A stretch of DNA of 64,000 nt from positions 10,196 to 74,195 of the forward strand of contig JBAMLV010000008.1 in assembly GCA_039793395.1 (NCBI GenBank), in the 5' to 3' direction. Position 1 is the stretch's first letter. Each line of letters starts with the position of its first letter. Shown here piece after piece: positions 1 to 64,000 of this stretch. The notes under the pieces were generated by a model, which saw only the letters and a program-made list of their open reading frames with translations, ran no database searches and had not been told where the DNA came from. The translations under genes were made by a program, and so were the position numbers. This DNA is from a bacterium. GTDB taxonomy: Bacteria > Hydrothermota > Tepidihabitantia > Tepidihabitantales > Tepidihabitantaceae.

Positions 1-282
1 CTGCATCCCCACCTCCACCGGCACTGCGCTCCGGTAACTGTCACCAGCCACATATTCAAAATCAACCTCCTGTCCTGGACCGGCAATCCAAATTGCCACA
101 CCCGGGAAAACCGGCTGATAAGCTTCCTCAAGTTTATACGAGCGGTTCACCCTTGCCCGCACCCGCCCTTCACCCGCATGCAAAAGACAGTGCACCACCA
201 GTTGCGGTGTAAACGGCTGCTCCGGTGTCAGTTCACAGCCGGCAAAGAGCAAAACCAGCCCGAGCACCACCTGCCTTTTCAT
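1..282 (-). CDS. Lipoprotein, 3'-partial (runs off window start); ATG overlaps the stop of the upstream receptor gene (TGATG)
   Basis: Minus-strand translation from ATG at 282: MKRQVVLGLVLLFAGCELTPEQ... has a lipobox (LFAGC). No stop before position 1. Not in the ORF track because it is incomplete. Confidence 0.5.
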   Translation of the reverse strand, partial: MKRQVVLGLVLLFAGCELTPEQPFTPQLVVHCLLHAGEGRVRARVNRSYKLEEAYQPVFPGVAIWIAGPGQEVDFEYVAGDSYRSAVPVEVGMQ

Positions 283-2510
283 CAGAACCTCACCCTGATC
301 CCCAGTGTCGGCAGAATCGGCAGCATATTCACCTGATGCCGTTTAACCCGACCATCCGATTCAACATCCCAGTAATACAAAAGCACATTCCGCGCATTAT
401 CCACATTAATCACATCCAGAAAAACCCCGACCTCAAACCTGCCAACACTCCCGCTCCTGCTCAAACCCATATCCAGCCGGTGATAAACTGGATACCGGAA
501 TGCGTCCCGGTCACCATAAACAAACTCCACCCCCTCTTCACTTTTACCCCCGGGCCCTTCCACAATCCGGTGATAATAGCCGGCAATACCGGTATAGGGC
601 AGACCGGTTCCCAGGGTAAAGCGGGCATTAAGGTCAAAACCTAAAAGCAACTGCGGCAGGTTCACCACCAGATTGATGTTATGCCGCCGGTCATAATGCG
701 GATGATAGCGCTCTCCGCCCGCGCTCCGCTCAGTCCACATATACGAATAAGCCAGCCAGCCGTTCAGCCTGCCACTGCTTTTGCGCACCAGCAACTCCAG
801 CCCGCCGGAAAAACCACTCGCTGCCAGCAGCGAATCGGGCGGAGTGAAAAGTTCACCATAGCGGGTCTCAAGCAGATGCTGGTAATCCTTGTAATACCCA
901 TCCACCTGCACTGTCAGGTTATCATTAAACCAGTGCTCAACACCGGTGATATAATGCCAGGAACCGGGAATCGGCTGGACCGCACTCACCGGCACCCAGA
1001 CATCATAAATTGAGAAAATCGCCTCGGTGGAGTTCAGGGTCACCAGCGGCTGAGTAAATCTGCCCACTGCCAGATTGAAACCGGTATTCTGCGTCATCAG
1101 CCACTTGACACCCAGCCGCGGTTCCGGCTCCAGCCGGTTACCACTGGAATACCACGCCAGCCGCAACCCGGGACGGAGAAACAGCCGTCTGCCAATCACC
1201 TCCCACTTATCATCAAAATATACCGCCAGCGGGAAAAGTGTCTCCCCCCGCTCAAACTGCGGCCGGTCAAACTCCACCTTCAACCCCATCTCATCTTTCT
1301 CCAGGTCCAGCCCGAACCCGACCGTATGCCGGTCATGCGGATACCAGGTGAAATCACCTTTCAAATTCAGAGCGGTCAGACCGGTGCTCATTTTAATATC
1401 ATCACTTCCTTCCAGCTTCACCACAAAATCGGAGAAAAAGTTGCTCCAGACAGCAAGCACATCCCCGTAAAACACCGGATGATAAATACTGTTCAGCCGC
1501 ACCGCCGCGCCCCGGTTGCCCCAGGAAAGCCTGGTTCGGAACGCGCCCGGGTTTCCCGGGTCCCAGAAGGAAAGCACATCCTCAGCACCCAGACCGGAAA
1601 GGCTCAACCGATGCGACTCATTAAAATGATAATTCACCTTGCCCATCAGGTCATAAAAGTAATAGTTCAGCCCTGGCACTCCGAAAAGCCGGAGCACCAC
1701 ATCCGGTAGATAGGTGCGTCTTCCGGCAACCAGAAATGAGCCGCTCGGAACTGGCCCTTCCGCAAGCGCCTTTGCCGCAATCATTGAAACCGACCCTTCA
1801 CCAGCATAACGCCGGGAGTTTCCCTCCCGGGTGTTCACCGCCAGCACCGAACTCAACCGGGAACCGAACTGTGCTGGAAAACCGCCGGCAAAGAGCGTGA
1901 CATCGCTCACCGCCTCAGAAATAAACGGAGAAAAAATCCCGAATAGATGCGAAGGGTTGTAAACCTTGATACCGTCCAGCAAAATCAGATTCTGGTCCGG
2001 TGAACCCCCGCGGATATAAAGTTTATTGGAAAAATCGGAAACGGTAATCACCCCGGGCAAAAGCTGCACCACCCGGATGATGTCCGCCTCACCGCCCAGT
2101 TTCGGCACCTGCACCAGTTGCCTGGTCTCCAGCCGCTGGACCGAAACCTGGACATCGCGCTCAAACCGCGCCCGTTCCGCGGTCACCTGCACCTCACCCA
2201 CCGCCACCGGCTCCGGGCTCAACTCCACATTCACCGTTATCAGGCTGTCCTCCCGAACCCTGATCTGACGGCGGAAAGAACCGAACCCGATATACGAAAC
2301 CACCAGCTGATATTCACCCGCTGGCACCCCGCCGATATAAAAATAGCCCTGGCTATTAGTTCCTGTTCCCAGCCCGGTGCCCTTCAACTCCACATTGGCA
2401 TAAGCCAGCGCCTCACCACTGCTTTTGTCCCGGACAAACCCGTTAACCGCGCCGGTCCGGGCAGAAACCGAGCCCGTTAGCAGAAGCAGAACCAGCCCGC
2501 AAAAACGCAC
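282..2510 (-). CDS. TonB-dependent receptor-like outer-membrane protein with N-terminal carboxypeptidase-regulatory-like domain
   Basis: Signal peptide MRFCGLVLLLLTGSVSA. CarbopepD_reg-like segment (GFVRDKSSGEALAYANVELKGTGLGTGTNSQGYFYIGGVPAGEYQLVVSYIGF) followed by a plug/beta-barrel-like region. 742 aa. Confidence 0.7.
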   Translation of the reverse strand: MRFCGLVLLLLTGSVSARTGAVNGFVRDKSSGEALAYANVELKGTGLGTGTNSQGYFYIGGVPAGEYQLVVSYIGFGSFRRQIRVREDSLITVNVELSPEPVAVGEVQVTAERARFERDVQVSVQRLETRQLVQVPKLGGEADIIRVVQLLPGVITVSDFSNKLYIRGGSPDQNLILLDGIKVYNPSHLFGIFSPFISEAVSDVTLFAGGFPAQFGSRLSSVLAVNTREGNSRRYAGEGSVSMIAAKALAEGPVPSGSFLVAGRRTYLPDVVLRLFGVPGLNYYFYDLMGKVNYHFNESHRLSLSGLGAEDVLSFWDPGNPGAFRTRLSWGNRGAAVRLNSIYHPVFYGDVLAVWSNFFSDFVVKLEGSDDIKMSTGLTALNLKGDFTWYPHDRHTVGFGLDLEKDEMGLKVEFDRPQFERGETLFPLAVYFDDKWEVIGRRLFLRPGLRLAWYSSGNRLEPEPRLGVKWLMTQNTGFNLAVGRFTQPLVTLNSTEAIFSIYDVWVPVSAVQPIPGSWHYITGVEHWFNDNLTVQVDGYYKDYQHLLETRYGELFTPPDSLLAASGFSGGLELLVRKSSGRLNGWLAYSYMWTERSAGGERYHPHYDRRHNINLVVNLPQLLLGFDLNARFTLGTGLPYTGIAGYYHRIVEGPGGKSEEGVEFVYGDRDAFRYPVYHRLDMGLSRSGSVGRFEVGVFLDVINVDNARNVLLYYWDVESDGRVKRHQVNMLPILPTLGIRVRF

Positions 2511-2512
2511 CG

Positions 2513-3091
2513 TCAGCCAGAAATCTGCCGGCGCAACTCCCTGCCAAACCGCCGGGCATCCTCGGCAATCCGCACCTGACGCCGGAGCACCCGCGACTCC
2601 GGACAGTTGGCAACCACCAGCTGGCCCAGATAGTTCACCTTCCCGAACTCTGCCAGCCTTCTGAACATCGCCACCGCCAGGTCCGCGCCGTCATAATGGT
2701 CACCACCCGCGGTCAGCACCACCGCCCAGTTTGAACCCTTTAGCAAATTCTCACCATTCAGCAACGCAAAACACCGGTCAACCACCGCCTTCAACTGACT
2801 GCTCACACCCCAGCAGAAAACCGGACTTGTCCAGATGGTCAGGTCACAATCCACCAGCAGGTCGTAAATTTCCAGCATATCATCATCCTGCTGACAGCCG
2901 GCAGTGCGCCGCTGCTCCACACAGCCAAAACACTCCTGACAGCCAAGGATATTCAACTCACACACCCGCACCCGTTTCACCTCCATCCCTTTACTCCCAA
3001 GCCCTTCCAGCACCCAGTCGGTGACCAGCGCGGTATTTCCCCGGCGCGGGCTCCCCTCCAGGACCAGAACTTTCTTCGCCTGCATTTTCAC
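2513..3091 (-). CDS. Iron-sulfur flavoprotein / NADPH-dependent FMN reductase family (flavodoxin-like)
   Basis: N-terminus KVLVLEGSPRRGNT plus a compact Cys cluster (CQECFGCVEQRRTAGC) typical of Isf-type flavoproteins. Lies 2 nt upstream of the receptor gene. Confidence 0.6.
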   Translation of the reverse strand: MKMQAKKVLVLEGSPRRGNTALVTDWVLEGLGSKGMEVKRVRVCELNILGCQECFGCVEQRRTAGCQQDDDMLEIYDLLVDCDLTIWTSPVFCWGVSSQLKAVVDRCFALLNGENLLKGSNWAVVLTAGGDHYDGADLAVAMFRRLAEFGKVNYLGQLVVANCPESRVLRRQVRIAEDARRFGRELRRQISG

Positions 3092-3120
3092 CTTCAGTAA
3101 TAACTAATTTCCCATTTAAA

Positions 3121-3687
3121 CTACTTCGGTGGAGTATTAAAAAAGGCGATCTCTGCCAGCGGCTTGCGCCGCAACTCCCGCTTTTGCTCCCCGGCAGGAT
3201 AACCGACAGCAATAAGCGCCACCGCCCGGAACCCCCGTCCCAGTTTCAAATGCCGCACCAGCGCCCGGGAATCAAACCAGCCAATCCAGCAGGTTCCCAA
3301 CCCCTGCTCCGCACACGCAAGCACAAAATGCTCACCCGCAATCCCGGCATCAATCAACTGAAACTGATTTCCCGCCACACCACCCCCCAGCCGATTAATC
3401 AACAGATTCTCCTTAATCAGCAGCGCCACCAGCACCGGCGCCCGGGCAAAATGCCTGGAAACAGCAAACACCCCCTGAAAAACCGCATCGGCAAGCGCCT
3501 GCTTCAATTCCGGCTCATCAAAAACCACAAACCGCCACGGTTGACCATTATCCGCTGAAGGTGCCAGCCGTGCCGCCTCCAGCGCCAGCATCAACTTCTC
3601 CCGTTCCACCGGTTGCTCGCTGAACCGCCGCACCGACCGTCGTTCCCGGCACAACTTTAGAAAATTAGACTCATCCATACTTTCCAA
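3121..3687 (-). CDS. Nitroreductase family protein
   Basis: RRSVRRFSEQPVEREKLMLALEAARLAPSADNGQPWRFVVF is the classic nitroreductase N-terminal signature. 188 aa. Confidence 0.8.
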   Translation of the reverse strand: MESMDESNFLKLCRERRSVRRFSEQPVEREKLMLALEAARLAPSADNGQPWRFVVFDEPELKQALADAVFQGVFAVSRHFARAPVLVALLIKENLLINRLGGGVAGNQFQLIDAGIAGEHFVLACAEQGLGTCWIGWFDSRALVRHLKLGRGFRAVALIAVGYPAGEQKRELRRKPLAEIAFFNTPPK

Positions 3688-4006
3688 AGTTAACCCAAAT
3701 CGCAGCCAAAATCAAGAAATAAATCCTCGCCACCACCCATGCCATCACCATCCCCCCGTCCCTGACCATTTTCCCGGCAACAACCATCATCTTCGCCCTC
3801 ACCATCCGCACCCGGACCACCCAAAAAACCATTATCCCCGCCATCGCCTTCAGCCAACCAGAAACCATCGTTCCAGCCCCGGATACCACCCTGCCAGCCG
3901 CCCCTATCCTGACCATCCCCCATACCGTCCCCCCCACCGTACCCTCACCAGCCCTCAAAACGGTGATTTTTATTATAACCTGCTGTTAAATAATAAGTTA
4001 CCCGGC

Positions 4007-4717
4007 TTACTCCAGCACGGTCATCTTAAGCTTTCGGGTGAACCCCTTATCAGCCCGGAACTGCAAAAAATAGCATCCCGCAGATAGCCCCTTAACCGAA
4101 ATGGTTTGCTCGCTCACACCCTGCTCCACCCGGTATTCCTTTAAACCCCGGGTTAAACCTTAATAACGCATCACCTTTGACCGGATTCTGGACTAACCGC
4201 ATCCTGGAATAATCCCGGAACCACCATAATACTCATAAACCTGCAATCCAGCACCATAATCAGCAACACAGGCATAAGAACCGGCAACATAAACACCAGA
4301 GGTACAACCCGGAGTAAAGTAATAGCCCAGTTTAGCAGGGTTATCTGGATGAGCAACATCCCAGATTTCTAACCCACCCTGTTCAGCAGCAATATAAAGC
4401 CGGCGGTTTGCTGGTTCATAAAAAAGACCATAAACAACACCCCGGGTATGGATTTTCTCCGAGACCTTGGTCGGATTTGCCGGGTTTGAAACATCAAGGA
4501 TATACACACCACCACCAGAACCACAGAAAACCAGGCTGCGCTGGTGGTCTGAGGCTACCGCATCAGCAGGACCAAAGGGCCAGTTGCCAATAAACCGGAC
4601 ATTTGAAGAATCAAATCCCGCTAAACACCTGTCCCCTCCTCTTAACCGCCCGGAACCAGCAAAGGATACTCATAATAACAGCACCAGAAGCATCAGCAGT
4701 AGATTTTTGGAGTTCAT
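4007..4717 (-). pseudogene. Degraded T9SS cargo gene: signal peptide, LVIVD beta-propeller repeats and T9SS C-terminal sorting domain in one frame, interrupted by in-frame TGA (4670-4672), TAG (4193-4195) and TAA (4160-4162)
   Basis: Signal peptide MNSKNLLLMLLVLLL, then TGA, then VSFAGSG...GGGVYILDVSNPANPTKV...YVAGSYACVADYGAGLQVYEY (LVIVD-like). After TAG and TAA comes GLTRGLKEYRVEQGVSEQTISVKGLSAGCYFLQFRADKGFTRKLKMTVLE, a Por/T9SS CTD. All segments share one reading frame. Confidence 0.55.
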
Positions 4718-5638
4718 ATTACAGTTTTCACTTTCGGGCGCTTTGTCCTGGGGTTCAATGTGAACCACAATCCCGCCGACATCCGGATTCACCCGTCGTA
4801 TCTCCTGTTCCACCCGGCTGGCAATTTCATGACCCTCCTGAACCGAGATTGCCGGGTCAACCTCAATGTGAACATCCATTTCAATCCGGTTGCCGGAACC
4901 GGAATGACGGGCACGGAACGAATGAAAACTTTTGACTCCGGGAATCCGGCTGATTACCGTCTTTAACTGTTTTTGAGCATCCGGTCCTGGTGCCCGGTCA
5001 CAGAGGCGCTGCCAGGCGTCCCGGACAATCTGCCCACCGATGTAAACCAGAAATGCAGCCAGCAGGACCGCGGTCAAATGGTCAAGAAACGACCAGCGCT
5101 CACCACCGATGAGGGCGCCGGCAATTCCCACCGCCGCAGCAATTGAAGAAAAGGCATCCGAGCGATGGTGCCAGGCATTGGCGATGATTGCCGGGTTGTT
5201 GTACTTTCTCCCGACCGCCCGGGTCCACCAGTAGAGCAACTCCTTGAGCACGATTGAACTGACCGCCATATAGAATGGAAACCAGTTGCGCACGCCGCCG
5301 TGAGGCTGGCTGATGGTGATAATTGCCTCACCGGCAATCAGCAGGGCAGCCCCGATGAGCAGGATTCCCACCAGCAGGGCAACAATCGCTTCATACCGGA
5401 AATGGCCATAGTGATGGTCTTCATCCGGCGGCTCCTTGGCGGCACGGACTCCCCAGAGAACCATAATGTCACTTGCCAGGTCCGAAAGGCTATGCAGCCC
5501 GTCGGCGATGATTGCGCTTGACCTGCCAAGTAGACCCGATGCCAGTTTACCACCGACCAGCAGGATATTGATAAGCATCCCGGCGACCGTTACCCGGCGC
5601 TCAAGAGTAATTTGGCGGTGCTGGCTGTTCACACTCAA
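4670..5638 (-). CDS. Cation diffusion facilitator (CDF) family transporter
   Basis: Six TM segments, HHYGHFRYEAIVALLVGILLIG and a cytoplasmic C-terminal domain (HIEVDPAISVQEGHEIASRVEQ). The last ~15 codons (MNSKNLLLMLLVLLL) are the signal peptide of the downstream pseudogene read in the same frame, so the true C-terminus is uncertain. Confidence 0.85.
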   Translation of the reverse strand: MSVNSQHRQITLERRVTVAGMLINILLVGGKLASGLLGRSSAIIADGLHSLSDLASDIMVLWGVRAAKEPPDEDHHYGHFRYEAIVALLVGILLIGAALLIAGEAIITISQPHGGVRNWFPFYMAVSSIVLKELLYWWTRAVGRKYNNPAIIANAWHHRSDAFSSIAAAVGIAGALIGGERWSFLDHLTAVLLAAFLVYIGGQIVRDAWQRLCDRAPGPDAQKQLKTVISRIPGVKSFHSFRARHSGSGNRIEMDVHIEVDPAISVQEGHEIASRVEQEIRRVNPDVGGIVVHIEPQDKAPESENCNMNSKNLLLMLLVLLL

Positions 5639-5710
5639 TTTTAACTCTGGTAATGCCTGGTGGCAACATTGACCAGTGGTTGCGGTGTCGGCATTGAGGT
5701 GCTGATTGGC

Positions 5711-5744
5711 TTGCGGTTCGGTGTTGCGACAGTATTATTAATTG
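5711..5744 (+). promoter_or_regulatory. Sigma-70-like promoter, TTGCGG -16- TATTAT, with the -10 ending 6 nt before the ATG at 5745 (leaderless)
   Basis: ttgcgg (5711-5716), 16-nt spacer, tattat (5733-5738), taattg, ATG at 5745. Confidence 0.5.
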
Positions 5745-8700
5745 ATGATGGAGAATAACAACCGGGAACTGAGCCGGCGGATTGCTCGGGTCCGCATCCG
5801 GCTGCTTGCCAGCACCACCGCGGCACTGCTGCTGGTCGCACTGGGCAGTGCCTGTCTGCTCCTGGTGGCGGTCAGCCTGTTTTTCCTTTCCGGCTGGGTC
5901 CTGAGTGCGGTCCTGGTGGTGGTCCTCATCCTTGCCCGGTTCTGGCTGCGTGGCACCAATACTCGCACCCTCGGTTACCGGATTGAGCAGCGGTTTCCGG
6001 AACTGAAAGGCAGGCTGGTCTCAGCCCTGGAACTGCTGGCTTATCAGCCCGGGGTTGAAGGTTATTCGCTGGAACTGCGCAACGCCGCGGTTGCTCAGGT
6101 AACCGCCCTTGCCGCACCGCTCAATTTTAATGCGGTCATTCCGCTCAGACGGGTGTGGTGGTCAGCCGCTTTTGCCCTGTTAAGCATCGCACTGCTGGGT
6201 TGCTTTTTCGGACTGAAACCGGACCGGGCAGTGCTGGGTTTAATCAACGGGTTTAGCCCGGAAAAGGTCAATATCCGGTTTTCGGTTGCACCTGGTGATA
6301 CCAGTGTGCTTGCCGGTGAAACAGTTACCGTCAGCTGTGCCGTTGCTCCGGCAGGTGTTTTCCGCTCAGTAATTCTGGAACTGGCACCGGAACACCCCGG
6401 ACCGCATGAAATTCGGCGCCTGAAATTAGTTCAGGACCGCGCCCTGCTCCCGCTCCTGATTGAAACCAGTTTGAGTTACCGGTTCCGGCTACTGGGCAGA
6501 AGTTCAGACTGGTTTTCAATCCGCTTGCCCGCACCATTGACCTTGACCAGCATCATCTTTACCGCCTATCCACCCGCCTATACCGGACTCAAACCGGCAC
6601 CGCTGACCGGTAATGCCCTGACCCTGCTCCGGGGCACCCGGGTTGAAATTACCGCGCAGGCAAACGCACCGTTGAATCAGGGGCAAGTGGTTGTTGGCAC
6701 CGAGACCGTAGCGGTGGAAATTGACCCCGCTCAGCCGCAAAAATTCCGCGCCCGTTTTCAGGTGCAGCGCGACGCCGAAGGAATAGTCGCACTTGCCCGC
6801 GGGAGAGACCGGCTCCTGCCCGTTTACCGGTTTCAGTTGCGTGCCCGGAGTGATGAACCGCCACTGGTTCAGTTGTTTCTCCCGGGCCGGGACATTGACC
6901 TGCCCCTGAATATGCAGGTGCCGCTGGGCATCAACTCCATTGACGACTTCGGTCTGTCCGCGGTCTGGCTTCATTACGGCCGGGACAGTTTTGACCGGGC
7001 GGTGATTATCCGGCGCCTGAACGGCGCGCATGAAGACACCACCTTTTACCTCTGGGACCTTACCGGTATCGGTTTAGTTCCCGGTGACCAACTGCGCTAC
7101 TATGTGCGGGCAGTGGATAATGATGCGGTCTCCGGTCCGAAAAGCAGCCGGAGCGAAATCTACACCATCCGATTTCCGACGATGACCGAAATCTATGAGC
7201 AGGCGGTTCAGCAGACCACCACCACCCTTGACCAGCTCCAGCCGCTCCAGTCAGAACAGGCAAAACTGGGAACCGAACTTTCCCGCATCGCCGAGGAACT
7301 GAAGAAACGACGCGAACTTTCCTGGGAGGAACAGAAACGGCTGGAAATGATTGCCAGCAACCAGCAGAACCTGCTCCAGCAGATTCAGGAACTCCAGGCA
7401 CAGGTCGCCCGCACCAGCAGTGAACTGCTTGCCGGGATGAACTGGGACCAAAAGACGCTTGAACGGCTGAACCAACTCCAGGAACTGCTTTCCCGGCTAC
7501 TGCCGGAAAACCTGCAGCAGGCGCTTAAGGAACTCAGCCAGAAACTTTCCGCGGGCAAAAATTTCCAGCCGGTGCTGGAACGGCTCCAGGCGGAACAGGA
7601 GCGGCTGAAAAAGGGCATTGAGCAGGCGCTGGAACTGCTCAACCGGATTAAGGAGGAGGTCCAGCTTGAAGCCCTGCAGCGCCAGGCTGAGGAACTTGCC
7701 CGCCAGCAGCAGGAACTGACCCGGCACCTGGACCGGCAACCACCAACCCAGCTTGCCCCGCGGCAGCAGGAAATTAACGCCGGGATTGACAGCCTGCAGC
7801 AGGGGCTCAAGGAACTGAGCCAGAACTTTTCCGAACCGGCAGTCGCCGATTCCCTGGCTGAACTCGCCTCCCGGCTTAACCACGAACCGTTAACCGAACT
7901 TGCCCACAACCTCGCGGAGCAACTGCGCGCCGGCAACCGCACCGCTGCCCGTGCCGGCAGCGAAAAACTGACACAATCGCTGCGCCAGTTAGCCGAGCAA
8001 CTTGACCGCCTGGGCACCAATTTGAAACAGTCCCGGTCCCGGGAAATTGTCCGCCAGCTTTTTACCGGCGCCGCCGGTCTGTTGACCATTTCCGAACAGC
8101 AGGAACAACTGGAAGCGGAACTGCGCGCCGGCGCTACCCTCGGGTCCATCAGCGCCCGTCAGCAGTCCCTGCTTGAAGCCACCAAACTGGTCGCGGAAAG
8201 CCTTGCCGGCTTGGGCGCACGCACCCTCGCGGTGCCGCCTGCCCTTGACCAGGAACTTGCCCGGGCAATGAATCTGATGCGCACCGCCAGTGAACAGGCT
8301 GCCACCGGCAGTGGTTATGCTCTTCTGGGCTATCTGCGTCAGGCACGGCAGAGTCTGAACCAGGCGGTGGCACTGCTGCTTGAAGCCGGCACCAGGGCTC
8401 AACCGGGAAGCGGACTTGCCGGTGGATTGCAGGACCTGCTGGAACAGCTTTCCCGGATGACCTCTGAACAGCTGGCAATTAACGCCGGGATGTCCGGGCT
8501 GCCGATTCCAATCCCCGCTTCGGGGCTGAGCGCTCAGCAGCTGGAGCAACTCAATCGCCTGTTAGCACAGCAGCAGGCACTGCGCCAACAGTTAGAAGAA
8601 CTCTTGCGCTCAATGGGCGGTGAACGCCCGGGACTGACCGGTGCGCTGGAAGCGCTAATTGAGGAGATGAAGGCGGTTGAACGGTCGCTGGCTGAACTTC

Positions 8701-8978
8701 AGGTTGACCGGAAACTGATTGAACGCCAGCAGGGAATCGTCACCCGACTGCTTGATACTCAGCGCAGTCTGCGCCAGCAGGGTTTCAAAGAGCAACGGCA
8801 GGCGCAGACCGCTCAGCCCTATCAGCCCCAGCCGCCTTCTGCCCTGCCGCTGGACCGCGGAGAACGCAACCGTTTGCTCCGTGCCGAACTGCTGCGCGCA
8901 CTCAAACAGGGCTATCCGGCTGAATATGAAGCACTCATCCGTGCCTATTTTGAAATGCTCCTCCAGAGGGAACAATGA
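5745..8978 (+). CDS. Large membrane-anchored coiled-coil protein (possibly DUF4175-like), about 1,077 aa
   Basis: N-terminal TM helices, an Ig/FN3-like segment (YYVRAVDNDAVSGPKSSRSEIYTIRF), then about 550 aa of Q/L/E/A/R-rich heptad repeats. The track start at 5742 is TTG; ATG at 5745/5748 is more likely. The stop overlaps the next start (ATGA at 8975). Confidence 0.5.
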   Translation: MMENNNRELSRRIARVRIRLLASTTAALLLVALGSACLLLVAVSLFFLSGWVLSAVLVVVLILARFWLRGTNTRTLGYRIEQRFPELKGRLVSALELLAYQPGVEGYSLELRNAAVAQVTALAAPLNFNAVIPLRRVWWSAAFALLSIALLGCFFGLKPDRAVLGLINGFSPEKVNIRFSVAPGDTSVLAGETVTVSCAVAPAGVFRSVILELAPEHPGPHEIRRLKLVQDRALLPLLIETSLSYRFRLLGRSSDWFSIRLPAPLTLTSIIFTAYPPAYTGLKPAPLTGNALTLLRGTRVEITAQANAPLNQGQVVVGTETVAVEIDPAQPQKFRARFQVQRDAEGIVALARGRDRLLPVYRFQLRARSDEPPLVQLFLPGRDIDLPLNMQVPLGINSIDDFGLSAVWLHYGRDSFDRAVIIRRLNGAHEDTTFYLWDLTGIGLVPGDQLRYYVRAVDNDAVSGPKSSRSEIYTIRFPTMTEIYEQAVQQTTTTLDQLQPLQSEQAKLGTELSRIAEELKKRRELSWEEQKRLEMIASNQQNLLQQIQELQAQVARTSSELLAGMNWDQKTLERLNQLQELLSRLLPENLQQALKELSQKLSAGKNFQPVLERLQAEQERLKKGIEQALELLNRIKEEVQLEALQRQAEELARQQQELTRHLDRQPPTQLAPRQQEINAGIDSLQQGLKELSQNFSEPAVADSLAELASRLNHEPLTELAHNLAEQLRAGNRTAARAGSEKLTQSLRQLAEQLDRLGTNLKQSRSREIVRQLFTGAAGLLTISEQQEQLEAELRAGATLGSISARQQSLLEATKLVAESLAGLGARTLAVPPALDQELARAMNLMRTASEQAATGSGYALLGYLRQARQSLNQAVALLLEAGTRAQPGSGLAGGLQDLLEQLSRMTSEQLAINAGMSGLPIPIPASGLSAQQLEQLNRLLAQQQALRQQLEELLRSMGGERPGLTGALEALIEEMKAVERSLAELQVDRKLIERQQGIVTRLLDTQRSLRQQGFKEQRQAQTAQPYQPQPPSALPLDRGERNRLLRAELLRALKQGYPAEYEALIRAYFEMLLQREQ

Positions 8979-10630
8979 CCGGAAGGCTTTTCACCCTGAC
9001 CCTGCTGCTCATCTTCCCGGCTTCGGGGCAGGATGTGAACCGGGCACAACTGTTAGAACAGGCAGGCCAGATTGAAACCGCCTTTAAAATCTATCTTGAG
9101 GCACTCAAGCAAAACCCGAACCAGACCACAGCACTCAGCGGTCTGGTCCGCACTGCCCGGCGCCTCGGTCGCGATGACACCCTGCTGGTTGTCTTAGAAT
9201 CACTGAAAGACCTTGCCCGTAACCCGGTGGCAATTGAACTGGGAATTGTTGAAGCCCTCTTTGGGCTGAAGCGCCGGTCCGAAGCCATCCGGCGACTGGA
9301 GCAGGTGCTGCGTGTTCATCCCGACCAGCTGGCGCCGGCGATTGACATGCTGCTCCGGGCTGGAGAATTGAACCTTGCCATCCGCTATCTTGAACCGGTG
9401 GTCAATACCCGGTTCAGTCCCGACCTTGTTGACCGGCTGGTTAACCTTTACGAACAGACCGGACAGCTAACTGCAGCTGCCCGCCTGATTGTCCGTTGCG
9501 CCAATAATAACGGTGCTGATGCGGTCCGCTTTCTCACCCGCTCAACTGAACGGCTGCGCTCCTGGGGCAGGCAGTCCGGTGCCGAGCGGGTCGTCTCTGA
9601 ACTGGAAAAAATCCAGGACCCGGGACTGCGCCGTCGTCTGCAGGCACAGGTGCTACTTGGTGCTGGCCGGGAACTGGCTGGCGCCCGACTGTTAGTGGAT
9701 GCCGCTCAAGCCCGAACGGTCTCCCAGCAGGAACTGCTCCAGTTTGCCCGGGAATGTGAGGCGAATGGTTTTTATCAGGCTGCCCTGGCCGGTTATCAAT
9801 TTCTGAACCTCAACTCCGATGTCGCCCGAATCCTGCGCCTTCAGGGAAAAATTGACCTGGCATTGAAGGTGTTAGAATCGGACACCACCCCCGCAGGACT
9901 GTTTGAATATGCGGAACTGGCACGGCTTGACCGGAACGACTTCGCCCGTGCCACTACTGCCTATTCCCGGTTCCTCCGGTTCCGTCCCCTTGACCCGGCC
10001 GGGATTTCCGGCCTGGCTGCCGCCCTGATCGGACTCAAGCAATTGGACAGTGCCCGACGGGTGCTCAACCGGCTCCAGCCCTCTGATGACCGCGCCACCC
10101 TGCTGCTGACCAAGATTTTTATCTATCAGGGAATGTTTGATTCGGCTATTGCCTTGATCCGCAACTTCACCACCCGGTTCCCGGACAGTCCGTTGGGTAA
10201 TGATATTTTAGAGTTGGGGTTACTGATGATGCTCGGCGAACGGAAACAGGAACTTGCCCGGGTGATGTTCAATCTTGACGCCGCTCAGTTTGACCGGGCG
10301 CGGCTTGAGGCCGAAAGTCTGGCATCGGGCAATGACCTGGTCGCGCAGCAGGCACTACTACTGCTCAGTGAAATTTATCGCCGGCAACGCCGGTATCAGT
10401 CCGCAGTCGCGGAACTGGACACCCTGCTGGTCCGTTTCCCTGAAGGCGAACTGGCACCAGCCGCCCTTTACCGTCAGGCAGAACTATTTTACGATGAACT
10501 TAAAGACCTGGACCGTGCCCGGCGCTGTGCTGAAAGGCTGATTGAGCAGTTTCCAGGCTCACCCTTTGCCCCGCTGGTCCGCAACCGTCTGCTCAATCAC
10601 CACCCCGCACCGGCCGAACCGGTGCGCTGA
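8975..10630 (+). CDS. Secreted TPR-repeat protein
   Basis: Signal peptide MTGRLFTLTLLLIFPASGQD. Multiple TPR-like helical repeats. C-terminal YbgF-like TPR (YRRQRRYQSAVAELDTLLVRFPEGELAPAALYRQAELFYD). Confidence 0.6.
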   Translation: MTGRLFTLTLLLIFPASGQDVNRAQLLEQAGQIETAFKIYLEALKQNPNQTTALSGLVRTARRLGRDDTLLVVLESLKDLARNPVAIELGIVEALFGLKRRSEAIRRLEQVLRVHPDQLAPAIDMLLRAGELNLAIRYLEPVVNTRFSPDLVDRLVNLYEQTGQLTAAARLIVRCANNNGADAVRFLTRSTERLRSWGRQSGAERVVSELEKIQDPGLRRRLQAQVLLGAGRELAGARLLVDAAQARTVSQQELLQFARECEANGFYQAALAGYQFLNLNSDVARILRLQGKIDLALKVLESDTTPAGLFEYAELARLDRNDFARATTAYSRFLRFRPLDPAGISGLAAALIGLKQLDSARRVLNRLQPSDDRATLLLTKIFIYQGMFDSAIALIRNFTTRFPDSPLGNDILELGLLMMLGERKQELARVMFNLDAAQFDRARLEAESLASGNDLVAQQALLLLSEIYRRQRRYQSAVAELDTLLVRFPEGELAPAALYRQAELFYDELKDLDRARRCAERLIEQFPGSPFAPLVRNRLLNHHPAPAEPVR

Positions 10631-10643
10631 ACTGACCGCGTTA

Positions 10644-10746
10644 GATTGCCGTGCGGCGTGCGGAGCGAAGCCCGGGCGTGGAGATTGCTTCGTCGCTCGC
10701 GCCCCTCGCAATGACGGGTTAACAAAGCAAGGCTCGCAATAAAGGG
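10644..10746. repeat. Copy or copies of the dispersed palindromic GC-rich repeat (core GAGATTGCTTCGTCGCTCGCGCCCCTCGCAATGACGGG)
   Basis: Shares the GATTGCTTCG...CTCGCAATGAC core with at least 7 other loci. Generates the spurious ORF 10542..10742. Confidence 0.7.
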
Positions 10747-10764
10747 AAGGCACCGCGTTAACTA

Positions 10765-10799
10765 TTGACGCCGCTGATTTCAATGTTATGCTAAAATAA
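10765..10799 (+). promoter_or_regulatory. Sigma-70-like promoter, TTGACG -16- TATGCT, 7 nt before ATG at 10800
   Basis: ttgacg (10765-10770), 16-nt spacer, tatgct (10787-10792), aaaataa, ATG. Confidence 0.5.
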
Positions 10800-12011
10800 A
10801 TGGCACAGGCTCAGACGCTTGCCGACCTGCTCGCACAACGCCGCATCCTCTCGGTAAATGAAGTGGTACCGCTGTTCAGTTCGGTGTTGGAAGACTTAGA
10901 AAAGGCACATACCCAGGGCCAGCTCCACGGCGACATCAAGCCGAAGAAAATCGTTCAGGTTGAAGACCGGGTCTGGCGGCTGATTGACTACGGCGGATCA
11001 AAAATCGGCACCGCCCGCTACCTCGCCCCGGAAAAGGCAAAAAAGGAGCCAGTTGATGGCCGGGCTGACCTCTATTCCCTGGGAGTGGTGCTTTACGAAG
11101 CCGTGACCGGCAGGCCACCATTTGAAGCCGAACTGGGTGCGCAACTGTTGCAGGCACACATCAGTCAGCCGCCACCACCACCCAGTTCAATTCGTCCGGA
11201 AATTCCCAAAGAACTGGAACGGCTGATTCTCCGGGCATTGGAAAAGGATCCGGCACGCCGGTTTCAGAGTGCCCGCGAATTCCGGACCGCGCTCAATGCG
11301 CTCCTGCCCAGGGAACCAGCGCCCGAAGCGGCCAAACCGGTTAAACCCCAACCCCAGCCACCCCCTGCACCCGAACCGGTCCGGCCAGCAGGTCCTAAAC
11401 CGATGGCACCGCCCCGACCCGCCTCCGAACCAGCAGTACCGGCAAAAAAAGGCAGAGCACCGGTGATGCTCATTATTATAATATTTGTGCTTGCCGCTGC
11501 GACCGCAGGTTTTTTAGTGCTGAGTAATGCCGGCAGGGTGGTGGTGCCCGGCGTGGTCGGGATGTTTGAGTCCGACGCCCGGCAGAGTCTGGAAAAAACG
11601 GGTCTGGTAATTGAACTCGGTCCGGACCGCGATGCGCCCCTGCCAATGGGTGCGATCGCCGAACAGCATCCCCAGCCCGGGGCAAAGGTCAAAAGGGGCA
11701 CTAAGGTGCAGGTGCGGTTGAGCACTGGTATGGTTGAAGTTCCGGGTTTAACCGGCCGTTCCCGAACCGAAGCCGAGCAAATGTTGCGTGCGACCGGTCT
11801 GGATAGTATAATATTTACCAGTGAATACAGTGATGAAATTGAATTCGGCCGGGTTATCGGCACCGAGCCGAAAGCGGGCGCCAGAGTCCGGATCCGAACA
11901 CCAGTCCGGGTGCGAATCGCCAATGGCCTGGCAACCTGTCCCCAGTGCGGTGCCAGAAGGGAGCCGGGAGCCCAGTTCTGCACCCGCTGCGGTTTTCGGT
12001 TTCCGCAATAG
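10800..12011 (+). CDS. N-terminally truncated PknB-like Ser/Thr kinase (C-lobe only) - TM - 2x PASTA - C-terminal zinc ribbon
   Basis: Begins in kinase subdomain VIa (LHGDIKPKK = HRD region; DYG = DFG; ARYLAPE = APE motif). No Gly-loop or VAIK lysine N-lobe. Pro-rich linker, TM (VMLIIIIFVLAAATAGFLVL), two PASTA-like domains, CPQCGARREPGAQFCTRCGFRF zinc ribbon. Confidence 0.65.
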   Translation: MAQAQTLADLLAQRRILSVNEVVPLFSSVLEDLEKAHTQGQLHGDIKPKKIVQVEDRVWRLIDYGGSKIGTARYLAPEKAKKEPVDGRADLYSLGVVLYEAVTGRPPFEAELGAQLLQAHISQPPPPPSSIRPEIPKELERLILRALEKDPARRFQSAREFRTALNALLPREPAPEAAKPVKPQPQPPPAPEPVRPAGPKPMAPPRPASEPAVPAKKGRAPVMLIIIIFVLAAATAGFLVLSNAGRVVVPGVVGMFESDARQSLEKTGLVIELGPDRDAPLPMGAIAEQHPQPGAKVKRGTKVQVRLSTGMVEVPGLTGRSRTEAEQMLRATGLDSIIFTSEYSDEIEFGRVIGTEPKAGARVRIRTPVRVRIANGLATCPQCGARREPGAQFCTRCGFRFPQ

Positions 12012-12014
12012 GCA

Positions 12015-13034
12015 ATGAGGAACCGTTTTCTGAAAATTGTCATCGGTCTGCTGCTCATTTTTGCGGTGGCATTTGCCGAAAAGGTCTGTCCGAACTGTGG
12101 AACCGTCAATCCGGACAACGCCCGGTTCTGCAAGAAGTGTGGCACCCGACTGCCTGAACCTGAACCCCGGCCCTCGCTTCCCCGATTGCGAGTTGAAACC
12201 ACCATCAGCGGTAATACCGTGACCATTACCTCCGAACCATCAGCAGCATCTGTGCGCATTGACAATGAAGAACGGGGTAAAACACCACTGACCTTATCCG
12301 ACCTCACCCCGGGCCGGCACGAACTTGAAGTCCGCCATCCCGGTTATCAGCCATACTACTCCAGTTTTACCATTACCGCCCGGCTGGCAACACTGGTCAT
12401 AACCACCGACCCGCCCGGTGCTGAAATCTATCTCAACGGTGTTTACCGGGGAAAAACAACCGAAACCGGTTTAACCATCTCCCGGGTGCCGTTCGGCTCC
12501 CAGTCAATCTCGGCACGACTCCCCGGCTACCAGGAAGCCACCAAACTGATTGAAGTAAAGGACCCGGGCCCGATTGGCGTGCTGATTAAACTGGGCACCA
12601 GCCGGGGCTATCTCAGTGTGCAGACCCGTCCTGCTGGTGCCGATGTCATCGCTAATGGCAGAAAACTCGGAACCAGCCCGCTGATCACCGAACTGGCACC
12701 AGACCGTTATGCCCTGACCCTTTCCCGGCCGGGTTATGAAGACTGGCTCGGTTATGTCAATATCGGTTATGGTGAAACCACCCGGGTTAATCAAACCCTT
12801 TCCCGCCTGCCCCGGCGACAGCTGCCGATACTGTTAACCGGTATCGCACTCGTCGCCGGCGGCGCCTACTCCGCCTTAATGGGTGAACAAACCTATGCCC
12901 GGTATCAGCAGGCGGGTAGCACCGAACAGGCGATCAAACTGCGCCAGGACACACAGCGCTGGGATCTGCTGCGCAACATCGGTGTTGGTGCCGGCGCCAC
13001 CTGCGTCGGGCTTTACCTGGTGATTAAATGGTAA
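12015..13034 (+). CDS. Zinc-ribbon / PEGA-domain membrane protein
   Basis: Signal/TM segment, CPNCGTVNPDNARFCKKCGTRL zinc ribbon, four PEGA-like domains (GKTPLTLSDLTPGRHELEVRHPGYQPY and similar), C-terminal TM. Confidence 0.65.
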   Translation: MRNRFLKIVIGLLLIFAVAFAEKVCPNCGTVNPDNARFCKKCGTRLPEPEPRPSLPRLRVETTISGNTVTITSEPSAASVRIDNEERGKTPLTLSDLTPGRHELEVRHPGYQPYYSSFTITARLATLVITTDPPGAEIYLNGVYRGKTTETGLTISRVPFGSQSISARLPGYQEATKLIEVKDPGPIGVLIKLGTSRGYLSVQTRPAGADVIANGRKLGTSPLITELAPDRYALTLSRPGYEDWLGYVNIGYGETTRVNQTLSRLPRRQLPILLTGIALVAGGAYSALMGEQTYARYQQAGSTEQAIKLRQDTQRWDLLRNIGVGAGATCVGLYLVIKW

Positions 13035-16000
13035 GGAAGCGGAATTTACTGCCGGTCCTCGCGCTGCTTTTTTTACTCCTCGGGCTTCTGCTCTGCCGCA
13101 AGTGGACCAACCCCTATGACCCGTTAGCCAACCGCCCGCCCTCACCACCACGACTACTTTATCCGGACAGTGGCAGCCGCGACATTGACACCAGCGTGGT
13201 GCTCCGCTGGACCTGCTCGGACCCGGATAGCCTGGACACGCTCAAGTATATCCTGTATCTCGGCATCAGCCCGCCACCACCGCTCTTTGACTCCCAGATT
13301 ACCGACACCTTTTACCATCCGCTCAATCTCAATGTGTTAGCCAGTTATTACTGGCGCATCGTTGCCCGGGACCGATTTGGCGAAACCGCTACCAGTCCGG
13401 TCTGGCACTTCGCAACTGCCCGGGCAAACAACTTCCCCTATGTGCCCTCCAGCCCAACCCCGGATTCCGGCGCAATCGGCCAGTTTGTCCGGCTAACCCT
13501 TTCCTGGGCTGGCGGCGACCCTGACCCTGGTGATACCGTCCGTTACGACATCTATTTCGGAACTGTTAACCCACCGCCACTGTTCGTTCAAGGACACCCT
13601 CAGACCAGCTGGACCCCGCCCCGGCTAAAATACGACTCCACCTACTACTGGCGGATTGTCTCCCGGGACCAACGCGGTGCCACGGTCAGCGGTCCGCTCT
13701 GGTTTTTCCGCACCTTTCCTCCGGTTATTGTTACTCAGCCTAATGATACCACCCGCTGGCGGGTCTATTCACATCAAACCATTCGCTGGACTGGCGGACC
13801 ATTGCTTTCCTCAATGTCGGCACCAGAACTTCGGACCGATGTGGTCCAGCCGTCAGCGCACGCGGTGGAAAGGCACAGCATAAACGCATCCGCTGCCGAT
13901 TCGGTGGTGATTTACTATTCAACTAATGGTGGCACTACCTGGTTACGGCACGGCCGGGCAACTGCGTCTGGCGCTTACAACTGGACGGTACCCAGCCCGC
14001 CCAGCACTAATGCCCGGGTTCAGGTGCGGATGTTTTTATTCGGGGATACCACCATTGGAAACTCACCCCGTTACGAGGTCTATGACCAGAACAAACCCTC
14101 AGTTATCACTGTTACCGCGCCGGACTCTAATGCCGAATGGCGCATCGGCAACACCTATGAAATTACCTGGACCGGCGGCACATTCCTGGGAATGGATTCC
14201 ACGGTTCTTTCCTATTCCACCAACAACGGCACCACCTGGTCCCGGATCGGTGCCACTACCCGACCCGGCATTTACCGCTGGACCGTGCCTGCACCCGCAA
14301 CCAACCAGGCAAAAATCCGGGTTCGTGCCTTCTGTCTTGACTCTTCAACTACCGGCTTCAGCTCCACCTTCAAAATTGTTGAGGGTCTGCCCCCGATTAC
14401 CATAACCCAGCCGAACGCAAACACCCGCTGGCGGGAGGGCTCTGCCCAGACCATTGTCTGGACCGGCGGTCCGGCGACACCGGATTCAATTACCGTTTAT
14501 TATTCCACTGACGATGGTATAACCTGGCTCCGCCATGGCCGGACAACCACCCCGGGAACCTACAACTGGAATGTCCCTGGACCGGCAACCCAGTCTGCCC
14601 GGGTGGCGGTCCGGGCGTATCTGGCTGCCGAATCTTCTGTGGGCATCAGCGCCCGGTATGTGGTTTATGACTCATTGCCGCCATCACCAATTACCGTTAC
14701 CTCACCGGTCGCGGGCGCACGCTGGCTGGTCGGCACGACCCATGAAATTACCTGGACCGGCGGCACCTTTGCCGGAATGGAGTCCACGGTAATCTATTAC
14801 TCCACTAATGGCGGCACCGACTGGCTCCGCCAGGGAGTCACCACCCAGCCCGGCTCCTATACCTGGACCGTGCCCAACCCGCCCACCAATAATGCCCAAA
14901 TTGCGGTGCGAGCCTGGTGCGGGAACTATCTCACCGAGGGCCGCAGTGGCATTTTTACCGTTGCCGGTGCCGGTGGCACCCCGGATTCGGTCATTGCCAC
15001 CATTACCGTCGGTTCCAAACCCCGTGCCCTGCTCTGGGATTCGCTCCATAATAAAGTATTCGTTGCCAATTACAACGACTCCAGTGTAACCGTTATTGAC
15101 GGTGCCAGCAACCAGATTCAGACCACCATCCCGGTAGGGAAATTCCCTTATGCCCTCTGTCTTAACACTGTTAATGGCAATGTCTATGTGGCAAATCAGA
15201 TCAGCGGTACGGTCACGGTGATTGACGGTGCCAGCAATCAGGTAATTGCCACCGTAGGTGTCGGCAGTTACCCTCAAGCCCTGTGTTTCAATCCGTCAAC
15301 CAACCGGCTCTATGTCAGCAACTACCGTTCGGCAACCGTGACCGTGCTTGACGGTGCCAGCAACCAGGTAATCACCACCGTACCCGTTGACTCCAACCCG
15401 ATTGCCCTGGTCTACAATCCAGAGTATAACAAAATCTACTGTGCCAATTTTGCTCGCAACAATGTGACCGTTATTGACGGCAGCAACAACAGTGTTATCG
15501 GCACGGTCGGTGTTGATTATCAGCCCTGCGCCCTGGTGGTTGACGGCAGAAACAATGTGGCGGTTGCCAATCGTTACCTCGGTAGAGTGACCATCATTAA
15601 CGGTCAAAACCAGACGGTCATCACCACCATCGATGTCGGCACCGAACCCTATGCCCTTGCCTACAACGCCACTGATAACCGGCTTTACTGTGCCAATTCC
15701 GGTTCTAATGATATCTCGGTAATTAATGTTAACACCTATTCACTGCTCACCACGATTAGCACCGGTGTTCATCCCCGGAGTCTGGCCTGGGCAGGCTGGG
15801 TTGATAAACTCTATGCCGCCAACTACGACGGTGCCAGCGTGACGATGATTGACGGTGCCAGCAACACGGTTCAGAAGACCATCTCCGTCGGTGCCAACCC
15901 GATTGCCCTCTGCATTAACTCCTGGAACAGTAAAGTGTATGTGGCAAACTACAATGCCAATACGGTAACGGTCATCGGTCCCCGCACCTGGCAACCCTAA
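13028..16000 (+). CDS. Large surface protein: 2x FN3-like + 5x Ser/Thr-rich GPI-anchored-family-like Ig domains + YVTN-type beta-propeller repeats (990 aa)
   Basis: YYWRIVARDRFGETATSPVWHFAT and YYWRIVSRDQRGATVSGPLWFFRT (FN3-like). Five ~110-aa repeats (TRWR..IxWTGGP...YYSTNGGTTW...NWTVP..A...RVR). Repeated 40-aa YVTN units (VANYNDSSVTVIDGASNQ...). Start overlaps the previous stop. Confidence 0.6.
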   Translation: MVRKRNLLPVLALLFLLLGLLLCRKWTNPYDPLANRPPSPPRLLYPDSGSRDIDTSVVLRWTCSDPDSLDTLKYILYLGISPPPPLFDSQITDTFYHPLNLNVLASYYWRIVARDRFGETATSPVWHFATARANNFPYVPSSPTPDSGAIGQFVRLTLSWAGGDPDPGDTVRYDIYFGTVNPPPLFVQGHPQTSWTPPRLKYDSTYYWRIVSRDQRGATVSGPLWFFRTFPPVIVTQPNDTTRWRVYSHQTIRWTGGPLLSSMSAPELRTDVVQPSAHAVERHSINASAADSVVIYYSTNGGTTWLRHGRATASGAYNWTVPSPPSTNARVQVRMFLFGDTTIGNSPRYEVYDQNKPSVITVTAPDSNAEWRIGNTYEITWTGGTFLGMDSTVLSYSTNNGTTWSRIGATTRPGIYRWTVPAPATNQAKIRVRAFCLDSSTTGFSSTFKIVEGLPPITITQPNANTRWREGSAQTIVWTGGPATPDSITVYYSTDDGITWLRHGRTTTPGTYNWNVPGPATQSARVAVRAYLAAESSVGISARYVVYDSLPPSPITVTSPVAGARWLVGTTHEITWTGGTFAGMESTVIYYSTNGGTDWLRQGVTTQPGSYTWTVPNPPTNNAQIAVRAWCGNYLTEGRSGIFTVAGAGGTPDSVIATITVGSKPRALLWDSLHNKVFVANYNDSSVTVIDGASNQIQTTIPVGKFPYALCLNTVNGNVYVANQISGTVTVIDGASNQVIATVGVGSYPQALCFNPSTNRLYVSNYRSATVTVLDGASNQVITTVPVDSNPIALVYNPEYNKIYCANFARNNVTVIDGSNNSVIGTVGVDYQPCALVVDGRNNVAVANRYLGRVTIINGQNQTVITTIDVGTEPYALAYNATDNRLYCANSGSNDISVINVNTYSLLTTISTGVHPRSLAWAGWVDKLYAANYDGASVTMIDGASNTVQKTISVGANPIALCINSWNSKVYVANYNANTVTVIGPRTWQP

Positions 16001-16043
16001 CCGCTCTTTTTATCACCAACCGCACGCACTTTTGCCACACCCT

Positions 16044-16076
16044 TGACCCGCAGGTGCCTGGTTGGTATGCTCAAAT
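16044..16076 (+). promoter_or_regulatory. Sigma-70-like promoter, TTGACC -16- TATGCT, 5 nt before ATG at 16077
   Basis: ttgacc (16044-16049), tatgct (16066-16071), caaat, ATG 16077. Confidence 0.5.
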
Positions 16077-17462
16077 ATGACTGCTGAAATCCCTACCCGG
16101 CTCCAGCATCTGGGACGGGTCTATGAGCAGCTGCTCGAGGTCCGAGGCAACCGAGCCTGTTATCTGGTCGGTGGCGCGCTGCGGGATATTCTGCTCAACC
16201 GCGAGCCCCATGATTTTGACTTTGCTGTTGCCGGTTCCGGTATTGAGTTTGCCCGGGAGTTTGCCCGGCGCATTCGGGGAAAATTAGTAGTTCTGTCGGA
16301 ATCAGATGATGAAGCCCGGGTGGTGTATCGGAAAAAAGTTATATTGGACTTTAACGGCATTGGCTCCGGGCCGATTGATTTGGACCTGCGCCGCCGGGAC
16401 TTCACCATTAATGCCCTTGCCTGGGAACTGCCTGATGGCGGCGCGCTGATTGACCGTTTCCGGGGTATGGAAGACTTAAAAAATAGAATTATCCGCCCGG
16501 TTACTCAGGATTCGCTAGCTCAGGACCCCCTGCGCCTGCTCAGAGCCTTCCGACTTGCCGGCGAACTGGGATTTACTGTTGCTGAGGAGGTTGAAGTGCA
16601 GGGACAAAGGCTCTCGCTTGCCCGAACCGCACCGGAACGGATTGGTATGGAGTTCATTCGCATTCTTGAGGCACCGTCCGGAACGAGGTTTGTGGAAAAA
16701 CTCGCCACCATGGGCAGGCTCGGGGAAATGATACCCGAACTGGCTCCCCTGCTTGAGGACGAGGAACTTTTTCAGCATACGCTGCGCACCTGCTACAAAA
16801 TTGAAGAACTCCTGACCGACCCCGGGTTTTTTGCCCGATTTGGCCCAGAATGGGACAGCTACTTCCAGAGCCAACCCTGGCGCCGGGCGCTGTTAAAACT
16901 TGCCGGCTTACTCCACGATATTGCGAAACCCCATACCCGGTTCATTAACGAAAGCGGCGAAACCCATTTTTACGGCCATGACAGTCTCGGTGCCCGGCTG
17001 GTGGTCAAAATCGGTTATGAACGGCTGCGCCTTTCCCGGCTTCAGGTGCGGATGGTGCGCACCCTGGTTAAGGAACATATGCGCCTGCATCTGCTCGCCA
17101 CTGCCCCGGAATTGTCAGACCGGGCAATCCGGCGCTACTTCCGGGACCTCGGCACCGAAGCCTTCGGCTTGATGCTTCTGTGTTATGCTGACGGCTGGGC
17201 AACTGCTGGCCGAACTGTTCATCTTGAGCACACCATCACCCGAATGCTCAATCAACACCGTGCCGAAGCCGCCAAAAAAAGGATTAAACGGCTGGTCACT
17301 GGCAATGACCTGATCGCCCTGGGAATGAAACCGGGTCCGGTATTTAAGGTGATACTTCAGGAGCTTGAAGACCTGCAAGTGGAGGGTAAAATCACCAGCC
17401 GGGAAGAGGGGATTGAGTATTTAAAAACCTATCTGCTGCCGGAACTGAAGAAAACGGAATGA
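16077..17462 (+). CDS. cca: CCA-adding tRNA nucleotidyltransferase (polyA-polymerase head + HD domain)
   Basis: GGALRDILLNREPHDFDFAV head-domain motif. HD domain (LLHDIAKP...YGHD). The track ORF starts at TTG 16062, but ATG 16077 follows the promoter. Confidence 0.8.
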   Translation: MTAEIPTRLQHLGRVYEQLLEVRGNRACYLVGGALRDILLNREPHDFDFAVAGSGIEFAREFARRIRGKLVVLSESDDEARVVYRKKVILDFNGIGSGPIDLDLRRRDFTINALAWELPDGGALIDRFRGMEDLKNRIIRPVTQDSLAQDPLRLLRAFRLAGELGFTVAEEVEVQGQRLSLARTAPERIGMEFIRILEAPSGTRFVEKLATMGRLGEMIPELAPLLEDEELFQHTLRTCYKIEELLTDPGFFARFGPEWDSYFQSQPWRRALLKLAGLLHDIAKPHTRFINESGETHFYGHDSLGARLVVKIGYERLRLSRLQVRMVRTLVKEHMRLHLLATAPELSDRAIRRYFRDLGTEAFGLMLLCYADGWATAGRTVHLEHTITRMLNQHRAEAAKKRIKRLVTGNDLIALGMKPGPVFKVILQELEDLQVEGKITSREEGIEYLKTYLLPELKKTE

Positions 17463-20400
17463 AAAATAGTAAAAAGGTATCCCTTTTCGTACTGGCACTG
17501 CTCCTTTTACCTTACTTGGTGAATGCGGGCATACTGGTTCAGACATTTGAATTTGAACCCGCGGCAGTAAAATTAACCTCCACCGGACCACACACACTCA
17601 TCACCATTGACGGTGCTGAATTTAACAGTCCACCGGGTACACCACTGCTGCCGAAAGTCGGCAGGTTTGTCCGCCTGCCAGCGCACACCAGCGCCACCGG
17701 AATTGAAATTTTATCAGTGGAGTTTGAAACCCTGCCCGGTACCGCGATGCTACCGGTTGCCCAGCCGCCCGTACCCTTGTCCCTGACACCACCGCCAGCG
17801 GTGGACCTCAAACCCGAACTTGCGCGGCTTAATAACTTTTATCCGGAAACGCTCTGCGCAATTGCCGGCCAGGGTGAACTCAGAAATGACCATCTGCTCG
17901 CACTGCTTATCAGCCCGGTTCAGTATCTGCCCACCACCCATCAGGTCCGCGTTGCCACCCGCATCAAAGTCGCCATCAGTCTTGAAAAACAGGCGTCCAG
18001 GCATCTGCAGTATGCCGATTCCGGACCGATGAACTATCTGCTCATCACCAGCCAGGAACTGGATAGCGTATTCAGGGAACTGGCAACCTGGCGCACCTTG
18101 ACCGGTCTGCCAGCCGCACTGCGTCATATTGAATGGATAGTCGGCACCTTTCCGGGTGCCGATGCTGCCGAAAAACTGCGGAATTATCTTCAACTCTGTG
18201 CCCGGGATTCCGGACTGCAATACCTTCTGCTTGCCGGTGATACTGACATCATCCCGGGCCGGAAAGCTTTTGCCTTTGCCAGCGGTGCGGGGCTCCATCC
18301 GCGCGAAGATTCACTCCCCTGTGACCTGTATTATTCGGACCTGGACGGCACCTGGGATGCAAACGGCAATCACATTTACGGTGAACCTGACGATTCGGTT
18401 GACCTTTTCCCGGACATCTTTGTCGGCCGGGTTCCGGTCCGCACCCGGGAGCAGGCGCGGGCGTTCGTGACTAAACTCCTGACCTATGAGCGCAACCTGC
18501 TCAACGACTATCAGCACCGGGCACTTCTTTCCGCCGCCATCCTCTGGACCGACCCCTGGACCGACGAAATGCACGCCAAGGAAAAAATCCGGGATAATAT
18601 GCCACCGCGGTTCCAGGTCCGAACCCTTTATGAATCACAGATGCCAATCACGGTAGATACCGCAATCGCCCTTCTGAACGCCGGCTGCGGACTGTTTAAT
18701 CATTGCGGCCATGGCTGGATTGATGCCCTGGCACTCAGCCGCCAGACGGTGCTGCGCAATTCCTTAATTGACCAGTTGACCAACCGCCGCCGCCCGGGAA
18801 TCACCTACTCCATCGGCTGCTGGACTGCAGCGTTTGATTTTGACTGTATCGGAGAGCACTTTCTATTGAACCCGGACGGCGGCGGAGTCGCCTATATTGG
18901 CAATTCTTCTTATGGCTGGGGCGCACCGGGCAATCCTGGCTTCGGCTATTCTGACCGGTTTGACCGGCGCTTTTTTGAACTGCTCTTCTCAACCCCGGCA
19001 CCCCGCATCGGCGCCTTACTTGCCCAGACCAAAACCCATTTCATCCCTTTCAGTTTTCAGCCCAATGTTTACCGCTGGCATCAGTTCTGCCTCAACCTGC
19101 TCGGCGACCCGGCAATGCCAGTCCATACCGACACCCTCAGTCCGCTCTATCTGCACAAACCGCTACGCCTGCCCTCTGCGGCAAGCAGTGTGAAAATGGT
19201 GGTTCTTGACCCTGCCGGAGCGGTTAACCAGGCAACGGTAACCCTTACTGCCCCGGACTGCCCGCCCCTGACCGCCACTTCGGCACCGGATGGCACCGTA
19301 ACTTTTGAACTTCCCCGCGCACTGCTGGGAACCGCCTATCTGACGGTCACCGCTCCTAACCACCGCCCGCTCACCGATTCCATTCCGGTTCAGCCAGACC
19401 AGAAAATCACCATTGTCAGTTATCAGTTGATTGACTCCACCGGCGACGCCAACGGCTATATCTCTGCCGGTGAAACCTTCACCATTCGTCTTTACATAAA
19501 GAACATCAGTCCAAGCCCGCTCTATTCTATCCGTGTCCGGCTGGCCACCGAATCACCGCTCCTGACGATTGAGCAGGACTTCGGGTTCATACCGGTCCTG
19601 CCGCCGGAAACCATCATCCCGGTCCGACTGTTTCTGGTCCGCACCGCCCCTGACGCTCTAAACGGCAGTTGCGCCCTGTGCACCATAACCATCACCGACT
19701 CAACCGGCGTATTCAATCAGTTCCCGCTCAATATCCAGTTTTCCCAGCCGGTGCTGAAAATCATCGGTTATAATCTCATTTCCCCGCCAATATCACCGGA
19801 CACCTGCGCCTTGTTCCTGAAAATCACCAATACCGGCCTGACACCCGCACCACCGTCCACCGGAACGGTCTTTAATCCAGATTGGAATCAGAAACTGACA
19901 CTGATTACTCCGGGCATCATCCTGCCGCCGGTTTCTCCGGCAGAAACGGTCTGGTCTTTGGTGCCATGCCGGTTTACTGCCCGGACCGACCCGCTCCGCC
20001 TGGGTATTAATCTGGTCAGCGGCAGGTTTGCTTTCAGCGATACGCTCACCATCAATCTCAGAACTGAGCAACTGTTTAACAACTTTGACTCCGGCCCCGG
20101 GAACTGGTCTATATCCGGTGCTAACGGCTCCTGGTTTTTGACCGCTGAACGGTATTATTCTCCCCGGTTCTCCATTCACGCCGGCAACCCGGATGCCGGT
20201 TATCCGCCGAACTGCACCTGTCTGCTGCTCTCCCCGGAATTCAAACTGCCAAACCGGGCGGTATTAAGTTTTTTGGGCTCATTTGAACTGCCAACCTATG
20301 GAACCGATGGCATTTACTGCCTAATCATTACCCCGGACCGGGAGGAAACTCTTGATTTTATTGGTGCTGGCGGCGCGCTCAAGGAAAAAGGCAGGTTAAG

Positions 20401-20869
20401 CCCTACCGGTAGTCTAAAATGGGTTAAATTCTCCTATGACCTCTCTTTTCTTGAACCCGGAGCACCGGTGCGGTTGAAGTTTGTGTTTGTCTCCGATTCT
20501 CAACCAGAAAGTGCTGCTGGCTTTTATCTGGACGATATTCAGGTGCAGACTGGTGATTCCGCTTGGTCTCAACTGCCGGAAACCACCCGGCTGCTCGGGA
20601 GTTTTCCCAATCCGTTTGGAACCCGCACCACCATCTTTTTTGCCCTTGCCACCCCCGGATTTGTAAAACTTTCGGTTTACACCAGTGCTGGCAGTTTAAT
20701 CCGCACGCTAATTGCCGAAAACATTGCCCCGGGCTACCATTCTCTCGCCTGGGACGGCACCACTGAAACCGGCACCAGGGTTCCAGCGGGCGTCTATTTT
20801 CTCCAACTTGAAGCCGGACATCTGCCGCCGGGACGGGTCCACCGGAAAATAATTAAAGCCGGGCGGTAA
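17459..20869 (+). CDS. Peptidase C25 (gingipain-like cysteine protease) with T9SS C-terminal sorting domain
   Basis: Signal peptide. YLLLAGDTDIIPGR, LPCDLYYSDLDG, catalytic-like NHCGHGW and YSIGCWTAAFD. C-terminus FPNPFGTRTTIFFALATPGFVKLSVYTSAGSLIRTLIAENIAPGYHSLAWDGTTETGTRVPAGVYFLQLEAG (Por/T9SS CTD). ATGA overlap with the cca stop. Confidence 0.75.
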   Translation: MKNSKKVSLFVLALLLLPYLVNAGILVQTFEFEPAAVKLTSTGPHTLITIDGAEFNSPPGTPLLPKVGRFVRLPAHTSATGIEILSVEFETLPGTAMLPVAQPPVPLSLTPPPAVDLKPELARLNNFYPETLCAIAGQGELRNDHLLALLISPVQYLPTTHQVRVATRIKVAISLEKQASRHLQYADSGPMNYLLITSQELDSVFRELATWRTLTGLPAALRHIEWIVGTFPGADAAEKLRNYLQLCARDSGLQYLLLAGDTDIIPGRKAFAFASGAGLHPREDSLPCDLYYSDLDGTWDANGNHIYGEPDDSVDLFPDIFVGRVPVRTREQARAFVTKLLTYERNLLNDYQHRALLSAAILWTDPWTDEMHAKEKIRDNMPPRFQVRTLYESQMPITVDTAIALLNAGCGLFNHCGHGWIDALALSRQTVLRNSLIDQLTNRRRPGITYSIGCWTAAFDFDCIGEHFLLNPDGGGVAYIGNSSYGWGAPGNPGFGYSDRFDRRFFELLFSTPAPRIGALLAQTKTHFIPFSFQPNVYRWHQFCLNLLGDPAMPVHTDTLSPLYLHKPLRLPSAASSVKMVVLDPAGAVNQATVTLTAPDCPPLTATSAPDGTVTFELPRALLGTAYLTVTAPNHRPLTDSIPVQPDQKITIVSYQLIDSTGDANGYISAGETFTIRLYIKNISPSPLYSIRVRLATESPLLTIEQDFGFIPVLPPETIIPVRLFLVRTAPDALNGSCALCTITITDSTGVFNQFPLNIQFSQPVLKIIGYNLISPPISPDTCALFLKITNTGLTPAPPSTGTVFNPDWNQKLTLITPGIILPPVSPAETVWSLVPCRFTARTDPLRLGINLVSGRFAFSDTLTINLRTEQLFNNFDSGPGNWSISGANGSWFLTAERYYSPRFSIHAGNPDAGYPPNCTCLLLSPEFKLPNRAVLSFLGSFELPTYGTDGIYCLIITPDREETLDFIGAGGALKEKGRLSPTGSLKWVKFSYDLSFLEPGAPVRLKFVFVSDSQPESAAGFYLDDIQVQTGDSAWSQLPETTRLLGSFPNPFGTRTTIFFALATPGFVKLSVYTSAGSLIRTLIAENIAPGYHSLAWDGTTETGTRVPAGVYFLQLEAGHLPPGRVHRKIIKAGR

Positions 20870-20870
20870 A

Positions 20871-21794
20871 ATGACACCCGACTTTGTCTATGGACCGGTC
20901 CCTTCCCGACGGCTGGGCTTATCTCTCGGCATCAATCTCATTCCTGAAAAAACCTGCAGTTTCAATTGCATTTACTGCCAGTGCGGCCGGACCACCAGAC
21001 TGACCATCAAACGGCAATCCTGGTTCCCGGTTCAGGAGATAATTAACCAGGTCCGTTCAGCAGTTGCCGGTAAAAAGGTTGACTACCTCACCCTTTCCGG
21101 GGCTGGTGAACCCACGCTGAATCTGGACCTCGGCAAAATTATCAGACTGCTGAAAAGGGAGTTCAGCATACCGGTGGCGGTAATCACCAACTCTTCACTC
21201 CTGACCGAACCCGAAGTCCGCCGCGCACTCTATCATGCGGACCTAATTGTCCCGACACTTGCCGCTGTTGACCCGCGGGTGTTCAAAAGGCTTCATCGCG
21301 CCCACCCCCACCTGTCAATTGAAAAAATCATCCAGGGGTTGAAGATTTTCCGCACACATTATCAGGGCAAAATCTGGATTGAAGTGATGCTCGTCAAGGG
21401 GATTAATGATTCACCCGCACATCTTGCCCGGCTGCGCCAGGTGATTTACCACCTGCAGCCCGACCTGGTGCATCTGAACACCGTGGTCAGGCCACCGGCT
21501 GAAAATTATGCCCGCGCCCTTCCGTTTGATGACCTGGTCCAGATTCAGTTACTATTCGGACCCGGAACCGAAATCGTCCCACCACCGCCAAAACCGGCAC
21601 AAAAGGACTTCCGCGGCAATCCGGAGCAGGCGGTTCTGGCGGTTATCCACAACCGACCGGTAACTGAGACCGACCTGAATCAGGCGTTAGGTATTCCGCA
21701 CCAAACCCTCAGATTAACCATTACCCGGCTCCTGCGCGCAGGCAAAATTACAAAAACAAAATTTCAGGGAAAAATCTTTTACCAGCCTGCCTGA
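20871..21794 (+). CDS. Radical SAM protein
   Basis: CSFNCIYCQCG (CxxxCxxC) near the N-terminus. Starts 1 nt after the peptidase stop. Confidence 0.65.
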   Translation: MTPDFVYGPVPSRRLGLSLGINLIPEKTCSFNCIYCQCGRTTRLTIKRQSWFPVQEIINQVRSAVAGKKVDYLTLSGAGEPTLNLDLGKIIRLLKREFSIPVAVITNSSLLTEPEVRRALYHADLIVPTLAAVDPRVFKRLHRAHPHLSIEKIIQGLKIFRTHYQGKIWIEVMLVKGINDSPAHLARLRQVIYHLQPDLVHLNTVVRPPAENYARALPFDDLVQIQLLFGPGTEIVPPPPKPAQKDFRGNPEQAVLAVIHNRPVTETDLNQALGIPHQTLRLTITRLLRAGKITKTKFQGKIFYQPA

Positions 21795-21825
21795 ACCCGT
21801 GCCAACCTTTTTGCAATGACACAAA

Positions 21826-21872
21826 ATAAAACCCGCCTGCGTTAAGACAGGCGGGCTCATTTTCGCCTTAAC
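21826..21872. terminator. Bidirectional rho-independent terminator
   Basis: aaacCCGCCTGcgttaagaCAGGCGGGctcattttcgcc: 8-bp GC stem with a T-run on the plus strand and, on the reverse strand, a T-run from the preceding aaaataaaa. Sits between convergent genes 20871..21794 and 22152..27494. Confidence 0.7.
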
Positions 21873-22151
21873 CGCCTTTTACTTCCCAGGCGGAGCCGGC
21901 TTCGGCGGCGGTAAAATCGGTACAATCGGACCGTCCATTTTATGCCTCCTTTAATTTATGCTCAACTGCCATCACCTGATAATAAAGCAATTTAGGTGCC
22001 GGTTCAACCCCCTTTATTTAACTGCCTGAAAATCATTATGTTAATGCCCAGTTAGACCATTTTTTAAAAATTCTGGATAAAGCAATCTGTCGCACCAGAG
22101 ATGCAAATTTTGATAACTACTTGAAAAATTGTGTCTTATAAAATTGGGGTT

Positions 22152-25100
22152 TTATATTCCGGTGTTATCCGGCTTCATCGGGTTTATTTTGTAGCGTTTG
22201 ATAAGCCGCTGGACCTGACGCCGGTGTGTAGCCAGCAGGTTGGCAGCCTGGCTGATATTGCCCCGGGTCTGTTCCAGCGCCTGGACTATTTGCTCTCTGG
22301 TTAACCTCCGGCGCTGGTTTGGTTGCTCATTAAGCGTCTGCTTTAATTGAATAAATGGCTCGCCCAGGTCCTGAATTGTAATCTTCGGGTTCTGGGTTAC
22401 TATCACCGCCCGCTCAATTGTATTCTGCAGCTCCCGGACATTGCCGGGCCAGTGATACTGAGTTAATATTTCGTTGACATCGCTCTCAAAGCCCTGAACC
22501 TCTTTGTTTAACTGCTGGGCATAGTTGCGCAGGAAGTAGTTTGCCAGCGGTATTATATCCTGAACCCTTTCCCGGAGCGGCGGAACCCTTATGCTCACTA
22601 CATTGACGCGGTAGAACAGGTCCTCCCGGAACCTGCCGGCTTTGACTTCAGCCATCAGGTCCTTATTGGTGGCACAGATGAGCCGGACATCAACCAGCCG
22701 GGATTCGGTATCGCCCAGCCGGCGGATAATTTTTTCCTCCAGCACCTGAAGCAGTTTTGCCTGAATTGCCAGGGTGGTATTGGTGATTTCGTCAAGAAAG
22801 ATGGTGCCGCCGTTGGCGATTTCAAACAGTCCTGCCTTGTCCCGGACCGCACCGGTAAAGGCACCGCGCAGATGGCCAAAGAGTTCAGACTCAAATAGCG
22901 TTTCTGGCAGGGTGCCGCAGTTGACCGCTACAAATTTATTATCCTTTCGGCCGCTGCGCTGATGGATCAGCCGGGCGATCACCCCCTTACCCGCACCGGT
23001 TTCACCGGTCAAAAGCACGGTGCAGTCGGTTGGGGCGATTTTATTAATAAACCGCAGCACATCGCGCATCGCCCGGGACCGACCAAGAAAAAGTCCGGTC
23101 TGGGGGTCAACCGCCAGGTCCTCACCTTCGGACCTGAACTCCTGGCGCCACTGCTGATAAACCCGGCATTTTTCAATTGTTGCTGCCAGCAGGTGCCCGA
23201 CCGACTGCAACAGATTACGGTCCTCCTCAGTAAACAGGTGGGTGGTCACCCGGGAATCAAGGTAGATTGTGCCGATCACCCGGTCTTCAATCACCAGCGG
23301 CACACACAGCAGTGAGCGGATTTTATTCAGAACCACACTGTGGGCAGAATTGAATCGCGGGTCAAACAGGGCATCGGCGCTGACCAGCGGTTCACGCCGG
23401 CGTCGTGCCCGGCGCAGGACCGAATGCGAAATTGCTTCCGCATCCACAACGGTAGAATGCTCAACATCACGCGCCGCCACTGGCACCAGCCGGTCGCGCT
23501 GAAACAGAAAGATAATTCCCCGCTCTGCCCTGGTGACCGAAAGCACCAGCCCCAGCACCTGTTCTAAAAAATCATCCCGGTCAATACCGGTGTTTACCAG
23601 CTCACTCAACTGATAAAAGACCTTCAGGTATTCATTCCGTTCCCGGGCTTTCAGCCGGATAATACCGAACACCTGCTCCAGACGGTCAAGGGTCCGCTCG
23701 CTCCGCTCAGCTTCAAGATCGTTTCCCAGCAGTTTGAAAATTGAAACCGCCTCCTGGAGATTTGCCCGCACCCATTCATACCGCTCGCCCGGAATGGTCT
23801 GAAAATCCTGGGGCAGGGGCAGTCCCTCTCCCCCGAACAGGTCGGCAGTTGCCAGCAGGCTGAGCCCGAGTTCATATTTTGCACCCAGCCGGCGCAGGAT
23901 TTCAACACTTTCCTGAAAGAGTGCCACTGCCGGTTCCTTTTTCCCGGCCGCACAACGGCACTGTGCCATTAGCCGGAGCGCCTGGGCATATTCTATTGTC
24001 CCTGGTTTCTCCTTGAATACCGCCAGCGCCCGCTCGGCTTCAAAATTAGCCCGGGTTCGGGTCGCCAGCCGGTAGTTGCCAGCAGTCAACCAGGCCCGAC
24101 CGCGCAATCCTGGATACTGGCAGTTCCGAACAGCGCTGATTGCCTGAATTAAATAGCCCTTCACCCGCTCAAACCTCTCTGCCCGCAACTCCATTTTTAC
24201 CTGAATCAAAGAAATGAAAAATTCAACTTCCGGGTCCTGGTGGCTGGCAACGGTCTCCTGCACCTCACGCAGGCAGTGCTCGGCACTGGTCAAATCTCCC
24301 ATTACTGAATATAACTCTGCCCGCATCAGCCCCAATCTTGCCCGGCTCGCCGCTGAGATCCGCCTGCCGGCATATTCGGTAATTTTACCCGCCTGCTCAA
24401 AACATTCCTTTGCCCGATTCCACTCTCCCCGGTCAAAACTGATATTTCCCAAAAGCAGGATGAGATAAAAAGCATCAATTTCACTGCCAATCTGTTCTGC
24501 CAGACCCAGGGCTTCGCTGAATAACCGCTCCGCCTCCTGCCACTCCCCCTGCTCATAACTTATCAATCCGAGCCCGTGATAAGAGGACAGCAGGTAGTAC
24601 ACATCACCAGCCCGGCGCTGGGTTCGCACCGCATCCTCATAACACCGCCGTGCCTTATCAACCTCGCCCCGGCGCAGCCAGAGTGTGGCAAGAAACTGAT
24701 TCAGCAGGGAAATCATAACCTGCTCGTCAATGGCCCGGAAGACATCAAGGCTTTTCTCTGCCAGTTGCCGCGCCAGGACAAAATCGGCTCTTGCCTGTGC
24801 CAGCACCGCAAAATAGTAAAGCACCAGCCCGACCAGCCGGTTCGCCTCCCGGGGAAATTCACCCCGCAGTCGCTCCGCTTTCCGGATTGCCCGGGTCAGA
24901 TACTCCTCAGCCTGATTCAGGTTCCCGCAGGAACAGTGGCACCATCCGAGGTCTGCAAGCAGTCGCGCACACTCAATCGTCTCGCGGTCCTGCCCCAGTG
25001 CCAGCGCCTGGTTAAAAGCCGCCAGCGCCTCGCCAGTGTTGCCAAGCTTCTGCTGCACCAGACCCAGGCGCCGGAGAAACCGTGCCAGCAGCACCCGCTC

Positions 25101-27494
25101 TCCGCCCGGAGCGGGCTGTGCCACCACCAGGCTCATCCCCTGACGATAAATGTCAATCGCCTCCCTCAGACCACCGGTCGCCTCACGCAACTCGCCCACC
25201 CGCTCAATCAAACCCAGCCGTTCACTTACCGGCACATAATCCGGTGCCAGTGCCAGTGCACTCTCATAAAACTGCCGTGCCTCATTAAACAGCAACCATT
25301 CCCGTGCCCTTTCCCCGGCCTGAACCGAATACCGGTATGCCCGTTCGCGGTCCCCGCTCTGAATCCACTGATGTGCCAGTTCAAATACCAGTCGCTCCTG
25401 CTCACCGCCGAATGACAGCTCCATTGCCAGTGCAATCCGGCGATGAATCTCCCGGCGCCGTTCCGGTGGAATCCGCTCGGTAACTGTGGTCTCAAGAATT
25501 TTGCTGGCAAGGACGAGCGCCGGCTTTACCTGCCCGGTCTCATTATTCCGCTGATAAAATGGCTTCAGGAACCCACCGGCTTTCAGCCGGCTTACCGCCT
25601 GAAACAGCGGCCGGTCCTGGAGATTGAGCACCGCGCGCAGAAACTCAACGGTAAACGGTCCGGCAACCAGCGCCCCGACCTCAAGCACACTCAACTCATC
25701 GGGCAGCAAATCCTCAAGCCGGCGCCGCACCACATCCCTTACACTTCTCGGAATGGCAAGCACACTCAACTCATCCCGGGCAAACTGCCAGTCCAGCCCC
25801 TGCCGGCGCAGCACCCCCTGCTCCACCAGCGCATATACCATTTCAATCGTGGTCAGCGGATTACCGCCGCCAAAATCATATATCCAGGTCACCAGGTCAT
25901 CAAGCCCGTTAACCTCACCAACCATTGAAACCACCATCTGCCGCACCTCATCCCGATTCAGCACCCCCACCTCAAAATGGCGGCAGTGCGGCCGTTCGGT
26001 CAATACCGCAATCAGGTCGGTAAACCGTTTCTCATTCAACCCGGAAATCAAAAGCAGAATCCGCTCCTTTTTCAGACCCAGTGCCAGATAGCGCACAAAT
26101 TCCAGGCTCAGCGGGTCAAACAGTTCAAAATCGTCCACCAGCAGAACCAGACTGTGTGTCAGCCGGTGGGACTCGGCAAGCCCCTTCAGCCGCCGCACCA
26201 ACTGCTCAAACAGCCGGAACTTTGACTGCTCAAACGCACCTAAATCCAGCGCCTCCTCAACATCGGTTCCGGCTTTCAACACGCCGATCAGCAACTCCAC
26301 CAGCGACTGCGACCGTGCGCCCAGTGCTACCGGCTCAAAAGCCAAAACGGTTGCCCCTTCCAGCTGGGCAAAAAACTTAACCTCGGCAAGACACCTACTC
26401 TTACCCGCACCCCGCTCACCCGAAATCAGCGCCACGCCGGGAATCCCCCGGGCGGCATCAGCCACCATCCGCTTCAACTCATCAACTATCTCCTTCCTGC
26501 CGACAAAACCCGGTGCCAGCAGGTCCTTGCGTGCGGAAACCGCTGCCTCGGCTCCGCCGACCGCAGCCATTGCCGTCTCTGCTTGCGGGTCAATTGTTTC
26601 TGCCATAACCGGAGAACCGCCTCCCCGGAACTTATCCAGTGGCATCAGTTCTGCCAGGACCAGTTCGGCAATCAGCGCCCGGGCACTCCGGGGACGGCGC
26701 TCCCGCTCCTGGCTTATCATCCGCATCACAATACTTTCCAGCGCCTCCGGCACCTCCGGATTGAACCGGCGGACCGGCTCAAACCCGGAAACATACTGGC
26801 GCTTCAGCCACTCCTCAAGCTGCATCCCGTCCCCGGGTCCCCGGCCGGTTAAAACCTCATACAAAACCAGCCCCAGTGAATACAGATCGCTTCTCCCATC
26901 CGCCTCCCAACCCTTCAACACCTCGGGCGCAACATAACCCAGAGTTCCGCGCCTCCGGTTAAACTGTAATCCTAAATTATTGCCCCCCAGTTCAACTCCT
27001 GGCAACCCTTCGGCAAACCCCAGGTCCAGCAACTTCACCCGCACTTTATCCTCATCCTCATAAACCAGAATATTGGACGGTTTAACATCACAATGAACCA
27101 GCCCCTCCCGGTGAATCGCATCCAGCGCCCAGAGCACCTCCACCAGCGCATTTACCAGTTTCGGTGACCAGCCGGCAAAAAACCTCCGCAGCTCAACCCC
27201 GGGCACAAACTCCATTGTAAAAAATGGCCTGCCATCCCGGCTCAAGCCGTAATCAAAAACCTTGACGATATTCGGATGGGACAACTGGGACAGATAAAAA
27301 AACTCCCGGCTCAGCAACAGACCATCATCTGCGGAACTGTTTTTCAGCAATATTTTTAACGCCAGGATGCGCTGGTTGGTCCGATCCCTGACCCGGTAAA
27401 CCTCGGTGAGCTCGGTCCTGCCGATTAAGTTGAGGATTTCATACCTTTCACTTACCCGGCTGTTAAAACCGGCCTCATCCTTTCCTAACCCCAT
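22152..27494 (-). CDS. 1,780-aa multidomain regulator: Ser/Thr protein kinase + STAND/AAA_16 P-loop NTPase + TPR-like array + GAF + sigma-54 interaction (AAA+) domain + Fis-type HTH
   Basis: Kinase: ALKIL, HCDVKPSNILV, DLGFAEG, GYVAPE. P-loop ISGERGAGKS (around aa 358). About 800 aa of TPR-like repeats. GAF-like segment. Sigma-54 module: GETGAGKG Walker A, FLDEI Walker B, GHLRGAFTGA (GAFTGA). C-terminal HTH RGNISQAANLLATHRRQVQRLIKRY. Confidence 0.8.
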   Translation of the reverse strand: MGLGKDEAGFNSRVSERYEILNLIGRTELTEVYRVRDRTNQRILALKILLKNSSADDGLLLSREFFYLSQLSHPNIVKVFDYGLSRDGRPFFTMEFVPGVELRRFFAGWSPKLVNALVEVLWALDAIHREGLVHCDVKPSNILVYEDEDKVRVKLLDLGFAEGLPGVELGGNNLGLQFNRRRGTLGYVAPEVLKGWEADGRSDLYSLGLVLYEVLTGRGPGDGMQLEEWLKRQYVSGFEPVRRFNPEVPEALESIVMRMISQERERRPRSARALIAELVLAELMPLDKFRGGGSPVMAETIDPQAETAMAAVGGAEAAVSARKDLLAPGFVGRKEIVDELKRMVADAARGIPGVALISGERGAGKSRCLAEVKFFAQLEGATVLAFEPVALGARSQSLVELLIGVLKAGTDVEEALDLGAFEQSKFRLFEQLVRRLKGLAESHRLTHSLVLLVDDFELFDPLSLEFVRYLALGLKKERILLLISGLNEKRFTDLIAVLTERPHCRHFEVGVLNRDEVRQMVVSMVGEVNGLDDLVTWIYDFGGGNPLTTIEMVYALVEQGVLRRQGLDWQFARDELSVLAIPRSVRDVVRRRLEDLLPDELSVLEVGALVAGPFTVEFLRAVLNLQDRPLFQAVSRLKAGGFLKPFYQRNNETGQVKPALVLASKILETTVTERIPPERRREIHRRIALAMELSFGGEQERLVFELAHQWIQSGDRERAYRYSVQAGERAREWLLFNEARQFYESALALAPDYVPVSERLGLIERVGELREATGGLREAIDIYRQGMSLVVAQPAPGGERVLLARFLRRLGLVQQKLGNTGEALAAFNQALALGQDRETIECARLLADLGWCHCSCGNLNQAEEYLTRAIRKAERLRGEFPREANRLVGLVLYYFAVLAQARADFVLARQLAEKSLDVFRAIDEQVMISLLNQFLATLWLRRGEVDKARRCYEDAVRTQRRAGDVYYLLSSYHGLGLISYEQGEWQEAERLFSEALGLAEQIGSEIDAFYLILLLGNISFDRGEWNRAKECFEQAGKITEYAGRRISAASRARLGLMRAELYSVMGDLTSAEHCLREVQETVASHQDPEVEFFISLIQVKMELRAERFERVKGYLIQAISAVRNCQYPGLRGRAWLTAGNYRLATRTRANFEAERALAVFKEKPGTIEYAQALRLMAQCRCAAGKKEPAVALFQESVEILRRLGAKYELGLSLLATADLFGGEGLPLPQDFQTIPGERYEWVRANLQEAVSIFKLLGNDLEAERSERTLDRLEQVFGIIRLKARERNEYLKVFYQLSELVNTGIDRDDFLEQVLGLVLSVTRAERGIIFLFQRDRLVPVAARDVEHSTVVDAEAISHSVLRRARRRREPLVSADALFDPRFNSAHSVVLNKIRSLLCVPLVIEDRVIGTIYLDSRVTTHLFTEEDRNLLQSVGHLLAATIEKCRVYQQWRQEFRSEGEDLAVDPQTGLFLGRSRAMRDVLRFINKIAPTDCTVLLTGETGAGKGVIARLIHQRSGRKDNKFVAVNCGTLPETLFESELFGHLRGAFTGAVRDKAGLFEIANGGTIFLDEITNTTLAIQAKLLQVLEEKIIRRLGDTESRLVDVRLICATNKDLMAEVKAGRFREDLFYRVNVVSIRVPPLRERVQDIIPLANYFLRNYAQQLNKEVQGFESDVNEILTQYHWPGNVRELQNTIERAVIVTQNPKITIQDLGEPFIQLKQTLNEQPNQRRRLTREQIVQALEQTRGNISQAANLLATHRRQVQRLIKRYKINPMKPDNTGI

Positions 27495-27926
27495 CGCTCG
27501 TTATTATATCAACCGTCTGCTCCCTGTCAATATCTGCGCCACCAGTCCAATCATCTCCCAAGCAGACCGTCTTCGCCCCGGCGCCAAACCCCGAACTACA
27601 CTAAAAACCCTGCGCACCATTACCCTCAAATCGCTCATCCCGGTCAATACCACCACTACCGCTCCTGTTCTGCCTGCCGCCATTGCCCATTTCACCACCA
27701 GCACCCGCACCTGAACCCCGGCCCGCACAAACCTGAAAACCTCCTGCCCGACCGAACCCGGAACCCGGGTCAAAACCCCGGCCCCAACTCTGAACCGGTC
27801 GGTCCCCCAGACCGTCCCCGGGACAGGCACGGGAAAAAGGACCGAATCTGACAACTGATTAAAATTTAATGTCTTATGAGCATAAGTGCTATACGGCGCA
27901 ACCGGTCCAGCCCGAACAAAAGATGA

Positions 27927-27960
27927 TTGACACATCCGCAGCAGTTTTTATAATCAATTT
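27927..27960 (+). promoter_or_regulatory. Sigma-70 consensus promoter, TTGACA -16- TATAAT, 6 nt before the smpB GTG
   Basis: ttgaca (27927-27932), tataat (27949-27954), caattt, GTG 27961. Confidence 0.55.
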
Positions 27961-28392
27961 GTGAAGGTAGTGGCGACCAACCGCAAGGCTCGGCGCGACT
28001 ATACGATTTATGAGCAACTGGAGGCGGGTATTGTGCTTACCGGCGCGGAGGTGAAATCACTGCGTGAAGGTGGGGCATCACTGGATGGTGGATATGCGGT
28101 GGTTGAAAACGGCGAACTCTTCCTGGTTGATGTCAATATCGCCCCTTACCGCCAGGGGAATATTTTTAACCGCGACCCCAGGCGCCGGCGAAAACTGCTG
28201 GTTCACAAAGACGAAATCCGCCGTCTGTTTGGCAAAACCACCCTGCGCGGCTTCACCCTGATACCGCTCCGGCTGTATTTCAATGACCGGGGAATTGCCA
28301 AGGTGGAACTGGCGCTGTGCAAGGGCAAGAAGGTAATTGACCGCCGGGAAGAACTGAAACGCCGGGCACTAAAACGGGAGGAACAGCTGTGA
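27961..28392 (+). CDS. smpB: SsrA-binding protein SmpB
   Basis: VKVVATNRKARRDYTIYEQLEAGIVLTGAEVKSLREG... is highly characteristic of SmpB. GTG start. Confidence 0.9.
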   Translation: MKVVATNRKARRDYTIYEQLEAGIVLTGAEVKSLREGGASLDGGYAVVENGELFLVDVNIAPYRQGNIFNRDPRRRRKLLVHKDEIRRLFGKTTLRGFTLIPLRLYFNDRGIAKVELALCKGKKVIDRREELKRRALKREEQL

Positions 28393-29804
28393 GGCGATGG
28401 CAACGCTCATCCTCGCATCCCCTCGGACTCACTGCTAACGCCCTGCTCGCACTCTTCACCCTGCTTACTGCCGGCACCCGAAATTATAACGGCATTGACT
28501 ATCTCCCGCTGACCGGCATTGTTGCCCGGTTACACGGCACCTGCTGGCAGGTCCCGGCAACCGAATCGACCCCGGTCCGGTTCATCGCCATCATTCCAGC
28601 TGAGTCCGATTCCTCATCACTGGAATACACATTCATTCCTGACCGTTCGCTGGTAATTCACAACCAGCGCAAACTCCGCCTGCCGATTCCGGCGCGGGTG
28701 GAAAACAACCAGCTCTATCTGCCCGCGGTGGTGGCAGCGGCAATCTTTCCAGAACTGGATGTGCCGGTGCTATCCACCATTGAGACCGACAAAAAGGGCG
28801 ATACCATCCTGGTCCGTTTCCTGCTGGATCCGGTGCAGACAAAGTCCAGCCCGCTGCTCTATTACCCTCAGAAAAACTCCAGCCTGGAATACCGCCTGAC
28901 TCTGGGCTGCCGGATTGACTCCGCCTTCAGCACCCAACTGCGCCTGCTTTCCCTGACCAGCCCCTCAATCTTCAACGGCATCAGACTGGACTCCGGTTCG
29001 GTTGGCACTAACCTGCTCTGCACCTTCCGCCAGCCAACTGCGGAAACGGTCCTGCTCCGTCCCAACGGCGTCGAGCTCCGCATCTATCCCCTGCCGCCGC
29101 GCCGGGTAATGCGAATAATGCTTGACCCGGGCCACGGTGGCAACGACCCGGGTGCGGTTGGCAGGCGGGGCACACAGGAAAAGGACATCGTCCTGGACAT
29201 CGCCCGGCGCATCCGCGACCGGTTAGTAAAAAAGGGGTTTGAAGTGTTCCTCACCCGCGAAGGCGATGAGTATGTATCACTCGCCGAACGGGCAGAAAAA
29301 GCCGCCCGCTCCCAGGCACAAATCTTTATCAGCATTCACGCGAACTCCTCAGAAAACCGTGCCGCCCATGGCCTGGAAACCTATTTCCTGTCCGAAGCCA
29401 AGACCGACTGGGAACGGGCGGTAGCCGCCCGGGAAAACGAGGTGTTTGAGCGCGAACTTACCCACCCCTTCCTTCAAAAAGACGACCCGGTATCATTCAT
29501 CCTTGCCGACCTTGCCCAGCACGAATTTCTCAATGAATCCAGCCAGCTTGCCCTGAGGATTCAGCAGTCCGGACTGGAACTGACCAATGCCAGTGACCGC
29601 GGGGTCCGTCAGGCAAACTTCTATGTCCTGCGCAACATCTTTATGCCAGCGGTGCTGGTGGAGTGCGGATTTCTGAGCAACCGCCAGGAAGAGCAGTACC
29701 TGCGCCGACCCGAACACCGGGAAAAAATTGCCCGGGCAATTGCCGACGGCATCGCCGGCTTTGCCCGTGATTACGAAACCCGGCTCAACGGCAACCAACG
29801 ATGA
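28389..29804 (+). CDS. N-acetylmuramoyl-L-alanine amidase (Amidase_3, AmiC-like with N-terminal AMIN-like region)
   Basis: RIMLDPGHGGNDPGAVGRRGTQEKDIVLDIARRIRDRLVKKGFEVFLTREGDEYVSLAERAEKAARSQAQIFISIHANS. Confidence 0.8.
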   Translation: MRRWQRSSSHPLGLTANALLALFTLLTAGTRNYNGIDYLPLTGIVARLHGTCWQVPATESTPVRFIAIIPAESDSSSLEYTFIPDRSLVIHNQRKLRLPIPARVENNQLYLPAVVAAAIFPELDVPVLSTIETDKKGDTILVRFLLDPVQTKSSPLLYYPQKNSSLEYRLTLGCRIDSAFSTQLRLLSLTSPSIFNGIRLDSGSVGTNLLCTFRQPTAETVLLRPNGVELRIYPLPPRRVMRIMLDPGHGGNDPGAVGRRGTQEKDIVLDIARRIRDRLVKKGFEVFLTREGDEYVSLAERAEKAARSQAQIFISIHANSSENRAAHGLETYFLSEAKTDWERAVAARENEVFERELTHPFLQKDDPVSFILADLAQHEFLNESSQLALRIQQSGLELTNASDRGVRQANFYVLRNIFMPAVLVECGFLSNRQEEQYLRRPEHREKIARAIADGIAGFARDYETRLNGNQR

Positions 29805-30814
29805 ACCTTACCAACACTCCCACCTCACCGCCGGTAGTCCGGTTCCGGCGCATCGCCTCCCAGCGCCTCCAGGGGAAAAGGCTGGATGTGTATCTGGTGC
29901 TCTCCGGACTTGGTGTTTCCCGGACCCGGGCAGCCGCTCTCATTGAGGCCGGTCAAGTACTGGTCAACCACCAGCCGGTCAAACCCAGTTATCGGGTAAA
30001 ACCGGGCGATTTGATTACCGCCGAATTTGAACCCGAGCCGGAAATAACCATTGAACCCGAGCCGATGGAGTTGAACATCGTCTATGAAGATGAGGATGTT
30101 ATCGTCGTTGACAAACCGGCCGGGATGGTGGTCCATCCGGCACGCGGCAACCGCACCGGCACCCTGGTCCAGGGCTTGCTCTATCACTGCCGGACTCTGC
30201 CCCTGCGCCCGGACTCGGTCTTAAGGCCCGGGGTGGTGCATCGCCTGGACAAGGACACCACCGGCTTACTGGTATTTGCCAAAACCGATGCGGCACTGCG
30301 CCACCTTGGTGCCGCGCTTGAACACCGGACTGTCCTGCGGGAATACCTTGCCTTTGCCTGGGGTGATTTTGAACTCAACACCGGCACAATTGACGCCCCG
30401 ATTGGCAGACACTTTCTCGACCGCCAGCGTATGGCCGTAACACCATTCTCGGCGCGGACCGCCATCACTAACTTTGAAGTCCTGCGCCGCTACAATATCT
30501 GCACCTACCTCCGGCTGCGTCTGAAAACCGGCCGCACCCACCAGATTCGGGTCCATCTCCAGCATTTCGGCCATCCGGTTGTCGGTGACCCGGACTACGG
30601 TGGTAGAAGCATCACGGTTATTTCCCGGCGCGAGCATGTGCCGGTCTACAAAGAAATCCTGAGCCGCATCAAACGCCAGGCACTGCATGCGGCGCGCCTG
30701 GGCTTTGTCCATCCCCGAACCAGAAAGTTCCTGGAGTTCACCTCCCCGCTGCCCGCTGATATGGAACAAATCCTGTTCTATCTTGAAGAGTGCATCCGGG
30801 AGCGCAGACTATGA
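29801..30814 (+). CDS. rluD: RluA-family 23S rRNA pseudouridine synthase (RluD-like) with S4 domain
   Basis: S4-like N-terminus, VVDKPAGMVVHPA, HRLDKDTTGLLVFAKT. ATGA overlaps with both neighbouring genes. Confidence 0.8.
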   Translation: MNLTNTPTSPPVVRFRRIASQRLQGKRLDVYLVLSGLGVSRTRAAALIEAGQVLVNHQPVKPSYRVKPGDLITAEFEPEPEITIEPEPMELNIVYEDEDVIVVDKPAGMVVHPARGNRTGTLVQGLLYHCRTLPLRPDSVLRPGVVHRLDKDTTGLLVFAKTDAALRHLGAALEHRTVLREYLAFAWGDFELNTGTIDAPIGRHFLDRQRMAVTPFSARTAITNFEVLRRYNICTYLRLRLKTGRTHQIRVHLQHFGHPVVGDPDYGGRSITVISRREHVPVYKEILSRIKRQALHAARLGFVHPRTRKFLEFTSPLPADMEQILFYLEECIRERRL

Positions 30815-31578
30815 ACCCTCGGGCTGGCTTCGCTTTGCTCGCAATAAACTTACTATCGGCCCTGCTATCCTGCTCCTCAAACACCGCCCCCCTGCCCGAA
30901 CTCACCCCGCCGTCCTGGCAGGATGGCGAAACCTCGGTCTATACCATCCGGCGCAACGACACCCTGCTCTTCCGGCGCACCATTACCATCAGCCTCGATG
31001 AGGAAGCCGGTGAACCAATTGTCATCATCACCAGCGTTGTCCAGTCCGAGTCCACCGATTACTATTTCTTTGACTCCACCTCCTATGCCCTGACCCGTTA
31101 CACCTTAAAACCGCTTGAACTCTACCACACCGTTGCCAGCGAAATCTCCATTTCCGAGGTAGAGGTAATATTTTACCCCGACCAGATCCGGGTTGAGAAA
31201 ACCACCATTGACGGCGCCAGCACAATCACCCTCAAACCGCTACCCGGCACCTATGCCATTGAGATGCTGCCCGCACTCCTGCGCGCAGTTCCGCTTGAGC
31301 CGGCACTCAATTTCACCATCAACGGACTGGTCCCGCTGGAACTGCGCACCCTGCCGGTCCAGGTGAAGGTCCTGGGCACAAAAATGGTCACCACCCCGCA
31401 GGGTGAAATCCTCGGCCGGGAGGTTGAGACCAGAACCCGCAACCGCACCATCCGCTTCGTTTACGAACTTGCCGAACCCCGGCGGCTGATTGCCATCCGC
31501 GACCTCGGCAATTCAACCGAAACAGTGCTGGAAGACTTTTTCATCCGGGAATTAAAGACCCCGCTGCCGACCGATTAA
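30811..31578 (+). CDS. Hypothetical lipoprotein
   Basis: MNPRAGFALLAINLLSALLSCSS lipobox. ATG at 30811 overlaps the rluD stop. The track ORF start at 30790 is less likely. Confidence 0.5.
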   Translation: MNPRAGFALLAINLLSALLSCSSNTAPLPELTPPSWQDGETSVYTIRRNDTLLFRRTITISLDEEAGEPIVIITSVVQSESTDYYFFDSTSYALTRYTLKPLELYHTVASEISISEVEVIFYPDQIRVEKTTIDGASTITLKPLPGTYAIEMLPALLRAVPLEPALNFTINGLVPLELRTLPVQVKVLGTKMVTTPQGEILGREVETRTRNRTIRFVYELAEPRRLIAIRDLGNSTETVLEDFFIRELKTPLPTD

Positions 31579-31647
31579 TCGCCATCTTTTATCATCCCTG
31601 GTCATTACTGGACGCCGCGGTCCTGAGCCGCTCGGGGGCAATGGAAT

Positions 31648-33483
31648 TTACTCAACCGTTACCGATTTGGCAAGGTTGCGGGGTTTGTCAACATCACAAC
31701 CCCGGAGCACCGCAATGTGATAAGCCAAAAGCTGGAGCGGCGGGGCAACCACAATCGGTGAAAGATACTCCGGTGTTTTTGGAATATAAAGCACCGTCTC
31801 GGCAAGCTCGGAGAGCGCCTCATCACCTTCGCTGCCGATGGCAATTATCCGGCCACGCCGGGTCTTTGCCTCGGCGAGATTGGAAATCATCTTGTCATAC
31901 ACCGAATCCCGGGGTGCAATTCCGATTACCGGCACATTTTCGTTAACCAGCGAAATCGGACCATGCTTCATCTCGCCGGCTGGATAACCGGTGGCGTGGA
32001 CATAGGCAATCTCCTTGAGTTTGAGCGCACCTTCCAACGCACTCGGGTAGTTTATCCCCCGGCCTAAAAAGATAAAGTCATGGGCAAATGCCAGTCGGGT
32101 GGCAACCTCCTTAATCCGGCGGTCCAGCCGCAGAATCGTGGTCAACTGCTCGGGCAACCGCTCAACCTCATCCTTGACCTGACGGAACTGCTCTGCCGTT
32201 ATTGTCCGCCGGATTCTGCCAAAGTAGAGCGCCAGCATCAGCAGGGTAAAAATCTGGGCGCTATAAGCCTTGGTTGATGCCACTCCGATTTCGGGACCGG
32301 CGTGGATGTAAACCGTGGAGTCGGCTTCCCGGGCAATTGACGAGCGGTAAACATTAAGCACCCCGAGCGTCCTGATACCCCGAGCCTGCGCCTCCCGCAG
32401 TGCCGCCAGGGTATCCGCAGTCTCACCTGACTGACTGACGGCAATCATCAGTGTCTCATTTTCATAAAGATATTCGGAAGTCCGCAGTTCGGAGCTGATT
32501 TCCACTGTGGTCGGGATCCGGCACAGTTTTTCAAAATAGGAGCGCGCAACCAGTCCGGCATGGTATGAGGTCCCGCATGCCTGAATCACAATCCGGCTGA
32601 TCCTTTCAATCAAATCCGGATAAAGCAGGAACTCCGGGTCAAGCATGACCGTATCGTCCCGGAAGCGCCGGCGAATATTGGCAGCAAGCACTTGTGGCTG
32701 CTCAAAAATCTCCTTGCGCATAAAATGGGGGTATCGGCCTTTAGAAATCTCCTTTGCCCGGATTTCAATCGGCGCAAACTGCCGGCACACCTCGCGGCCA
32801 GCAAAATCCCGGATTTCCACCCCGTTCCGGCTGACCACCGCCAGCTCACCATCCTGCAGCACCAGCATCCGACGGGCAATTCCGACCAGTGCCGGTGCAT
32901 CCGAAGCGATGATGTATTCACCCCGCCCCCGGCCCACGAGCAGCGGTGAGCCCATCTTCACCGCATAAAGCCGGTCCGGCTCATCGGCATTGATAATCAG
33001 CAGCGCATATGCCCCTTTCAACTCTGCCACTGCCCGGCGCAATGCGTTAAGAAAACCCCGGCCGCCTGCCCGTTGATAATGAGTTTCAATCAGATGGACA
33101 ATCACCTCGGTATCGGTTGATGATTGAAACCGGTGACCGGCCGCCTCCAGCCCCTGCCTTAACTCCCGGTAATTCTCAATTATTCCATTATGGACCAGGG
33201 CAATCCTGCCGGTGCAGTCGGTAAACGGATGGGCATTCTCATCCGTCACCTGACCATGGGTTGCCCAGCGCGTATGGCCAATTCCTAATCTGCCTTCAAC
33301 CGGACTGGTCTGCAACAACTCCTTCAGCCGCTGAAGCCGGCCCGCAGTTTTGCGAATCCTGAGCCCGTCGGCGAGCACCGCAATCCCGCAGGAGTCATAC
33401 CCCCGATATTCCAGCCGTTCCAGTCCGACCATAATGACATTGCTTACATTCCGCTCCCCGATGTAACCGACAATCCCGCACAT
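31648..33483 (-). CDS. glmS: Glutamine--fructose-6-phosphate aminotransferase
   Basis: MCGIVGYIG N-terminal Cys amidotransferase. Two SIS domains. 611 aa. Confidence 0.92.
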   Translation of the reverse strand: MCGIVGYIGERNVSNVIMVGLERLEYRGYDSCGIAVLADGLRIRKTAGRLQRLKELLQTSPVEGRLGIGHTRWATHGQVTDENAHPFTDCTGRIALVHNGIIENYRELRQGLEAAGHRFQSSTDTEVIVHLIETHYQRAGGRGFLNALRRAVAELKGAYALLIINADEPDRLYAVKMGSPLLVGRGRGEYIIASDAPALVGIARRMLVLQDGELAVVSRNGVEIRDFAGREVCRQFAPIEIRAKEISKGRYPHFMRKEIFEQPQVLAANIRRRFRDDTVMLDPEFLLYPDLIERISRIVIQACGTSYHAGLVARSYFEKLCRIPTTVEISSELRTSEYLYENETLMIAVSQSGETADTLAALREAQARGIRTLGVLNVYRSSIAREADSTVYIHAGPEIGVASTKAYSAQIFTLLMLALYFGRIRRTITAEQFRQVKDEVERLPEQLTTILRLDRRIKEVATRLAFAHDFIFLGRGINYPSALEGALKLKEIAYVHATGYPAGEMKHGPISLVNENVPVIGIAPRDSVYDKMISNLAEAKTRRGRIIAIGSEGDEALSELAETVLYIPKTPEYLSPIVVAPPLQLLAYHIAVLRGCDVDKPRNLAKSVTVE

Positions 33484-34854
33484 TTAATTTCCCCCGTCTA
33501 AAAACCGCCGCACCCGGTTAACCAGCACTTGCGCCGCTACCCGGCTTTTTGCCTCGGCAACAATCCGGACCACCGGCTCGGTGTTGCTCTGCCGGATATG
33601 AACCCACCAATCTTTACCAGCAAATCTCAGTCCATCCTGCTGGTCAACCGTGAACTCATCATCAAAAATTGCGCCGGCACGATGAAGTAGCCGCTCGGAG
33701 TCAAAAATTGGCGCCGGCAGCACCGTCTTCACTAACTGATATTCCGGCAACTGACGCCGGATTTCCGACAGTCTGCTGGTGGAGGCTAGTGCCAGCACGG
33801 TTGCTGCTGCCACCAGCCCGTCCCGGGTCAGGTTAATCGCCGGCAGAATCACCCCGCCATTACCCTCACCGCCAAGCACCGCCCCGGTTTCCACCAGCCG
33901 CTGCACCACATTCGCCTCGCCGACCCGGGTGCGAAAAGTGCGCACGCCAAATCGGGCGGCAAGGTCATCAATTGCCCGGCTGGTTGACAGATTGACCACC
34001 ACATCGCCCTTCACCCGGGGAAGGATATAAAGCGCAGCCAGGCAGAGGCTCGCCTCTTCGCCCAGCGCCACCCCCTGCTCATCAACACAACTGAACCGGT
34101 CCCCATCCGGGTCAAAGGCAAAACCGGCATCCAGCCGCTGCTTGCGGACCAGTTCACTCAAAGCGGTCAGATTTTCCGGCACCGGCTCCGGGCCCCTGGG
34201 AAACCCGGCTTCCAGCCGTTCAGTTGAGCAGAAAATCGGCACCGGCTCCGCACCAAATGCCCGCACCAGTTCACACGCCGCAATGGACATCGCCCCGTTC
34301 ACCGCATCAATCCCAATCCGCAGCCCCTGACCGTTCACATTGGCAAACAGCCAGTTTCCCCGGATGGCGGCAATGTGGCGCTCAATCGCCGCGCCAACAT
34401 CACTGTGCTGGGCGGGGCGAAGCCCGGAGGCGATCGCTTCGACACTGCGTGCCTCGCAATCACGAATAAGCCGGCTCAGCTCTGCCACCTCATCGGCAAA
34501 TAGAAAACGGCCATTAGGATGGATTAGTTTCAAACCGTTCCACTGAATCGGATTGTGACTGGCGGTAATTACAATTCCGGCCCGGACATCGCCGGTAGTG
34601 CGCACAAAATGAACTACCGTCGGCGTCGGCACAACCCCCAGTTGAGTAACCTCACCGCCATACTGGCGGACCGCACCACTGACAATTGCATTCAACTCCG
34701 GGCCCGAAGGCCGGGCATCCCTGCCCACCACATATCTGCCCGGACCAAATAGCCGCAGGAAAGCCGCAATCACCCGGCTAACCGTCTCCGCATTGAGGCT
34801 TTCTCCAAAAACGCCCCGCAGACCGGACACGGAAAAAATCGGTGCTGGCATCAA
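33484..34854 (-). CDS. glmM: Phosphoglucosamine mutase (phosphohexomutase family)
   Basis: GIVITASHNP active-site Ser loop. Immediately upstream of glmS. Confidence 0.8.
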   Translation of the reverse strand: MMPAPIFSVSGLRGVFGESLNAETVSRVIAAFLRLFGPGRYVVGRDARPSGPELNAIVSGAVRQYGGEVTQLGVVPTPTVVHFVRTTGDVRAGIVITASHNPIQWNGLKLIHPNGRFLFADEVAELSRLIRDCEARSVEAIASGLRPAQHSDVGAAIERHIAAIRGNWLFANVNGQGLRIGIDAVNGAMSIAACELVRAFGAEPVPIFCSTERLEAGFPRGPEPVPENLTALSELVRKQRLDAGFAFDPDGDRFSCVDEQGVALGEEASLCLAALYILPRVKGDVVVNLSTSRAIDDLAARFGVRTFRTRVGEANVVQRLVETGAVLGGEGNGGVILPAINLTRDGLVAAATVLALASTSRLSEIRRQLPEYQLVKTVLPAPIFDSERLLHRAGAIFDDEFTVDQQDGLRFAGKDWWVHIRQSNTEPVVRIVAEAKSRVAAQVLVNRVRRFLDGGN

Positions 34855-34944
34855 ACTTTATTATACCCATCGGTTAGTCCAGGTCAACCGCCCGAACCTC
34901 TCTCCGCCAGGTTACGAGCGAACGCAGCAAACTCCAGGCGGCAA

Positions 34945-34980
34945 GGATTGCTTCGGCACTGCGTGCCGCGCAATGACGAG
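34945..34980. repeat. Copy of the dispersed palindromic repeat (GGATTGCTTCGGCACTGCGTGCCGCGCAATGACGAG)
   Basis: Same GATTGCTTCGGC...CGCAATGAC core. In the divergent glmM/tldD intergenic region. Confidence 0.65.
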
Positions 34981-35049
34981 AATAAGGCATTACTTGCCCG
35001 GACGATTTATTGTGGTATTATTGTTTAATAAACTGAACAGGAGGTAGCA

Positions 35050-36528
35050 ATGAATATCAACCACCTGGAAAATATTATGCGCCGCGAGCTGGACCGGATG
35101 CTAACGGCTAACTGCAGTTTTGCCGACGCCCGCTTCTATTTAGAAGACCTTACCGAAAGGCTGGTGCTCTACGACGGCAACCTGGAGGTGAACTATCAGC
35201 AGTTCGAGCGGGGCATCGGGGTCCGGGTAATCAAAAGCGGTGCAGTGGGATTTGCCGCCACCGCCGACCTTAATGCCATTCCTGCCTGCTTTCAGCGGGC
35301 ACTGGACAATGCCGAAGCCGCGGCCCAACTGCTCGGTTTTCCCAAGGATATGGGGAATGCCAAACCGATCCGGGGGACTTATCAGCCCCGTTTTGAACGC
35401 GACCCCTTTGCAGTGCCCCTGCCGGAAAAACTGGCCCTACTGAAGCGGGTTGATGACCAACTCCGGGACAACACCGTTGAACACCGAATGGTCTCTGCCC
35501 ATTTTCAGAAACGCCGGATATTTTACTTTAACAGCGAAGGAACCGAAATTGAACGCTGGGTGCTGAACACCTTTGCCAATATGACGGTAATGGCACGCGA
35601 CCGTGAAGGCAAGGCACAGCGCCGGAGTTATGAACTGGACTCGGATGGCACCGGCAGCCGGGGCTTTGAGTGGCTTGCCCGACCGGACGCCTTTTCTATT
35701 CATGCCGAACGGGTGAAAAAGGAACTGAGCGAAATTGTCGCCGCCGAAACCCTGCCGCCGAAGCGCCGGGATGTCATCCTGTTACCCGGCCAGGGCCATC
35801 TCCAGGTCCACGAAACCATCGGCCACCCGCTGGAACTGGACCGGATTCTCGGCTATGAACTTTCCTTTGCCGGCGGCTCCCATGTGAAACCGGAAATGAT
35901 TGGGTCACTGCGTTACGGCAGTGACAAACTGAATGCCAAGGTGATGCTGGTTGAAAATTCACCCGGCACATTTGGCTACGACGACGAAGGCACACCCCAG
36001 CACGAGTACTACCTGATTAAAAACGGCATTCTCGTCAATGTCCTCTGCTGCCGGCTTGACCTCGCCGAAGCCAATGCCAAAGCCGGCAAAACCGTAGTCC
36101 AGACATCCGGGGCATCAGCCCGGGCAGCCGGTTTTTACAAAACACCGATTGACCGGATGACCAATGTCTGCGTGGAATGGGGCAGTGACGGCACCCTGGA
36201 GGACATCATCCGGGCAACCGAAGATGGGGTAATTCTTGATATGCCGGTCTCCTGGTCAATCGGCTCCAACCGGGAACACTTCCATTTCGGCTGCGAAATC
36301 GCCTGGGAGGTCCGGGACGGCAGAATCACCCGGGTCTACAAAAATCCCACCTACCAGGGCCACACGCTTGAGTTCTACCACTCCCTGGATATGGTCGGCG
36401 ACCGCTCAACCTGGCGCCTGTTCCAGGTGGCAAACTGCGGCAAGGGTGAACCGAACCAAATTATGGAGGTCGGGCATGGTGTGCCGGTAATGCGCTTTCG
36501 CAATGTAATTACCGGTGAAGGGAGGTAA
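35050..36528 (+). CDS. tldD: TldD/PmbA-family metalloprotease (TldD-like)
   Basis: AGGAGG Shine-Dalgarno upstream. TldD-like C-terminus (GHGVPVMRFRNV). 492 aa. Confidence 0.75.
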   Translation: MNINHLENIMRRELDRMLTANCSFADARFYLEDLTERLVLYDGNLEVNYQQFERGIGVRVIKSGAVGFAATADLNAIPACFQRALDNAEAAAQLLGFPKDMGNAKPIRGTYQPRFERDPFAVPLPEKLALLKRVDDQLRDNTVEHRMVSAHFQKRRIFYFNSEGTEIERWVLNTFANMTVMARDREGKAQRRSYELDSDGTGSRGFEWLARPDAFSIHAERVKKELSEIVAAETLPPKRRDVILLPGQGHLQVHETIGHPLELDRILGYELSFAGGSHVKPEMIGSLRYGSDKLNAKVMLVENSPGTFGYDDEGTPQHEYYLIKNGILVNVLCCRLDLAEANAKAGKTVVQTSGASARAAGFYKTPIDRMTNVCVEWGSDGTLEDIIRATEDGVILDMPVSWSIGSNREHFHFGCEIAWEVRDGRITRVYKNPTYQGHTLEFYHSLDMVGDRSTWRLFQVANCGKGEPNQIMEVGHGVPVMRFRNVITGEGR

Positions 36529-37909
36529 AATGCTGGAAGATCGGATCCGCAGCCTACTGCTTGAAGCAAGGGATTATGCCCGTAAAAACGGTTTGAACGT
36601 CGAGTTTTCATTTCACCGTGAGCGCTCCAGCCTGATCCGGCTTGGCAACTCGGCAATCGCCCTTTCCACCAGCGAGGAACTCTCCCGGCTTGATGTCACG
36701 GTGCAGGAAGGGCGCCGCGTCGGTTCCTGGACCATCACCGCCGACATCACCAGCCTGGACCAGCTGAAAACAGCACTCAACCGCGCCGCAGAAAACTGCC
36801 GCCACTCGTTTGCGCGGGACTACGACCCGATTTTTGGTCAGGTGCAGGAACCGGTTGACGACCTCACCGGCTTTGACCCGGAGCTGGAGACGCTTTCCCC
36901 GGGTGTCAAGGCGGAACTGTGTGCCCGGGTCATCAACACCCTGAAACCCCGCGGCAACTACGACTTCTCCGGCTCCTGGACCAGCGGCGCCACCGAGATG
37001 TACTACATTACCACCGCCAATGATAACGAAGCCTATCGCAAACTGACCGATGGCCGACTGGTAATTGTCCTGAAGGAACGGTTGAAGAAATGGGAACTGG
37101 CAGTGGAAAAGAGCCAGAAACGGGCAGATGAATTTTCTGCCGATGAGATCATTCAAGAGTTTGAAACCCTGCTTTCGATTTACGAGCAAACTCCGGGCCA
37201 CAAAACCACGCTCGGCAACCAGCGGGTGCTGTTCGGACCCCAGGCGATTGCCCAGCTGGTCATCCTCTCCATCTGGGGCGGATTTTTCGGCCGGAGTTAT
37301 GAAGAAGGCAGGGCATTTACCTCCAAAAACCGGTTCGGCGACAAACTGTTCTCCGACCTGATAACCATCATTGACGACCCCACCAATCCCGATGTCTTCC
37401 AGATGCCCTTTGACTTCAACGGGAAGCGCCGCCGTCCCTTCCCGCTCGTGGAAAAGGGCATCTTCCGTAATGTCTGCTACGACTCCCAGACCGCCGCAAA
37501 ATACCGAAAGAACCCGACCGGCCACGACCTCAACAACTGGGACCTGGTCCTGGCACCGGGCACCGGACCGGCAGAACCTGCCGCCGCGCTGGAACTTGCC
37601 GGCGATGCCCTCTACATCCCTCACCTCCACTATATCCATATGCCCGACCCGACCCGGGGCATCTTCACCGGCTCCTCCCGCTTCAACGCCCTGCTCATCC
37701 GCAATGGCAAACCGGTAGCCCCACTCTTCTCATCTCGGATAACCGATTCCATCCTCAATGTCTTCAATAATGTCATCGCGCTTGCCTCAGCCTCGGTTGC
37801 GCAGAATGAAACCTCAACCTATGAACGGCGGAGCCCGGAAGCCCTCAGCGTTCCCCGCTGGCTCCTCTGTGACCAGGTCCGGATTTCGGATGTAGCCGAC
37901 AGTTTCTGA
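36515..37909 (+). CDS. pmbA: TldD/PmbA-family protein (PmbA/TldE-like partner)
   Basis: Paralogous TldD/PmbA fold. Overlaps the tldD end. Confidence 0.7.
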   Translation: MKGGKMLEDRIRSLLLEARDYARKNGLNVEFSFHRERSSLIRLGNSAIALSTSEELSRLDVTVQEGRRVGSWTITADITSLDQLKTALNRAAENCRHSFARDYDPIFGQVQEPVDDLTGFDPELETLSPGVKAELCARVINTLKPRGNYDFSGSWTSGATEMYYITTANDNEAYRKLTDGRLVIVLKERLKKWELAVEKSQKRADEFSADEIIQEFETLLSIYEQTPGHKTTLGNQRVLFGPQAIAQLVILSIWGGFFGRSYEEGRAFTSKNRFGDKLFSDLITIIDDPTNPDVFQMPFDFNGKRRRPFPLVEKGIFRNVCYDSQTAAKYRKNPTGHDLNNWDLVLAPGTGPAEPAAALELAGDALYIPHLHYIHMPDPTRGIFTGSSRFNALLIRNGKPVAPLFSSRITDSILNVFNNVIALASASVAQNETSTYERRSPEALSVPRWLLCDQVRISDVADSF

Positions 37910-37914
37910 ACGGC

Positions 37915-37950
37915 TTGACTTGGCACCGGGTCTGTTTATTTTATCTTAAT
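37915..37950 (+). promoter_or_regulatory. Sigma-70-like promoter for tRNA-Leu (TTGACT -16/17- TATTTT)
   Basis: ttgact at 37915-37920. tatttt about 37937-37942, 8 nt before the tRNA 5' end. Confidence 0.45.
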
Positions 37951-38034
37951 GCCGAGGTGGCGGAAATGGCAGACGCGCTAGCCTCAGGAGTTAGTGGGGA
38001 AACCCATGGGGGTTCAAATCCCCCCCTCGGCACC
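37951..38034 (+). tRNA. tRNA-Leu (anticodon CAG), encoded CCA
   Basis: Acceptor GCCGAGG/CCTCGGC. U8. Anticodon stem CTAGC/GTTAG with loop CTCAGGA. Long variable arm (TGGG-AAA-CCCA). T-arm GGGGG-TTCAAAT-CCCCC. 3' ACCA. One-nt ambiguity at the ends. Confidence 0.75.
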
Positions 38035-38039
38035 ACCGC

Positions 38040-38229
38040 AACCTAAAATTACCTGCCCGTCATTCGCTTCGTTGCTTGCTCCTCAGCGCCCGCCTTTTCT
38101 GTCATCCCGAGCCTTTCCGGTTCGGTCAATGCGCGCCTCTTTTACTCTTGTGTCATTGCGAGCGAAGCGAAGCAACCCCCCAAAGCGGCAGGGATTGCCA
38201 CGGCTCCTTTAAAGCCGCGCAATGACACG
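38040..38229. repeat. Array of about 4 degenerate or inverted copies of the dispersed palindromic repeat immediately 3' of tRNA-Leu
   Basis: gtcattcgcttcgttgcttgc..., tgtcatcccgagcctttccggttcggtcaatgcgcgc, tgtcattgcgagcgaagcgaagcaacc, gggattgccacggctcctttaaagccgcgcaatgacacg. Generates spurious ORFs 37994..38212 and 38209..38403. Confidence 0.7.
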
Positions 38230-38308
38230 CGGAGAAGTTACCGCGCTCTGCGACAGTGAAAAAGACCTGGTGGCGAACAGGGGGAATGAGTACACTGACA
38301 GCACGCCG

Positions 38309-39025
38309 TCAGATTTTGCCGAGCATCCGCTGCAGTCGCAACCGGAGCACAAGGAAAAATGCCCGCCAGATAATCCGCCGCGACATCTTAGAAACACCGG
38401 CACGCCGTTCGGTGAAAATTATTGGAATTTCTTTAATTCTGCCCCCCTTACGCCAGATGAGAAAATCAATCTCAATCTGAAAGCCGTAACCGTCCTCCCT
38501 GAGCCGGGAAAGGTCCAGCCGCCGAAGCATTTCACACCGGTAAGCCTTGAACCCCGCGGTCAGGTCCCGAACCGGACAGCCGGTCACCTTGCGGGCATAA
38601 AGGCAGGCAAAGTAGGAGAGGAGCAGCCGCTTCATCGGCCAGTTGACAATTGAAATACCGTTAGAATAACGGGAACCGATCACCAGGTCATAGTCCTTGA
38701 GCAGGGAGACCATCTCCGGTATCTTCTCCGGCGGGTGGGAGAAATCGGCATCCATCTCAAAGCAGTAGTCGTAGCCGTGCTCAAGCGCATACTTAAATCC
38801 GAGGACATAGGCGGTGCCGAGCCCAAGCTTCTTCTCCCGGCGCACGAGTTTTACCCGCGGATTTTCCCGGGCAAGCTGCTCAACGATGTCACCGGTGCGA
38901 TCCGGTGAATTGTCATCAATCACCAGAATATCCAGTTCTGGTGACTGGCTGAGCACTACCGGAATAATCTGCTCAATATTACCCGCCTCATTATAGGTGG
39001 GCATTATCACCAGACCCCGGGCCAC
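38309..39025 (-). CDS. GT2 polyprenol/dolichol-phosphate mannosyltransferase (Dpm1-like)
   Basis: MPTYNEAGNIEQII...LVIDDNSPDRTGDIV...GLGTAYVLGF...EMDADFSHPP...LVIGSRY. Confidence 0.88.
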   Translation of the reverse strand: MARGLVIMPTYNEAGNIEQIIPVVLSQSPELDILVIDDNSPDRTGDIVEQLARENPRVKLVRREKKLGLGTAYVLGFKYALEHGYDYCFEMDADFSHPPEKIPEMVSLLKDYDLVIGSRYSNGISIVNWPMKRLLLSYFACLYARKVTGCPVRDLTAGFKAYRCEMLRRLDLSRLREDGYGFQIEIDFLIWRKGGRIKEIPIIFTERRAGVSKMSRRIIWRAFFLVLRLRLQRMLGKI

Positions 39026-39130
39026 GATGTTATAATAAGAATATATCTTCCCCTGTCAATCACGCTATCTTCAGCCAATTCACTCATTCCTTGGGTGTGC
39101 CGGCCGGAAAATCCCGACACTCAACCCCGC

Positions 39131-39556
39131 TCACGGCTGCGCGGCTGAATACCGGTTGATCCCCCGAATCATCAGCTTCATCCGGGAAATCTGCCCGGCA
39201 GGCCTCGGAGCCACAAACTTTACCCATTGCTCCTGATTTGCCTCCAGATTAACCTGGTGCCAGCCCCAGGGGTCGTCAAGCTGAACCCCGTTCTGGTCAT
39301 AAAACAGCATCTTCACCTTACCACCAATCGGCATATGCCAGCCGTTCTTTAAAAGCACACTGACCAGGAGCGCGCCGTCACTCTCCTCCTCCTTCACATC
39401 CAGCACCCGGATATCACCCGCCAGCACCGGATTATTGATCACCCAGCGCCGGCTTCCTGTCTCCCGGTTAATCCAGAGTGAGTTAATCGTCTGGGCACAC
39501 ACCGTTAGCAGCGATGCCGCCAGCACCAAACTTAACCACCGATTTATCCTTTTCAT
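39131..39556 (-). CDS. Secreted small protein, YcfL/DUF1425-like
   Basis: Signal peptide MKRINRWLSLVLAASLLTVCA. ...LLVSVLLKNGWHMPIGGKVKMLFYDQNGVQLDDPWGWHQV resembles the YcfL pattern. Confidence 0.45.
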   Translation of the reverse strand: MKRINRWLSLVLAASLLTVCAQTINSLWINRETGSRRWVINNPVLAGDIRVLDVKEEESDGALLVSVLLKNGWHMPIGGKVKMLFYDQNGVQLDDPWGWHQVNLEANQEQWVKFVAPRPAGQISRMKLMIRGINRYSAAQP

Positions 39557-39571
39557 CTAACACCTCCTTTT

Positions 39572-40750
39572 TTAATAGCCAAAAAATTCCTCTGCCAGAC
39601 CGGCGACAATGAAAAATGTCCGCTTACCGTTTGTCCGTCCGCGGCACATTCCGGCTCGGGGCTCGGCACCGGTCAGCGGATAATCACAGTAACCCTTCAT
39701 TTCTCCGGCACGGTTGTAAAACACCAGCCGGACCCGTTCTGTTTCCGCGGGCAGGCGCAGTCGAGCAAAGGAAAAGTTCAGGGGCGCATAACCCCAGGCA
39801 CGCACATCCCGGTTCTCGGACTCCTTGCCCAGGGTGATATCGGCAATGTCGTCGGCAAGTTCTTGGCCCTTGCCTGGAACCGCCCGGTCCAGCAGCAGCG
39901 CACCTAAAATCCGCAGCCCGAGCCGTGCCGCCTTTGCCCCGGCCTCCTGTGCCGCCTTCCTTGCCGCCTCTGCCCGACTGAGCCGCACCGGAAAACTGTC
40001 CATCAGCGCCGGCAGAACCGCAACCACCTGTTCCGTGTCCACCCGCACCTCGGTCCTGCCGATAACATCCGCGCTCTGATGCTCAACCTGAACAATCAGC
40101 TCCATCACGCCGGTATCGCCACTCTCCCCTTGCTCAACCTGCTGTATCAACTGCCGGCTAAGACCGGCAACCTCCGAACCGGAATCTGCCATTGCCGCCA
40201 GCGCCCGGTATTCAATCAGCGCATCATCCGGCTTGCCCAGCTGCTCATAAATCAAACCGAGATAGAAGTTGACAACCGGTAGTTGGGAGGCATCCTGGTC
40301 ATACTGGCGCAGCTTCTTGAACTCAACCAGCGCCGCTTCCGGATTATCCTGCATCAGATAGCATCGACCAAGATAGAAATGGACCAGTTCCCGTTCCCGT
40401 TTGCGCAGTTTGTAAACGGTGCGTGAGTCCACTACCAGCCAGTCGTAGATTTTCGCCGCCTCCGGCCTTTCCCCGGCATCTACTTTATAGGCGGCAAAGA
40501 ATGCCCGGCGCGCCGCATCTAAATTCAAATCGTAAAAAAGGCAGATTCCGTAACTCAGCAGCGAAAGGATATAGGAGCGATCCCGTTCCCGGAACTTCTT
40601 CTCCACCACCTGCCGGAACCTTTCGGCTGCCGGCCGGTAGACCAGCGCGGTAAAATAGCGGGGCTTTCCCGCCGGTTTGATTGCCGGTGCCGGTGGCAGA
40701 CAGCCGGCAATCAGCACCACCAGCAGCCCGACCGCCCGGCAAAGGCGCAT
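39572..40750 (-). CDS. TPR-containing lipoprotein
   Basis: Lipobox LIAGC. TPR-like helical repeats in the N-terminal half (HFYLGRCYLMQDNPEAALVEFKKL..., FYLGLIYEQLGKPDDALIEY). C-terminal beta-rich domain. Confidence 0.55.
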   Translation of the reverse strand: MRLCRAVGLLVVLIAGCLPPAPAIKPAGKPRYFTALVYRPAAERFRQVVEKKFRERDRSYILSLLSYGICLFYDLNLDAARRAFFAAYKVDAGERPEAAKIYDWLVVDSRTVYKLRKRERELVHFYLGRCYLMQDNPEAALVEFKKLRQYDQDASQLPVVNFYLGLIYEQLGKPDDALIEYRALAAMADSGSEVAGLSRQLIQQVEQGESGDTGVMELIVQVEHQSADVIGRTEVRVDTEQVVAVLPALMDSFPVRLSRAEAARKAAQEAGAKAARLGLRILGALLLDRAVPGKGQELADDIADITLGKESENRDVRAWGYAPLNFSFARLRLPAETERVRLVFYNRAGEMKGYCDYPLTGAEPRAGMCRGRTNGKRTFFIVAGLAEEFFGY

Positions 40751-40767
40751 TTTAACTATTCAGCCGC

Positions 40768-41346
40768 CTATTCGTACCAGGCTTTGGTGCTTTTCTTTTT
40801 CAACTCCTGCTCATCCGCCCAGACAATCTCCGAGGTCCGCACATCCACCAGCCGCATCGTCAGTTTGTAATAGGCAAGGGTGGTTGCCCCTCTGGTCTTC
40901 TCAATGCTCATCACATCACCGGTTAAAAAGTAGTCGGCACCAATCAGACTGCCCAATTTCACCGCCCCCTCAACATCAATCCGCTGTGTCTCCTGCAGGG
41001 CAATCTCCTTTGCCTGCTGCTTCAACAGCTCCCGGTCTACCATCCGGAATTTCCCTAATTTCAGCAACGCAACCATAATCTTCTCGGCAATCCCCTCGGT
41101 ATCAATGTGCTGGGAGGTCCGGTTACCGATGGCAAGAAACGCCAGCACCGGCCTGCCGGTATCGGACCGGGGTGGCAGTTTGAACTCGGCAAGGGACATT
41201 ACCATCTTCTCGGCGAGCAGTTTCATATCGGTATCCGAATAGGTGTAGTCCCATTCGGTTACCTCATCTGGCCGGACATAATGGGATGTTGAACAGCCCG
41301 GCATCAGCACCAGTCCCAGGGTGGCAATGTAATTCAACAGTTTCAT
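40768..41346 (-). CDS. LpoB/CsgG-like (TolB-N-like fold) lipoprotein, paralog 1
   Basis: Lipobox LMPGCS. VLAFLAIGNRTS...KIMVALLKLGKFRMVDRELLKQQAKEIALQETQRIDVEGAVKLGSLIGADYFLTGDV matches the CsgG/LpoB family consensus. Confidence 0.55.
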   Translation of the reverse strand: MKLLNYIATLGLVLMPGCSTSHYVRPDEVTEWDYTYSDTDMKLLAEKMVMSLAEFKLPPRSDTGRPVLAFLAIGNRTSQHIDTEGIAEKIMVALLKLGKFRMVDRELLKQQAKEIALQETQRIDVEGAVKLGSLIGADYFLTGDVMSIEKTRGATTLAYYKLTMRLVDVRTSEIVWADEQELKKKSTKAWYE

Positions 41347-41882
41347 TTCTGCTCCTTTTGTTTTTGCTCGGGCATCTTTAAACTTTCAATCATAAAACGG
41401 ACAAACTCCTGGGCGATTGCTCCCGCGCCAGTCCCGGAATCCGGCTCATAAAGCGCCCAGACCAGTACCTTATCCTCAGCCAGATCAACCAGCGAAAGCG
41501 AGACCGCCCGGATTCCCTCGCTGGTACAGGGGTGTTGGCCCCGGCTGCAGACCTGGCACCGGGCAATCACATTGCCGGTCAGCAGACAGTTGGCACCGAT
41601 TTTTCGGGCAAACTCCGGTGGTTTAAGCGGCGCAGACCGCTCAGTGCCAATCTCCTTTTCTCCGGGATAAACCACCCGGATACTCTCGGCAAGCACATTG
41701 ATTGTCAGGGCATCCTCAAGCAGTCGGGTGGTCGGGCGATCAATCCCGGAAAGGACCACCGCCACCGAGCCGATAATTGGCAGTTTACCCGGTGCGTCCG
41801 GATGCACAAAACTGGCAACCGGCTCCGGCTTTGCCGCAAAGAGCAGCGTTATGACCGCGCAAAGAAGCGAGTTCATCACCAC
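41343..41882 (-). CDS. LpoB/CsgG-like periplasmic protein, paralog 2
   Basis: Signal peptide. LPIIGSVAVVLSGIDRP...ARKIGANCLLTGNVIA...VSLSLVDLAEDKVLVWA parallels paralog 1. Start overlaps the next gene. Confidence 0.45.
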   Translation of the reverse strand: MVMNSLLCAVITLLFAAKPEPVASFVHPDAPGKLPIIGSVAVVLSGIDRPTTRLLEDALTINVLAESIRVVYPGEKEIGTERSAPLKPPEFARKIGANCLLTGNVIARCQVCSRGQHPCTSEGIRAVSLSLVDLAEDKVLVWALYEPDSGTGAGAIAQEFVRFMIESLKMPEQKQKEQK

Positions 41883-41891
41883 CTCCTGTTT

Positions 41892-43046
41892 TTACTCAAT
41901 AAATTTTATCTCAATCCGGTTCCCGCTCCAGCCAATAATTTCAAACCGGACCACAAACCCGGGCTTACCCAGCCCGGCCAGGATTTCCGAACTCGGGGTT
42001 TCGGACACCACCTCCAGCACCGCCTCATCACCGCTCAGTTCCCGGCTGATGACCTGCTTTATCCCCCGCACCCGGGTGCGTAACTCCGAGCCGAGCCCTG
42101 CCACCTTTTGATAACTGGCATTCCGGCAGAAAATCTGGGTGATGTTTTCCCGGCGCTGCCACCGCTGGAGAATTGAGCTGAGCAGCGCATCCGCACTGCT
42201 CTCAACACAACCCTTCAGCGCCTCATCCCGGCTGAACGGCACCACCTGCATTTGGGACGAACCACCAAGCACCTCGCCGGTCAGCAGGTCAACCGCCCGC
42301 AAATTCAGACTCACCCTGTAAAAATCGGCCTCGGCCTGCTGATAAGGACCTTTTTTCCGCTCCTGCGCCATCGCCAGTTGTCCGAAAATCCCGATTTCCG
42401 CCCCGGTCCGCAAACCGGCACGCAGTGCTGCCGCGGTATCACCGGCAATCAGCCGCTGCCGCTGAACCGCATCAATATTCCTCTGCACCGTCCGCCGGTC
42501 CACCACCGGAAACCCCTTATCGGTAAAAATGGTCAGCAGCGCAGTTTCCGCACTCTCCACCTCGCCTGCCGGCGCATCCGACTCCAGCACAACCATCAAC
42601 CGCGGCCGGCCCTGCTCACTCACCAGCAACCCGATTGCTGCCAGGTCATCCTCAATCCGGTCGGTCTTCACCATTGCCCGCACCACCACCCGGTAGAGTT
42701 CCCCTTCCCGGCTTTCGGTTATCACCCGGTATGAGGACACATAACCAGTTGCCTGGGAATAAATCCGGTCGTCAAGCAGTTGAAAATTCTGCACCCGGGT
42801 TTCAGTATTGATAAAACTGCCAACCCCCTGCTCCACCGCCTTGCGCAGCGCATCCCGGAGCGCCTGGTCCCGGGCAATGTCCGGACTGCCGGTAAGGGCA
42901 GCAACCCCTTCGGCAAGCACCTCGGTTCCCTCACCCCCGCTCAACACCACCTCGGTCGGTTGTGGTGCCGAACCTGGAGCCTGATAACCCGGATGATAAC
43001 AGCCGGCAAACACCAGCCCCGCCACCACCAGAACCCGCCACCGCAT
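41892..43046 (-). CDS. Lipoprotein with two LPP20-like (FlgP-type) domains
   Basis: Lipobox VFAGCY. ARDQALRDALRKAVEQGVGSFINTETRVQNFQLLDDRIYSQATGYVSSYRVITESREGELYRVVVRAMV (LPP20 pattern). Second similar half. Confidence 0.5.
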   Translation of the reverse strand: MRWRVLVVAGLVFAGCYHPGYQAPGSAPQPTEVVLSGGEGTEVLAEGVAALTGSPDIARDQALRDALRKAVEQGVGSFINTETRVQNFQLLDDRIYSQATGYVSSYRVITESREGELYRVVVRAMVKTDRIEDDLAAIGLLVSEQGRPRLMVVLESDAPAGEVESAETALLTIFTDKGFPVVDRRTVQRNIDAVQRQRLIAGDTAAALRAGLRTGAEIGIFGQLAMAQERKKGPYQQAEADFYRVSLNLRAVDLLTGEVLGGSSQMQVVPFSRDEALKGCVESSADALLSSILQRWQRRENITQIFCRNASYQKVAGLGSELRTRVRGIKQVISRELSGDEAVLEVVSETPSSEILAGLGKPGFVVRFEIIGWSGNRIEIKFIE

Positions 43047-43055
43047 CCTGCGCTC

Positions 43056-44018
43056 CTATAACAGCAGCCGGACAATCAGCCGGCCCGCTTCATAAAGAAA
43101 CTTTGCACCATCCTTGAGCCATTTCAGTCGCTCCGCATCCTGCCTGGAAATCACAATATCACTGCCGAGCCGGCCCCGGACCGCCTTGATTTTAACCACC
43201 AGCGGCACCCGGCTGAACTCCGGCCGGTTAAGAATCTCATCCAGCTGGCGGATGTAATTCAGCATCGCCTGACCGCGCCCACCGGTGTAACGGTAAAGCT
43301 CCCTCGTATCCAGCAGCAGATTACCCTGCTCATCATAGATTTTGGGAAACAGCGCCGGCTTCAATCCGGTCTCACCCGCATCCAGCACCAGCCCGGAATA
43401 CTGACGGAAAAACTCCTGCACCGCCGGCGATACCTGAGCGCTCACCGCTTCCGCCTTGGATTCCAGTGCCGGTAGCAGCGCATCGGCAACACTCTGCGGT
43501 CCATCCAGACTCACCTCCAGTTCCACCTCCACCACCCCGGCTGCCGAATCGTATCTTGCCGGACCAGCCGGTCGTGCCCCCTTGACCACCCCTTCAACCC
43601 GGGTGTAAATTACATCATAACTGGTGACGAAATTCTCAACTCTGGTATCGGCATCAACCCGCACCCCCTTTATGATTTCCAGCAGATTCCGCTGCGCCAC
43701 CACCACTGCCGCCCGCTCCGCCATCACCCTTGCCCGGGACAGATTTTCATCTGCCGGGTCCAGCACCCCGGCACCGCGTGCCCGCACCACCCGTGCGCCC
43801 CAGTCAATCACTCCCCCGGGCACCGGCTCAACAATTTCACCCGGGGCGGCAATCGGACCGACCGGCATCGGTGCGGTCCAGCCCGAATCCCGGGGTAGGC
43901 GCGGCATCACCACCGGTTCGCTTACCGGACCTGATGCCGCCTTCACCCCGGCATTGGAACTGACGCACCCGACCGCCAGCACCAGCAACCCGAAACAAAC
44001 CAGTTCCCGCCACTTCAC
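43056..44018 (-). CDS. Lipoprotein with an LPP20-like domain
   Basis: Lipobox LAVGCV. ARVMAERAAVVVAQRNLLEIIKGVRVDADTRVENFVTSYDVIYTRVEGVVKGARP. Confidence 0.5.
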   Translation of the reverse strand: MKWRELVCFGLLVLAVGCVSSNAGVKAASGPVSEPVVMPRLPRDSGWTAPMPVGPIAAPGEIVEPVPGGVIDWGARVVRARGAGVLDPADENLSRARVMAERAAVVVAQRNLLEIIKGVRVDADTRVENFVTSYDVIYTRVEGVVKGARPAGPARYDSAAGVVEVELEVSLDGPQSVADALLPALESKAEAVSAQVSPAVQEFFRQYSGLVLDAGETGLKPALFPKIYDEQGNLLLDTRELYRYTGGRGQAMLNYIRQLDEILNRPEFSRVPLVVKIKAVRGRLGSDIVISRQDAERLKWLKDGAKFLYEAGRLIVRLLL

Positions 44019-44590
44019 TTGACACCTCCCTTTTCCAGCAGCGGCAGCAGTGCGGTCTGAATTGCCATCCGCAACGCATCCTCCGCCCCTTCAAAACTTG
44101 AACCCTGTCCCGCTGCCGAATAAAGCACCGCCCCATTCTCCACCCCGACAATCCGGACCATAACTTCAGCCTCCCGCTGCTCCGGCGAATCGGTGAAAAA
44201 CGGGTCGTGCTTCACCCTGCCAATCTTGATGCTCATAATCGCACTGGCACCCAGCAGTTTACCCAGCCGCACCGCACTCTGCGGATCAACCACCCCCGAA
44301 TAACCGAACTCCTGCTCCTTCAGCACCTCGTCAACCCGGGAACGGTCAACCACGACCAGGGTTGGAATTTTCATTAATTGCAACTCGGCAAACTCCCGCA
44401 GCGCCCCCTCATCACCGGTGTCCGAATTTCCGCCTGTGGGCGGCAGCACCGCAATCCGCCAGGTCCGGCTCAAATCAAACTCCGGCGCGATTGAAAACGG
44501 CTCTACCGCCTTGACCATTGCCGGGGTGCAGTTCACAATCAGCGCCCCGACGGCAATCAGCCCAAAAACAGCAATTCGCATAAGTCCCAT
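44015..44590 (-). CDS. LpoB/CsgG-like lipoprotein, paralog 3 (first gene of the cluster)
   Basis: Lipobox-like LIVNCT. RIAVLPPTGGNSDTGDEGALREFAELQLMKIPTLVVVDRSRVDEVLKEQEFGYSGVVDPQSAVRLGKLLGASAIMSIKIG. Confidence 0.55.
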   Translation of the reverse strand: MGLMRIAVFGLIAVGALIVNCTPAMVKAVEPFSIAPEFDLSRTWRIAVLPPTGGNSDTGDEGALREFAELQLMKIPTLVVVDRSRVDEVLKEQEFGYSGVVDPQSAVRLGKLLGASAIMSIKIGRVKHDPFFTDSPEQREAEVMVRIVGVENGAVLYSAAGQGSSFEGAEDALRMAIQTALLPLLEKGGVK

Positions 44591-45045
44591 AATCAGATTA
44601 TCCTGCTCATTTCTCTCCTGTCAACCCTGAACACCGCCCATAACCCGCCCCGAATCAAAACCCGGAACCGGGCTCAATACCCGATTGGCTATCCCTGACC
44701 CCGCGGTTAACCGGTTCCCACCGGCTTTGGTCCTGACCGCGCCCGTCAGCGCCATCTTCCCGCCCAGCCCGGAAACCATCATCCAGACACTCTCAACCAC
44801 CCCGCCCGAAACCGCAGATGATACCATCCCGGTGACCATCCCCGGGACTGTCCCCCCCCACCCCGGCTTATTGCCGGGTTAATTAATTAACTAATTGAAA
44901 TTACAATAGTTATATCATCAACCCCAAAATCGGGTGTTAAAAAATGCACCGCCGGTATCGAACTGATATCCAAAACCCGGAAGCAAATAGATTTACCGGT
45001 AAAAACCGCCGCCTGCCGGTGGCATCCCGGCAGACGATTCTGCTT

Positions 45046-45083
45046 GACAACTAAAAGACCGCTGATTATATTAAAATGGAGTT
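45046..45083 (+). promoter_or_regulatory. Sigma-70-like promoter for tRNA-Gly (TTGACA -17- TATATT)
   Basis: ttgacaactaaaagaccgctgattatatt, then aaaatggagtt, then the tRNA. Confidence 0.5.
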
Positions 45084-45154
45084 GCGGCCATAGCTCAGGG
45101 GTAGAGCCCCGGCTTCCCAAGCCGGTTACACGGGTTCGATTCCCGTTGGCCGCT
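45084..45154 (+). tRNA. tRNA-Gly (anticodon CCC), no encoded CCA
   Basis: Acceptor GCGGCCA/TGGCCGC. D-arm GCTC-AGGGGTA-GAGC. Anticodon stem CCGGC/GCCGG with loop TTCCCAA. T-arm ACGGG-TTCGATT-CCCGT. Discriminator T. Confidence 0.72.
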
Positions 45155-45173
45155 TTATATATTAAAAGCACAT

Positions 45174-45587
45174 ATGCCCTGGTTTGGTTATATCCATCCA
45201 CTGCTGGCAATCTTCACCCTCGGCTACGGTGTGACCATCGGTCAGCTGAGCCTTTCCCGGCTTGGCGACTGGGACTTTCCGCTGCGCCGCCTGCGTAAGC
45301 GCACGCTGGTCTATTTCCTGCTGACAGTTGTCAATGTTGGCATCGGCCTGCTCGTCAATACCCTGCTTGCCTCCCGGAGCCAGGGGGTGAAACTGCTCGC
45401 CCATCTGCCGCTTGCCATTGCCGTTTCGGTTCTTGCCCTGCTTGCTCTGCTCGTCACCTATGGCAGAAGCAGAAAACCCGGGGAACTGGCACCAAGTTTG
45501 CGCTGGTATCCGATGCTCATTGTTGCCAGTCTGGCGCTGATTATGACCATGGGCTTTACTGCCCTGCTCAAGGTGCTGAAAATCTGA
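45174..45587 (+). CDS. Small integral membrane protein (hypothetical)
   Basis: Four predicted TM helices (LLAIFTLGYGV..., VYFLLTVVNVGIGLLV..., LAIAVSVLALLALLV..., MLIVASLALIMTMGF). Confidence 0.45.
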   Translation: MPWFGYIHPLLAIFTLGYGVTIGQLSLSRLGDWDFPLRRLRKRTLVYFLLTVVNVGIGLLVNTLLASRSQGVKLLAHLPLAIAVSVLALLALLVTYGRSRKPGELAPSLRWYPMLIVASLALIMTMGFTALLKVLKI

Positions 45588-45691
45588 AACCCGCAGTCAG
45601 GCTCCGGCAAATCTATCATCGGCTGAAAAAATGCCACCGGCTGCGTTCCGCACCGGTCAGCCAGCTGCCTGATTATGACCCCTGGTCAATT

Positions 45692-46315
45692 TTGCTCGGC
45701 GCGGTCCTTTCCACCCGGACCCGTGACGAAACAACCGCTCAGGCGTTCCGCCGGCTTACCGCCGTGGCACCAACACCAGCCGCACTGGCAGGGCTGAAAA
45801 CCGGAGAAATCAGGCGCCTGATTTATCCGGTCGGCTTTTACCGGACAAAGGCAAGACTGCTCAAAAAACTGGCACAACAACTGCTCACCCATCATCACGG
45901 AAGCGTGCCCCGGACCCGTGCCGAACTGCTGCACCTCCCCGGGGTTGGACCAAAGGTTGCCAGCATTGTGCTCAGCCAGGCATTCGGCCTGCCGGTAGTT
46001 GCGGTTGATACCCATGTCCACCGACTCAGCAACCGGCTTGGTCTGGTCCGCACCACCCGACCGGAACAAACCGAGCGCCGGCTGAACGCCATTGTGCCCG
46101 AAGAACTCAAGGCCGAACTCAACCCCCTGCTGGTAGCACTTGGCCAGACAATCTGCCTGCCGCGCAACCCGCACTGTCCGGACTGCCCGCTGAAAAACCT
46201 CTGTCCCCAGCGCAGGGTCAGGGCTGCCAGAGATGGGCAAAAATCACCCGGTATGCCGGCTGATAAACCCGGCGGTAAATTTCAGAATGGACCGGCACTC
46301 CCCATTTGTCCCTGA
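45692..46315 (+). CDS. nth: Endonuclease III (HhH-GPD, 4Fe-4S)
   Basis: LLHLPGVGPKVASIVLSQAFG (HhH-GPD), VDTHVHRLSNRLGLV, Cys cluster CLPRNPHCPDCPLKNLC. The frame is open upstream with no ATG/GTG, so the annotated TTG start is uncertain. The 3' ~35 codons overlap a convergent ORF. Confidence 0.75.
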   Translation: MLGAVLSTRTRDETTAQAFRRLTAVAPTPAALAGLKTGEIRRLIYPVGFYRTKARLLKKLAQQLLTHHHGSVPRTRAELLHLPGVGPKVASIVLSQAFGLPVVAVDTHVHRLSNRLGLVRTTRPEQTERRLNAIVPEELKAELNPLLVALGQTICLPRNPHCPDCPLKNLCPQRRVRAARDGQKSPGMPADKPGGKFQNGPALPICP

Positions 46316-46754
46316 TGCGCCGGGCAAGTGCTGATGCCTGACCTGGCAGGTTCTTTTGACACCAGTTAACGGCCGAGGCAACTCTTGGTCCGAGTTGCTC
46401 CGGTGCGGGCACAAAATCCCGGCCGGTCCGAACCAGCGCCATAATCAGCCGCTCCTGCCTGACTGGTGAACCTGCTACTGCCCCGAGATTCACCCGGACC
46501 AGCAATCCCTCCGGGTCAACCGGTTCCAGCTCCTCAACCGCAAAACAACCGGACCGTTGCCGGAGTTCCTCGTTCAACTGCCGGCGGAGCACATCAATTT
46601 CTGTTCCCAGATGGCCGGGACCGAACACCCCCTGATAAATCAGTTTATAGATATCATCAGCCTGCAGCAGTGGATAGTGCCTTAAATGCCAGTCGAGAAT
46701 CTCATTCAGTTCCATCAACGCCGGACGGTAAAAATATGAACTCCAGCCCCTCAA
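46218..46754 (-). CDS. Hypothetical protein (178 aa)
   Basis: Non-repetitive composition. Convergent overlap with the nth 3' end. Confidence 0.35.
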   Translation of the reverse strand: MRGWSSYFYRPALMELNEILDWHLRHYPLLQADDIYKLIYQGVFGPGHLGTEIDVLRRQLNEELRQRSGCFAVEELEPVDPEGLLVRVNLGAVAGSPVRQERLIMALVRTGRDFVPAPEQLGPRVASAVNWCQKNLPGQASALARRIRDKWGVPVHSEIYRRVYQPAYRVIFAHLWQP

Positions 46755-47244
46755 TCAATAGCCCCAAAAAACCGCCCTGCATCGCCCCGAGCAAAAATTG
46801 GCTGCGTAATTGATGAGCAATCAGCCCCTGCTGTGCCCGCACCCGGAAAAGAATCATTACCAGCAGATAACCAAGTCCGACCAAAAGCGCCATCAGCAGA
46901 AACTTCCCGAACCGCACCCTTTGCCACCAGCGAAAAATCGCACCAGCAGTGAGAAATGACATTCCGACCGGAAATGCCCAAATTGCCGCCCGCACCACCG
47001 TCTCGGTCCTCAGGGGCGGCATAAGCGCCAGTTGAAGAAAGAACAAAAGCACCACCATCATCATTCCGTAACCAAACCCCCGCAGCCTGATCCCGGCATA
47101 GATCAGCCCGCTGGCAAACCCGACCACCAGAAATGGCAAAAGCTGGGGCGCTCCCGGCAGCAGTCGCCAGTTGAGCCAGCCTGCTGCCGCACCGCAGCCG
47201 AGATAACCCAGCGTCCAGAGGCTTTCCCGCAGACCCGCGCTCAC
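46702..47244 (-). CDS. Hypothetical integral membrane protein (180 aa)
   Basis: Multiple hydrophobic helices. The alternative overlapping frame 46751..47353 looks like noise. Confidence 0.35.
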   Translation of the reverse strand: MSAGLRESLWTLGYLGCGAAAGWLNWRLLPGAPQLLPFLVVGFASGLIYAGIRLRGFGYGMMMVVLLFFLQLALMPPLRTETVVRAAIWAFPVGMSFLTAGAIFRWWQRVRFGKFLLMALLVGLGYLLVMILFRVRAQQGLIAHQLRSQFLLGAMQGGFLGLLIEGLEFIFLPSGVDGTE

Positions 47245-47340
47245 AGCAAATACTGCCCCAATTCACTACCAAAGTCAACCCTGCCCGCACCTTCTGAATT
47301 TTGACTTTTTTTGCCCTGCGGGTATCAATATAAACACCAT

Positions 47341-48132
47341 ATGGCAGCCCCATTTTCCCGCTTCGCCCGCTTTTATGACCGATTTATGGAGCAACTGGTT
47401 GACTATCCACAATGGGTGGATTATGTTGAGCGCATCTTCAACAGGTTCTGCCGCCGCCAGCCCCGGGTCATCCTTGACCTTGCCTGTGGGACCGGCATCC
47501 CCTCAATCCTTTTTGCCCGGCGCGGCTATCAGGTGATTGGCGTTGACCGTTCTGCCGAGATGCTGGCGGTCCTGGAAGCAAAAAAGGGCGACCTGCCAAT
47601 CAAACTAATCAAAGCCGACATCCGGGACTTCACCCTGCCGGAACCAGTCCACGCTGCCTTCTCCCTTTACGACAGCATCAACTACCTGCTGACCGAGGAG
47701 GACCTCATCCGCTGTTTCCGGTGTGTGCGCCGGGCGCTGATGCCTGATGGTTTATTTGTGTTTGATATGAACACCGTCTATGGCCTAAAGCGACAGTGGG
47801 GCACCCGCACCCTGACCCGGGAGAATGATCAGATCATTTCCATCTGGCAGTGCCGGTTTGACCGCCGGACAATGATTTCCCATCTCCATCTGGAATTCTG
47901 GGAAAAACTGCCGGACGGCACCACCGGTCCCGGATATCAGGAGGAGCATCGCGAACGGGCATACACCACCGGTGAGGTGCGTTCAGCACTGCACGAAGCC
48001 GGATTTAACCGCATCCGCTTTTTCCATCACGGCACCCTGCTGCCGGTCAGCCCTTTTTCGGTCCGGATGATGGTCGTCGCCAGCGTCAGACCGCGGGCAG
48101 ATTTGCAATCCGGCGCTCAATTGTTAAAATAA
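47341..48132 (+). CDS. Class I SAM-dependent methyltransferase
   Basis: ILDLACGTGIPSILFARRGYQVIGVDRSAEML (motif I, GxGxG). ATG at 47341 is preferred over the track start 47311. Confidence 0.75.
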   Translation: MAAPFSRFARFYDRFMEQLVDYPQWVDYVERIFNRFCRRQPRVILDLACGTGIPSILFARRGYQVIGVDRSAEMLAVLEAKKGDLPIKLIKADIRDFTLPEPVHAAFSLYDSINYLLTEEDLIRCFRCVRRALMPDGLFVFDMNTVYGLKRQWGTRTLTRENDQIISIWQCRFDRRTMISHLHLEFWEKLPDGTTGPGYQEEHRERAYTTGEVRSALHEAGFNRIRFFHHGTLLPVSPFSVRMMVVASVRPRADLQSGAQLLK

Positions 48133-48136
48133 CCCT

Positions 48137-49405
48137 GTGCGGATTATCGCCGACTTACACATTCATTCCCGGTTCTCCCGGGCAACCAGTTCCGATATGG
48201 ACATTCCGGCAATCGCCCGGGCGGCAAAACAGAAAGGCATTAAACTGGTTGCGACCGGTGACTTCACCCATCCCGAATACTTTGCCTCACTAAAAAAACA
48301 CCTCCGGGATGCAGGTAATGGCCTTTACACCTTTGACGATGTCCACTTTATTGTCAACACCGAAGTAAACAATATCTACTCGGCTGCTGGCAGACTGCGC
48401 CGGATCCATAACCTGATTTTCGTCCCGAGTCTGGAAAGCGCGGCCGGGGTCTCGGGTCTGTTGAGCAAGTACGGTAAACTTGATGCCGACGGCCGGCCCA
48501 GTGTCAGCATCTCCTGTTATGAAATGCTCGCCCGGATTATGGAGATTGAACCCAGAGCATTTATCGTGCCGGCACACATCTGGACGCCGTGGTTTTCCCT
48601 TTACGGCTCCCATTCCGGCTTTGACTCCTTTGCCGAGTGCTTCGGCGACCTGGCGGATGAGGTTTTTGCCGTGGAAACCGGCCTCTCCTCAGACCCGCCG
48701 ATGAACTGGCGCATTTCCGAACTGGACCACAAAACCCTCATCTCCAATTCCGACGCCCATTCTCCGAGCCGGTTGGGCCGCGAAGCAAATGTGTTTGACT
48801 GTGAACTGAATTACGACACCATCCGGGAGGTGCTGAAAACCGGGGACCGGAAACGGTTTTTGTTTACGATTGAATTTTTCCCCGAGGAGGGCAAATACCA
48901 CTATGATGGCCATCGGAGTTGTGGGGTCCGCGTTTCGCCAGCCGAATCAATCCTGTCCGGTGACATCTGTCCGGTGTGTGGACGAAAACTGACCATCGGG
49001 GTACTGCACCGGGTGGAACAGCTGGCAGACCGGAAAGTTGATAATCTGCCCCGCGACCGGATTCCCTTCCGCCATCTGGTGCCACTGGAAGAGATTATCG
49101 CCGAAGCGCTGAAGTTGGGCCGGGAGACCGCGGGTGTTGCCCGGAAGTATGAGGAACTGGTAACCGGTCTGGCACCGGAGTTTGAAATTCTCTTGGATGT
49201 GCCGATCAGTGAAATTGCCCGCTATGATGAACTAATTGCGCAAGGGGTGGAGCGGATGCGCCGGGGTGAAATTATAGTTGAACCCGGGTTTGACGGCGTA
49301 TTCGGGACGGTCCAGGTACTGCCCGGAGCAGGGATTGCTTCGGCGCCTTCAGAGCCTCGGAATGACGAGGGGAAAAATGGTAGGCAGTTGAAACTTTTTG
49401 GCTGA
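48137..49405 (+). CDS. PHP-domain nuclease resembling endonuclease Q (EndoQ)
   Basis: MRIIADLHIHSRFSRATS (PHP His motif), about 420 aa, zinc-finger-like CPVCGRKLTIGVLHRVEQLAD. The C-terminal 25 aa (GAGIASAPSEPRNDEG...) are encoded by a dispersed-repeat copy. Confidence 0.55.
   Translation: MRIIADLHIHSRFSRATSSDMDIPAIARAAKQKGIKLVATGDFTHPEYFASLKKHLRDAGNGLYTFDDVHFIVNTEVNNIYSAAGRLRRIHNLIFVPSLESAAGVSGLLSKYGKLDADGRPSVSISCYEMLARIMEIEPRAFIVPAHIWTPWFSLYGSHSGFDSFAECFGDLADEVFAVETGLSSDPPMNWRISELDHKTLISNSDAHSPSRLGREANVFDCELNYDTIREVLKTGDRKRFLFTIEFFPEEGKYHYDGHRSCGVRVSPAESILSGDICPVCGRKLTIGVLHRVEQLADRKVDNLPRDRIPFRHLVPLEEIIAEALKLGRETAGVARKYEELVTGLAPEFEILLDVPISEIARYDELIAQGVERMRRGEIIVEPGFDGVFGTVQVLPGAGIASAPSEPRNDEGKNGRQLKLFG
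49331..49370. repeat. Dispersed palindromic repeat copy inside the 3' end of the EndoQ-like gene
   Basis: GGGATTGCTTCGGCGCCTTCAGAGCCTCGGAATGACGAGG. Confidence 0.7.
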
Positions 49406-49908
49406 TGAAAAATCTCTGGGCACCCTGGCGCGCCGAGTACATTATGAATAACGCTCAGTGCCGTCATCACCGCTGTCTTTTCTGTCTTTTAAAAAAATGC
49501 ACCGCTGACCGGAAAAATCTGATTCTTTACCGGGGTAAAACCGCACTGGTGGTGATGAACCGTTTTCCCTATAACAGCGGCCATTTGATGGTTGCGCCGC
49601 TGCGCCACACCGCCCAACTGGAATCGTTGCCCGCGGATGAAGGTGCTGAATTGCTGGAATTGATTCAGGCGTGCATCCGGATACTCAAAAAGGAGTACCG
49701 GCCCCAGGGGTTTAATCTCGGTGCCAATCTCGGTGCGGTTGCCGGTGCCGGAGTTGCCCGCCACCTTCACTTCCACATCGTTCCCCGCTGGCAGGGTGAT
49801 ACCAACTTTATGCCGGTGATGAGCGAAACCAAGGTGGTAAGCGAGCATCTGCTCACCACCTATGACCGGCTCCTTCCCTATTTTTCCCGTATCGCTGATA
49901 GGCGGTGA
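49405..49908 (+). CDS. HIT-family hydrolase
   Basis: HLHFHIVPR histidine triad. ATGA overlap with the preceding gene. Confidence 0.75.
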   Translation: MKNLWAPWRAEYIMNNAQCRHHRCLFCLLKKCTADRKNLILYRGKTALVVMNRFPYNSGHLMVAPLRHTAQLESLPADEGAELLELIQACIRILKKEYRPQGFNLGANLGAVAGAGVARHLHFHIVPRWQGDTNFMPVMSETKVVSEHLLTTYDRLLPYFSRIADRR

Positions 49909-49911
49909 ATA

Positions 49912-50598
49912 ATGGTCCGGGCGGTGGTGTTTGATGTTGACAACACATTGGTGGACTTCAATAAGTGGAAGGAGGCGGCGGTTGATGCGGCGGTAATGGC
50001 AATGATTGACGCGGGGCTGGATTTGAGCCCGGAGGCGGCAAAGAAAAAAATCTATCAGATTTACGAAGCCAAGGGCATTGAGTATCAGGAGGTATTTAAC
50101 GATTTTCTGAAGGCGGTGTTAGGCTATATTGATTACCGGATTTTAGCCAGCGGTATTATCGCCTATCGCCGGGCACGGGAGGGTGCGCTTGTCCCCTATC
50201 CCCATGTTCACCTTGCACTGCTCCGGCTCTTCCGGATGGGCTTGAAACTGGCGGTAGTTTCCGACGCCCCCCGGCTGCAGGTCTGGATGCGGCTGGTCTC
50301 ACTGAATGTTGACCGCTTCTTTGATGTGGTGGTCACCTTTGACGACACCGGCAGGCGCAAACCGGCGCGGGAGCCATTTGAAAAGACACTGGAACTGCTC
50401 CAGGTCCAGCCGTCAGCGGCAATTATGGTTGGCGACTGGGCAGAGCGGGACATCGTCGGCGCCAAGGAACTGGGCATGATTACCGTCTTTGCCCGTTATG
50501 GCGACTCCTTTGGCACCGTCAATTCCGGTGCCGACTACGAAATCAACGACATATTGGAAATCGTGCCGATAGTTGAGCGGCTGAACAGCACAACCTGA
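49912..50598 (+). CDS. HAD-superfamily hydrolase (subfamily IA-like)
   Basis: VVFDVDNTLVDF motif I. ...MVGDWAERDIVGAKELGM motif IV. Confidence 0.8.
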   Translation: MVRAVVFDVDNTLVDFNKWKEAAVDAAVMAMIDAGLDLSPEAAKKKIYQIYEAKGIEYQEVFNDFLKAVLGYIDYRILASGIIAYRRAREGALVPYPHVHLALLRLFRMGLKLAVVSDAPRLQVWMRLVSLNVDRFFDVVVTFDDTGRRKPAREPFEKTLELLQVQPSAAIMVGDWAERDIVGAKELGMITVFARYGDSFGTVNSGADYEINDILEIVPIVERLNSTT

Positions 50599-50630
50599 AC
50601 CGCAGATGCGCAAATCACCAGCACCGCGGC

Positions 50631-50673
50631 CGAGATTGCTTCGGCGCCTTCGGAACCTCGCAATAACCAGAGG
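50631..50673. repeat. Dispersed palindromic repeat copy (GAGATTGCTTCGGCGCCTTCGGAACCTCGCAATAACCAGAGG)
   Basis: Intergenic between the HAD hydrolase and acpS. Confidence 0.7.
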
Positions 50674-50679
50674 AAAAAG

Positions 50680-51099
50680 GTGGCAATCTTCGGTATTGGC
50701 ATTGACCTGATTGAAGTCAGCCGGATCCGGCAGGCGATTGAAAAGTATGGCTTTCGCTTCACCACCCGGATTTTCACCCCGGCTGAAATCGCCTTCTGCG
50801 AAAAACTGAAGGACAAATACCCATCCTATGCCGGCAGGTTTGCTGCCAAGGAGGCTTTTTCCAAGGCACTGGGCACCGGTATCCGGGGTACCATTTCCTG
50901 GCTGGAGATTGAAATCTGTGACAATGAGCGCACCCGGCCGACCATTCTCCTGAACGGCAGGGCACGGGCACTGGTGGGCAACCGCGCCGTCCATCTCAGC
51001 CTCACCCACCTTAAGGACTATGCCGCAGCGGTGGTGGTCATCACTGAAGATCCGATGCCAGCCGGTGGCTCACCAATCAGTTGTAATTCCAACTTTTGA
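50680..51099 (+). CDS. acpS: Holo-[acyl-carrier-protein] synthase
   Basis: FGIGIDLIEVSRI...FAAKEAFSKALGTG...SLTH. GTG start with AGGAAAAAGG Shine-Dalgarno. Confidence 0.88.
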   Translation: MAIFGIGIDLIEVSRIRQAIEKYGFRFTTRIFTPAEIAFCEKLKDKYPSYAGRFAAKEAFSKALGTGIRGTISWLEIEICDNERTRPTILLNGRARALVGNRAVHLSLTHLKDYAAAVVVITEDPMPAGGSPISCNSNF

Positions 51100-51139
51100 A
51101 ATTGACTTTTAATCCGGTTCGGCTATTCTCAACCCCCTG

Positions 51140-53155
51140 ATGGCAACAAAAAAGGACCTGCTGATTGTTGAATCACCAACCAAGGCCCACACCATCACCC
51201 AACTGCTCAAGGGTAGACTCCGGGTGCTGTCCTCCCGGGGCCATATTGCCGACCTGCCCCGCTCCCGACTCGGAGTGAACATTGAAAACGGATTTGAGCC
51301 CGAATACATCCGCATCCGGGGCAAGGCAAAGATTATCAATGAATTAAAGGCTGGAGCCCGGGCGGCAAAATTGGTATATCTCGGGACCGACCCGGACCGG
51401 GAAGGTGAAGCCATCGCCTATTCGGTTGCCCAGGAGATTAAAAACGGTGCCGAAATCAAACGGGTGCTGTTTTATGAAATCACGCCCCGGGGAATTGCCG
51501 AAGCCTTCAAATCCCCGGGGGAAATTGACCAGCGGAAGGTGGATGCCCATCGGGCAAGAAGGGTAATGGACCGGCTGGTCGGGTACTTGGTTTCACCGCT
51601 GCTCTGGCGCACGGTGCGCGCCGGCAGGTCCGCGGGCCGAGTCCAGACGGTTGCCCTGCGGATTCTGGTTGAACGGGAACGGGAAATTCAGCAGTTCGTG
51701 CCCCGGGAATACTGGCTCATCCGGGCGGTATTTCAGAATCCCGGAACTGCTTCGGCGCCTCGCAATGACCGGGGGAATGAGCCATTTGAAGCCGTGCTGA
51801 TTAAAATTGACGGCGCGGATGCGAAAATCACCGGTGCCGGTGAAATGGAACAGGTGCGCACCCGCGCGCAGAATGCCGAATTCCGGGTGGAAAAGGTCAC
51901 CAGCCGGGAAAAGCATAAGAAACCACTGCCCCCTTTTGTTACCGCCACCCTGCTCAAGGAGGCGGGGCAGGTCCTGAAGTTCAACTCCCGGCGGACGATG
52001 CAGATTGCCCAGCAACTGTTTGAAGGGGTTGCACTGGAAAAGGAGAGCGTTGGCCTCATCACCTATCCGCGCACCGACTCCTTCCGGATTGCCGAAGACA
52101 TCATTCAGGAAACCAGAAAACTCATCACCGAAAAATATGGCGCGCCGTTCCTTTCGGAAAAACCCCGGCGCTATCCAGACCGCAAGGGCACTCAGGGCGC
52201 GCACGAAGCCATCCGGCCCACCCGGGTTGAACTGCAACCGGAAACAGTAAAAAGGTATCTGACCCCGGACCAGTTCAAACTCTACCAGTTGATTTACCAC
52301 CGGTTTATTGCCAGTCAGATGGCAGATGCCCGGTACCAGCAAACCGAAGTGCTCATCACCGGCGACGGATTGACCTTTCGTGCCGAAGCGGTCCGACGCC
52401 TGTTTGCGGGTTTTGAACAGGTTTACGGTGAACCGGAAAAAGAGAAGTCTCTGCCAGAACTGCATCCTGATGATTTGGTAAAATTGGTGGCGTTCATTCC
52501 CGAGCAGAAGTGGACCCAGCCGCCACCCCGCTACACCGAAGCCACCCTGATCAAACGACTGGAGGTCAACGGGATCGGCCGGCCTTCGACCTATGCCACG
52601 ATCGTCCCCACCCTGCTGGAGCGCAAATATGTGGCACGGCAACAGGGCAGACTGGTGCCGACCGAACTGGGAATGGTTGTCTATGACATCCTGATTCCCC
52701 GCTTTGCCAGCATATTTGAAATCGGATTTACCCGGGAAATGGAGCAGGAACTGGACCGGATTGAGGAGGGGACTGAAGACTGGCGGGCGGTGGTCGCCCG
52801 GTTTTATCAGCCGTTCCGGCAGGATCTGGACCAGGCACTTGCTCAGAGCGATGACATCCGCGAAGACCTTGCCCGTCCGCTTAATGAAACCTGTCCCAAA
52901 TGTGGCAAACCACTGGTTGAACGCTGGGGCAGGTTCGGCAAATTTATCGCCTGCACTGACTATCCGAATTGCGACTATGTTCAGAAGCCGGCGCAGAAAC
53001 TACTCTCAGAAAAATGTCCCGAATGTGGCAAGCCACTGGTTGAACGCCAGGGCAGATTTGGCAAGTTCATCGCCTGTTCCGGCTATCCGGAATGCCGGTT
53101 TATTAAAAAGGTAAAGCGATCAAAAGCCGGAGAGCAACCAGCGGAGGAGAAATGA
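51140..53155 (+). CDS. topA: DNA topoisomerase I (Toprim, topo IA core, two C-terminal zinc ribbons)
   Basis: LLIVESPTKAHTI Toprim. PYTTSTLQ-like core. CPKCGKPLVERWGRFGKFIACTDYPNCDY and a second CPECGKPLVERQGRFGKFIACSGYPEC ribbon. TTGACT-16-TATTCT promoter 10 nt upstream. Confidence 0.9.
   Translation: MATKKDLLIVESPTKAHTITQLLKGRLRVLSSRGHIADLPRSRLGVNIENGFEPEYIRIRGKAKIINELKAGARAAKLVYLGTDPDREGEAIAYSVAQEIKNGAEIKRVLFYEITPRGIAEAFKSPGEIDQRKVDAHRARRVMDRLVGYLVSPLLWRTVRAGRSAGRVQTVALRILVEREREIQQFVPREYWLIRAVFQNPGTASAPRNDRGNEPFEAVLIKIDGADAKITGAGEMEQVRTRAQNAEFRVEKVTSREKHKKPLPPFVTATLLKEAGQVLKFNSRRTMQIAQQLFEGVALEKESVGLITYPRTDSFRIAEDIIQETRKLITEKYGAPFLSEKPRRYPDRKGTQGAHEAIRPTRVELQPETVKRYLTPDQFKLYQLIYHRFIASQMADARYQQTEVLITGDGLTFRAEAVRRLFAGFEQVYGEPEKEKSLPELHPDDLVKLVAFIPEQKWTQPPPRYTEATLIKRLEVNGIGRPSTYATIVPTLLERKYVARQQGRLVPTELGMVVYDILIPRFASIFEIGFTREMEQELDRIEEGTEDWRAVVARFYQPFRQDLDQALAQSDDIREDLARPLNETCPKCGKPLVERWGRFGKFIACTDYPNCDYVQKPAQKLLSEKCPECGKPLVERQGRFGKFIACSGYPECRFIKKVKRSKAGEQPAEEK
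51743..51775. repeat. Shortened dispersed-repeat copy in-frame inside topA (encodes GTASAPRNDRG)
   Basis: GGAACTGCTTCGGCGCCTCGCAATGACCGGGGG is the same core minus the central 9 nt. Confidence 0.6.
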
Positions 53156-53571
53156 AATATCGGAAAAATGGCTCATACTATCAGTTGCGCCTGGAACGGG
53201 GCGAGGAAATCATCCCGACCCTCACCACTTTTGTCCGGGAATGCCGGATAAAATCTGGTGTCCTGTTCGGACTCGGTGCCGGCACCGATCTGGAACTGGG
53301 CTGTTACAACCTGAAAAAACAGGCCTATCACCGGCGTCGGTTCCCGGGGGAATACGAAATCTGCAGTCTGGTGGGCAACATCGCCTGGGTGGACAACGAG
53401 CCGGTTCTGCACATCCATACGGTCATCAGCAACGAGCGACTCACCACCTGGTCAGGGCATCTGTTTGCCGGCAGAGTTGCCGCCACCTGTGAAATTGCGG
53501 TTCTGCCCGGGGTGAGAAAACTGCTCCGCCAACTTGAACCCGACTCCGGACTGAGACTGCTCCAGCTTTAG
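53152..53571 (+). CDS. PPC/DUF296-domain DNA-binding protein
   Basis: ...ICSLVGNIAWVDNEPVLHIHTVISNERLTTWSGHLF... fits the PPC (DUF296) pattern. ATGA overlap with the topA stop. Confidence 0.6.
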   Translation: MKYRKNGSYYQLRLERGEEIIPTLTTFVRECRIKSGVLFGLGAGTDLELGCYNLKKQAYHRRRFPGEYEICSLVGNIAWVDNEPVLHIHTVISNERLTTWSGHLFAGRVAATCEIAVLPGVRKLLRQLEPDSGLRLLQL

Positions 53572-53644
53572 ACCTGGTCGCGCCAGGTGCCAGACCGATG
53601 TGCAAAAAAGAGCCCCGGACTCCTCAGTGATTCCGCTTAAACAG

Positions 53645-53713
53645 GTTGCGAGCGAAGCGAAGCAATCCCACGTAGAGGGATTGCTTCGGCGCTATCGCTC
53701 CTCGCAATGACAC
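53645..53713. repeat. Two inverted copies of the dispersed repeat forming a long hairpin (GCGAGCGAAGCGAAGCAATCCC ... GGGATTGCTTCGGCGCT...CTCGCAATGAC)
   Basis: Intergenic between the PPC gene and the aminotransferase gene. Confidence 0.7.
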
Positions 53714-53761
53714 AAGAAGGTATTGACTTCTACCTTCAGCAAGGTAAAAATCTTAAAATAA

Positions 53762-54940
53762 ATGAAAAACACCTTTGCCCCGCGACTGAAGCGCATCCCG
53801 GCTTACCTTTTTTCTGAACTGGACAGGCTCAAGGCACAACTCTCCGGGAGAGTAATTGATCTGGGCGAAGGTAATCCCGATTTACCCCCACCGCACCGGC
53901 TGACTGCCCGGCTGCGCCAGGCGCTGACCAGACCGGAAAACCATCGCTATCCCACCTATGCCGGCAAATTGAGCCTGCGGCTTCAGGTCGCAAAATGGTA
54001 CCGTCAGCGCTTCGGCGTCACCATTGACCCGGAAAAGGAAACGCTAATTTTGCTTGGCTCCAAGGAAGGTGCGGGCCATCTCATCTGGGCACTGTGCGAC
54101 ATTGGGGATACGGTCGGTGTCGCTGACCCGGGCTATCCGGTTTATCTCAACAACATCCTGCTGAGCGGTGCCAGCCCGGCAATTGTTCCCCTTGAGGAAA
54201 AAAACGGCTTTCTGCCTGACCTGGACCTGCTGGACCGCATTGGACCCCGGCTGAAATTACTCTGCCTGAACTTTCCCAACAACCCGACCGCTGCGGTCGC
54301 ACCGCTGGAATTTTATCACGCGGTTGTCCGGCTGGCACTCAAACACGGCTTTTATATCGTAAACGACAATGTCTATTCTGAAATCTGGTTTGACTCGCCG
54401 CCGCCGAGCATCCTTCAGGTCCCGGATGCCCGCCACTGTGCGGTTGAACTGCACTCCCTTTCCAAGACCTTCTCCATCCCCGGCTGGCGGATTGGTATGG
54501 CGGTTGGTAATTCGGATATGCTCCGTGCGCTGCTAAAAATCAAGCAGAACATTGACTCCGGACCGTTCGGTGCGGTTCAGGATGCTGCCGCCTATGCGCT
54601 GAAAAACTTCCGCCAGCTTGCCACGCCAGTGCGCCAGACCTATGCCCGGCGTCAACAGACCTTTGTCGAACGCTTGAACGCTGCCGGCTGGCAGCTCGCC
54701 CCTTCCCGTGCCACCTTCTACCTCTGGGCAAAACTACCCGACCGCTGGCGGCTACGGCATCAGGGCTCCCGCTCGTTTGCCTTTGTCCTCGCCCTGCTGG
54801 AAAACTGCCGGGTGGTAGCGGCACCAGGTGCCGGTTTTGGCACCGGCGGCGAAGGCTATGTCCGCTTTGCACTGGTCGCTCCTGAAGTCCGACTGAAAAC
54901 CGCAGCCCGGCGCATCAGCCGGTGGCTGAAAACGGTGTAA
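53762..54940 (+). CDS. Class I/II PLP-dependent aminotransferase (possibly LL-diaminopimelate aminotransferase DapL-type)
   Basis: SKTFSIPGWRIG Lys motif. N-terminal ...IPAYLFSELDRLKAQL resembles the DapL N-terminus. Adjacent to lysC. Confidence 0.6.
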   Translation: MKNTFAPRLKRIPAYLFSELDRLKAQLSGRVIDLGEGNPDLPPPHRLTARLRQALTRPENHRYPTYAGKLSLRLQVAKWYRQRFGVTIDPEKETLILLGSKEGAGHLIWALCDIGDTVGVADPGYPVYLNNILLSGASPAIVPLEEKNGFLPDLDLLDRIGPRLKLLCLNFPNNPTAAVAPLEFYHAVVRLALKHGFYIVNDNVYSEIWFDSPPPSILQVPDARHCAVELHSLSKTFSIPGWRIGMAVGNSDMLRALLKIKQNIDSGPFGAVQDAAAYALKNFRQLATPVRQTYARRQQTFVERLNAAGWQLAPSRATFYLWAKLPDRWRLRHQGSRSFAFVLALLENCRVVAAPGAGFGTGGEGYVRFALVAPEVRLKTAARRISRWLKTV

Positions 54941-54943
54941 CCA

Positions 54944-56167
54944 ATGGCGCTGGTCGTGCAGAAATATGGTGGTTCCTCGGTTGCCGATATTGAGCGGATA
55001 AAAAATGTTGCCCGGCGCATCGTTGCCCGGCGCCGCCGCGGAGACCGCCTGGTCGTGGTTGTGTCGGCAATGGGTGAAACCACTGACCGGCTCACCGAAC
55101 TTGCCCGGGCGGTCAACCCGGCACCTCATCCCCGGGAACTGGATATGCTGCTGACCGCTGGCGAACGTCAGGCAATGGCACTGCTTGCTCTGGCGATAAT
55201 GGGCTACGGCTGTGAAGCCCGTTCCTTTACCGGCTCACAGGTCGGCATCATCACCGACCGGTATCACGCCGATGCCCGGATTCAGGAAATCCGGCTCTTT
55301 CGTATTACCGATGCACTCCGCCAGGGGATTATCCCAATTGTTGCCGGCTTTCAGGGAATGAGCGAAGAGCGGGAAATTACCACCCTTGGCCGGGGTGGCT
55401 CGGATGTCACCGCAGTTGCGCTTGCGGCTGCGCTGCGTGCTGACCGGTGCGAATTCTACAAGGATGTGGAAGGAATATGCACCGAAAACCCGGCAGAATT
55501 CCCCGGTGTTCGTCCGGTCCGGGAACTGACCTTTACCGAACTGGCGGAGCTGGCACAGGCCGGTTCAGAAATTATTCACCCCCGCGCCTGTGCCCTGGCG
55601 GCAAAATACCGGGTTCCGCTGCAGATCAGTTCATCTTTTAACAACAAGCGAGGCACTATGGTAGTGGAAAAAAGTATAACCAGAATGGAAAAGGCATTTG
55701 TCCGGGCAATTGCCCATCAGCAGAAACTTGCCCGCATCGCCCTGATTGATGTCACCCGAAAACAGCGCTGCCTCCATCAGGTAATCACCCGGCTGGCCGC
55801 GGCACGGATTCCGGTTCTCTTCTTCAGCCACGGCATTGCGCACCAGAACCGGTTTGACCTGTCATTCATCATTCCGGAGCCCGACCTCCCCCATGCCCGG
55901 GAAATTCTTGAACCGCTAATTCCGGAGGTCAGAGCAGAAAAACTGGATACCAGTTGCGACCTCGCCTCGGTCTCACTGGTTGGTCCCGGAGTCGGTAATG
56001 ACCCGGCAATTATCGCCGGCACCCTTGACACTCTCCATAAGGCACAGATTCACCTCGAGGCATTTGCCCTGACCGCCACCCGGCTCACCTGCTTCCTCCG
56101 GCGTCACCAGCTCCGGCTCGCCATCACCGCCCTGCTTGCCCGATTCCGGCTGACCCGCGAAAGCTGA
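54944..56167 (+). CDS. lysC: Aspartate kinase
   Basis: [26 protein letters not shown]...[15 protein letters not shown]-terminal ACT domains. Confidence 0.9.
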
Positions 56168-56179
56168 GGAGGTGCAGCA

Positions 56180-56737
56180 GTGGAAGCGGCTAACCCGCAA
56201 CCGCTGGAACCGATTGTCGAGGCGGTCCTCTTCGCCGCCGACGGACCGGTTACCATTGCCCGGCTGGCGGAAATTGCCGGTCAGCATGAAAACGCGGTCC
56301 AACAGGCAATTGAAAACCTCAACCGGATTTATGCCGAGACCGGCCGCGCCTTCCGCATCTCCCGGGTGGCACAGGGCTATCAACTCTACACCCTGCCCGA
56401 ATATGCTGAGTGGATAAGAAAACTCTACGCTCACACCCGGATTCAGCGCCTGTCTGCCGCCGCCCTGGAGGTGCTGGCAATCATCGCCTACAAACAGCCG
56501 GTTACCCGCCCGGAAATAGAACAACTGCGCGGTGTGGACTGCTCCGCACCGCTGCTCACGCTCTTGGAACGCGGGCTCGTCATTACTGCGGGCCGGGCAC
56601 ATCGCCCGGGCAACCCATTTCTCTACCGCACCACCCGGGAATTTCTCCGCTACTTCGGCCTGGAATCGCTGGACGACCTCCCGCGCTTAGAAGAACTGGG
56701 CGAATTCCTCGCTGCCCGGGAACCCCAGACCGGCTGA
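56180..56737 (+). CDS. scpB: Segregation and condensation protein B
   Basis: LEVLAIIAYKQPVTRPEIEQLRGVDCSAPLLTLLERGLV (ScpB winged helix). GTG start with GAGGAGG Shine-Dalgarno. Confidence 0.82.
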   Translation: MEAANPQPLEPIVEAVLFAADGPVTIARLAEIAGQHENAVQQAIENLNRIYAETGRAFRISRVAQGYQLYTLPEYAEWIRKLYAHTRIQRLSAAALEVLAIIAYKQPVTRPEIEQLRGVDCSAPLLTLLERGLVITAGRAHRPGNPFLYRTTREFLRYFGLESLDDLPRLEELGEFLAAREPQTG

Positions 56738-56751
56738 AACGCAAACCCGGG

Positions 56752-57261
56752 ATGCCAAAACCGGCACGACTCATTATTGCCGTCCTCAGCCGAAACCTGG
56801 AACTCCTTGCAGCGGCAGAACCGGTGCTCACTGCCGCCTTCGGTCCAATCCGGCTTCGCAGTGAAACCTTCCGCTGGAACTTTTCCCGCTACTACGAACC
56901 AGAACTCGGTCCCGAACTCTGGCGCCAGTGGCTCGGATTTCAACCGCTGGTAATCCCCGGCCACCTGAGCGAATTCAAGCAAAAAACCATCCAGCTTGAG
57001 GATAAATTCCGCGACGAACAGGGCAACCGGACAATCAACCTTGACCCTGGAATCCTAACCCTTCACAATCTGGTACTGGCGACCACCAAGGACTATGCGC
57101 ATCGGATTGCGCTCACTCCGGAAATTTACGCCGAACTGACCCTCATCTTCCATCAGGGCAGATACCAGCCTCTGCCCTGGACCTATCCGGATTATCAGAC
57201 TGAAATCTGCCAGAAGTTCCTGTTAGCCTGCCGCCAGACCCTGCTCAACCGCGAAGCGTAA
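56752..57261 (+). CDS. Hypothetical protein (DUF4416-like)
   Basis: MPKPARLIIAVLSRNLELLAAAEPVLTAAFGPI.... The longer track ORF 56410..57261 overlaps scpB out of frame and is trimmed to the first ATG after scpB. Confidence 0.45.
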   Translation: MPKPARLIIAVLSRNLELLAAAEPVLTAAFGPIRLRSETFRWNFSRYYEPELGPELWRQWLGFQPLVIPGHLSEFKQKTIQLEDKFRDEQGNRTINLDPGILTLHNLVLATTKDYAHRIALTPEIYAELTLIFHQGRYQPLPWTYPDYQTEICQKFLLACRQTLLNREA

Positions 57262-57273
57262 GCTGCACCTCAA

Positions 57274-58443
57274 CTAATTCTTCCGGCACCGGGCAAGAAA
57301 ATTCCCCATCCGTTCCAGTGCCCGGGCAATGTTCTCAATTGAATTGGCATAACTCAACCGCAGAAACCCGTCCCCGAACTTGCCGAAACAGGTACCGGCA
57401 AGACAGGCCACCCCCTCCTCCTCCAGGAGCCGGTCGGCAAGCACCTTACAGTCCATCCCGGTTCCTTCAATATTGGGAAACACATAGAATGCGCCCTGCG
57501 GCTTACTGCACCGGAACCCGGGCAGTTGGTTCAACCCCTCAACAATGAAATCCCTGCGCCTTCTGAACTCCGCCACCATCAGTTCAACATCCTCATGCGG
57601 ACCCTGGAGCGCCGCAAGACAGGCACGCTGAATAAAAGTGGTGGTGCAGGAGTTGATATTGGTCTCAATTCGTGCCATCTTCTCAGCCAGATCCCGGGGC
57701 ATAATTCCGTAACCGATGCGCCAGCCGGTCATCGCAAAGGTCTTAGAAAACCCATCCAGAATTATCAGCCGGGGATGGACATCGGGAAACTGGGCAATGG
57801 ACTCAAAGGGCATATCATACACAATCTCCGAATAGATTTCATCGGCAAGAACCCACACATTATACTTAAGTGCGGTATCAGCAATCAGCCGCAGGTCCTC
57901 ACGGGTCAGCACACCGCCGGTCGGATTTGCCGGGGAGTTAATCACAATCAGTTTTGTCCGGTGATTCACCAGGCTGACAAGTTCCTCCACATCCAGCCGG
58001 AAATCCCGCTCCGCCCGTAGCCGGATTGGCACCGGCCGCCCGCCCATAAACTCAATCATTGATTCATAAATCGGAAACCCGGGATTTGGATAAATCACCT
58101 CATCCCCGCTCTCAACCAGTGCCATCATCGCAAACGCCATCACCGGCTTTGCCCCTGGTGTCACCACCACCTGCTCTGGAAAGAACTTCACCCCGCGCAG
58201 CCGGCCCGCATAATCGGCAATTGCGGCTCTTAACTCCGGCAGGCCGGCCGATGGCCCGTAATGGGTCCAGCCCTCATCCAGTGCCCGCTTTGCCGCCTCC
58301 ACGATGTGCTGCGGTGTCCGGAAATCCGGCTCGCCGATTTCCAGATGAATCACCTCCCGGGTGCATTCCAGCTCCTTTGCCCGGCACAGCACATCAAAGG
58401 CGGTTTCGGTGCCGAGCCTTTCCATTCGCGTTGCCAGTCTCAT
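57274..58443 (-). CDS. Class I aminotransferase (aspartate/aromatic aminotransferase-like)
   Basis: SKTFAMTGWRIGY. INSPANPTG. GGAGGG Shine-Dalgarno 5 nt upstream. Confidence 0.82.
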   Translation of the reverse strand: MRLATRMERLGTETAFDVLCRAKELECTREVIHLEIGEPDFRTPQHIVEAAKRALDEGWTHYGPSAGLPELRAAIADYAGRLRGVKFFPEQVVVTPGAKPVMAFAMMALVESGDEVIYPNPGFPIYESMIEFMGGRPVPIRLRAERDFRLDVEELVSLVNHRTKLIVINSPANPTGGVLTREDLRLIADTALKYNVWVLADEIYSEIVYDMPFESIAQFPDVHPRLIILDGFSKTFAMTGWRIGYGIMPRDLAEKMARIETNINSCTTTFIQRACLAALQGPHEDVELMVAEFRRRRDFIVEGLNQLPGFRCSKPQGAFYVFPNIEGTGMDCKVLADRLLEEEGVACLAGTCFGKFGDGFLRLSYANSIENIARALERMGNFLARCRKN

Positions 58444-58452
58444 TCAGCCCTC

Positions 58453-60654
58453 CTATCTTTTTGTGTCATTGCGAGGCTCCGAAGGAGCCGAAGCAATCCC
58501 TGCGCTTGGAGTTTGCTTCCCTCCGCTCGCAACATCCTTTTTCTTCTTAGTACTCGCCCTTTTCACCTTGTCCCGCGACGACTTCCCCTTAACCTCAGCA
58601 GCGACGGCACCCCTTTCTGTTCGCGCTGCCAGCAGCTCCCGTGCCTTGGCGGCAATATGCTCGGCTGAAACCTCAAACTCCCACATCAACTCCCACGGCT
58701 GGCCCGACTCTCCAAACCGGTCCTTCACCCCGATGGCGCCAAAAACCACCGGCCGGTTAAAAAGCTCCGGTGCGGTGTGGAGCACATAAGATACCCGGTT
58801 TGCCAGCCCGCCGATCTGGTGCTCCTCGGCGGTCAGCACCACCCCGGTCTCAACCGCCGCCTTAATAAGATACCTTTGATTCGGAATCGTCTCTCCGGGA
58901 TGGGTTGATGGCGACTTCAGGGTATGCAGATTGATGACCCGGGTTTCAACCCCGAAATCCTCCTTCAGAATCCAGGCTGCCCGCAGCGCCTCCGGCACCA
59001 TCGGCCCGCAGGCAACAATGGTCAATTGCTCATCCTCACCCTCATACTGGTCAGCGGTCTTCACCTCAAAGGCGTCAATAAACAAATCCCGCTCACCCCG
59101 ATACCGATAGACATTTGGCATCCCCCAGACAAACGGCGTCTGATTACTGGTGATCACCGGTGTTGCCTCTCTGGCAAACCGGATATACTTCGGACCCTGG
59201 ATTTCAAATAGCAAATGGGCAGTCGCCCGCTTCGTCTCCACCGCATCACACGGCACACATACATGCATATTGGGCAAACCGCAAATCTGAAACAAATCCT
59301 CCAGTGCCTGATGCGTTGCGCCATCCGGACCAACCGAAACGCCGCCGTGCGCACCGGCAATCAGCACATTAAAATTACCATAACATACGGTCGTTCGCAA
59401 CTGGTCCAGATTCCTGCCCGCGGCAAACACCCCATAGGTTCCAAAGACCGGCAGCTTCCCCTCCTTTGCCAGCCCGGCCGCAACATTGGTCCCGGACTGC
59501 TCGGCAATACCGACCGAAATCCAGCGCTCCCGGCGCTCCGGATGCTGCTCATAAAACTGGGAAATGGTGATTGAACCCGAGATATCCGCACCGATACAGC
59601 AGACCCGCGGGTCATCGCCCAGCTCTGCGAGCGCCTCCCCGAATCCGAACCTGGTCGCCTTCATCTCCACCTTCATCTTCTCCTGCCGGTTCCAGAAGAA
59701 ATCCCGGGAAAACTTCGGCACCTTAGCCATCAGTTTTGCCGTTGCCTCAGCCTGATATTCCGCTGCCTGCCGGAGCAATTTTTCATAATCAATCCGGAAA
59801 TCCAGCCCCAGCTCCTTCAGCCCTTTAATCATCTCCGCCTTATTCGGTGCCTTACCGTGCCAGCCGGCGACATTCTCCATAAACGACACTCCCTTACCCT
59901 TGGTCGTATGGCAGATGATCACCGTCGGCTGGCCCTGGTGGTGTGCCGCCTTCTCAAAAGCCGAAAGAATCTGATGCATATTGTGCCCGTCAATCTCAAT
60001 CACATTCCAGCCGAATGCCCGGTACTTATCCGTAATCGGGTCAATATTCATCACCTCCTTGACCCAGCCGTCAATCTGCAGCCGGTTCTTGTCCAGAATA
60101 CAGCACAGATTGTCCAGATGATATGCCCCCGCTTCCATCACCGCTTCCCAGATCTGCCCCTCCTGATGCTCGCCATCACCGGTCAGACAGTAAACCCGGT
60201 AACTTTTCTTATCCAGCCGGGCGGCAAGCGCAATCCCGACCGCCACCGAAAGCCCCTGCCCCAGCGAACCCGAGGAAATCTCCACCCCGGGCAGTTTCAG
60301 CCAGTGCGGATGGCCCTGATACGGAGCGTAAAGCTTGCGCAGCCGGACCACATCCTCAACTGGAAAATAACCCGCCATTCCCAGTCCCAGATAAAGTGCC
60401 GGCGCCTTGTGACCGGTTGACCAGATAATCCGGTCCCGGTTCTCCCAGAACGGATTCTGTGGGTCGTGCCGGGCAACATGGAGATAAAGCGCTGCGGTCA
60501 CATCCATAATTGACAGCGTGCCCCCGGCATGGCCCGAACCGGCAGCGCACAGGGCGATCAGATTATAACCCCGCATCAGATTCGCGGCCTGGGTCAGTTC
60601 GGCAACGGTATAACTCTTTCTTACCTGTCCGGTTTTCGAGTCAATAATTGGCAT
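58453..60654 (-). CDS. tkt: Transketolase with a repeat-derived, Lys-rich C-terminal extension
   Basis: GHAGGTLSIMDVTAALY..., GDGEHQEGQIWEA, ...GPDGATHQALEDL. The last ~55 aa (KGKSSRDKVKRASTKKKKD...GIASAPSEPRNDTKR) are atypical and end in a dispersed-repeat copy. Confidence 0.88.
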   Translation of the reverse strand: MPIIDSKTGQVRKSYTVAELTQAANLMRGYNLIALCAAGSGHAGGTLSIMDVTAALYLHVARHDPQNPFWENRDRIIWSTGHKAPALYLGLGMAGYFPVEDVVRLRKLYAPYQGHPHWLKLPGVEISSGSLGQGLSVAVGIALAARLDKKSYRVYCLTGDGEHQEGQIWEAVMEAGAYHLDNLCCILDKNRLQIDGWVKEVMNIDPITDKYRAFGWNVIEIDGHNMHQILSAFEKAAHHQGQPTVIICHTTKGKGVSFMENVAGWHGKAPNKAEMIKGLKELGLDFRIDYEKLLRQAAEYQAEATAKLMAKVPKFSRDFFWNRQEKMKVEMKATRFGFGEALAELGDDPRVCCIGADISGSITISQFYEQHPERRERWISVGIAEQSGTNVAAGLAKEGKLPVFGTYGVFAAGRNLDQLRTTVCYGNFNVLIAGAHGGVSVGPDGATHQALEDLFQICGLPNMHVCVPCDAVETKRATAHLLFEIQGPKYIRFAREATPVITSNQTPFVWGMPNVYRYRGERDLFIDAFEVKTADQYEGEDEQLTIVACGPMVPEALRAAWILKEDFGVETRVINLHTLKSPSTHPGETIPNQRYLIKAAVETGVVLTAEEHQIGGLANRVSYVLHTAPELFNRPVVFGAIGVKDRFGESGQPWELMWEFEVSAEHIAAKARELLAARTERGAVAAEVKGKSSRDKVKRASTKKKKDVASGGKQTPSAGIASAPSEPRNDTKR
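58464..58537. repeat. Dispersed palindromic repeat (reverse orientation) plus a partial second copy, inside the tkt 3' end
   Basis: GTCATTGCGAGGCTCCGAAGGAGCCGAAGCAATCCC has an inner GGCTCC-GAA-GGAGCC hairpin. Then gtttgcttccctccgctcgcaacatcc. Confidence 0.7.
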
Positions 60655-60657
60655 ATT

Positions 60658-61308
60658 TCATCCTCTCGGTATCTGCTGATAATCCTCATAGAACTTCTTA
60701 ATCCCGGCATCGGTCAGCGGATGCTTCACCATCTTTACCAGCACCTCATAGGGAATGGTGGCGATATGAGCACCGGCACGCATTGCCTCAATCACATGCA
60801 GTGGATGCCGGATACTGGCAGCAATTACCCGGGTCGCAAAATCATAATACTCAATCATTGCCGCAATGTCCCGCACCAGTTCCATCCCGTCGTGCGAAAT
60901 GTCATCCAGCCGGCCAATAAACGGTGAGATGAAGGTCGCACCGGCGCGGCAGGCAAGCAGTGCCTGATTGGGCGAAAACACCAGCGTCACATTGGTCAGG
61001 ATGTTTTTTGCCGCCAGCACCCGCACCGCCTTCAACCCCTCAACCCCCATCGGGATTTTGATTGTCACCTTGGCCGGGTCAAGCTGTGCCCACTCCTCCG
61101 CCTCCTTTACCATTCCGGCAGCATCGGGCGAAACCGCCTCCACCGAGACCGGGCCATCAACCACCTTCAGAATGTCGGCAACGCACGCCTTAAAACTCCG
61201 GCCGGTCTTGCGCACCAGCGTCGGATTGGTGGTCACGCCGTCCAGGATGCCCCAGCTGGCGACCTCCTGAATTTCATTGATGTCTGCGGAGTCAATAAAA
61301 ATCTTCAT
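60658..61308 (-). CDS. tal: Transaldolase / fructose-6-phosphate aldolase family (TalC/Fsa-like)
   Basis: MKIFIDSADINEIQEVASWGILDGVTTNPTL. 216 aa. Confidence 0.88.
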   Translation of the reverse strand: MKIFIDSADINEIQEVASWGILDGVTTNPTLVRKTGRSFKACVADILKVVDGPVSVEAVSPDAAGMVKEAEEWAQLDPAKVTIKIPMGVEGLKAVRVLAAKNILTNVTLVFSPNQALLACRAGATFISPFIGRLDDISHDGMELVRDIAAMIEYYDFATRVIAASIRHPLHVIEAMRAGAHIATIPYEVLVKMVKHPLTDAGIKKFYEDYQQIPRG

Positions 61309-61628
61309 ACCGCCTCCTGTTCAGCTGTTTTAATTCCGGAATCATTAAAATGGTTCAAAAACTCCACCCCTTGCGGGTGCAAAATCGCCAACTCACTGCC
61401 TGTTCTGCTCACTGTCTTTTAATTATAACCGATAATTATCTGAAAATCAATTAAGTCATTACTCGGTCAAACCCGCGCCCCACTCCCGGACAATCGTTGA
61501 CAAATGTGAAAATCGGATTATTATATTAATGGCGACGCCGAAAAAGATTAGTTGCTCATCGGTCTGGAGCGGCAGCCGGTAAAAAAGATTACCGCTCCGG
61601 ATGCGGGGCGTGAAAAAGGAGGCTGTTT

Positions 61629-64000
61629 ATGAAAAATTTAAGTCTTATTGAGAAAACCAAATGCCCGCTCCAAAATTACCGACGGTTCCTGCTTCCCGCC
61701 GGCCTGCTACTGCCGCTGCTCCTTTTTGCCCAACAGACCATTCTTTCCCAGGACTTCAATGGTAACTGGTCAACGGTGAACCCGCCGGCGGGCTGGCAGA
61801 TAACCTTTACCTATGACACCTCGGCAAACGACTGGCACCGTGCCCCGGACCTGGGCTTCAACCCCTGGCCTGCCAACCCGACCCCTTATGCCGCACTCGG
61901 CACCGGCAACGAAGAAGAGATTGACGACTGGCTCATCACCCCTTATCTGGACTTCACCGGCTGTTCCAACATCACTCTCCGCTGTTCCCTCGGCATCGCA
62001 CCCGGCACCGGTCTGCTTGACGCCCGCATCTATGGTGCGGTTGACTCCGGACCATTTACGATTGAAGTTGCCAATCTCTCCGGTCAGACCCTGACGCCCG
62101 GTTTGGTCACCTACAACCTGGACTGGGCAGCCAACCGGCGTGGGGTCCGGATTGCCTTTGCCTGCCTCGGTGAATCCACCGCCCTTTCCTACTTTGTCCT
62201 TGACAATCTGACCATTACCGCCAATCGCCAGGCATCCGATGTCGGCATCCTCCGCATCCTTGACCCAGGGGACACGGTTGACTCGGCAAGTCTCGTCACC
62301 CCCTCCTGCCGGGTGTTCAATCCTTCAAACGGTTTGGGTTCATTCTGGACCGTCTGCCAGATTGGCGACCGCTACCGCGACAGCGTCTGGACCGGCGAAC
62401 TCGGTCCTGGCGACTCCGCCACCCTCACCTTCCGCTCCTGGCGTGCCGACACCGCCGGCATCATCACCGCCCGATTCCAGACCCTGCTCCCCGGCGACCT
62501 CAATCCGGAAAACGACACCGCCAGCAAAAAAGTATTTGTCAAACCGCCCTTCTTCAACGACGCGGCCGCACTGGCAATTCTCGCCCCGGTCGGTATGGTT
62601 CTGGAAACCACCACCGTCATCCCCCGGGGAGTAATCGCCAACCTCGCGCCACAACCGGTCACCCTCAAAGCCTTCTTTGAAATCTCCTTTTTGGGCTCGC
62701 CGCTCTACTCCGACTCCATCACCCACCACCTGAACCCGGGTCAGACCGACACCGTCAGTTTCGCCGCCTGGGTTGCCACTCCAGCTGGCACCTTCACCAC
62801 CTTCCTCTGGGTGAGCGCCCCGCGCGACCTCAACCCGGAAAACGACCGCATCAACTCCTCGGTCACGGTCCGCACCGCCAGCCACGATGTTGGCACCACT
62901 GCCATCCTTGCCCCGCTGGATACCATTCCGCCCGGACCGGTCACTCCTCAGGCACAGATTGTCAACTTCGGCACCTTCACCGAAGCCGGCTTCCAGGTCC
63001 TCTTCACCGTCCATCAGTCCGGCACCCCGGTCTTCACCGACTCGGCAATCGTTACCACTATTGAGCCCGGCGACACCGCCCTTCTAACCTTCCGCCCCTG
63101 GAATGCTGCCCGCGGCACCTACACCGTCACCTGCTCCACCCGGCTTGCCCCTGACAACGAACCCGCTAACGACCGCTTCACCCGCACCGTTGCGGTCCGC
63201 ACCCTGCTCCATCCCGGCTGGCAGGAACTGACCCCGGTGCCGCTTGCCCCGGCAAACAAACCGGTCAAGGACGGTGGTGCGCTTGCCTATCTTAACAACC
63301 GGGTCTATGTCCTGCGCGGCTATAAAACCAACGACTTCCTGACATACGATATTGAACAGGACTCCTGGCTGATTCTCGACCCGCTACCAGCTGGTTCCGG
63401 TGGCAAGCCCATTCACAAAGGTGGTGCCCTCTGTGCCGATGGCAGTCGCTACCTCTATGCCACCAAGGGCTACTCTACCTACAGTTTTCTCCGCTACGAT
63501 GCCTGGCTTGACACCTGGGAAACGAGAAAGGATGTTCCGCCCGGACCAACCGGCAAACCCATCAAGGGCGGCAACTATCTAACTTATGTCCGCCTGCCCC
63601 AGGGTGAATATGTGTACCTGCTCAAGGGTTACAAAAACGAGTTCTGGCGCTACAATGTCCGTGCCGACTCCTGGGAGGCGCTGCCCGAAGCCCCGCTCGG
63701 TCCCTCGGGCAAAAACAGCTACAAAGGCGGTTCATTCATCGTCTTTGACGGCACCGGCACCATTTATGCGGTCAAGGGAAAATACGGCGAAGTGTTTGCC
63801 TTTGATGTCAACACCAGCCAGTGGCTCAGCACCAGTTTCCGCCCCTTCCCGGAAGCCGGCATGCTCGGCAAAAAGAAAAAGGTCAAAGACGGTGCTGGCG
63901 GTGTCTGGTGGAACAACGGGATGTTCTGCCTCAAAGGTGGCAACACCTGTGAATTCTGGCACTTTGACCCCCGACTCGCCGAACCCTGGACCGAACTGGA
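61629..64000 (+). CDS. Secreted CARDB-like repeat / Kelch-type beta-propeller protein, 3'-partial (continues past the window end)
   Basis: AAGGAGG Shine-Dalgarno. Signal peptide. Four ~110-aa repeats ending in DLNPENDxxxxxVxV (CARDB-like). Then Kelch-like blades (KDGGALAYLNNRVYVLRGYKTNDFLTYDIEQDSW, KGGALCADGSRYLYATKGY..., KGGNYLTYVRL..., KGGSFIVFDGTGTIYAVKG...). No stop through 64000. Confidence 0.65.
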   Translation, partial: MKNLSLIEKTKCPLQNYRRFLLPAGLLLPLLLFAQQTILSQDFNGNWSTVNPPAGWQITFTYDTSANDWHRAPDLGFNPWPANPTPYAALGTGNEEEIDDWLITPYLDFTGCSNITLRCSLGIAPGTGLLDARIYGAVDSGPFTIEVANLSGQTLTPGLVTYNLDWAANRRGVRIAFACLGESTALSYFVLDNLTITANRQASDVGILRILDPGDTVDSASLVTPSCRVFNPSNGLGSFWTVCQIGDRYRDSVWTGELGPGDSATLTFRSWRADTAGIITARFQTLLPGDLNPENDTASKKVFVKPPFFNDAAALAILAPVGMVLETTTVIPRGVIANLAPQPVTLKAFFEISFLGSPLYSDSITHHLNPGQTDTVSFAAWVATPAGTFTTFLWVSAPRDLNPENDRINSSVTVRTASHDVGTTAILAPLDTIPPGPVTPQAQIVNFGTFTEAGFQVLFTVHQSGTPVFTDSAIVTTIEPGDTALLTFRPWNAARGTYTVTCSTRLAPDNEPANDRFTRTVAVRTLLHPGWQELTPVPLAPANKPVKDGGALAYLNNRVYVLRGYKTNDFLTYDIEQDSWLILDPLPAGSGGKPIHKGGALCADGSRYLYATKGYSTYSFLRYDAWLDTWETRKDVPPGPTGKPIKGGNYLTYVRLPQGEYVYLLKGYKNEFWRYNVRADSWEALPEAPLGPSGKNSYKGGSFIVFDGTGTIYAVKGKYGEVFAFDVNTSQWLSTSFRPFPEAGMLGKKKKVKDGAGGVWWNNGMFCLKGGNTCEFWHFDPRLAEPWTEL

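What the first reader, a model, noticed from the sequence alone, without database searches (positions are those of the whole stretch)
22152..27494. Single 1,780-aa ORF fusing a Hanks kinase, a STAND NTPase, a TPR sensor array, GAF and a sigma-54 enhancer-binding module
Read directly from the translation.
- An apparently intact Ser/Thr kinase domain (VAIK-like ALKIL, HCD catalytic loop, DLG, APE).
- A P-loop NTPase (GERGAGKS) with about 800 aa of TPR-like repeats. This is the PknK/MalT-like layout.
- A GAF-like domain.
- A complete NtrC-type AAA+ sigma-54 activator domain (GETGAGKG, FLDEI, GAFTGA).
- A Fis-type HTH.
PknK/MalT-type STAND kinases normally end in LuxR HTHs. Enhancer-binding proteins normally have REC, PAS or GAF N-termini. 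Putting both on one chain would couple eukaryote-like phosphosignalling and nucleotide-gated oligomerisation directly to sigma-54 open-complex formation, with no separate histidine kinase. I found no convincing -24/-12 (TGGCAC-N5-TTGC) element in the window, so its target promoters are presumably elsewhere.
Basis: partly seen in the sequence, partly recalled or inferred. Interest (0 to 1): 0.82.

Follow-up and report, generated by a model that had tools for sequence, protein, structure and literature searches.

The report
Giant kinase–sigma-54 regulator with partner micropeptide gene

Summary
It is not an assembly chimera: more than 100 co-linear homologues occur in independent assemblies, from WOR-3 (Caldifarciminota) and Latescibacterota.

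Catalytic and nucleotide-binding motifs of all three modules are conserved. The kinase is a non-RD type (HCD) with a degenerate Gly-rich loop.

On the same strand, 151 nt past the stop codon, lie:
- conserved upstream boxes (TGCGAC; TTTTCAAGTAGTTA, twice)
- a -24/-12 element, CGGCAC-N5-TTGCT (22001-21986)
- a strong Shine-Dalgarno sequence
- a 19-codon ORF, MDGPIVPILPPPKPAPPGK (21938-21879)
- an intrinsic terminator

This module follows the regulator gene in every WOR-3-type locus examined. More distant relatives encode signal-peptide precursors with 5-6 tandem copies of the same unit. Latescibacterota relatives have a roughly 60-residue peptide plus a SPASM radical-SAM maturase.

Best reading: a one-protein signalling hub that activates its neighbouring peptide gene through sigma-54. 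Whether the peptide feeds back on the TPR sensor, as in quorum sensing, is untested. I found no published description.

The parts
22152..27494 (-). Gene for the 1780-aa kinase-STAND-TPR-GAF-sigma54 activator-HTH protein
   Evidence: ORF list and translation. Pfam and NCBIfam domains. Protein of identical sequence on record, from GCA_049700775.1.
27503..27530 (-). Sigma-70-type promoter of the regulator gene (TTGACA-16-TATAAT, 12/12, with TG). It ends 8 nt before the ATG, so the mRNA is probably leaderless or has a very short leader.
   Evidence: Promoter scan and sequence.
26676..27443 (-). Hanks-type Ser/Thr kinase domain (residues 18-273). K47, E64, HCD136, N141, DLG157 and APE are present. 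Non-RD type, with a degenerate Gly-rich loop (GRTELT).
   Evidence: Pfam PF00069, 127.6 bits against a cut-off of 31.7. Conservation in 70 homologues.
25470..26507 (-). STAND nucleotide-binding oligomerisation domain (residues about 330-675): P-loop GERGAGKS, Walker B LVLLVDD, helical and winged-helix subdomains
   Evidence: Pfam AAA_16. Invariant G359/G362/G364/K365 and D455. AF2 model with pLDDT 88. Best Foldseek hit 6mfv, a STAND-TPR protein, E 3.8e-13; Apaf-1 3shf also matched.
23832..25466 (-). TPR sensor array (residues about 677-1221, about 26 helices), followed by two long linker helices
   Evidence: Pfam TPR_12 and TPR_MalT. AF2 secondary structure. MalT domain III 1hz4, TM 0.78, rmsd 4.0.
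23172..23582 (-). GAF domain (residues 1305-1441)
   Evidence: Pfam PF01590, PF13185 and PF13492. Aligns with NifA across GAF, AAA+ and HTH.
22332..23087 (-). Sigma-54 interaction AAA+ domain and lid (residues 1470-1721): GETGAGKG, GAFTGA, FLDEI, FREDLFYR, PGNVREL
   Evidence: Pfam PF00158, E 1.2e-68. PDB sequence match to NtrC1 4l4u, E 1.1e-79. Motif conservation.
22191..22298 (-). Fis-type HTH_8 DNA-binding domain (residues 1733-1768)
   Evidence: Pfam PF02954, 29 bits against a cut-off of 22.
22114..22127 (-). Distal copy of conserved AT-rich box TTTTCAAGTAGTTA, a candidate enhancer or architectural site
   Evidence: Direct repeat with 22019-22032, spacing 95 nt. Five window matches against 0.61 expected. 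Conserved block in alignment A3.
22088..22096 (-). GGTGCGACA box, the candidate enhancer (UAS) half-site for the HTH
   Evidence: TGCGAC is invariant in the 6-locus alignment. There are 1-6 copies upstream of the promoter in related loci: 4.24 per kb against 0.59 per kb in the loci as a whole.
22019..22032 (-). Proximal copy of the AT-rich box (TTTTCAGGCAGTTA)
21986..22001 (-). Sigma-54 -24/-12 promoter CGGCAC-ctaaa-TTGCT, 151 nt after the regulator's stop codon on the same strand
   Evidence: An equivalent element lies within 500 nt downstream of the regulator gene in 15 of 21 loci at 2 or fewer mismatches (binomial P 5e-13), and in 12 of 21 at 1 or fewer (P 3e-15).
21945..21952 (-). Shine-Dalgarno sequence AAAGGAGG, 6 nt before the ATG
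   Evidence: Sequence. Invariant in alignment A3.
21879..21938 (-). Micro-ORF encoding MDGPIVPILPPPKPAPPGK (19 aa plus stop)
   Evidence: Orthologous peptides occur in all WOR-3-type loci examined. Nine of 10 invariant core residues show synonymous codon changes.
21829..21858 (-). Intrinsic terminator (12-bp stem plus T-run), bidirectional with the convergent radical-SAM gene
   Evidence: Terminator scan. Fold of the predicted transcript, z = -3.29. A hairpin is present in the orthologous loci.

Best explanation
The gene encodes a cytoplasmic, single-chain signalling hub. A PknK/MalT-like STAND module (non-RD Hanks kinase, NOD ATPase, TPR sensor) is fused to a complete NifA-like enhancer-binding protein (GAF, sigma-54 AAA+, Fis-type HTH).

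Its conserved direct target is the mini-gene immediately downstream. That gene has upstream TGCGAC and AT-rich boxes, a -24/-12 promoter, a strong ribosome-binding site, a 19-residue proline-rich peptide ORF and a terminator.

Proposed mechanism (inferred from what is established for the families):
1. A ligand, probably a peptide or protein, binds the TPR sensor.
2. This opens the NOD, which exchanges ADP for ATP and multimerises.
3. Multimerisation, together with the state of the GAF domain, lets the C-terminal AAA+ modules form an active ring on the upstream boxes.
4. The ring remodels sigma-54 holoenzyme at 22001-21986, and the peptide is made.
5. The kinase is a second output, or an autoregulatory element, switched on by the same oligomerisation.

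Shown here: the architecture, motif conservation, the cis-module and its tight co-occurrence with the regulator.

Inferred: DNA binding to those boxes, the order of events, and any kinase substrate.
For: - Domains. STAND fold.
- Conservation: catalytic and nucleotide-binding residues of the kinase, STAND and AAA+ modules are conserved over 70 homologues. GAFTGA or GSFTGA is present in 66 of 70.
- Promoter and peptide position: a sigma-54 promoter and a Pro-rich peptide ORF lie on the same strand just after the regulator gene in these loci: window, L002, L003, L004, L007, L008, L010, L011, L122, L132, L133, L134, L087 and L088.
- Promoter placement: P 3e-15 to 5e-13 against the background rate.
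- Upstream boxes: the TGCGAC box is invariant and enriched about 7-fold.
- Independence from other neighbours: the pair stays together while the other neighbours change. A radical-SAM and C25 peptidase cluster lies downstream in some loci, smpB in others and unrelated genes in others.
- Reverse test: a metagenome-wide scan for the peptide's coding pattern found five MD[GA]...PILPPP.PAPP micro-ORFs. All four with upstream sequence lie 250-270 nt after a family EBP/HTH.
- Coding selection on the peptide.
Against: - No expression, DNA-binding or biochemical data exist.
- rpoN could not be checked in this genome.
- The window promoter starts CGG rather than TGG. Some relatives have weaker -24/-12 matches (L004, L010, L134, L087). 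One distant relative (L090) has a sigma-70-like promoter before its peptide, and a Zixibacteria relative (L091) shows no peptide gene.
- Which upstream box is the real enhancer is unknown.
- The degenerate Gly-rich loop (GRTELT) may mean the kinase binds ATP poorly, or acts as a scaffold, in this clade.
- The loci are phylogenetically related, so the P-values overstate independence.
Confidence: 0.7

Rival explanations
1. Autoinducing peptide circuit (an extension of the best explanation). The proline-rich peptide, or its exported and processed form, is itself the ligand of the TPR sensor. The pair would then work like an RRNPP or leaderless-peptide quorum-sensing system, but built on a STAND/sigma-54 receptor in Gram-negative candidate phyla.
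For: - A TPR receptor gene directly followed by a small peptide gene with a strong RBS is the RRNPP signature (PMC10075063).
- Leaderless peptide signals are known (PMC10518010).
- Distant orthologous loci encode Sec-type signal peptides followed by 5-6 tandem copies of the same DGI(I/V)IPP(R/K)P.PGP unit (L087, L134), or by a single Pro-rich core (L088). This is what a secreted, processed signal precursor would look like.
- The weak best PDB sequence hits of the TPR region are NprR-type receptors (5dbk and 4gpk, E about 2e-4).
- Activation of the peptide's own gene would give the positive feedback typical of quorum sensing.
Against: - The window peptide has no signal peptide (maximum 12-residue hydropathy 0.58).
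- No exporter or oligopeptide importer was seen in the window.
- No binding evidence exists, and co-folding could not be run.
- The ligand could instead bind GAF, or be unrelated to the peptide.
Confidence: 0.3
2. Inducible effector or defence module. The STAND-TPR part senses an invader or stress protein (Avs-like logic), and the sigma-54 output produces a proline-rich peptide as an effector. One possibility is a ribosome-targeting peptide resembling the proline-rich antimicrobial peptides.
For: - The protein has a STAND NTPase with a TPR sensor and a non-RD kinase.
- The peptides are 18-20 residues long and rich in Pro, Arg and Lys, for example MDGIPILPRPRPVIPPPR in L011. They resemble oncocin/apidaecin-type peptides; this is my recollection and was not tested.
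- One Latescibacterota locus is flanked by TIR, ThsB-TIR and Schlafen-like genes (L006).
- PADLOC matches exist, but only at the level of generic kinase and AAA+ domains.
Against: - In WOR-3 the gene sits in a stable housekeeping neighbourhood (smpB, amidase, rluD, glmS, CCA-adding enzyme) that is syntenic across genera. This is not a variable defence island.
- No Avs or other complete defence-system model matched.
- Secreted multi-copy precursors in relatives do not fit an intracellular suicide peptide.
Confidence: 0.1
3. The neighbouring transcript is a sigma-54-dependent small RNA, or is controlled by a different activator. The micro-ORF and its adjacency to the big regulator would then be incidental.
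For: - The predicted 150-nt transcript folds better than shuffles (z = -3.29).
- ORFs of 19 codons are easily spurious.
- Sigma-54 promoters can in principle be served by other EBPs.
Against: - An invariant AAAGGAGG lies at ideal spacing from the ATG.
- Synonymous variation occurs at 9 of 10 invariant residues, with no replacements.
- The same peptide unit is recognisable at the protein level in very different nucleotide contexts, including tandem repeats inside 116- and 139-residue secreted proteins.
- Most of the folding signal is the terminator hairpin.
- Adjacency holds in both the forward and the reverse tests.
Confidence: 0.08
4. Assembly artefact: a chimeric join or frameshift correction fused a PknK-like kinase gene to a separate NifA-like activator gene.
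For: - The window comes from a metagenome-assembled genome.
- Kinase-STAND-TPR proteins without the EBP part exist in Anaerolineae (L017, L021, L024, L025).
Against: - The same co-linear 1600-1940-residue architecture appears in more than 100 protein clusters from independent NCBI, ENA, JGI and Logan assemblies, including closed Latescibacterota chromosomes.
- The junction region (linker helices to GAF) is conserved and modelled with high confidence.
- A syntenic orthologue is intact (L002).
Confidence: 0.01

Closest known systems
MalT / PknK-type bacterial STAND proteins (MalT transcription factor of E. coli; PknK Ser/Thr kinase of M. tuberculosis)
   Same: - NOD (P-loop NBD, helical and winged-helix subdomains) followed by a TPR-like sensor, with effector domains at the ends.
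- In PknK the effector is an N-terminal Hanks kinase.
- Pfam TPR_MalT is above its cut-off, and MalT domain III superposes on the model with TM 0.78.
- The MalT mechanism is the template for the proposed mechanism: inducer binds the sensor, the NOD opens, ADP is exchanged for ATP, and the protein multimerises (PMC4381067).
   Different: - No LuxR-type HTH.
- Instead the C-terminus is a whole second ATPase machine (GAF, sigma-54 AAA+, HTH_8), so two different oligomerising NTPases sit on one chain.
- The output is enhancer-dependent sigma-54 transcription rather than sigma-70 recruitment.
NifA / FhlA / NorR-type GAF-containing bacterial enhancer-binding proteins
   Same: - The C-terminal 490 residues align end to end with NifA (GAF, AAA+, HTH), with all sigma-54 activator motifs.
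- An upstream enhancer and a -24/-12 promoter lie next to the gene.
   Different: - NCBIfam NifA scores 354 bits against a cut-off of 529, so this is not NifA.
- It carries a 1290-residue kinase-STAND-TPR extension N-terminal to the GAF domain.
- The target is a 19-codon peptide gene, not a metabolic operon.
HstK-family dual kinases and related kinase-GAF-output fusions of cyanobacteria
   Same: An N-terminal Ser/Thr kinase is followed by sensory domains (GAF) and a C-terminal signalling output. Swapping of the output has been noted in this family, for example histidine kinase replaced by adenylate cyclase (PMC2853384).
   Different: - The output here is a sigma-54 activator with DNA-binding domain, not a histidine kinase or cyclase.
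- It contains a full STAND NOD and a long TPR array.
RRNPP and leaderless-peptide quorum-sensing pairs of Firmicutes (Rap/Phr, NprR/NprX, PlcR/PapR, Rgg/SHP, RopB/LCP)
   Same: - A TPR-containing cytoplasmic regulator gene lies directly adjacent to a small peptide gene with a strong RBS.
- The regulator has a DNA-binding domain and probably controls the neighbouring gene (criteria in PMC10075063; leaderless peptides in PMC10518010).
   Different: - The receptor is 1780 residues, not 250-500.
- It belongs to the STAND class and acts through sigma-54.
- It occurs in WOR-3 and Latescibacterota, not Firmicutes.
- The window peptide lacks a Sec signal.
- Peptide-receptor binding is untested.
FHA-domain enhancer-binding proteins of Myxococcus xanthus, coupled in trans to Ser/Thr kinases
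   Same: Ser/Thr phosphosignalling is linked to sigma-54 activators. The paper is cited in PMC12288465; the link to kinases is from my own knowledge.
   Different: There the kinase and the EBP are separate proteins, linked through a phospho-Thr-binding FHA domain. Here the kinase is covalently part of the EBP and there is no FHA domain.
Ranthipeptide/SCIFF-type RiPP clusters (precursor peptide plus SPASM radical-SAM maturase)
   Same: The Latescibacterota branch of this regulator family has a sigma-54 promoter, a 56-64-residue Cys/Asp-rich peptide ending ...VPPLPFPDDDD.WDDFDQ, and a SPASM radical-SAM enzyme. That enzyme is related to QhpD, SCIFF and PapB maturases.
   Different: - In the window and its WOR-3 relatives the peptide is only 18-20 residues, has no Cys, and has no adjacent SPASM maturase.
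- The convergent radical-SAM gene is a generic 307-residue enzyme and is absent from several loci.

Membership tests
Hanks-type (eukaryote-like) Ser/Thr protein kinase | Pfam Pkinase profile above the gathering score | tested here: met
   PF00069, 127.6 bits against a cut-off of 31.7, residues 18-273.
Hanks-type (eukaryote-like) Ser/Thr protein kinase | Catalytic residues: VAIK Lys, alpha-C Glu, catalytic-loop Asp and Asn, DFG Asp, APE | tested here: met
   K47, E64, H134-C-D136, K138, N141, D157-L-G and A189-P-E are present. They are invariant or at least 90% conserved in 70 homologues. HCD makes it a non-RD kinase.
Hanks-type (eukaryote-like) Ser/Thr protein kinase | Glycine-rich loop GxGxxG | tested here: not met
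   The window has G25-R-T-E-L-T. Its closest clade has G[KR][ST]E, the wider family GGGExT, and only the distant Latescibacterota group has GTGGMG. Activity therefore needs an experimental test.
STAND NTPase (MalT/PknK clade) | P-loop NOD with Walker A and Walker B | tested here: met
   GERGAGKS (G359-K365 invariant). LVLLVDD (D455 at least 90% conserved). Pfam AAA_16, 65.9 bits against 32.6.
STAND NTPase (MalT/PknK clade) | NBD, helical domain and winged-helix fold followed by a repeat sensor | tested here: met
   AF2 model of residues 299-1290, pLDDT 88.1, pTM 0.72. Top Foldseek PDB hit 6mfv 'STAND protein with TPR', E 3.8e-13. MalT domain III 1hz4, TM 0.78. Apaf-1 3shf also matched.
STAND NTPase (MalT/PknK clade) | Inducer-dependent ADP/ATP switch and multimerisation | not testable with these tools
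   Needs biochemistry. Mechanism taken from PMC4381067.
STAND NTPase (MalT/PknK clade) | LuxR-type HTH effector (MalT subfamily) | tested here: not met
   No GerE/LuxR hit among the 25 best of the 39 Pfam families that matched. The only HTH families listed are HTH_8 and HTH_28, on the same C-terminal stretch.
Bacterial enhancer-binding protein (sigma-54 activator) | Sigma54_activat AAA+ domain with the GAFTGA loop, Walker A/B, Arg fingers and sensor II | tested here: met
   PF00158, 230.5 bits. GETGAGKG, GAFTGA, FLDEI, FREDLFYR and PGNVREL are present. NtrC1 4l4u, E 1.1e-79.
Bacterial enhancer-binding protein (sigma-54 activator) | C-terminal Fis-type HTH | tested here: met
   PF02954, 29 bits against a cut-off of 22.
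Bacterial enhancer-binding protein (sigma-54 activator) | A cognate -24/-12 promoter with upstream activator sites | tested here: met
   CGGCAC-N5-TTGCT at 22001-21986, with conserved boxes 20-125 nt upstream. The arrangement is conserved in relatives. Binding itself was not shown.
Bacterial enhancer-binding protein (sigma-54 activator) | rpoN (sigma-54) present in the same genome | not testable with these tools
   Only 64 kb of the MAG is available, and no rpoN was found in it. Conservation of GAFTGA and of -24/-12 elements implies sigma-54 is present.
NifA (TIGR01817 equivalog) | Score above the curated equivalog cut-off | tested here: not met
   353.9 bits against a cut-off of 528.85. No NCBIfam equivalog among the 25 best of the 53 matching families reaches its cut-off.
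RRNPP-type peptide quorum sensing | Small peptide gene directly adjacent to a TPR-containing receptor gene | tested here: met
   A 19-codon ORF with SD lies 213 nt after the receptor's stop codon, and this is conserved.
RRNPP-type peptide quorum sensing | Propeptide secreted (Sec signal, or the PptAB route) | tested here: inconclusive
   The window peptide has no hydrophobic signal sequence. Distant orthologous loci L087, L134 and L088 have clear N-terminal hydrophobic signal-like segments. No SignalP tool was available.
RRNPP-type peptide quorum sensing | Receptor 250-500 residues, from Firmicutes or their mobile elements | tested here: not met
   1780 residues. Relatives are from WOR-3/Caldifarciminota and Latescibacterota. 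Criteria from PMC10075063.
RRNPP-type peptide quorum sensing | Mature peptide binds the TPR domain | not testable with these tools
RiPP cluster with SPASM radical-SAM maturase | Precursor peptide next to a SPASM/peptide-maturase radical-SAM gene | tested here: not met
   Window radical-SAM gene (20871-21794): it is convergent, its best hits are far below the cut-offs (MoaA 41.7 against 284), and no SPASM family reaches its cut-off. It is absent from L004, L010, L011, L132 and L133. The feature is met only in the Latescibacterota relatives.
Known anti-phage defence systems (PADLOC) | Match to a system-specific model rather than to generic domains | tested here: inconclusive
   The 25 best of the 38 matching PADLOC families align only to the kinase (PD-T4-6, mad6, MkoA, PglW) or the AAA+-HTH part (RtcR-like). 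None is an Avs-type STAND model.

The most novel reading that the evidence does not exclude
The regulator and its neighbouring micro-gene form a peptide-based autoinduction (cell-cell or intracellular feedback) system of a new type. A STAND receptor with a TPR sensor detects the proline-rich peptide whose gene it activates through sigma-54, with a Hanks kinase as a parallel output. This would be an RRNPP-like communication logic invented independently in Gram-negative uncultivated phyla (WOR-3/Caldifarciminota, Latescibacterota). Its variants range from leaderless 19-mers, to secreted multi-copy precursors, to radical-SAM-modified peptides.
Probability: 0.3. Interest if true: 0.9.

Novelty: new variant of a known kind. 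Interest (0 to 1): 0.75.

Why it matters
**Two oligomerising ATPases on one chain.** If the model holds, one polypeptide links a STAND NOD and a sigma-54 AAA+ ring, plus a eukaryote-like kinase. This makes a long-standing question testable in a compact two-gene system: how is enhancer-binding protein ring assembly licensed by upstream sensory domains?

**A defined target.** The adjacent, conserved target gives what most orphan EBPs lack: a defined promoter, candidate enhancer boxes and a tiny product.

**Possible peptide signalling in uncultivated phyla.** The peptide partner appears as a leaderless 19-mer, as a secreted multi-repeat precursor, or as a radical-SAM-modified peptide. This hints at peptide signalling in candidate phyla where no communication system is known. 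It could also offer orthogonal parts (sensor, promoter, peptide) for synthetic biology.

**Annotation.** These genes are labelled only 'sigma 54-interacting transcriptional regulator' or 'tetratricopeptide repeat protein', and the peptide genes are not called at all.

Tried and rejected
**Literature.** Ten full-text searches found no paper describing a kinase-STAND-EBP fusion or its peptide partner.
- The myxobacterial kinome paper (Perez et al. 2008) may mention kinase/sigma-54 fusions, by my recollection only. It is not held.

**Window-wide sigma-54 consensus count.** It is not above chance: 45 matches against 39 expected. Only position and conservation single out the 22001-21986 site.
- The exact TGGCAC-N5-TTGC at 45487 lies inside a plausible 137-residue membrane-protein ORF. 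I did not pursue it.

**Other regulon members in the window.** Extra matches to the AT-rich box at 44888 and 61433 have no -24/-12 element nearby. GGTGCGACA has no other exact copy.

**Convergent radical-SAM gene as peptide maturase.** Rejected: it is not SPASM-type, it is on the opposite strand, and it is missing in several loci.

**C25 peptidase, radical-SAM and CCA-adding enzyme cluster as a functional partner.** It is conserved only in one subclade, so this is probably plain synteny.

**Known family for the peptides.** None in Pfam or NCBIfam. The Hap4-motif hit on the repeats is a low-complexity artefact. A database-wide protein search with the L087 precursor returned nothing.

**PADLOC.** Generic-domain hits only.

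**Chimera or frameshift.** Rejected. The interrupted copies in L008 and L020 are frameshifts within otherwise co-linear genes, and L016 is an internal deletion.

**PDB sequence search of the STAND-TPR part.** It gave only weak TPR hits, so I used a structure prediction instead.

Full report
**1. The observation**

It runs 22152..27494 on the minus strand, has an ATG start and encodes 1780 codons.

Pfam finds every announced module above its curated cut-off:
- Pkinase, residues 18-273
- AAA_16, 330-476
- TPR_12 and TPR_MalT, about 800-1214
- GAF, 1305-1440
- Sigma54_activat, 1470-1635
- AAA_lid_14, 1641-1721
- HTH_8, 1733-1768

The C-terminal 490 residues align end to end with solved enhancer-binding proteins: NtrC1 at E 1e-79, and NifA across GAF, AAA+ and HTH. 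No NCBIfam equivalog among the 25 best matches reaches its cut-off, so this is not NifA, NorR or another named regulator.

An AlphaFold2 model of residues 299-1290 was built with 58 homologues (pLDDT 88, pTM 0.72). It shows:
- a five-stranded P-loop domain, a helical domain and winged-helix hairpins
- about 26 TPR-type helices
- two long helices leading to the GAF domain

Its best PDB match is a crystallised 'STAND protein with TPR' (6mfv, E 4e-13). MalT domain III superposes with TM 0.78, and Apaf-1 is also hit. The STAND reading is therefore supported by fold, not only by motifs.

**2. Not an artefact, and not rare**

The window is contig JBNAUT010000003.1 of MAG GCA_049700775.1.

A search of the 5.8-billion-protein collection gave 1150 hits at E <= 1e-10. 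Of the 120 listed, all but 4 carry both the Pkinase and Sigma54_activat domains, and most are 1600-1940 residues long.

Independent assemblies carry intact co-linear genes:
- a fully syntenic orthologue at 67% identity (L002)
- relatives at 52% and 47% identity
- members on closed Latescibacterota chromosomes, with at least two paralogues per genome

Among species-representative genomes, the full architecture was found in WOR-3 (now phylum Caldifarciminota) and in Latescibacterota. Anaerolineae have the kinase-STAND-TPR part without the activator.

**3. Are the modules alive?**

In a 70-sequence alignment:
- The kinase catalytic residues are invariant or at least 90% conserved (K47, E64, H134/D136/K138, D157/G159, T184/P190/E191, D203, R267).
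- So are the STAND Walker A and B motifs.
- So are the Walker A and B motifs, GAFTGA (GAFTGA or GSFTGA in 66 of 70), Arg fingers and sensor II of the sigma-54 AAA+ domain.

Two nuances apply to the kinase:
- It is a non-RD type (HCD), and its activation loop has no Ser or Thr apart from the structural T184 (sequence).
- Its glycine-rich loop is degenerate in this clade (GRTELT). The wider family has GGGExT, and only the Latescibacterota branch has a canonical GTGGMG.

Kinase activity is therefore likely but not certain.

**4.

I scanned the flanks of family members for -24/-12 elements. One lies on the same strand shortly after the regulator's stop codon in most loci.

In the window, reading the minus strand:
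- stop codon ending at 22152
- AT-rich box TTTTCAAGTAGTTA (22127-22114)
- GGTGCGACA (22096-22088)
- a second AT-rich box, TTTTCAGGCAGTTA (22032-22019), exactly 95 nt from the first
- CGGCAC-ctaaa-TTGCT (22001-21986)
- AAAGGAGG (21952-21945)
- ATG at 21938, opening MDGPIVPILPPPKPAPPGK, with stop at 21881-21879
- a 12-bp-stem terminator (21858-21829)

An alignment of six loci shows invariant TGCGAC, GGCA...TGC, AAAGGAGG and ATGGA.GG amid otherwise diverged intergenic DNA.

A promoter match lies within 500 nt downstream of the regulator gene in 12 of 21 non-redundant loci at 1 or fewer mismatches (P = 3e-15 against the background rate). At 2 or fewer mismatches it is 15 of 21 (P = 5e-13). The loci are related, so these values are generous, but the clades span 28-100% protein identity.

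TGCGAC/GTCGCA boxes occur at 4.2 per kb in these upstream regions, against 0.6 per kb overall. Up to six copies occur in one locus.

**5. The peptide**

Orthologous micro-ORFs follow the regulator gene in every WOR-3-type locus that includes the downstream DNA:

| Locus | Peptide |
|---|---|
| L002 | MDGPMVPILPPPRPAPPMN |
| L003 | MDGIVPILPPPRPAPPMK |
| L007 | MDGPIIPILPPPRPAPPMD |
| L008 | MDGWVPILPPPLPAPPPVE |
| L011 | MDGIPILPRPRPVIPPPR |
| L132 | MDGPFAPIYPPPIPAPPTA |
| L133 | MPVFGIPIPPRPGPVAPPVR |
| L010 | MDNTGFPIPPMPGPISPPF |
| L004 | MGTPFPIPPMPLPITPPPY |

In the PILPPPxPAPP core, nine of ten invariant residues use different synonymous codons across loci, with no replacements. This is the signature of selection on the peptide rather than on the RNA.

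I also ran the test in reverse. A metagenome-wide scan for the core's coding pattern gave 40 hits. Thirty-five are Pro-rich stretches inside long ORFs and five are MD[GA]-initiated micro-ORFs. All four micro-ORFs with upstream sequence sit 250-270 nt after a family EBP/HTH.

More distant relatives are the most telling:
- L087 (41% identity) encodes a hydrophobic signal-like leader followed by six tandem DGIIIPPRPKPGPSW units.
- L134 (42% identity) encodes a similar leader followed by five tandem DGIVIPPKPGPPR units.
- L088 (37% identity) has an exact consensus promoter followed by a leader plus EIPSPPQPLPPPW.

The micro-ORF is therefore Met plus one copy of a unit that other species make as a secreted, multi-copy precursor.

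In Latescibacterota the equivalent position holds:
- a TGGCACGGwwCTTGCA promoter
- a 56-64-residue peptide ending ...VPPLPFPDDDD.WDDFDQ
- a SPASM radical-SAM enzyme related to thioether-forming peptide maturases

That enzyme is 90-93% identical between paralogous cassettes, while the peptides and regulators diverge.

None of these peptides matches a curated family.

**6. How it most likely works**

Shown here:
- the architecture and conserved active-site motifs
- a conserved enhancer-promoter-peptide module
- its strict pairing with the regulator, while the other neighbours change

Inferred from family knowledge: STAND proteins are held closed in the ADP form. They open, exchange nucleotide and multimerise when the sensor binds its inducer (PMC4381067). 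GAF domains of NifA/NorR-type activators gate the AAA+ ring; this is established knowledge and was not tested here.

I therefore propose the following sequence:
1. A ligand binds the TPR array and drives NOD multimerisation.
2. Together with the GAF state, this assembles the AAA+ ring on the TGCGAC and AT-rich boxes.
3. The ring fires the sigma-54 promoter, producing the peptide.
4. The same oligomerisation activates the non-RD kinase towards unknown substrates, or towards the regulator itself.

Confidence that the peptide gene is the regulator's direct target is about 0.7.

**7. What the peptide does is open**

The most interesting reading is an autoinducing loop in which the peptide is the TPR ligand. 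The gene pair has the RRNPP signature: a TPR receptor gene next to a small peptide gene with a strong RBS (PMC10075063). Leaderless signals have precedent (PMC10518010). However, the system fails the RRNPP membership tests on receptor size, phylogeny and, in this window, a secretion signal. I give this reading about 0.3.

The rivals are:
- an inducible effector or defence peptide, about 0.1
- an sRNA, or control by a different activator, about 0.08
- an assembly chimera, about 0.01

**8. Comparison and novelty**

Each part is known:
- STAND kinases (PknK)
- STAND transcription factors (MalT)
- GAF-EBPs (NifA)
- kinase-GAF-output fusions (HstK family; PMC2853384)
- peptide-regulator pairs (RRNPP)

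The combination is new in two respects:
- a STAND kinase whose effector end is a complete sigma-54 activator
- a dedicated micropeptide target

I found no description of either in ten literature searches. The caveat is that some subscription papers on myxobacterial kinomes could not be read. I rate it a new variant of known kinds, with a moderate chance of being a new type of peptide signalling system.

**9. Verdict**

- The main added value is the neighbouring sigma-54-dependent peptide gene, which turns an orphan giant regulator into a compact, testable two-gene system.
- Interest: 0.75.

Noticed in passing
window 27503-27530 (-) and 27927-27954 (+): Two perfect 12/12 sigma-70 promoters (TTGACA-16-TATAAT) face away from each other. 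Each ends only 6-8 nt before the start codon of its gene (the regulator, and smpB). This suggests leaderless or near-leaderless mRNAs are used in this organism.
   Followed up: partly
window 10800-12011 (+): A PASTA-domain 'kinase' of 403 residues starts directly in the C-lobe (HGD, DYG and APE present). There is no room upstream for the N-lobe, Gly-loop or VAIK lysine. It is either a half-kinase/pseudokinase or a local assembly problem.
   Followed up: partly
window 27504-27773 (-): The public annotation calls an 89-residue gene ending 9 nt upstream of the regulator's ATG. It has no Pfam hit on record, has no called counterpart in the syntenic L002 locus, overlaps the sigma-70 promoter and lies in a G-rich stretch. 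It is probably a spurious call.
   Followed up: partly
It is 190 nt upstream of an endonuclease III-like gene. No TGCGAC box is nearby.
   Followed up: partly
L087 10292-10711 and L134 8371-8721: These secreted-looking proteins consist of a hydrophobic leader plus 5-6 tandem copies of DGI(I/V)IPP(R/K)P.PGP... units. They follow 4-6 TGCGAC/GTCGCA boxes downstream of distant family regulators. The public gene call in L134 covers only part of the ORF.
   Followed up: yes
L015, L016, L019, L020, L022, L023, L048, L006 (Latescibacterota): Paralogous cassettes of regulator, sigma-54 promoter, roughly 60-residue peptide and SPASM radical-SAM enzyme occur at least twice per chromosome. The maturase is 90-93% identical between cassettes, while the peptides are only 52-73% identical and the regulators are diverged.
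   Followed up: partly
L006 4587-6314 and 16196-17339: In one Latescibacterota-type locus the cassette is flanked by Schlafen/AlbA-like, TIR_2 and ThsB-TIR genes and a transposase. This is a defence-island-like setting not seen in the WOR-3 loci.
   Followed up: no
L008 about 10234-10339; L020; L016: Some family genes are interrupted. L008 and L020 have a frameshift within the TPR region, and L016 has an internal deletion removing the TPR array and part of GAF. These are either assembly errors or decaying paralogues.
   Followed up: partly
window 16062-21794 (+): A cluster of CCA-adding enzyme, C25 (gingipain-like) peptidase with FlgD_ig domain, and a 307-residue radical-SAM gene converges on the peptide gene and shares its bidirectional terminator. 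The cluster is conserved next to the regulator in one WOR-3 subclade only.
   Followed up: partly
window 39572-44590 (-): An operon of lipoprotein and secretion-like genes (CsgG-like, FlgT_N, LpoB, TPR, and two proteins without Pfam hits) is preceded by a long G-rich leader region.
   Followed up: no
window 5742-8978 (+) and 48137-49405 (+): Large ORFs of 1078 and 422 residues have no Pfam match at E <= 1e-4.
   Followed up: no
L088 9261-10265 and L090 2539-3915: In two distant relatives a second, ordinary sigma-54 activator gene lies within a few kb of the giant regulator. One is a domain-minimal AAA+-HTH and the other is REC-type.
   Followed up: no

What the first reader, a model, noticed from the sequence alone, without database searches (positions are those of the whole stretch)
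39131..44590. Co-directional cluster of seven periplasmic lipoprotein genes (3x LpoB/CsgG-like, 2x LPP20-like, YcfL-like, TPR lipoprotein)
Seven minus-strand genes are tightly packed and several overlap. All have signal peptides or lipoboxes. Three are paralogs with the CsgG/LpoB (TolB-N-like) signature (...VDR..L..LKEQEF..SG.VD...AV.LGKLLGA.Y...G). Two carry LPP20/FlgP-type domains. One resembles YcfL (DUF1425), which sits next to lpoB in E. coli. One is a TPR lipoprotein. Combinations like this occur in flagellar outer-membrane rings (FlgO/P/T), the GNA1162-type operons and PBP-activator loci, but this seven-gene arrangement matches none that I know. It looks like an uncharacterised outer-membrane or periplasmic assembly. 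The G-rich 5' tract and the tRNA-Gly and tRNA-Leu genes flank the locus.
Basis: partly seen in the sequence, partly recalled or inferred. Interest (0 to 1): 0.7.

Follow-up and report, generated by a model that had tools for sequence, protein, structure and literature searches.

The report
Two joined envelope lipoprotein gene modules
The seven genes are real, but they are two separately inherited sets of cell-envelope proteins that happen to sit side by side here: relatives of the proteins that build rings around the flagellar motor, in bacteria reported to have no flagella, and a set built around a relative of a known cell-wall-synthesis activator.

Summary
Seven minus-strand ORFs (39131-44590) have gaps of -4 to 17 nt. 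Six carry lipobox-like motifs and one (D) has a plain signal peptide.

The window comes from a candidate division WOR-3 genome assembled from a metagenome (MAG). The cluster is not one conserved seven-gene system.

- **Module 1 (A-B-C, 41892-44590).** It is conserved in this order in 47 of 80 related genome loci from WOR-3 and Fermentibacterota.
  - A is a short CsgG/LpoB-superfamily lipoprotein.
  - B has a FlgP-type domain, including the segment that forms the ring-building beta-hairpin in FlgP, plus a domain like D2 of Treponema Tp0624.
  - C is a full-length structural homologue of the Vibrio H-ring protein FlgT.
  - Two genome papers report Fermentibacterota as lacking flagella.
- **Module 2 (D-E-F-G, 39131-41882).**
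  - E is LpoB-like, F is a COG3014-like TPR lipoprotein and G is YcfL/DUF1425. D is an orphan secreted protein.
  - The module follows A-B-C only in the closest relatives and stands alone elsewhere.
  - It resembles E. coli ycfL-lpoB and Campylobacter cj0089-cj0091.

My inference is an outer-membrane-anchored periplasmic scaffold next to a cell-wall or envelope maintenance unit. No function was tested. I rate it a new variant of known kinds, of moderate interest.

The parts
44015..44590 (-). A: short (191 aa) outer-membrane lipoprotein of the CsgG/LpoB (TolB-N-like) superfamily; first gene of module 1
   Evidence: Pfam CsgG scores 27.7 bits against a cutoff of 20.8, but covers only profile positions 53-94 of 210. 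Among 25 family members, 25 match CsgG, 24 match LpoB and none matches FlgO. hhalign against the E family gives 96-97.5% probability. Cys21 is invariant. The family profile has no hit to solved-structure sequences.
43056..44018 (-). B: lipoprotein with an N-terminal FlgP/LPP20-type SHS2 domain, including the segment that forms the ring-building beta-hairpin in FlgP, and a C-terminal domain like D2 of Tp0624
   Evidence: The window protein has no Pfam hit, and 4 of 31 homologues match LPP20. The family profile hits C. jejuni FlgP 9hmf_C at 4.6e-17, Vibrio FlgP 8z5n_2 at 3e-8, and Tp0624 5jir residues 116-261 at 4e-7. The helix and hairpin segment of FlgP aligns without gaps. The AF2 model has pLDDT 72. 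Its top Foldseek hit is Tp0624 at E 6e-6, followed by Tip-alpha, FlgP and Lpp20. Cys18 is invariant.
41892..43046 (-). C: lipoprotein, full-length three-domain FlgT-like protein (FlgT_N SHS2 domain, CsgG/LpoB-like middle domain, C-terminal alpha/beta domain)
   Evidence: Pfam FlgT_N at 1.9e-11. The AF2 model has pLDDT 77. The top Foldseek hits are FlgT in the Vibrio LPHT ring (8z5n_0, E 3.5e-13, 388 columns) and the FlgT crystal structure (3w1e, E 3.5e-12, 397 columns). The middle domain also matches CsgG, GNA1162, PelC, LpoB and LptE. The N-terminal domains of B and C are homologous, hhalign 97.7%. Residues 143-265 resemble E.
41343..41882 (-). D: secreted (non-lipoprotein) orphan protein with three invariant cysteines; first gene of module 2
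   Evidence: It has a signal peptide but no lipobox, and none of 26 homologues has one. Cys109, Cys112 and Cys119 are invariant. It has no Pfam or NCBIfam hit. Only 10 representatives are found among 1.84 billion proteins. It always lies directly upstream of the LpoB-like gene. An LpoB-like fold is unproven: hhalign gives 0.5-60%.
40768..41346 (-). E: LpoB-family outer-membrane lipoprotein
   Evidence: Pfam LpoB at 4e-34, full length. TIGR02722 scores 115.3 against a cutoff of 110.55. It hits the E. coli LpoB structures 4q6z and 2mii. Relatives are 86-91% identical.
39572..40750 (-). F: TPR lipoprotein, a distant relative of proteins that NCBI names 'COG3014 family'
   Evidence: Pfam TPR_2. 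There are 48 close homologues, all from WOR-3, plus one protein named COG3014 family at E 2.4e-5. phmmer against that protein gives 4.5e-14. COG3014-like genes lie next to LpoB-like genes in many metagenome contigs.
39131..39556 (-). G: YcfL/DUF1425 lipoprotein
   Evidence: Pfam DUF1425 scores 44 bits against a cutoff of 28.3. It has a lipobox, LTVC. It follows F in every D-E-F-G locus whose contig extends that far. In E. coli, ycfL lies directly beside lpoB.
44597..44624 (-). sigma-70-like promoter match directly upstream of A
   Evidence: TTGACA, a 16-nt spacer, then GATAAT: 11 of 12 positions match, ending 7 nt before A's ATG. This is a consensus match only.
44621..44880 (-). G-rich tract upstream of A; it belongs to the locus only by position
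   Evidence: G is 41% over 300 nt. It has no Rfam match. The tract is not G-rich in 14 relatives.

Best explanation
The seven genes are probably transcribed together in this WOR-3 bacterium. They consist of two independent envelope modules placed side by side.

**Module 1 (A-B-C).** This is a triad of outer-membrane lipoproteins whose folds match those of the flagellar H-ring and basal-disk proteins.
- C is a full-length FlgT-like protein.
- B is FlgP-like and has the segment that forms the ring-building beta-hairpin in FlgP. It also has a domain like D2 of Tp0624.
- A is a small protein of the CsgG/LpoB superfamily, which also holds FlgO.
- Inferred mechanism: the three oligomerise under the outer membrane, tethered by their N-terminal lipids, into a ring, disk or lattice. 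This would be a non-flagellar counterpart of the Vibrio FlgT/FlgP/FlgO rings. It would stiffen the envelope, space it, or surround some other envelope machine.

**Module 2 (D-E-F-G).**
- It comprises an LpoB-family lipoprotein, a COG3014-like TPR lipoprotein and a YcfL/DUF1425 lipoprotein. A lineage-specific secreted protein with conserved cysteines comes first.
- It is the WOR-3 version of the widespread pairing of LpoB-like and TPR lipoproteins.
- Inferred role: control of peptidoglycan synthesis or remodelling from the outer-membrane side.

**Shown versus inferred.** Shown: gene structure, family and fold assignments, and synteny. Inferred: oligomerisation, localisation, any physical link between the two modules, and every function.
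For: **Two modules.**
- A-B-C is consecutive in 47 of 80 loci found with C. The full A-to-G order occurs in only 6.
- D-E-F-G stands alone on other contigs of MAGs that carry A-B-C elsewhere.
- D-E-F-G also occurs with more than 4.3 kb of upstream sequence lacking A-B-C.

**Module 1 identities.**
- C's best Foldseek hits are FlgT, at E 3.5e-13 and 3.5e-12 over the full length, and it matches Pfam FlgT_N.
- The B family profile hits FlgP structures at 4.6e-17 and 3e-8, gap-free over the helix and hairpin segment. B's fold matches Tp0624 D1-D2.
- A belongs to the CsgG/LpoB superfamily.
- The lipobox Cys is conserved in all three.

**Ring-building precedent (literature).**
- Vibrio FlgT, FlgP and FlgO form concentric rings at the outer membrane. 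FlgP and FlgO are lipidated (bioRxiv 10.64898/2025.12.02.691832).
- Ring formation in the FlgP family tracks the hairpin insert (PMC12222027).

**Non-flagellar setting.**
- Hyd24-12/Fermentibacteria genomes encode no flagellar proteins (PMC5030696).
- Ca. Sabulitectum silens, which is locus L038 and carries A-B-C, is described as non-motile with incomplete flagellar pathways (10.1101/146886).
- No flagellar gene was found among the genes checked in the window and flanks. These were the Pfam-annotated genes within 10 kb of C on each side and ten larger window ORFs.

**Module 2.**
- E passes the LpoB models.
- The pairing of LpoB-like and COG3014-like genes is widespread.
- It parallels E. coli ycfL-lpoB, the cj0089-cj0091 operon (PMC3100323) and hp0018 with the LpoB homologue hp1457 (PMC11394524).
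Against: - No experiment or complex prediction supports oligomerisation.
- AF2 places the hairpin segments of B and C at low confidence (pLDDT below 50 at B 122-131 and C 82-100).
- Global TM-scores to FlgT are low (0.30-0.38), although the alignment spans the full length.
- A matches no FlgO model and no solved structure by sequence.
- I could not check this MAG, or WOR-3 in general, for flagellar genes. Absence of flagella rests on the literature for the sister phylum only.
- E lacks the long proline-rich linker of E. coli LpoB, so PBP1B-type activation may not apply.
- The two modules may still cooperate. The seven-gene order recurs in this clade, and LPP20-type genes flank LpoB-COG3014 pairs in other lineages.
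Confidence: 0.6

Rival explanations
1. All seven proteins form one outer-membrane and periplasmic machine. The separation seen in other genomes would be operon splitting of a single functional system.
For: - The genes are tightly packed and co-directional, with two 4-nt overlaps.
- The same seven-gene order occurs in 6 genome loci and about 10 metagenome contigs.
- MAGs with A-B-C on one contig carry D-E-F-G on another, so both sets co-occur in the same genome.
- LPP20-type genes flank LpoB-COG3014 pairs in other lineages: L086, L133, L136, L138, L139, L142 and L145.
- H. pylori lpp20 (hp1456) is numbered next to hp1457, which is an LpoB homologue (PMC11394524). Their adjacency is from my own knowledge.
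Against: - 41 of 47 A-B-C loci lack D-E-F-G next to them. This includes all Fermentibacterota loci, where no F, G or D homologue was seen in the flanks.
- Close F homologues were found only in WOR-3, whereas A-B-C spans two phyla.
- Most WOR-3 genomes have a different gene (c3) after C.
Confidence: 0.2
2. A-B-C are genuine flagellar H-ring or basal-disk components of a flagellated WOR-3 bacterium.
For: - NCBI names C homologues 'flagellar assembly protein T N-terminal domain-containing protein'.
- FlgT and FlgP structures are the best structural and profile matches.
Against: - No flagellar gene was found among the window and flank genes checked.
- The triad is conserved in Fermentibacterota, reported as lacking flagellar genes or as non-motile.
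- B is twice the size of FlgP and has an extra domain.
- C has a lipobox. From my own knowledge, Vibrio FlgT is not described as a lipoprotein.
- No MotX or MotY partner was seen.
Confidence: 0.07
3. A, D and E are three paralogous activators of peptidoglycan synthases, and the whole cluster is a cell-wall growth regulon. B and C would act as accessory spacers.
For: - A and E are homologous, and E passes the LpoB equivalog model.
- E. coli LpoB activates PBP1B (established knowledge; cited in PMC11394524).
Against: - D's relationship to LpoB is unproven.
- A travels with B and C, not with E.
- E lacks the long disordered linker seen in the E. coli LpoB sequence.
- No PBP gene is adjacent.
Confidence: 0.08
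4. A is a CsgG-type secretion channel, and the cluster exports a fibre or polymer in the manner of curli or Pel.
For: - A scores above the Pfam CsgG cutoff.
- C's middle domain resembles CsgG and PelC.
- A TPR lipoprotein and a GT2 glycosyltransferase are nearby.
Against: - A is only 191 aa, and its CsgG match covers 42 of 210 profile positions, which leaves no room for the transmembrane hairpins.
- No curli or Pel subunit genes are present.
- GT2 is absent from the stand-alone modules.
Confidence: 0.05

Closest known systems
Vibrio flagellar H-ring proteins FlgT, FlgP and FlgO, and the Campylobacter basal-disk protein FlgP
   Same: - C shares the three-domain FlgT fold.
- B shares the FlgP SHS2 domain, including the hairpin segment.
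- A belongs to the CsgG/LpoB superfamily. The same stretch of one protein (L068, residues 421-533) matches both the CsgG and FlgO Pfam models, which ties FlgO to that superfamily.
- B and A carry lipid anchors, as FlgP and FlgO do.
- The three genes are clustered.
   Different: - The triad occurs in phyla reported as lacking flagella, with no flagellar genes among those checked nearby.
- C has a lipobox.
- B has an added domain like D2 of Tp0624 and is 320 aa, against about 140-170 aa for FlgP.
- A matches no FlgO model.
Treponema pallidum Tp0624 (PDB 5JIR), N-terminal D1-D2 tandem unit
   Same: Tp0624 is the best structural match to B, at E 6e-6 over 281 columns. At sequence level, B 178-314 matches Tp0624 116-261 at 4e-7.
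   Different: B lacks the C-terminal OmpA-like domain of Tp0624. B has a lipobox-like motif, whereas Tp0624 is described as having a non-canonical signal peptide (section heading in PMC5104382). The function of Tp0624 is itself unknown.
E. coli ycfL-lpoB, and the Campylobacter jejuni cj0089-cj0090-cj0091 / Helicobacter hp0018-hp1457 lipoprotein sets
   Same: An LpoB-family lipoprotein (E) sits beside a TPR lipoprotein (F) and a small lipoprotein (G, DUF1425) on one strand.
   Different: - The gene order differs.
- The extra secreted protein D is specific to WOR-3.
- E has no long proline-rich linker.
- I did not test F directly against Cj0089 or HP0018. I tested it only against a protein that NCBI names COG3014 family.
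GNA1162 (DUF799) / DUF4810 / CsgG-like lipoprotein operons
   Same: These are clusters of small lipoproteins of the same fold superfamily. 3 of 25 A homologues weakly match the GNA1162-like model, and C's middle domain resembles GNA1162.
   Different: None of the seven window proteins matches DUF799 or DUF4810. These operons have no FlgT- or FlgP-type components.

Membership tests
LpoB (penicillin-binding protein activator), for E | Globular LpoB domain (Pfam PF13036, NCBIfam TIGR02722) | tested here: met
   PF13036 at 4e-34, covering profile positions 1-146 of 147. TIGR02722 scores 115.3 bits against a cutoff of 110.55. E also hits the LpoB structures 4q6z and 2mii.
LpoB (penicillin-binding protein activator), for E | Outer-membrane lipoprotein signal (lipobox Cys) | tested here: met
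   The motif is MPGC, and Cys18 is invariant.
LpoB (penicillin-binding protein activator), for E | Long disordered, proline-rich linker that lets the protein span the periplasm, as in E. coli | tested here: not met
   Only about 22 residues separate Cys18 from the start of the domain at residue 40, and they are invariant rather than low-complexity. In the E. coli LpoB sequence read, a proline-rich stretch of about 50 residues follows the lipobox Cys.
LpoB (penicillin-binding protein activator), for E | Binds and activates a class A PBP through its UB2H domain | not testable with these tools
   No whole-genome access and no complex prediction.
FlgT (flagellar H-ring), for C | FlgT_N domain and the three-domain FlgT fold | tested here: met
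   PF16548 at 1.9e-11, 44.8 bits against a cutoff of 28.8. The top Foldseek hits are 8z5n_0 and 3w1e over 388-397 columns, at E 3.5e-13 and 3.5e-12.
FlgT (flagellar H-ring), for C | Encoded in a flagellated organism, with flagellar and MotX/MotY partners | tested here: not met
   No flagellar gene was found among the genes checked: the Pfam-annotated genes within 10 kb of C on each side and ten larger window ORFs. The triad is conserved in Fermentibacterota, reported as lacking flagellar genes. This MAG's full gene content was not checked.
FlgT (flagellar H-ring), for C | Forms a ring around the LP-rings | not testable with these tools
   No multimer prediction or imaging.
FlgP / LPP20 family, for B | SHS2-type LPP20 domain, with the beta-hairpin insert typical of ring-forming members | tested here: met
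   The family profile hits FlgP 9hmf_C at 4.6e-17 and 8z5n_2 at 3e-8, aligning without gaps across the helix and hairpin segment. The definition of the insert comes from PMC12222027.
FlgP / LPP20 family, for B | Passes the Pfam LPP20 (PF02169) model | tested here: not met
   The window protein has no Pfam hit. Only 4 of 31 homologues match LPP20 at E up to 0.01.
FlgP / LPP20 family, for B | Small single-domain lipoprotein (about 140-170 aa) | tested here: not met
   B is 320 aa and has a second domain like D2 of Tp0624.
CsgG (curli secretion channel), for A | Full-length CsgG domain, including the transmembrane hairpins | tested here: not met
   The score of 27.7 bits is above the cutoff, but only profile positions 53-94 of 210 are matched, and the protein is 191 aa.
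FlgO, for A | Matches the FlgO model PF17680 | tested here: not met
   None of 25 family members matches at E up to 0.01. The relationship holds only at the level of the fold superfamily.
YcfL / DUF1425, for G | DUF1425 domain, a lipobox, and a position next to an lpoB-family gene | tested here: met
   PF07233 scores 44 bits against a cutoff of 28.3. The lipobox is LTVC. G lies one gene away from E. In E. coli, ycfL and lpoB are adjacent.
COG3014-type TPR lipoprotein (the Cj0089/HP0018 kind), for F | Homology to a COG3014-family protein, and adjacency to an LpoB homologue | tested here: met
   F hits P0289, which NCBI names 'COG3014 family protein', at E 2.4e-5 against 5.8 billion sequences. 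phmmer gives 4.5e-14. Such genes are adjacent to LpoB-like genes in many contigs.
COG3014-type TPR lipoprotein (the Cj0089/HP0018 kind), for F | Direct homology to Cj0089 or HP0018 | not tested
The link is by architecture and by the literature.

The most novel reading that the evidence does not exclude
A-B-C encodes a free-standing, outer-membrane-tethered periplasmic ring or disk in bacteria that never build flagella. FlgT and FlgP-type ring builders would then be an ancient envelope scaffold, perhaps encircling pili, a secretion system or cell-wall synthesis sites. Flagellar motors would have recruited it later for their H-ring and basal disk. The larger clusters seen in Nitrospinota, Nitrospirota and Calditrichota would be elaborations of the same scaffold that also bind the cell wall. 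Those clusters add a TPR+SLH protein, an NHL-CsgG/FlgO protein and FecR- and GNA1162-like proteins.
Probability: 0.25. Interest if true: 0.8.

Novelty: new variant of a known kind. Interest (0 to 1): 0.55.

Why it matters
Disks and rings around flagellar motors, built from FlgP, FlgT and FlgO, are a textbook case of added parts that raise torque. Where those parts came from is an open question. A conserved triad with the same folds, in phyla reported to lack flagella, is a concrete candidate for the non-flagellar relative or ancestor, and it can be tested by imaging or by expressing the proteins.

The analysis also gives a first functional frame to genes annotated only as 'hypothetical' or 'FlgT N-terminal domain-containing' in WOR-3 and Fermentibacterota.

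It further shows that the pairing of an LpoB-like lipoprotein with a TPR lipoprotein extends well beyond Proteobacteria and Campylobacterota.

Tried and rejected
- **RNA element in the G-rich leader.** An Rfam scan of 37500-46500 found only the two tRNAs. The tract is not conserved in relatives. Dropped as part of the system.
- **D as a third LpoB/CsgG paralogue.**
  - hhalign gave 0.5% probability against E. With larger alignments it gave 9.5% against E, 2% against A and 60% against A and E combined.
  - A search of 1.84 billion representatives found only 10 relatives, with no bridge to a known family.
  - Left as inconclusive. Both structure-prediction slots had gone to B and C.
- **A as FlgO.** There was no PF17680 match and no sequence hit to a solved structure. 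Kept only as a superfamily-level resemblance.
- **F related to the TPR+SLH proteins (c6) of the distant clusters.** phmmer found no match. Rejected.
- **GT2 glycosyltransferase (38309-39025) as part of the system.** It has its own promoter-like site and is absent from the stand-alone modules. Rejected.
- **Ubiquitin hits to C's C-terminal region.** No single stretch was significant. Treated as spurious.
- **HIT-family gene at 49405-49908.** It recalls hinT-ycfL-lpoB in E. coli, but it lies 5 kb away on the other strand. Treated as coincidence.
- **Prior description of a non-flagellar FlgT/FlgP/FlgO-like system.** Literature searches found none.

Full report
**Observation.** The window holds seven consecutive minus-strand ORFs: A 44015-44590, B 43056-44018, C 41892-43046, D 41343-41882, E 40768-41346, F 39572-40750 and G 39131-39556. 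The gaps between them are -4, 9, 9, -4, 17 and 15 nt. tRNA-Leu (37951-38035) and tRNA-Gly (45084-45154) flank them.

The exact protein C sequence is encoded in NCBI assembly GCA_049700775.1, and public gene callers predict the same seven genes there. Homologues are labelled candidate division WOR-3.

Six proteins have lipobox-like motifs. D has a signal peptide without a lipobox, and none of its 26 homologues has one. The lipobox cysteine is conserved in the A, B, C and E families.

**Family and fold assignments.**
- **E** is a clear member of the LpoB family. Pfam gives 4e-34 over the full length, and TIGR02722 scores 115.3 against a cutoff of 110.55.
- **G** matches DUF1425/YcfL (44 bits against a cutoff of 28.3), and **F** has TPR repeats.
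- **A** scores above the CsgG cutoff, but over only 42 of 210 profile positions. All 25 family members match CsgG and 24 match LpoB. A and E are homologous by profile comparison, at 96-97.5% probability.
- **C** has a FlgT_N domain at 1.9e-11. An AF2 model with pLDDT 77 has FlgT as its two best PDB matches over the full length: 8z5n_0 at E 3.5e-13 and 3w1e at E 3.5e-12. Its middle domain also resembles CsgG, GNA1162, PelC, LpoB and LptE.
- **B** has no Pfam hit. Its family profile matches C. jejuni FlgP at 4.6e-17 and Vibrio FlgP at 3e-8, without gaps across the helix and the beta-hairpin segment. Its C-terminal half matches domain D2 of Treponema pallidum Tp0624 at 4e-7. The AF2 model of B (pLDDT 72) has Tp0624 as its best structural match, followed by Tip-alpha, FlgP and Lpp20. 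The N-terminal domains of B and C are homologous, at 97.7%.
- **D** has no family hit, three invariant cysteines and only 10 relatives among 1.84 billion representatives. Its similarity to the LpoB/CsgG fold is at best 60% by hhalign.

**Synteny shows two modules.** I scanned one genome per species with an alignment of C homologues. This found 286 relatives, and 80 loci were kept.

A-B-C is consecutive in 47 of those loci, from WOR-3 and Fermentibacterota (Aegiribacteria, Sabulitectum, Fermentibacteraceae). D-E-F-G follows in only 6, which are the closest relatives. Most other WOR-3 genomes carry an unrelated lipoprotein of about 260 aa (c3) after C.

F homologues led to stand-alone D-E-F-G units in MAGs whose A-B-C lies on another contig. 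L085 pairs with L021, and L087 pairs with L016.

A metagenome scan with the E family found D-E-F-G both with A-B-C upstream (L088-L091, L094-L096, L098-L100) and without it. L092, L097, L104 and L107 each have more than 4.3 kb of upstream sequence with no A-B-C.

The same scan showed that the pairing of an LpoB-like gene with a COG3014-like TPR gene is widespread. In one subfamily the pair is flanked by LPP20-type genes: L133, L136, L138, L139, L142 and L145, and L086.

**Distant relatives of module 1.** Nitrospinota, Nitrospirota, Calditrichota and Desulfobacterota have larger clusters. These combine a longer CsgG-like lipoprotein, a B-like LPP20 protein, a TPR+SLH protein, an NHL beta-propeller fused to a CsgG/FlgO-like domain, a FlgT_N protein, a FecR-like protein and a GNA1162-like protein. 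So the A-B-C triad is the compact form of a wider, undescribed family of envelope clusters.

**Comparison with known systems.**
- In Vibrio cholerae, 26 FlgT, 58 FlgP and 58 FlgO subunits form concentric rings at the outer membrane. FlgP and FlgO are lipid-anchored.
- In Campylobacter, FlgP builds the basal disk. Ring formation in the wider family correlates with a beta-hairpin insert, and that segment is present in B and C.
- Fermentibacteria (Hyd24-12) genomes were reported to encode no flagellar proteins.
- Ca. Sabulitectum silens, whose contig is locus L038 and carries A-B-C, was described as non-motile.
- I found no flagellar gene among the genes checked. These were the Pfam-annotated genes within 10 kb of C on each side and ten larger window ORFs. 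The context instead looks typical of the FCB group, with a C25 peptidase carrying a FlgD_ig tail and a TonB-dependent receptor.
- I could not survey the whole MAG.
- Module 2 parallels E. coli hinT-ycfL-lpoB, the C. jejuni cj0089-cj0090-cj0091 lipoprotein operon, and Helicobacter hp0018 beside the LpoB homologue hp1457.

**Interpretation.** Module 1 most likely builds a lipid-anchored oligomeric scaffold under the outer membrane, a non-flagellar counterpart of the H-ring. Module 2 most likely acts on peptidoglycan synthesis or remodelling from the outer-membrane side.

Both functions are inferred from homology. The oligomeric state, the location and any link between the two modules are untested.

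E differs from E. coli LpoB in lacking the long proline-rich linker, so its mode of action may differ. The recurring association of LPP20-type and LpoB-type genes keeps open a functional link between the two modules, which is the main rival explanation.

**Novelty.** Literature searches found no description of a non-flagellar FlgT/FlgP/FlgO-like triad. Public annotation calls C 'FlgT N-terminal domain-containing protein' and B 'hypothetical protein'.

I rate module 1 a new variant of a known kind of ring-building envelope protein, and module 2 a new member of a known gene neighbourhood. Interest is moderate: the evolutionary implication is attractive, but it rests on inference.

Noticed in passing
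window 44621-44880 (- strand): A G-rich tract lies upstream of A, with 41% G over 300 nt. It overlaps a 72-aa Gly-rich ORF on the minus strand and a 65-aa Pro-rich ORF on the plus strand. It has no Rfam match and is not G-rich in 14 relatives, so it is specific to this lineage and unexplained.
   Followed up: partly
window 44597-44624 (- strand): A near-consensus sigma-70-type promoter (TTGACA, 16 nt, GATAAT) ends 7 nt before A's ATG. This would imply a leaderless mRNA or use of the Met4 start that one gene caller chose.
   Followed up: no
window 40768-41346: The LpoB-like protein E is 86-91% identical among relatives whose neighbouring proteins are only 49-80% identical. That is an unusually strong constraint for a small lipoprotein.
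   Followed up: no
window 22152-27494 (- strand): A 1780-aa single ORF fuses a Ser/Thr protein kinase, AAA_16, TPR, GAF, a sigma-54 activator domain and HTH_8.
   Followed up: no
window 17459-20869 (+) and 5742-8978 (+): The first is a C25 (gingipain-type) peptidase with propeptide and a C-terminal FlgD_ig domain. The second is a 1078-aa ORF with no Pfam match at all.
   Followed up: no
window 35050-37909; loci L028, L030, L031, L038, L041, L044: A PmbA/TldD pair lies near the cluster in the window. A similar pair lies directly upstream of A, on the opposite strand, in several Fermentibacterota loci. This neighbourhood is retained across two phyla.
   Followed up: no
loci L010-L024 (for example L010:9195-9974): Most WOR-3 genomes have a lipoprotein of about 260 aa with no Pfam match directly after C, in the position that D-E-F-G occupies in the window.
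   Followed up: partly
loci L064, L068, L070, L072, L079, L082, L083: Larger clusters in Nitrospinota, Nitrospirota, Calditrichota and Desulfobacterota include a TPR+SLH protein, an NHL propeller fused to a CsgG/FlgO-like domain, and FecR- and GNA1162-like proteins around the B- and C-like genes.
   Followed up: partly
loci L086, L133, L136, L138, L139, L142, L145: A four-gene arrangement of LPP20-like, LpoB-like, COG3014-like and LPP20-like genes recurs in other lineages. L086 comes from a Thiohalomonadaceae MAG.
   Followed up: partly
window 41343-41882: D has three invariant cysteines (C109, C112, C119) in an RCxxC...C pattern. This suggests a disulfide or a metal site in a periplasmic protein.
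   Followed up: no
window 49405-49908 (+): A HIT-family gene lies about 5 kb from the cluster. In E. coli, hinT directly precedes ycfL-lpoB. Probably coincidence.
   Followed up: no
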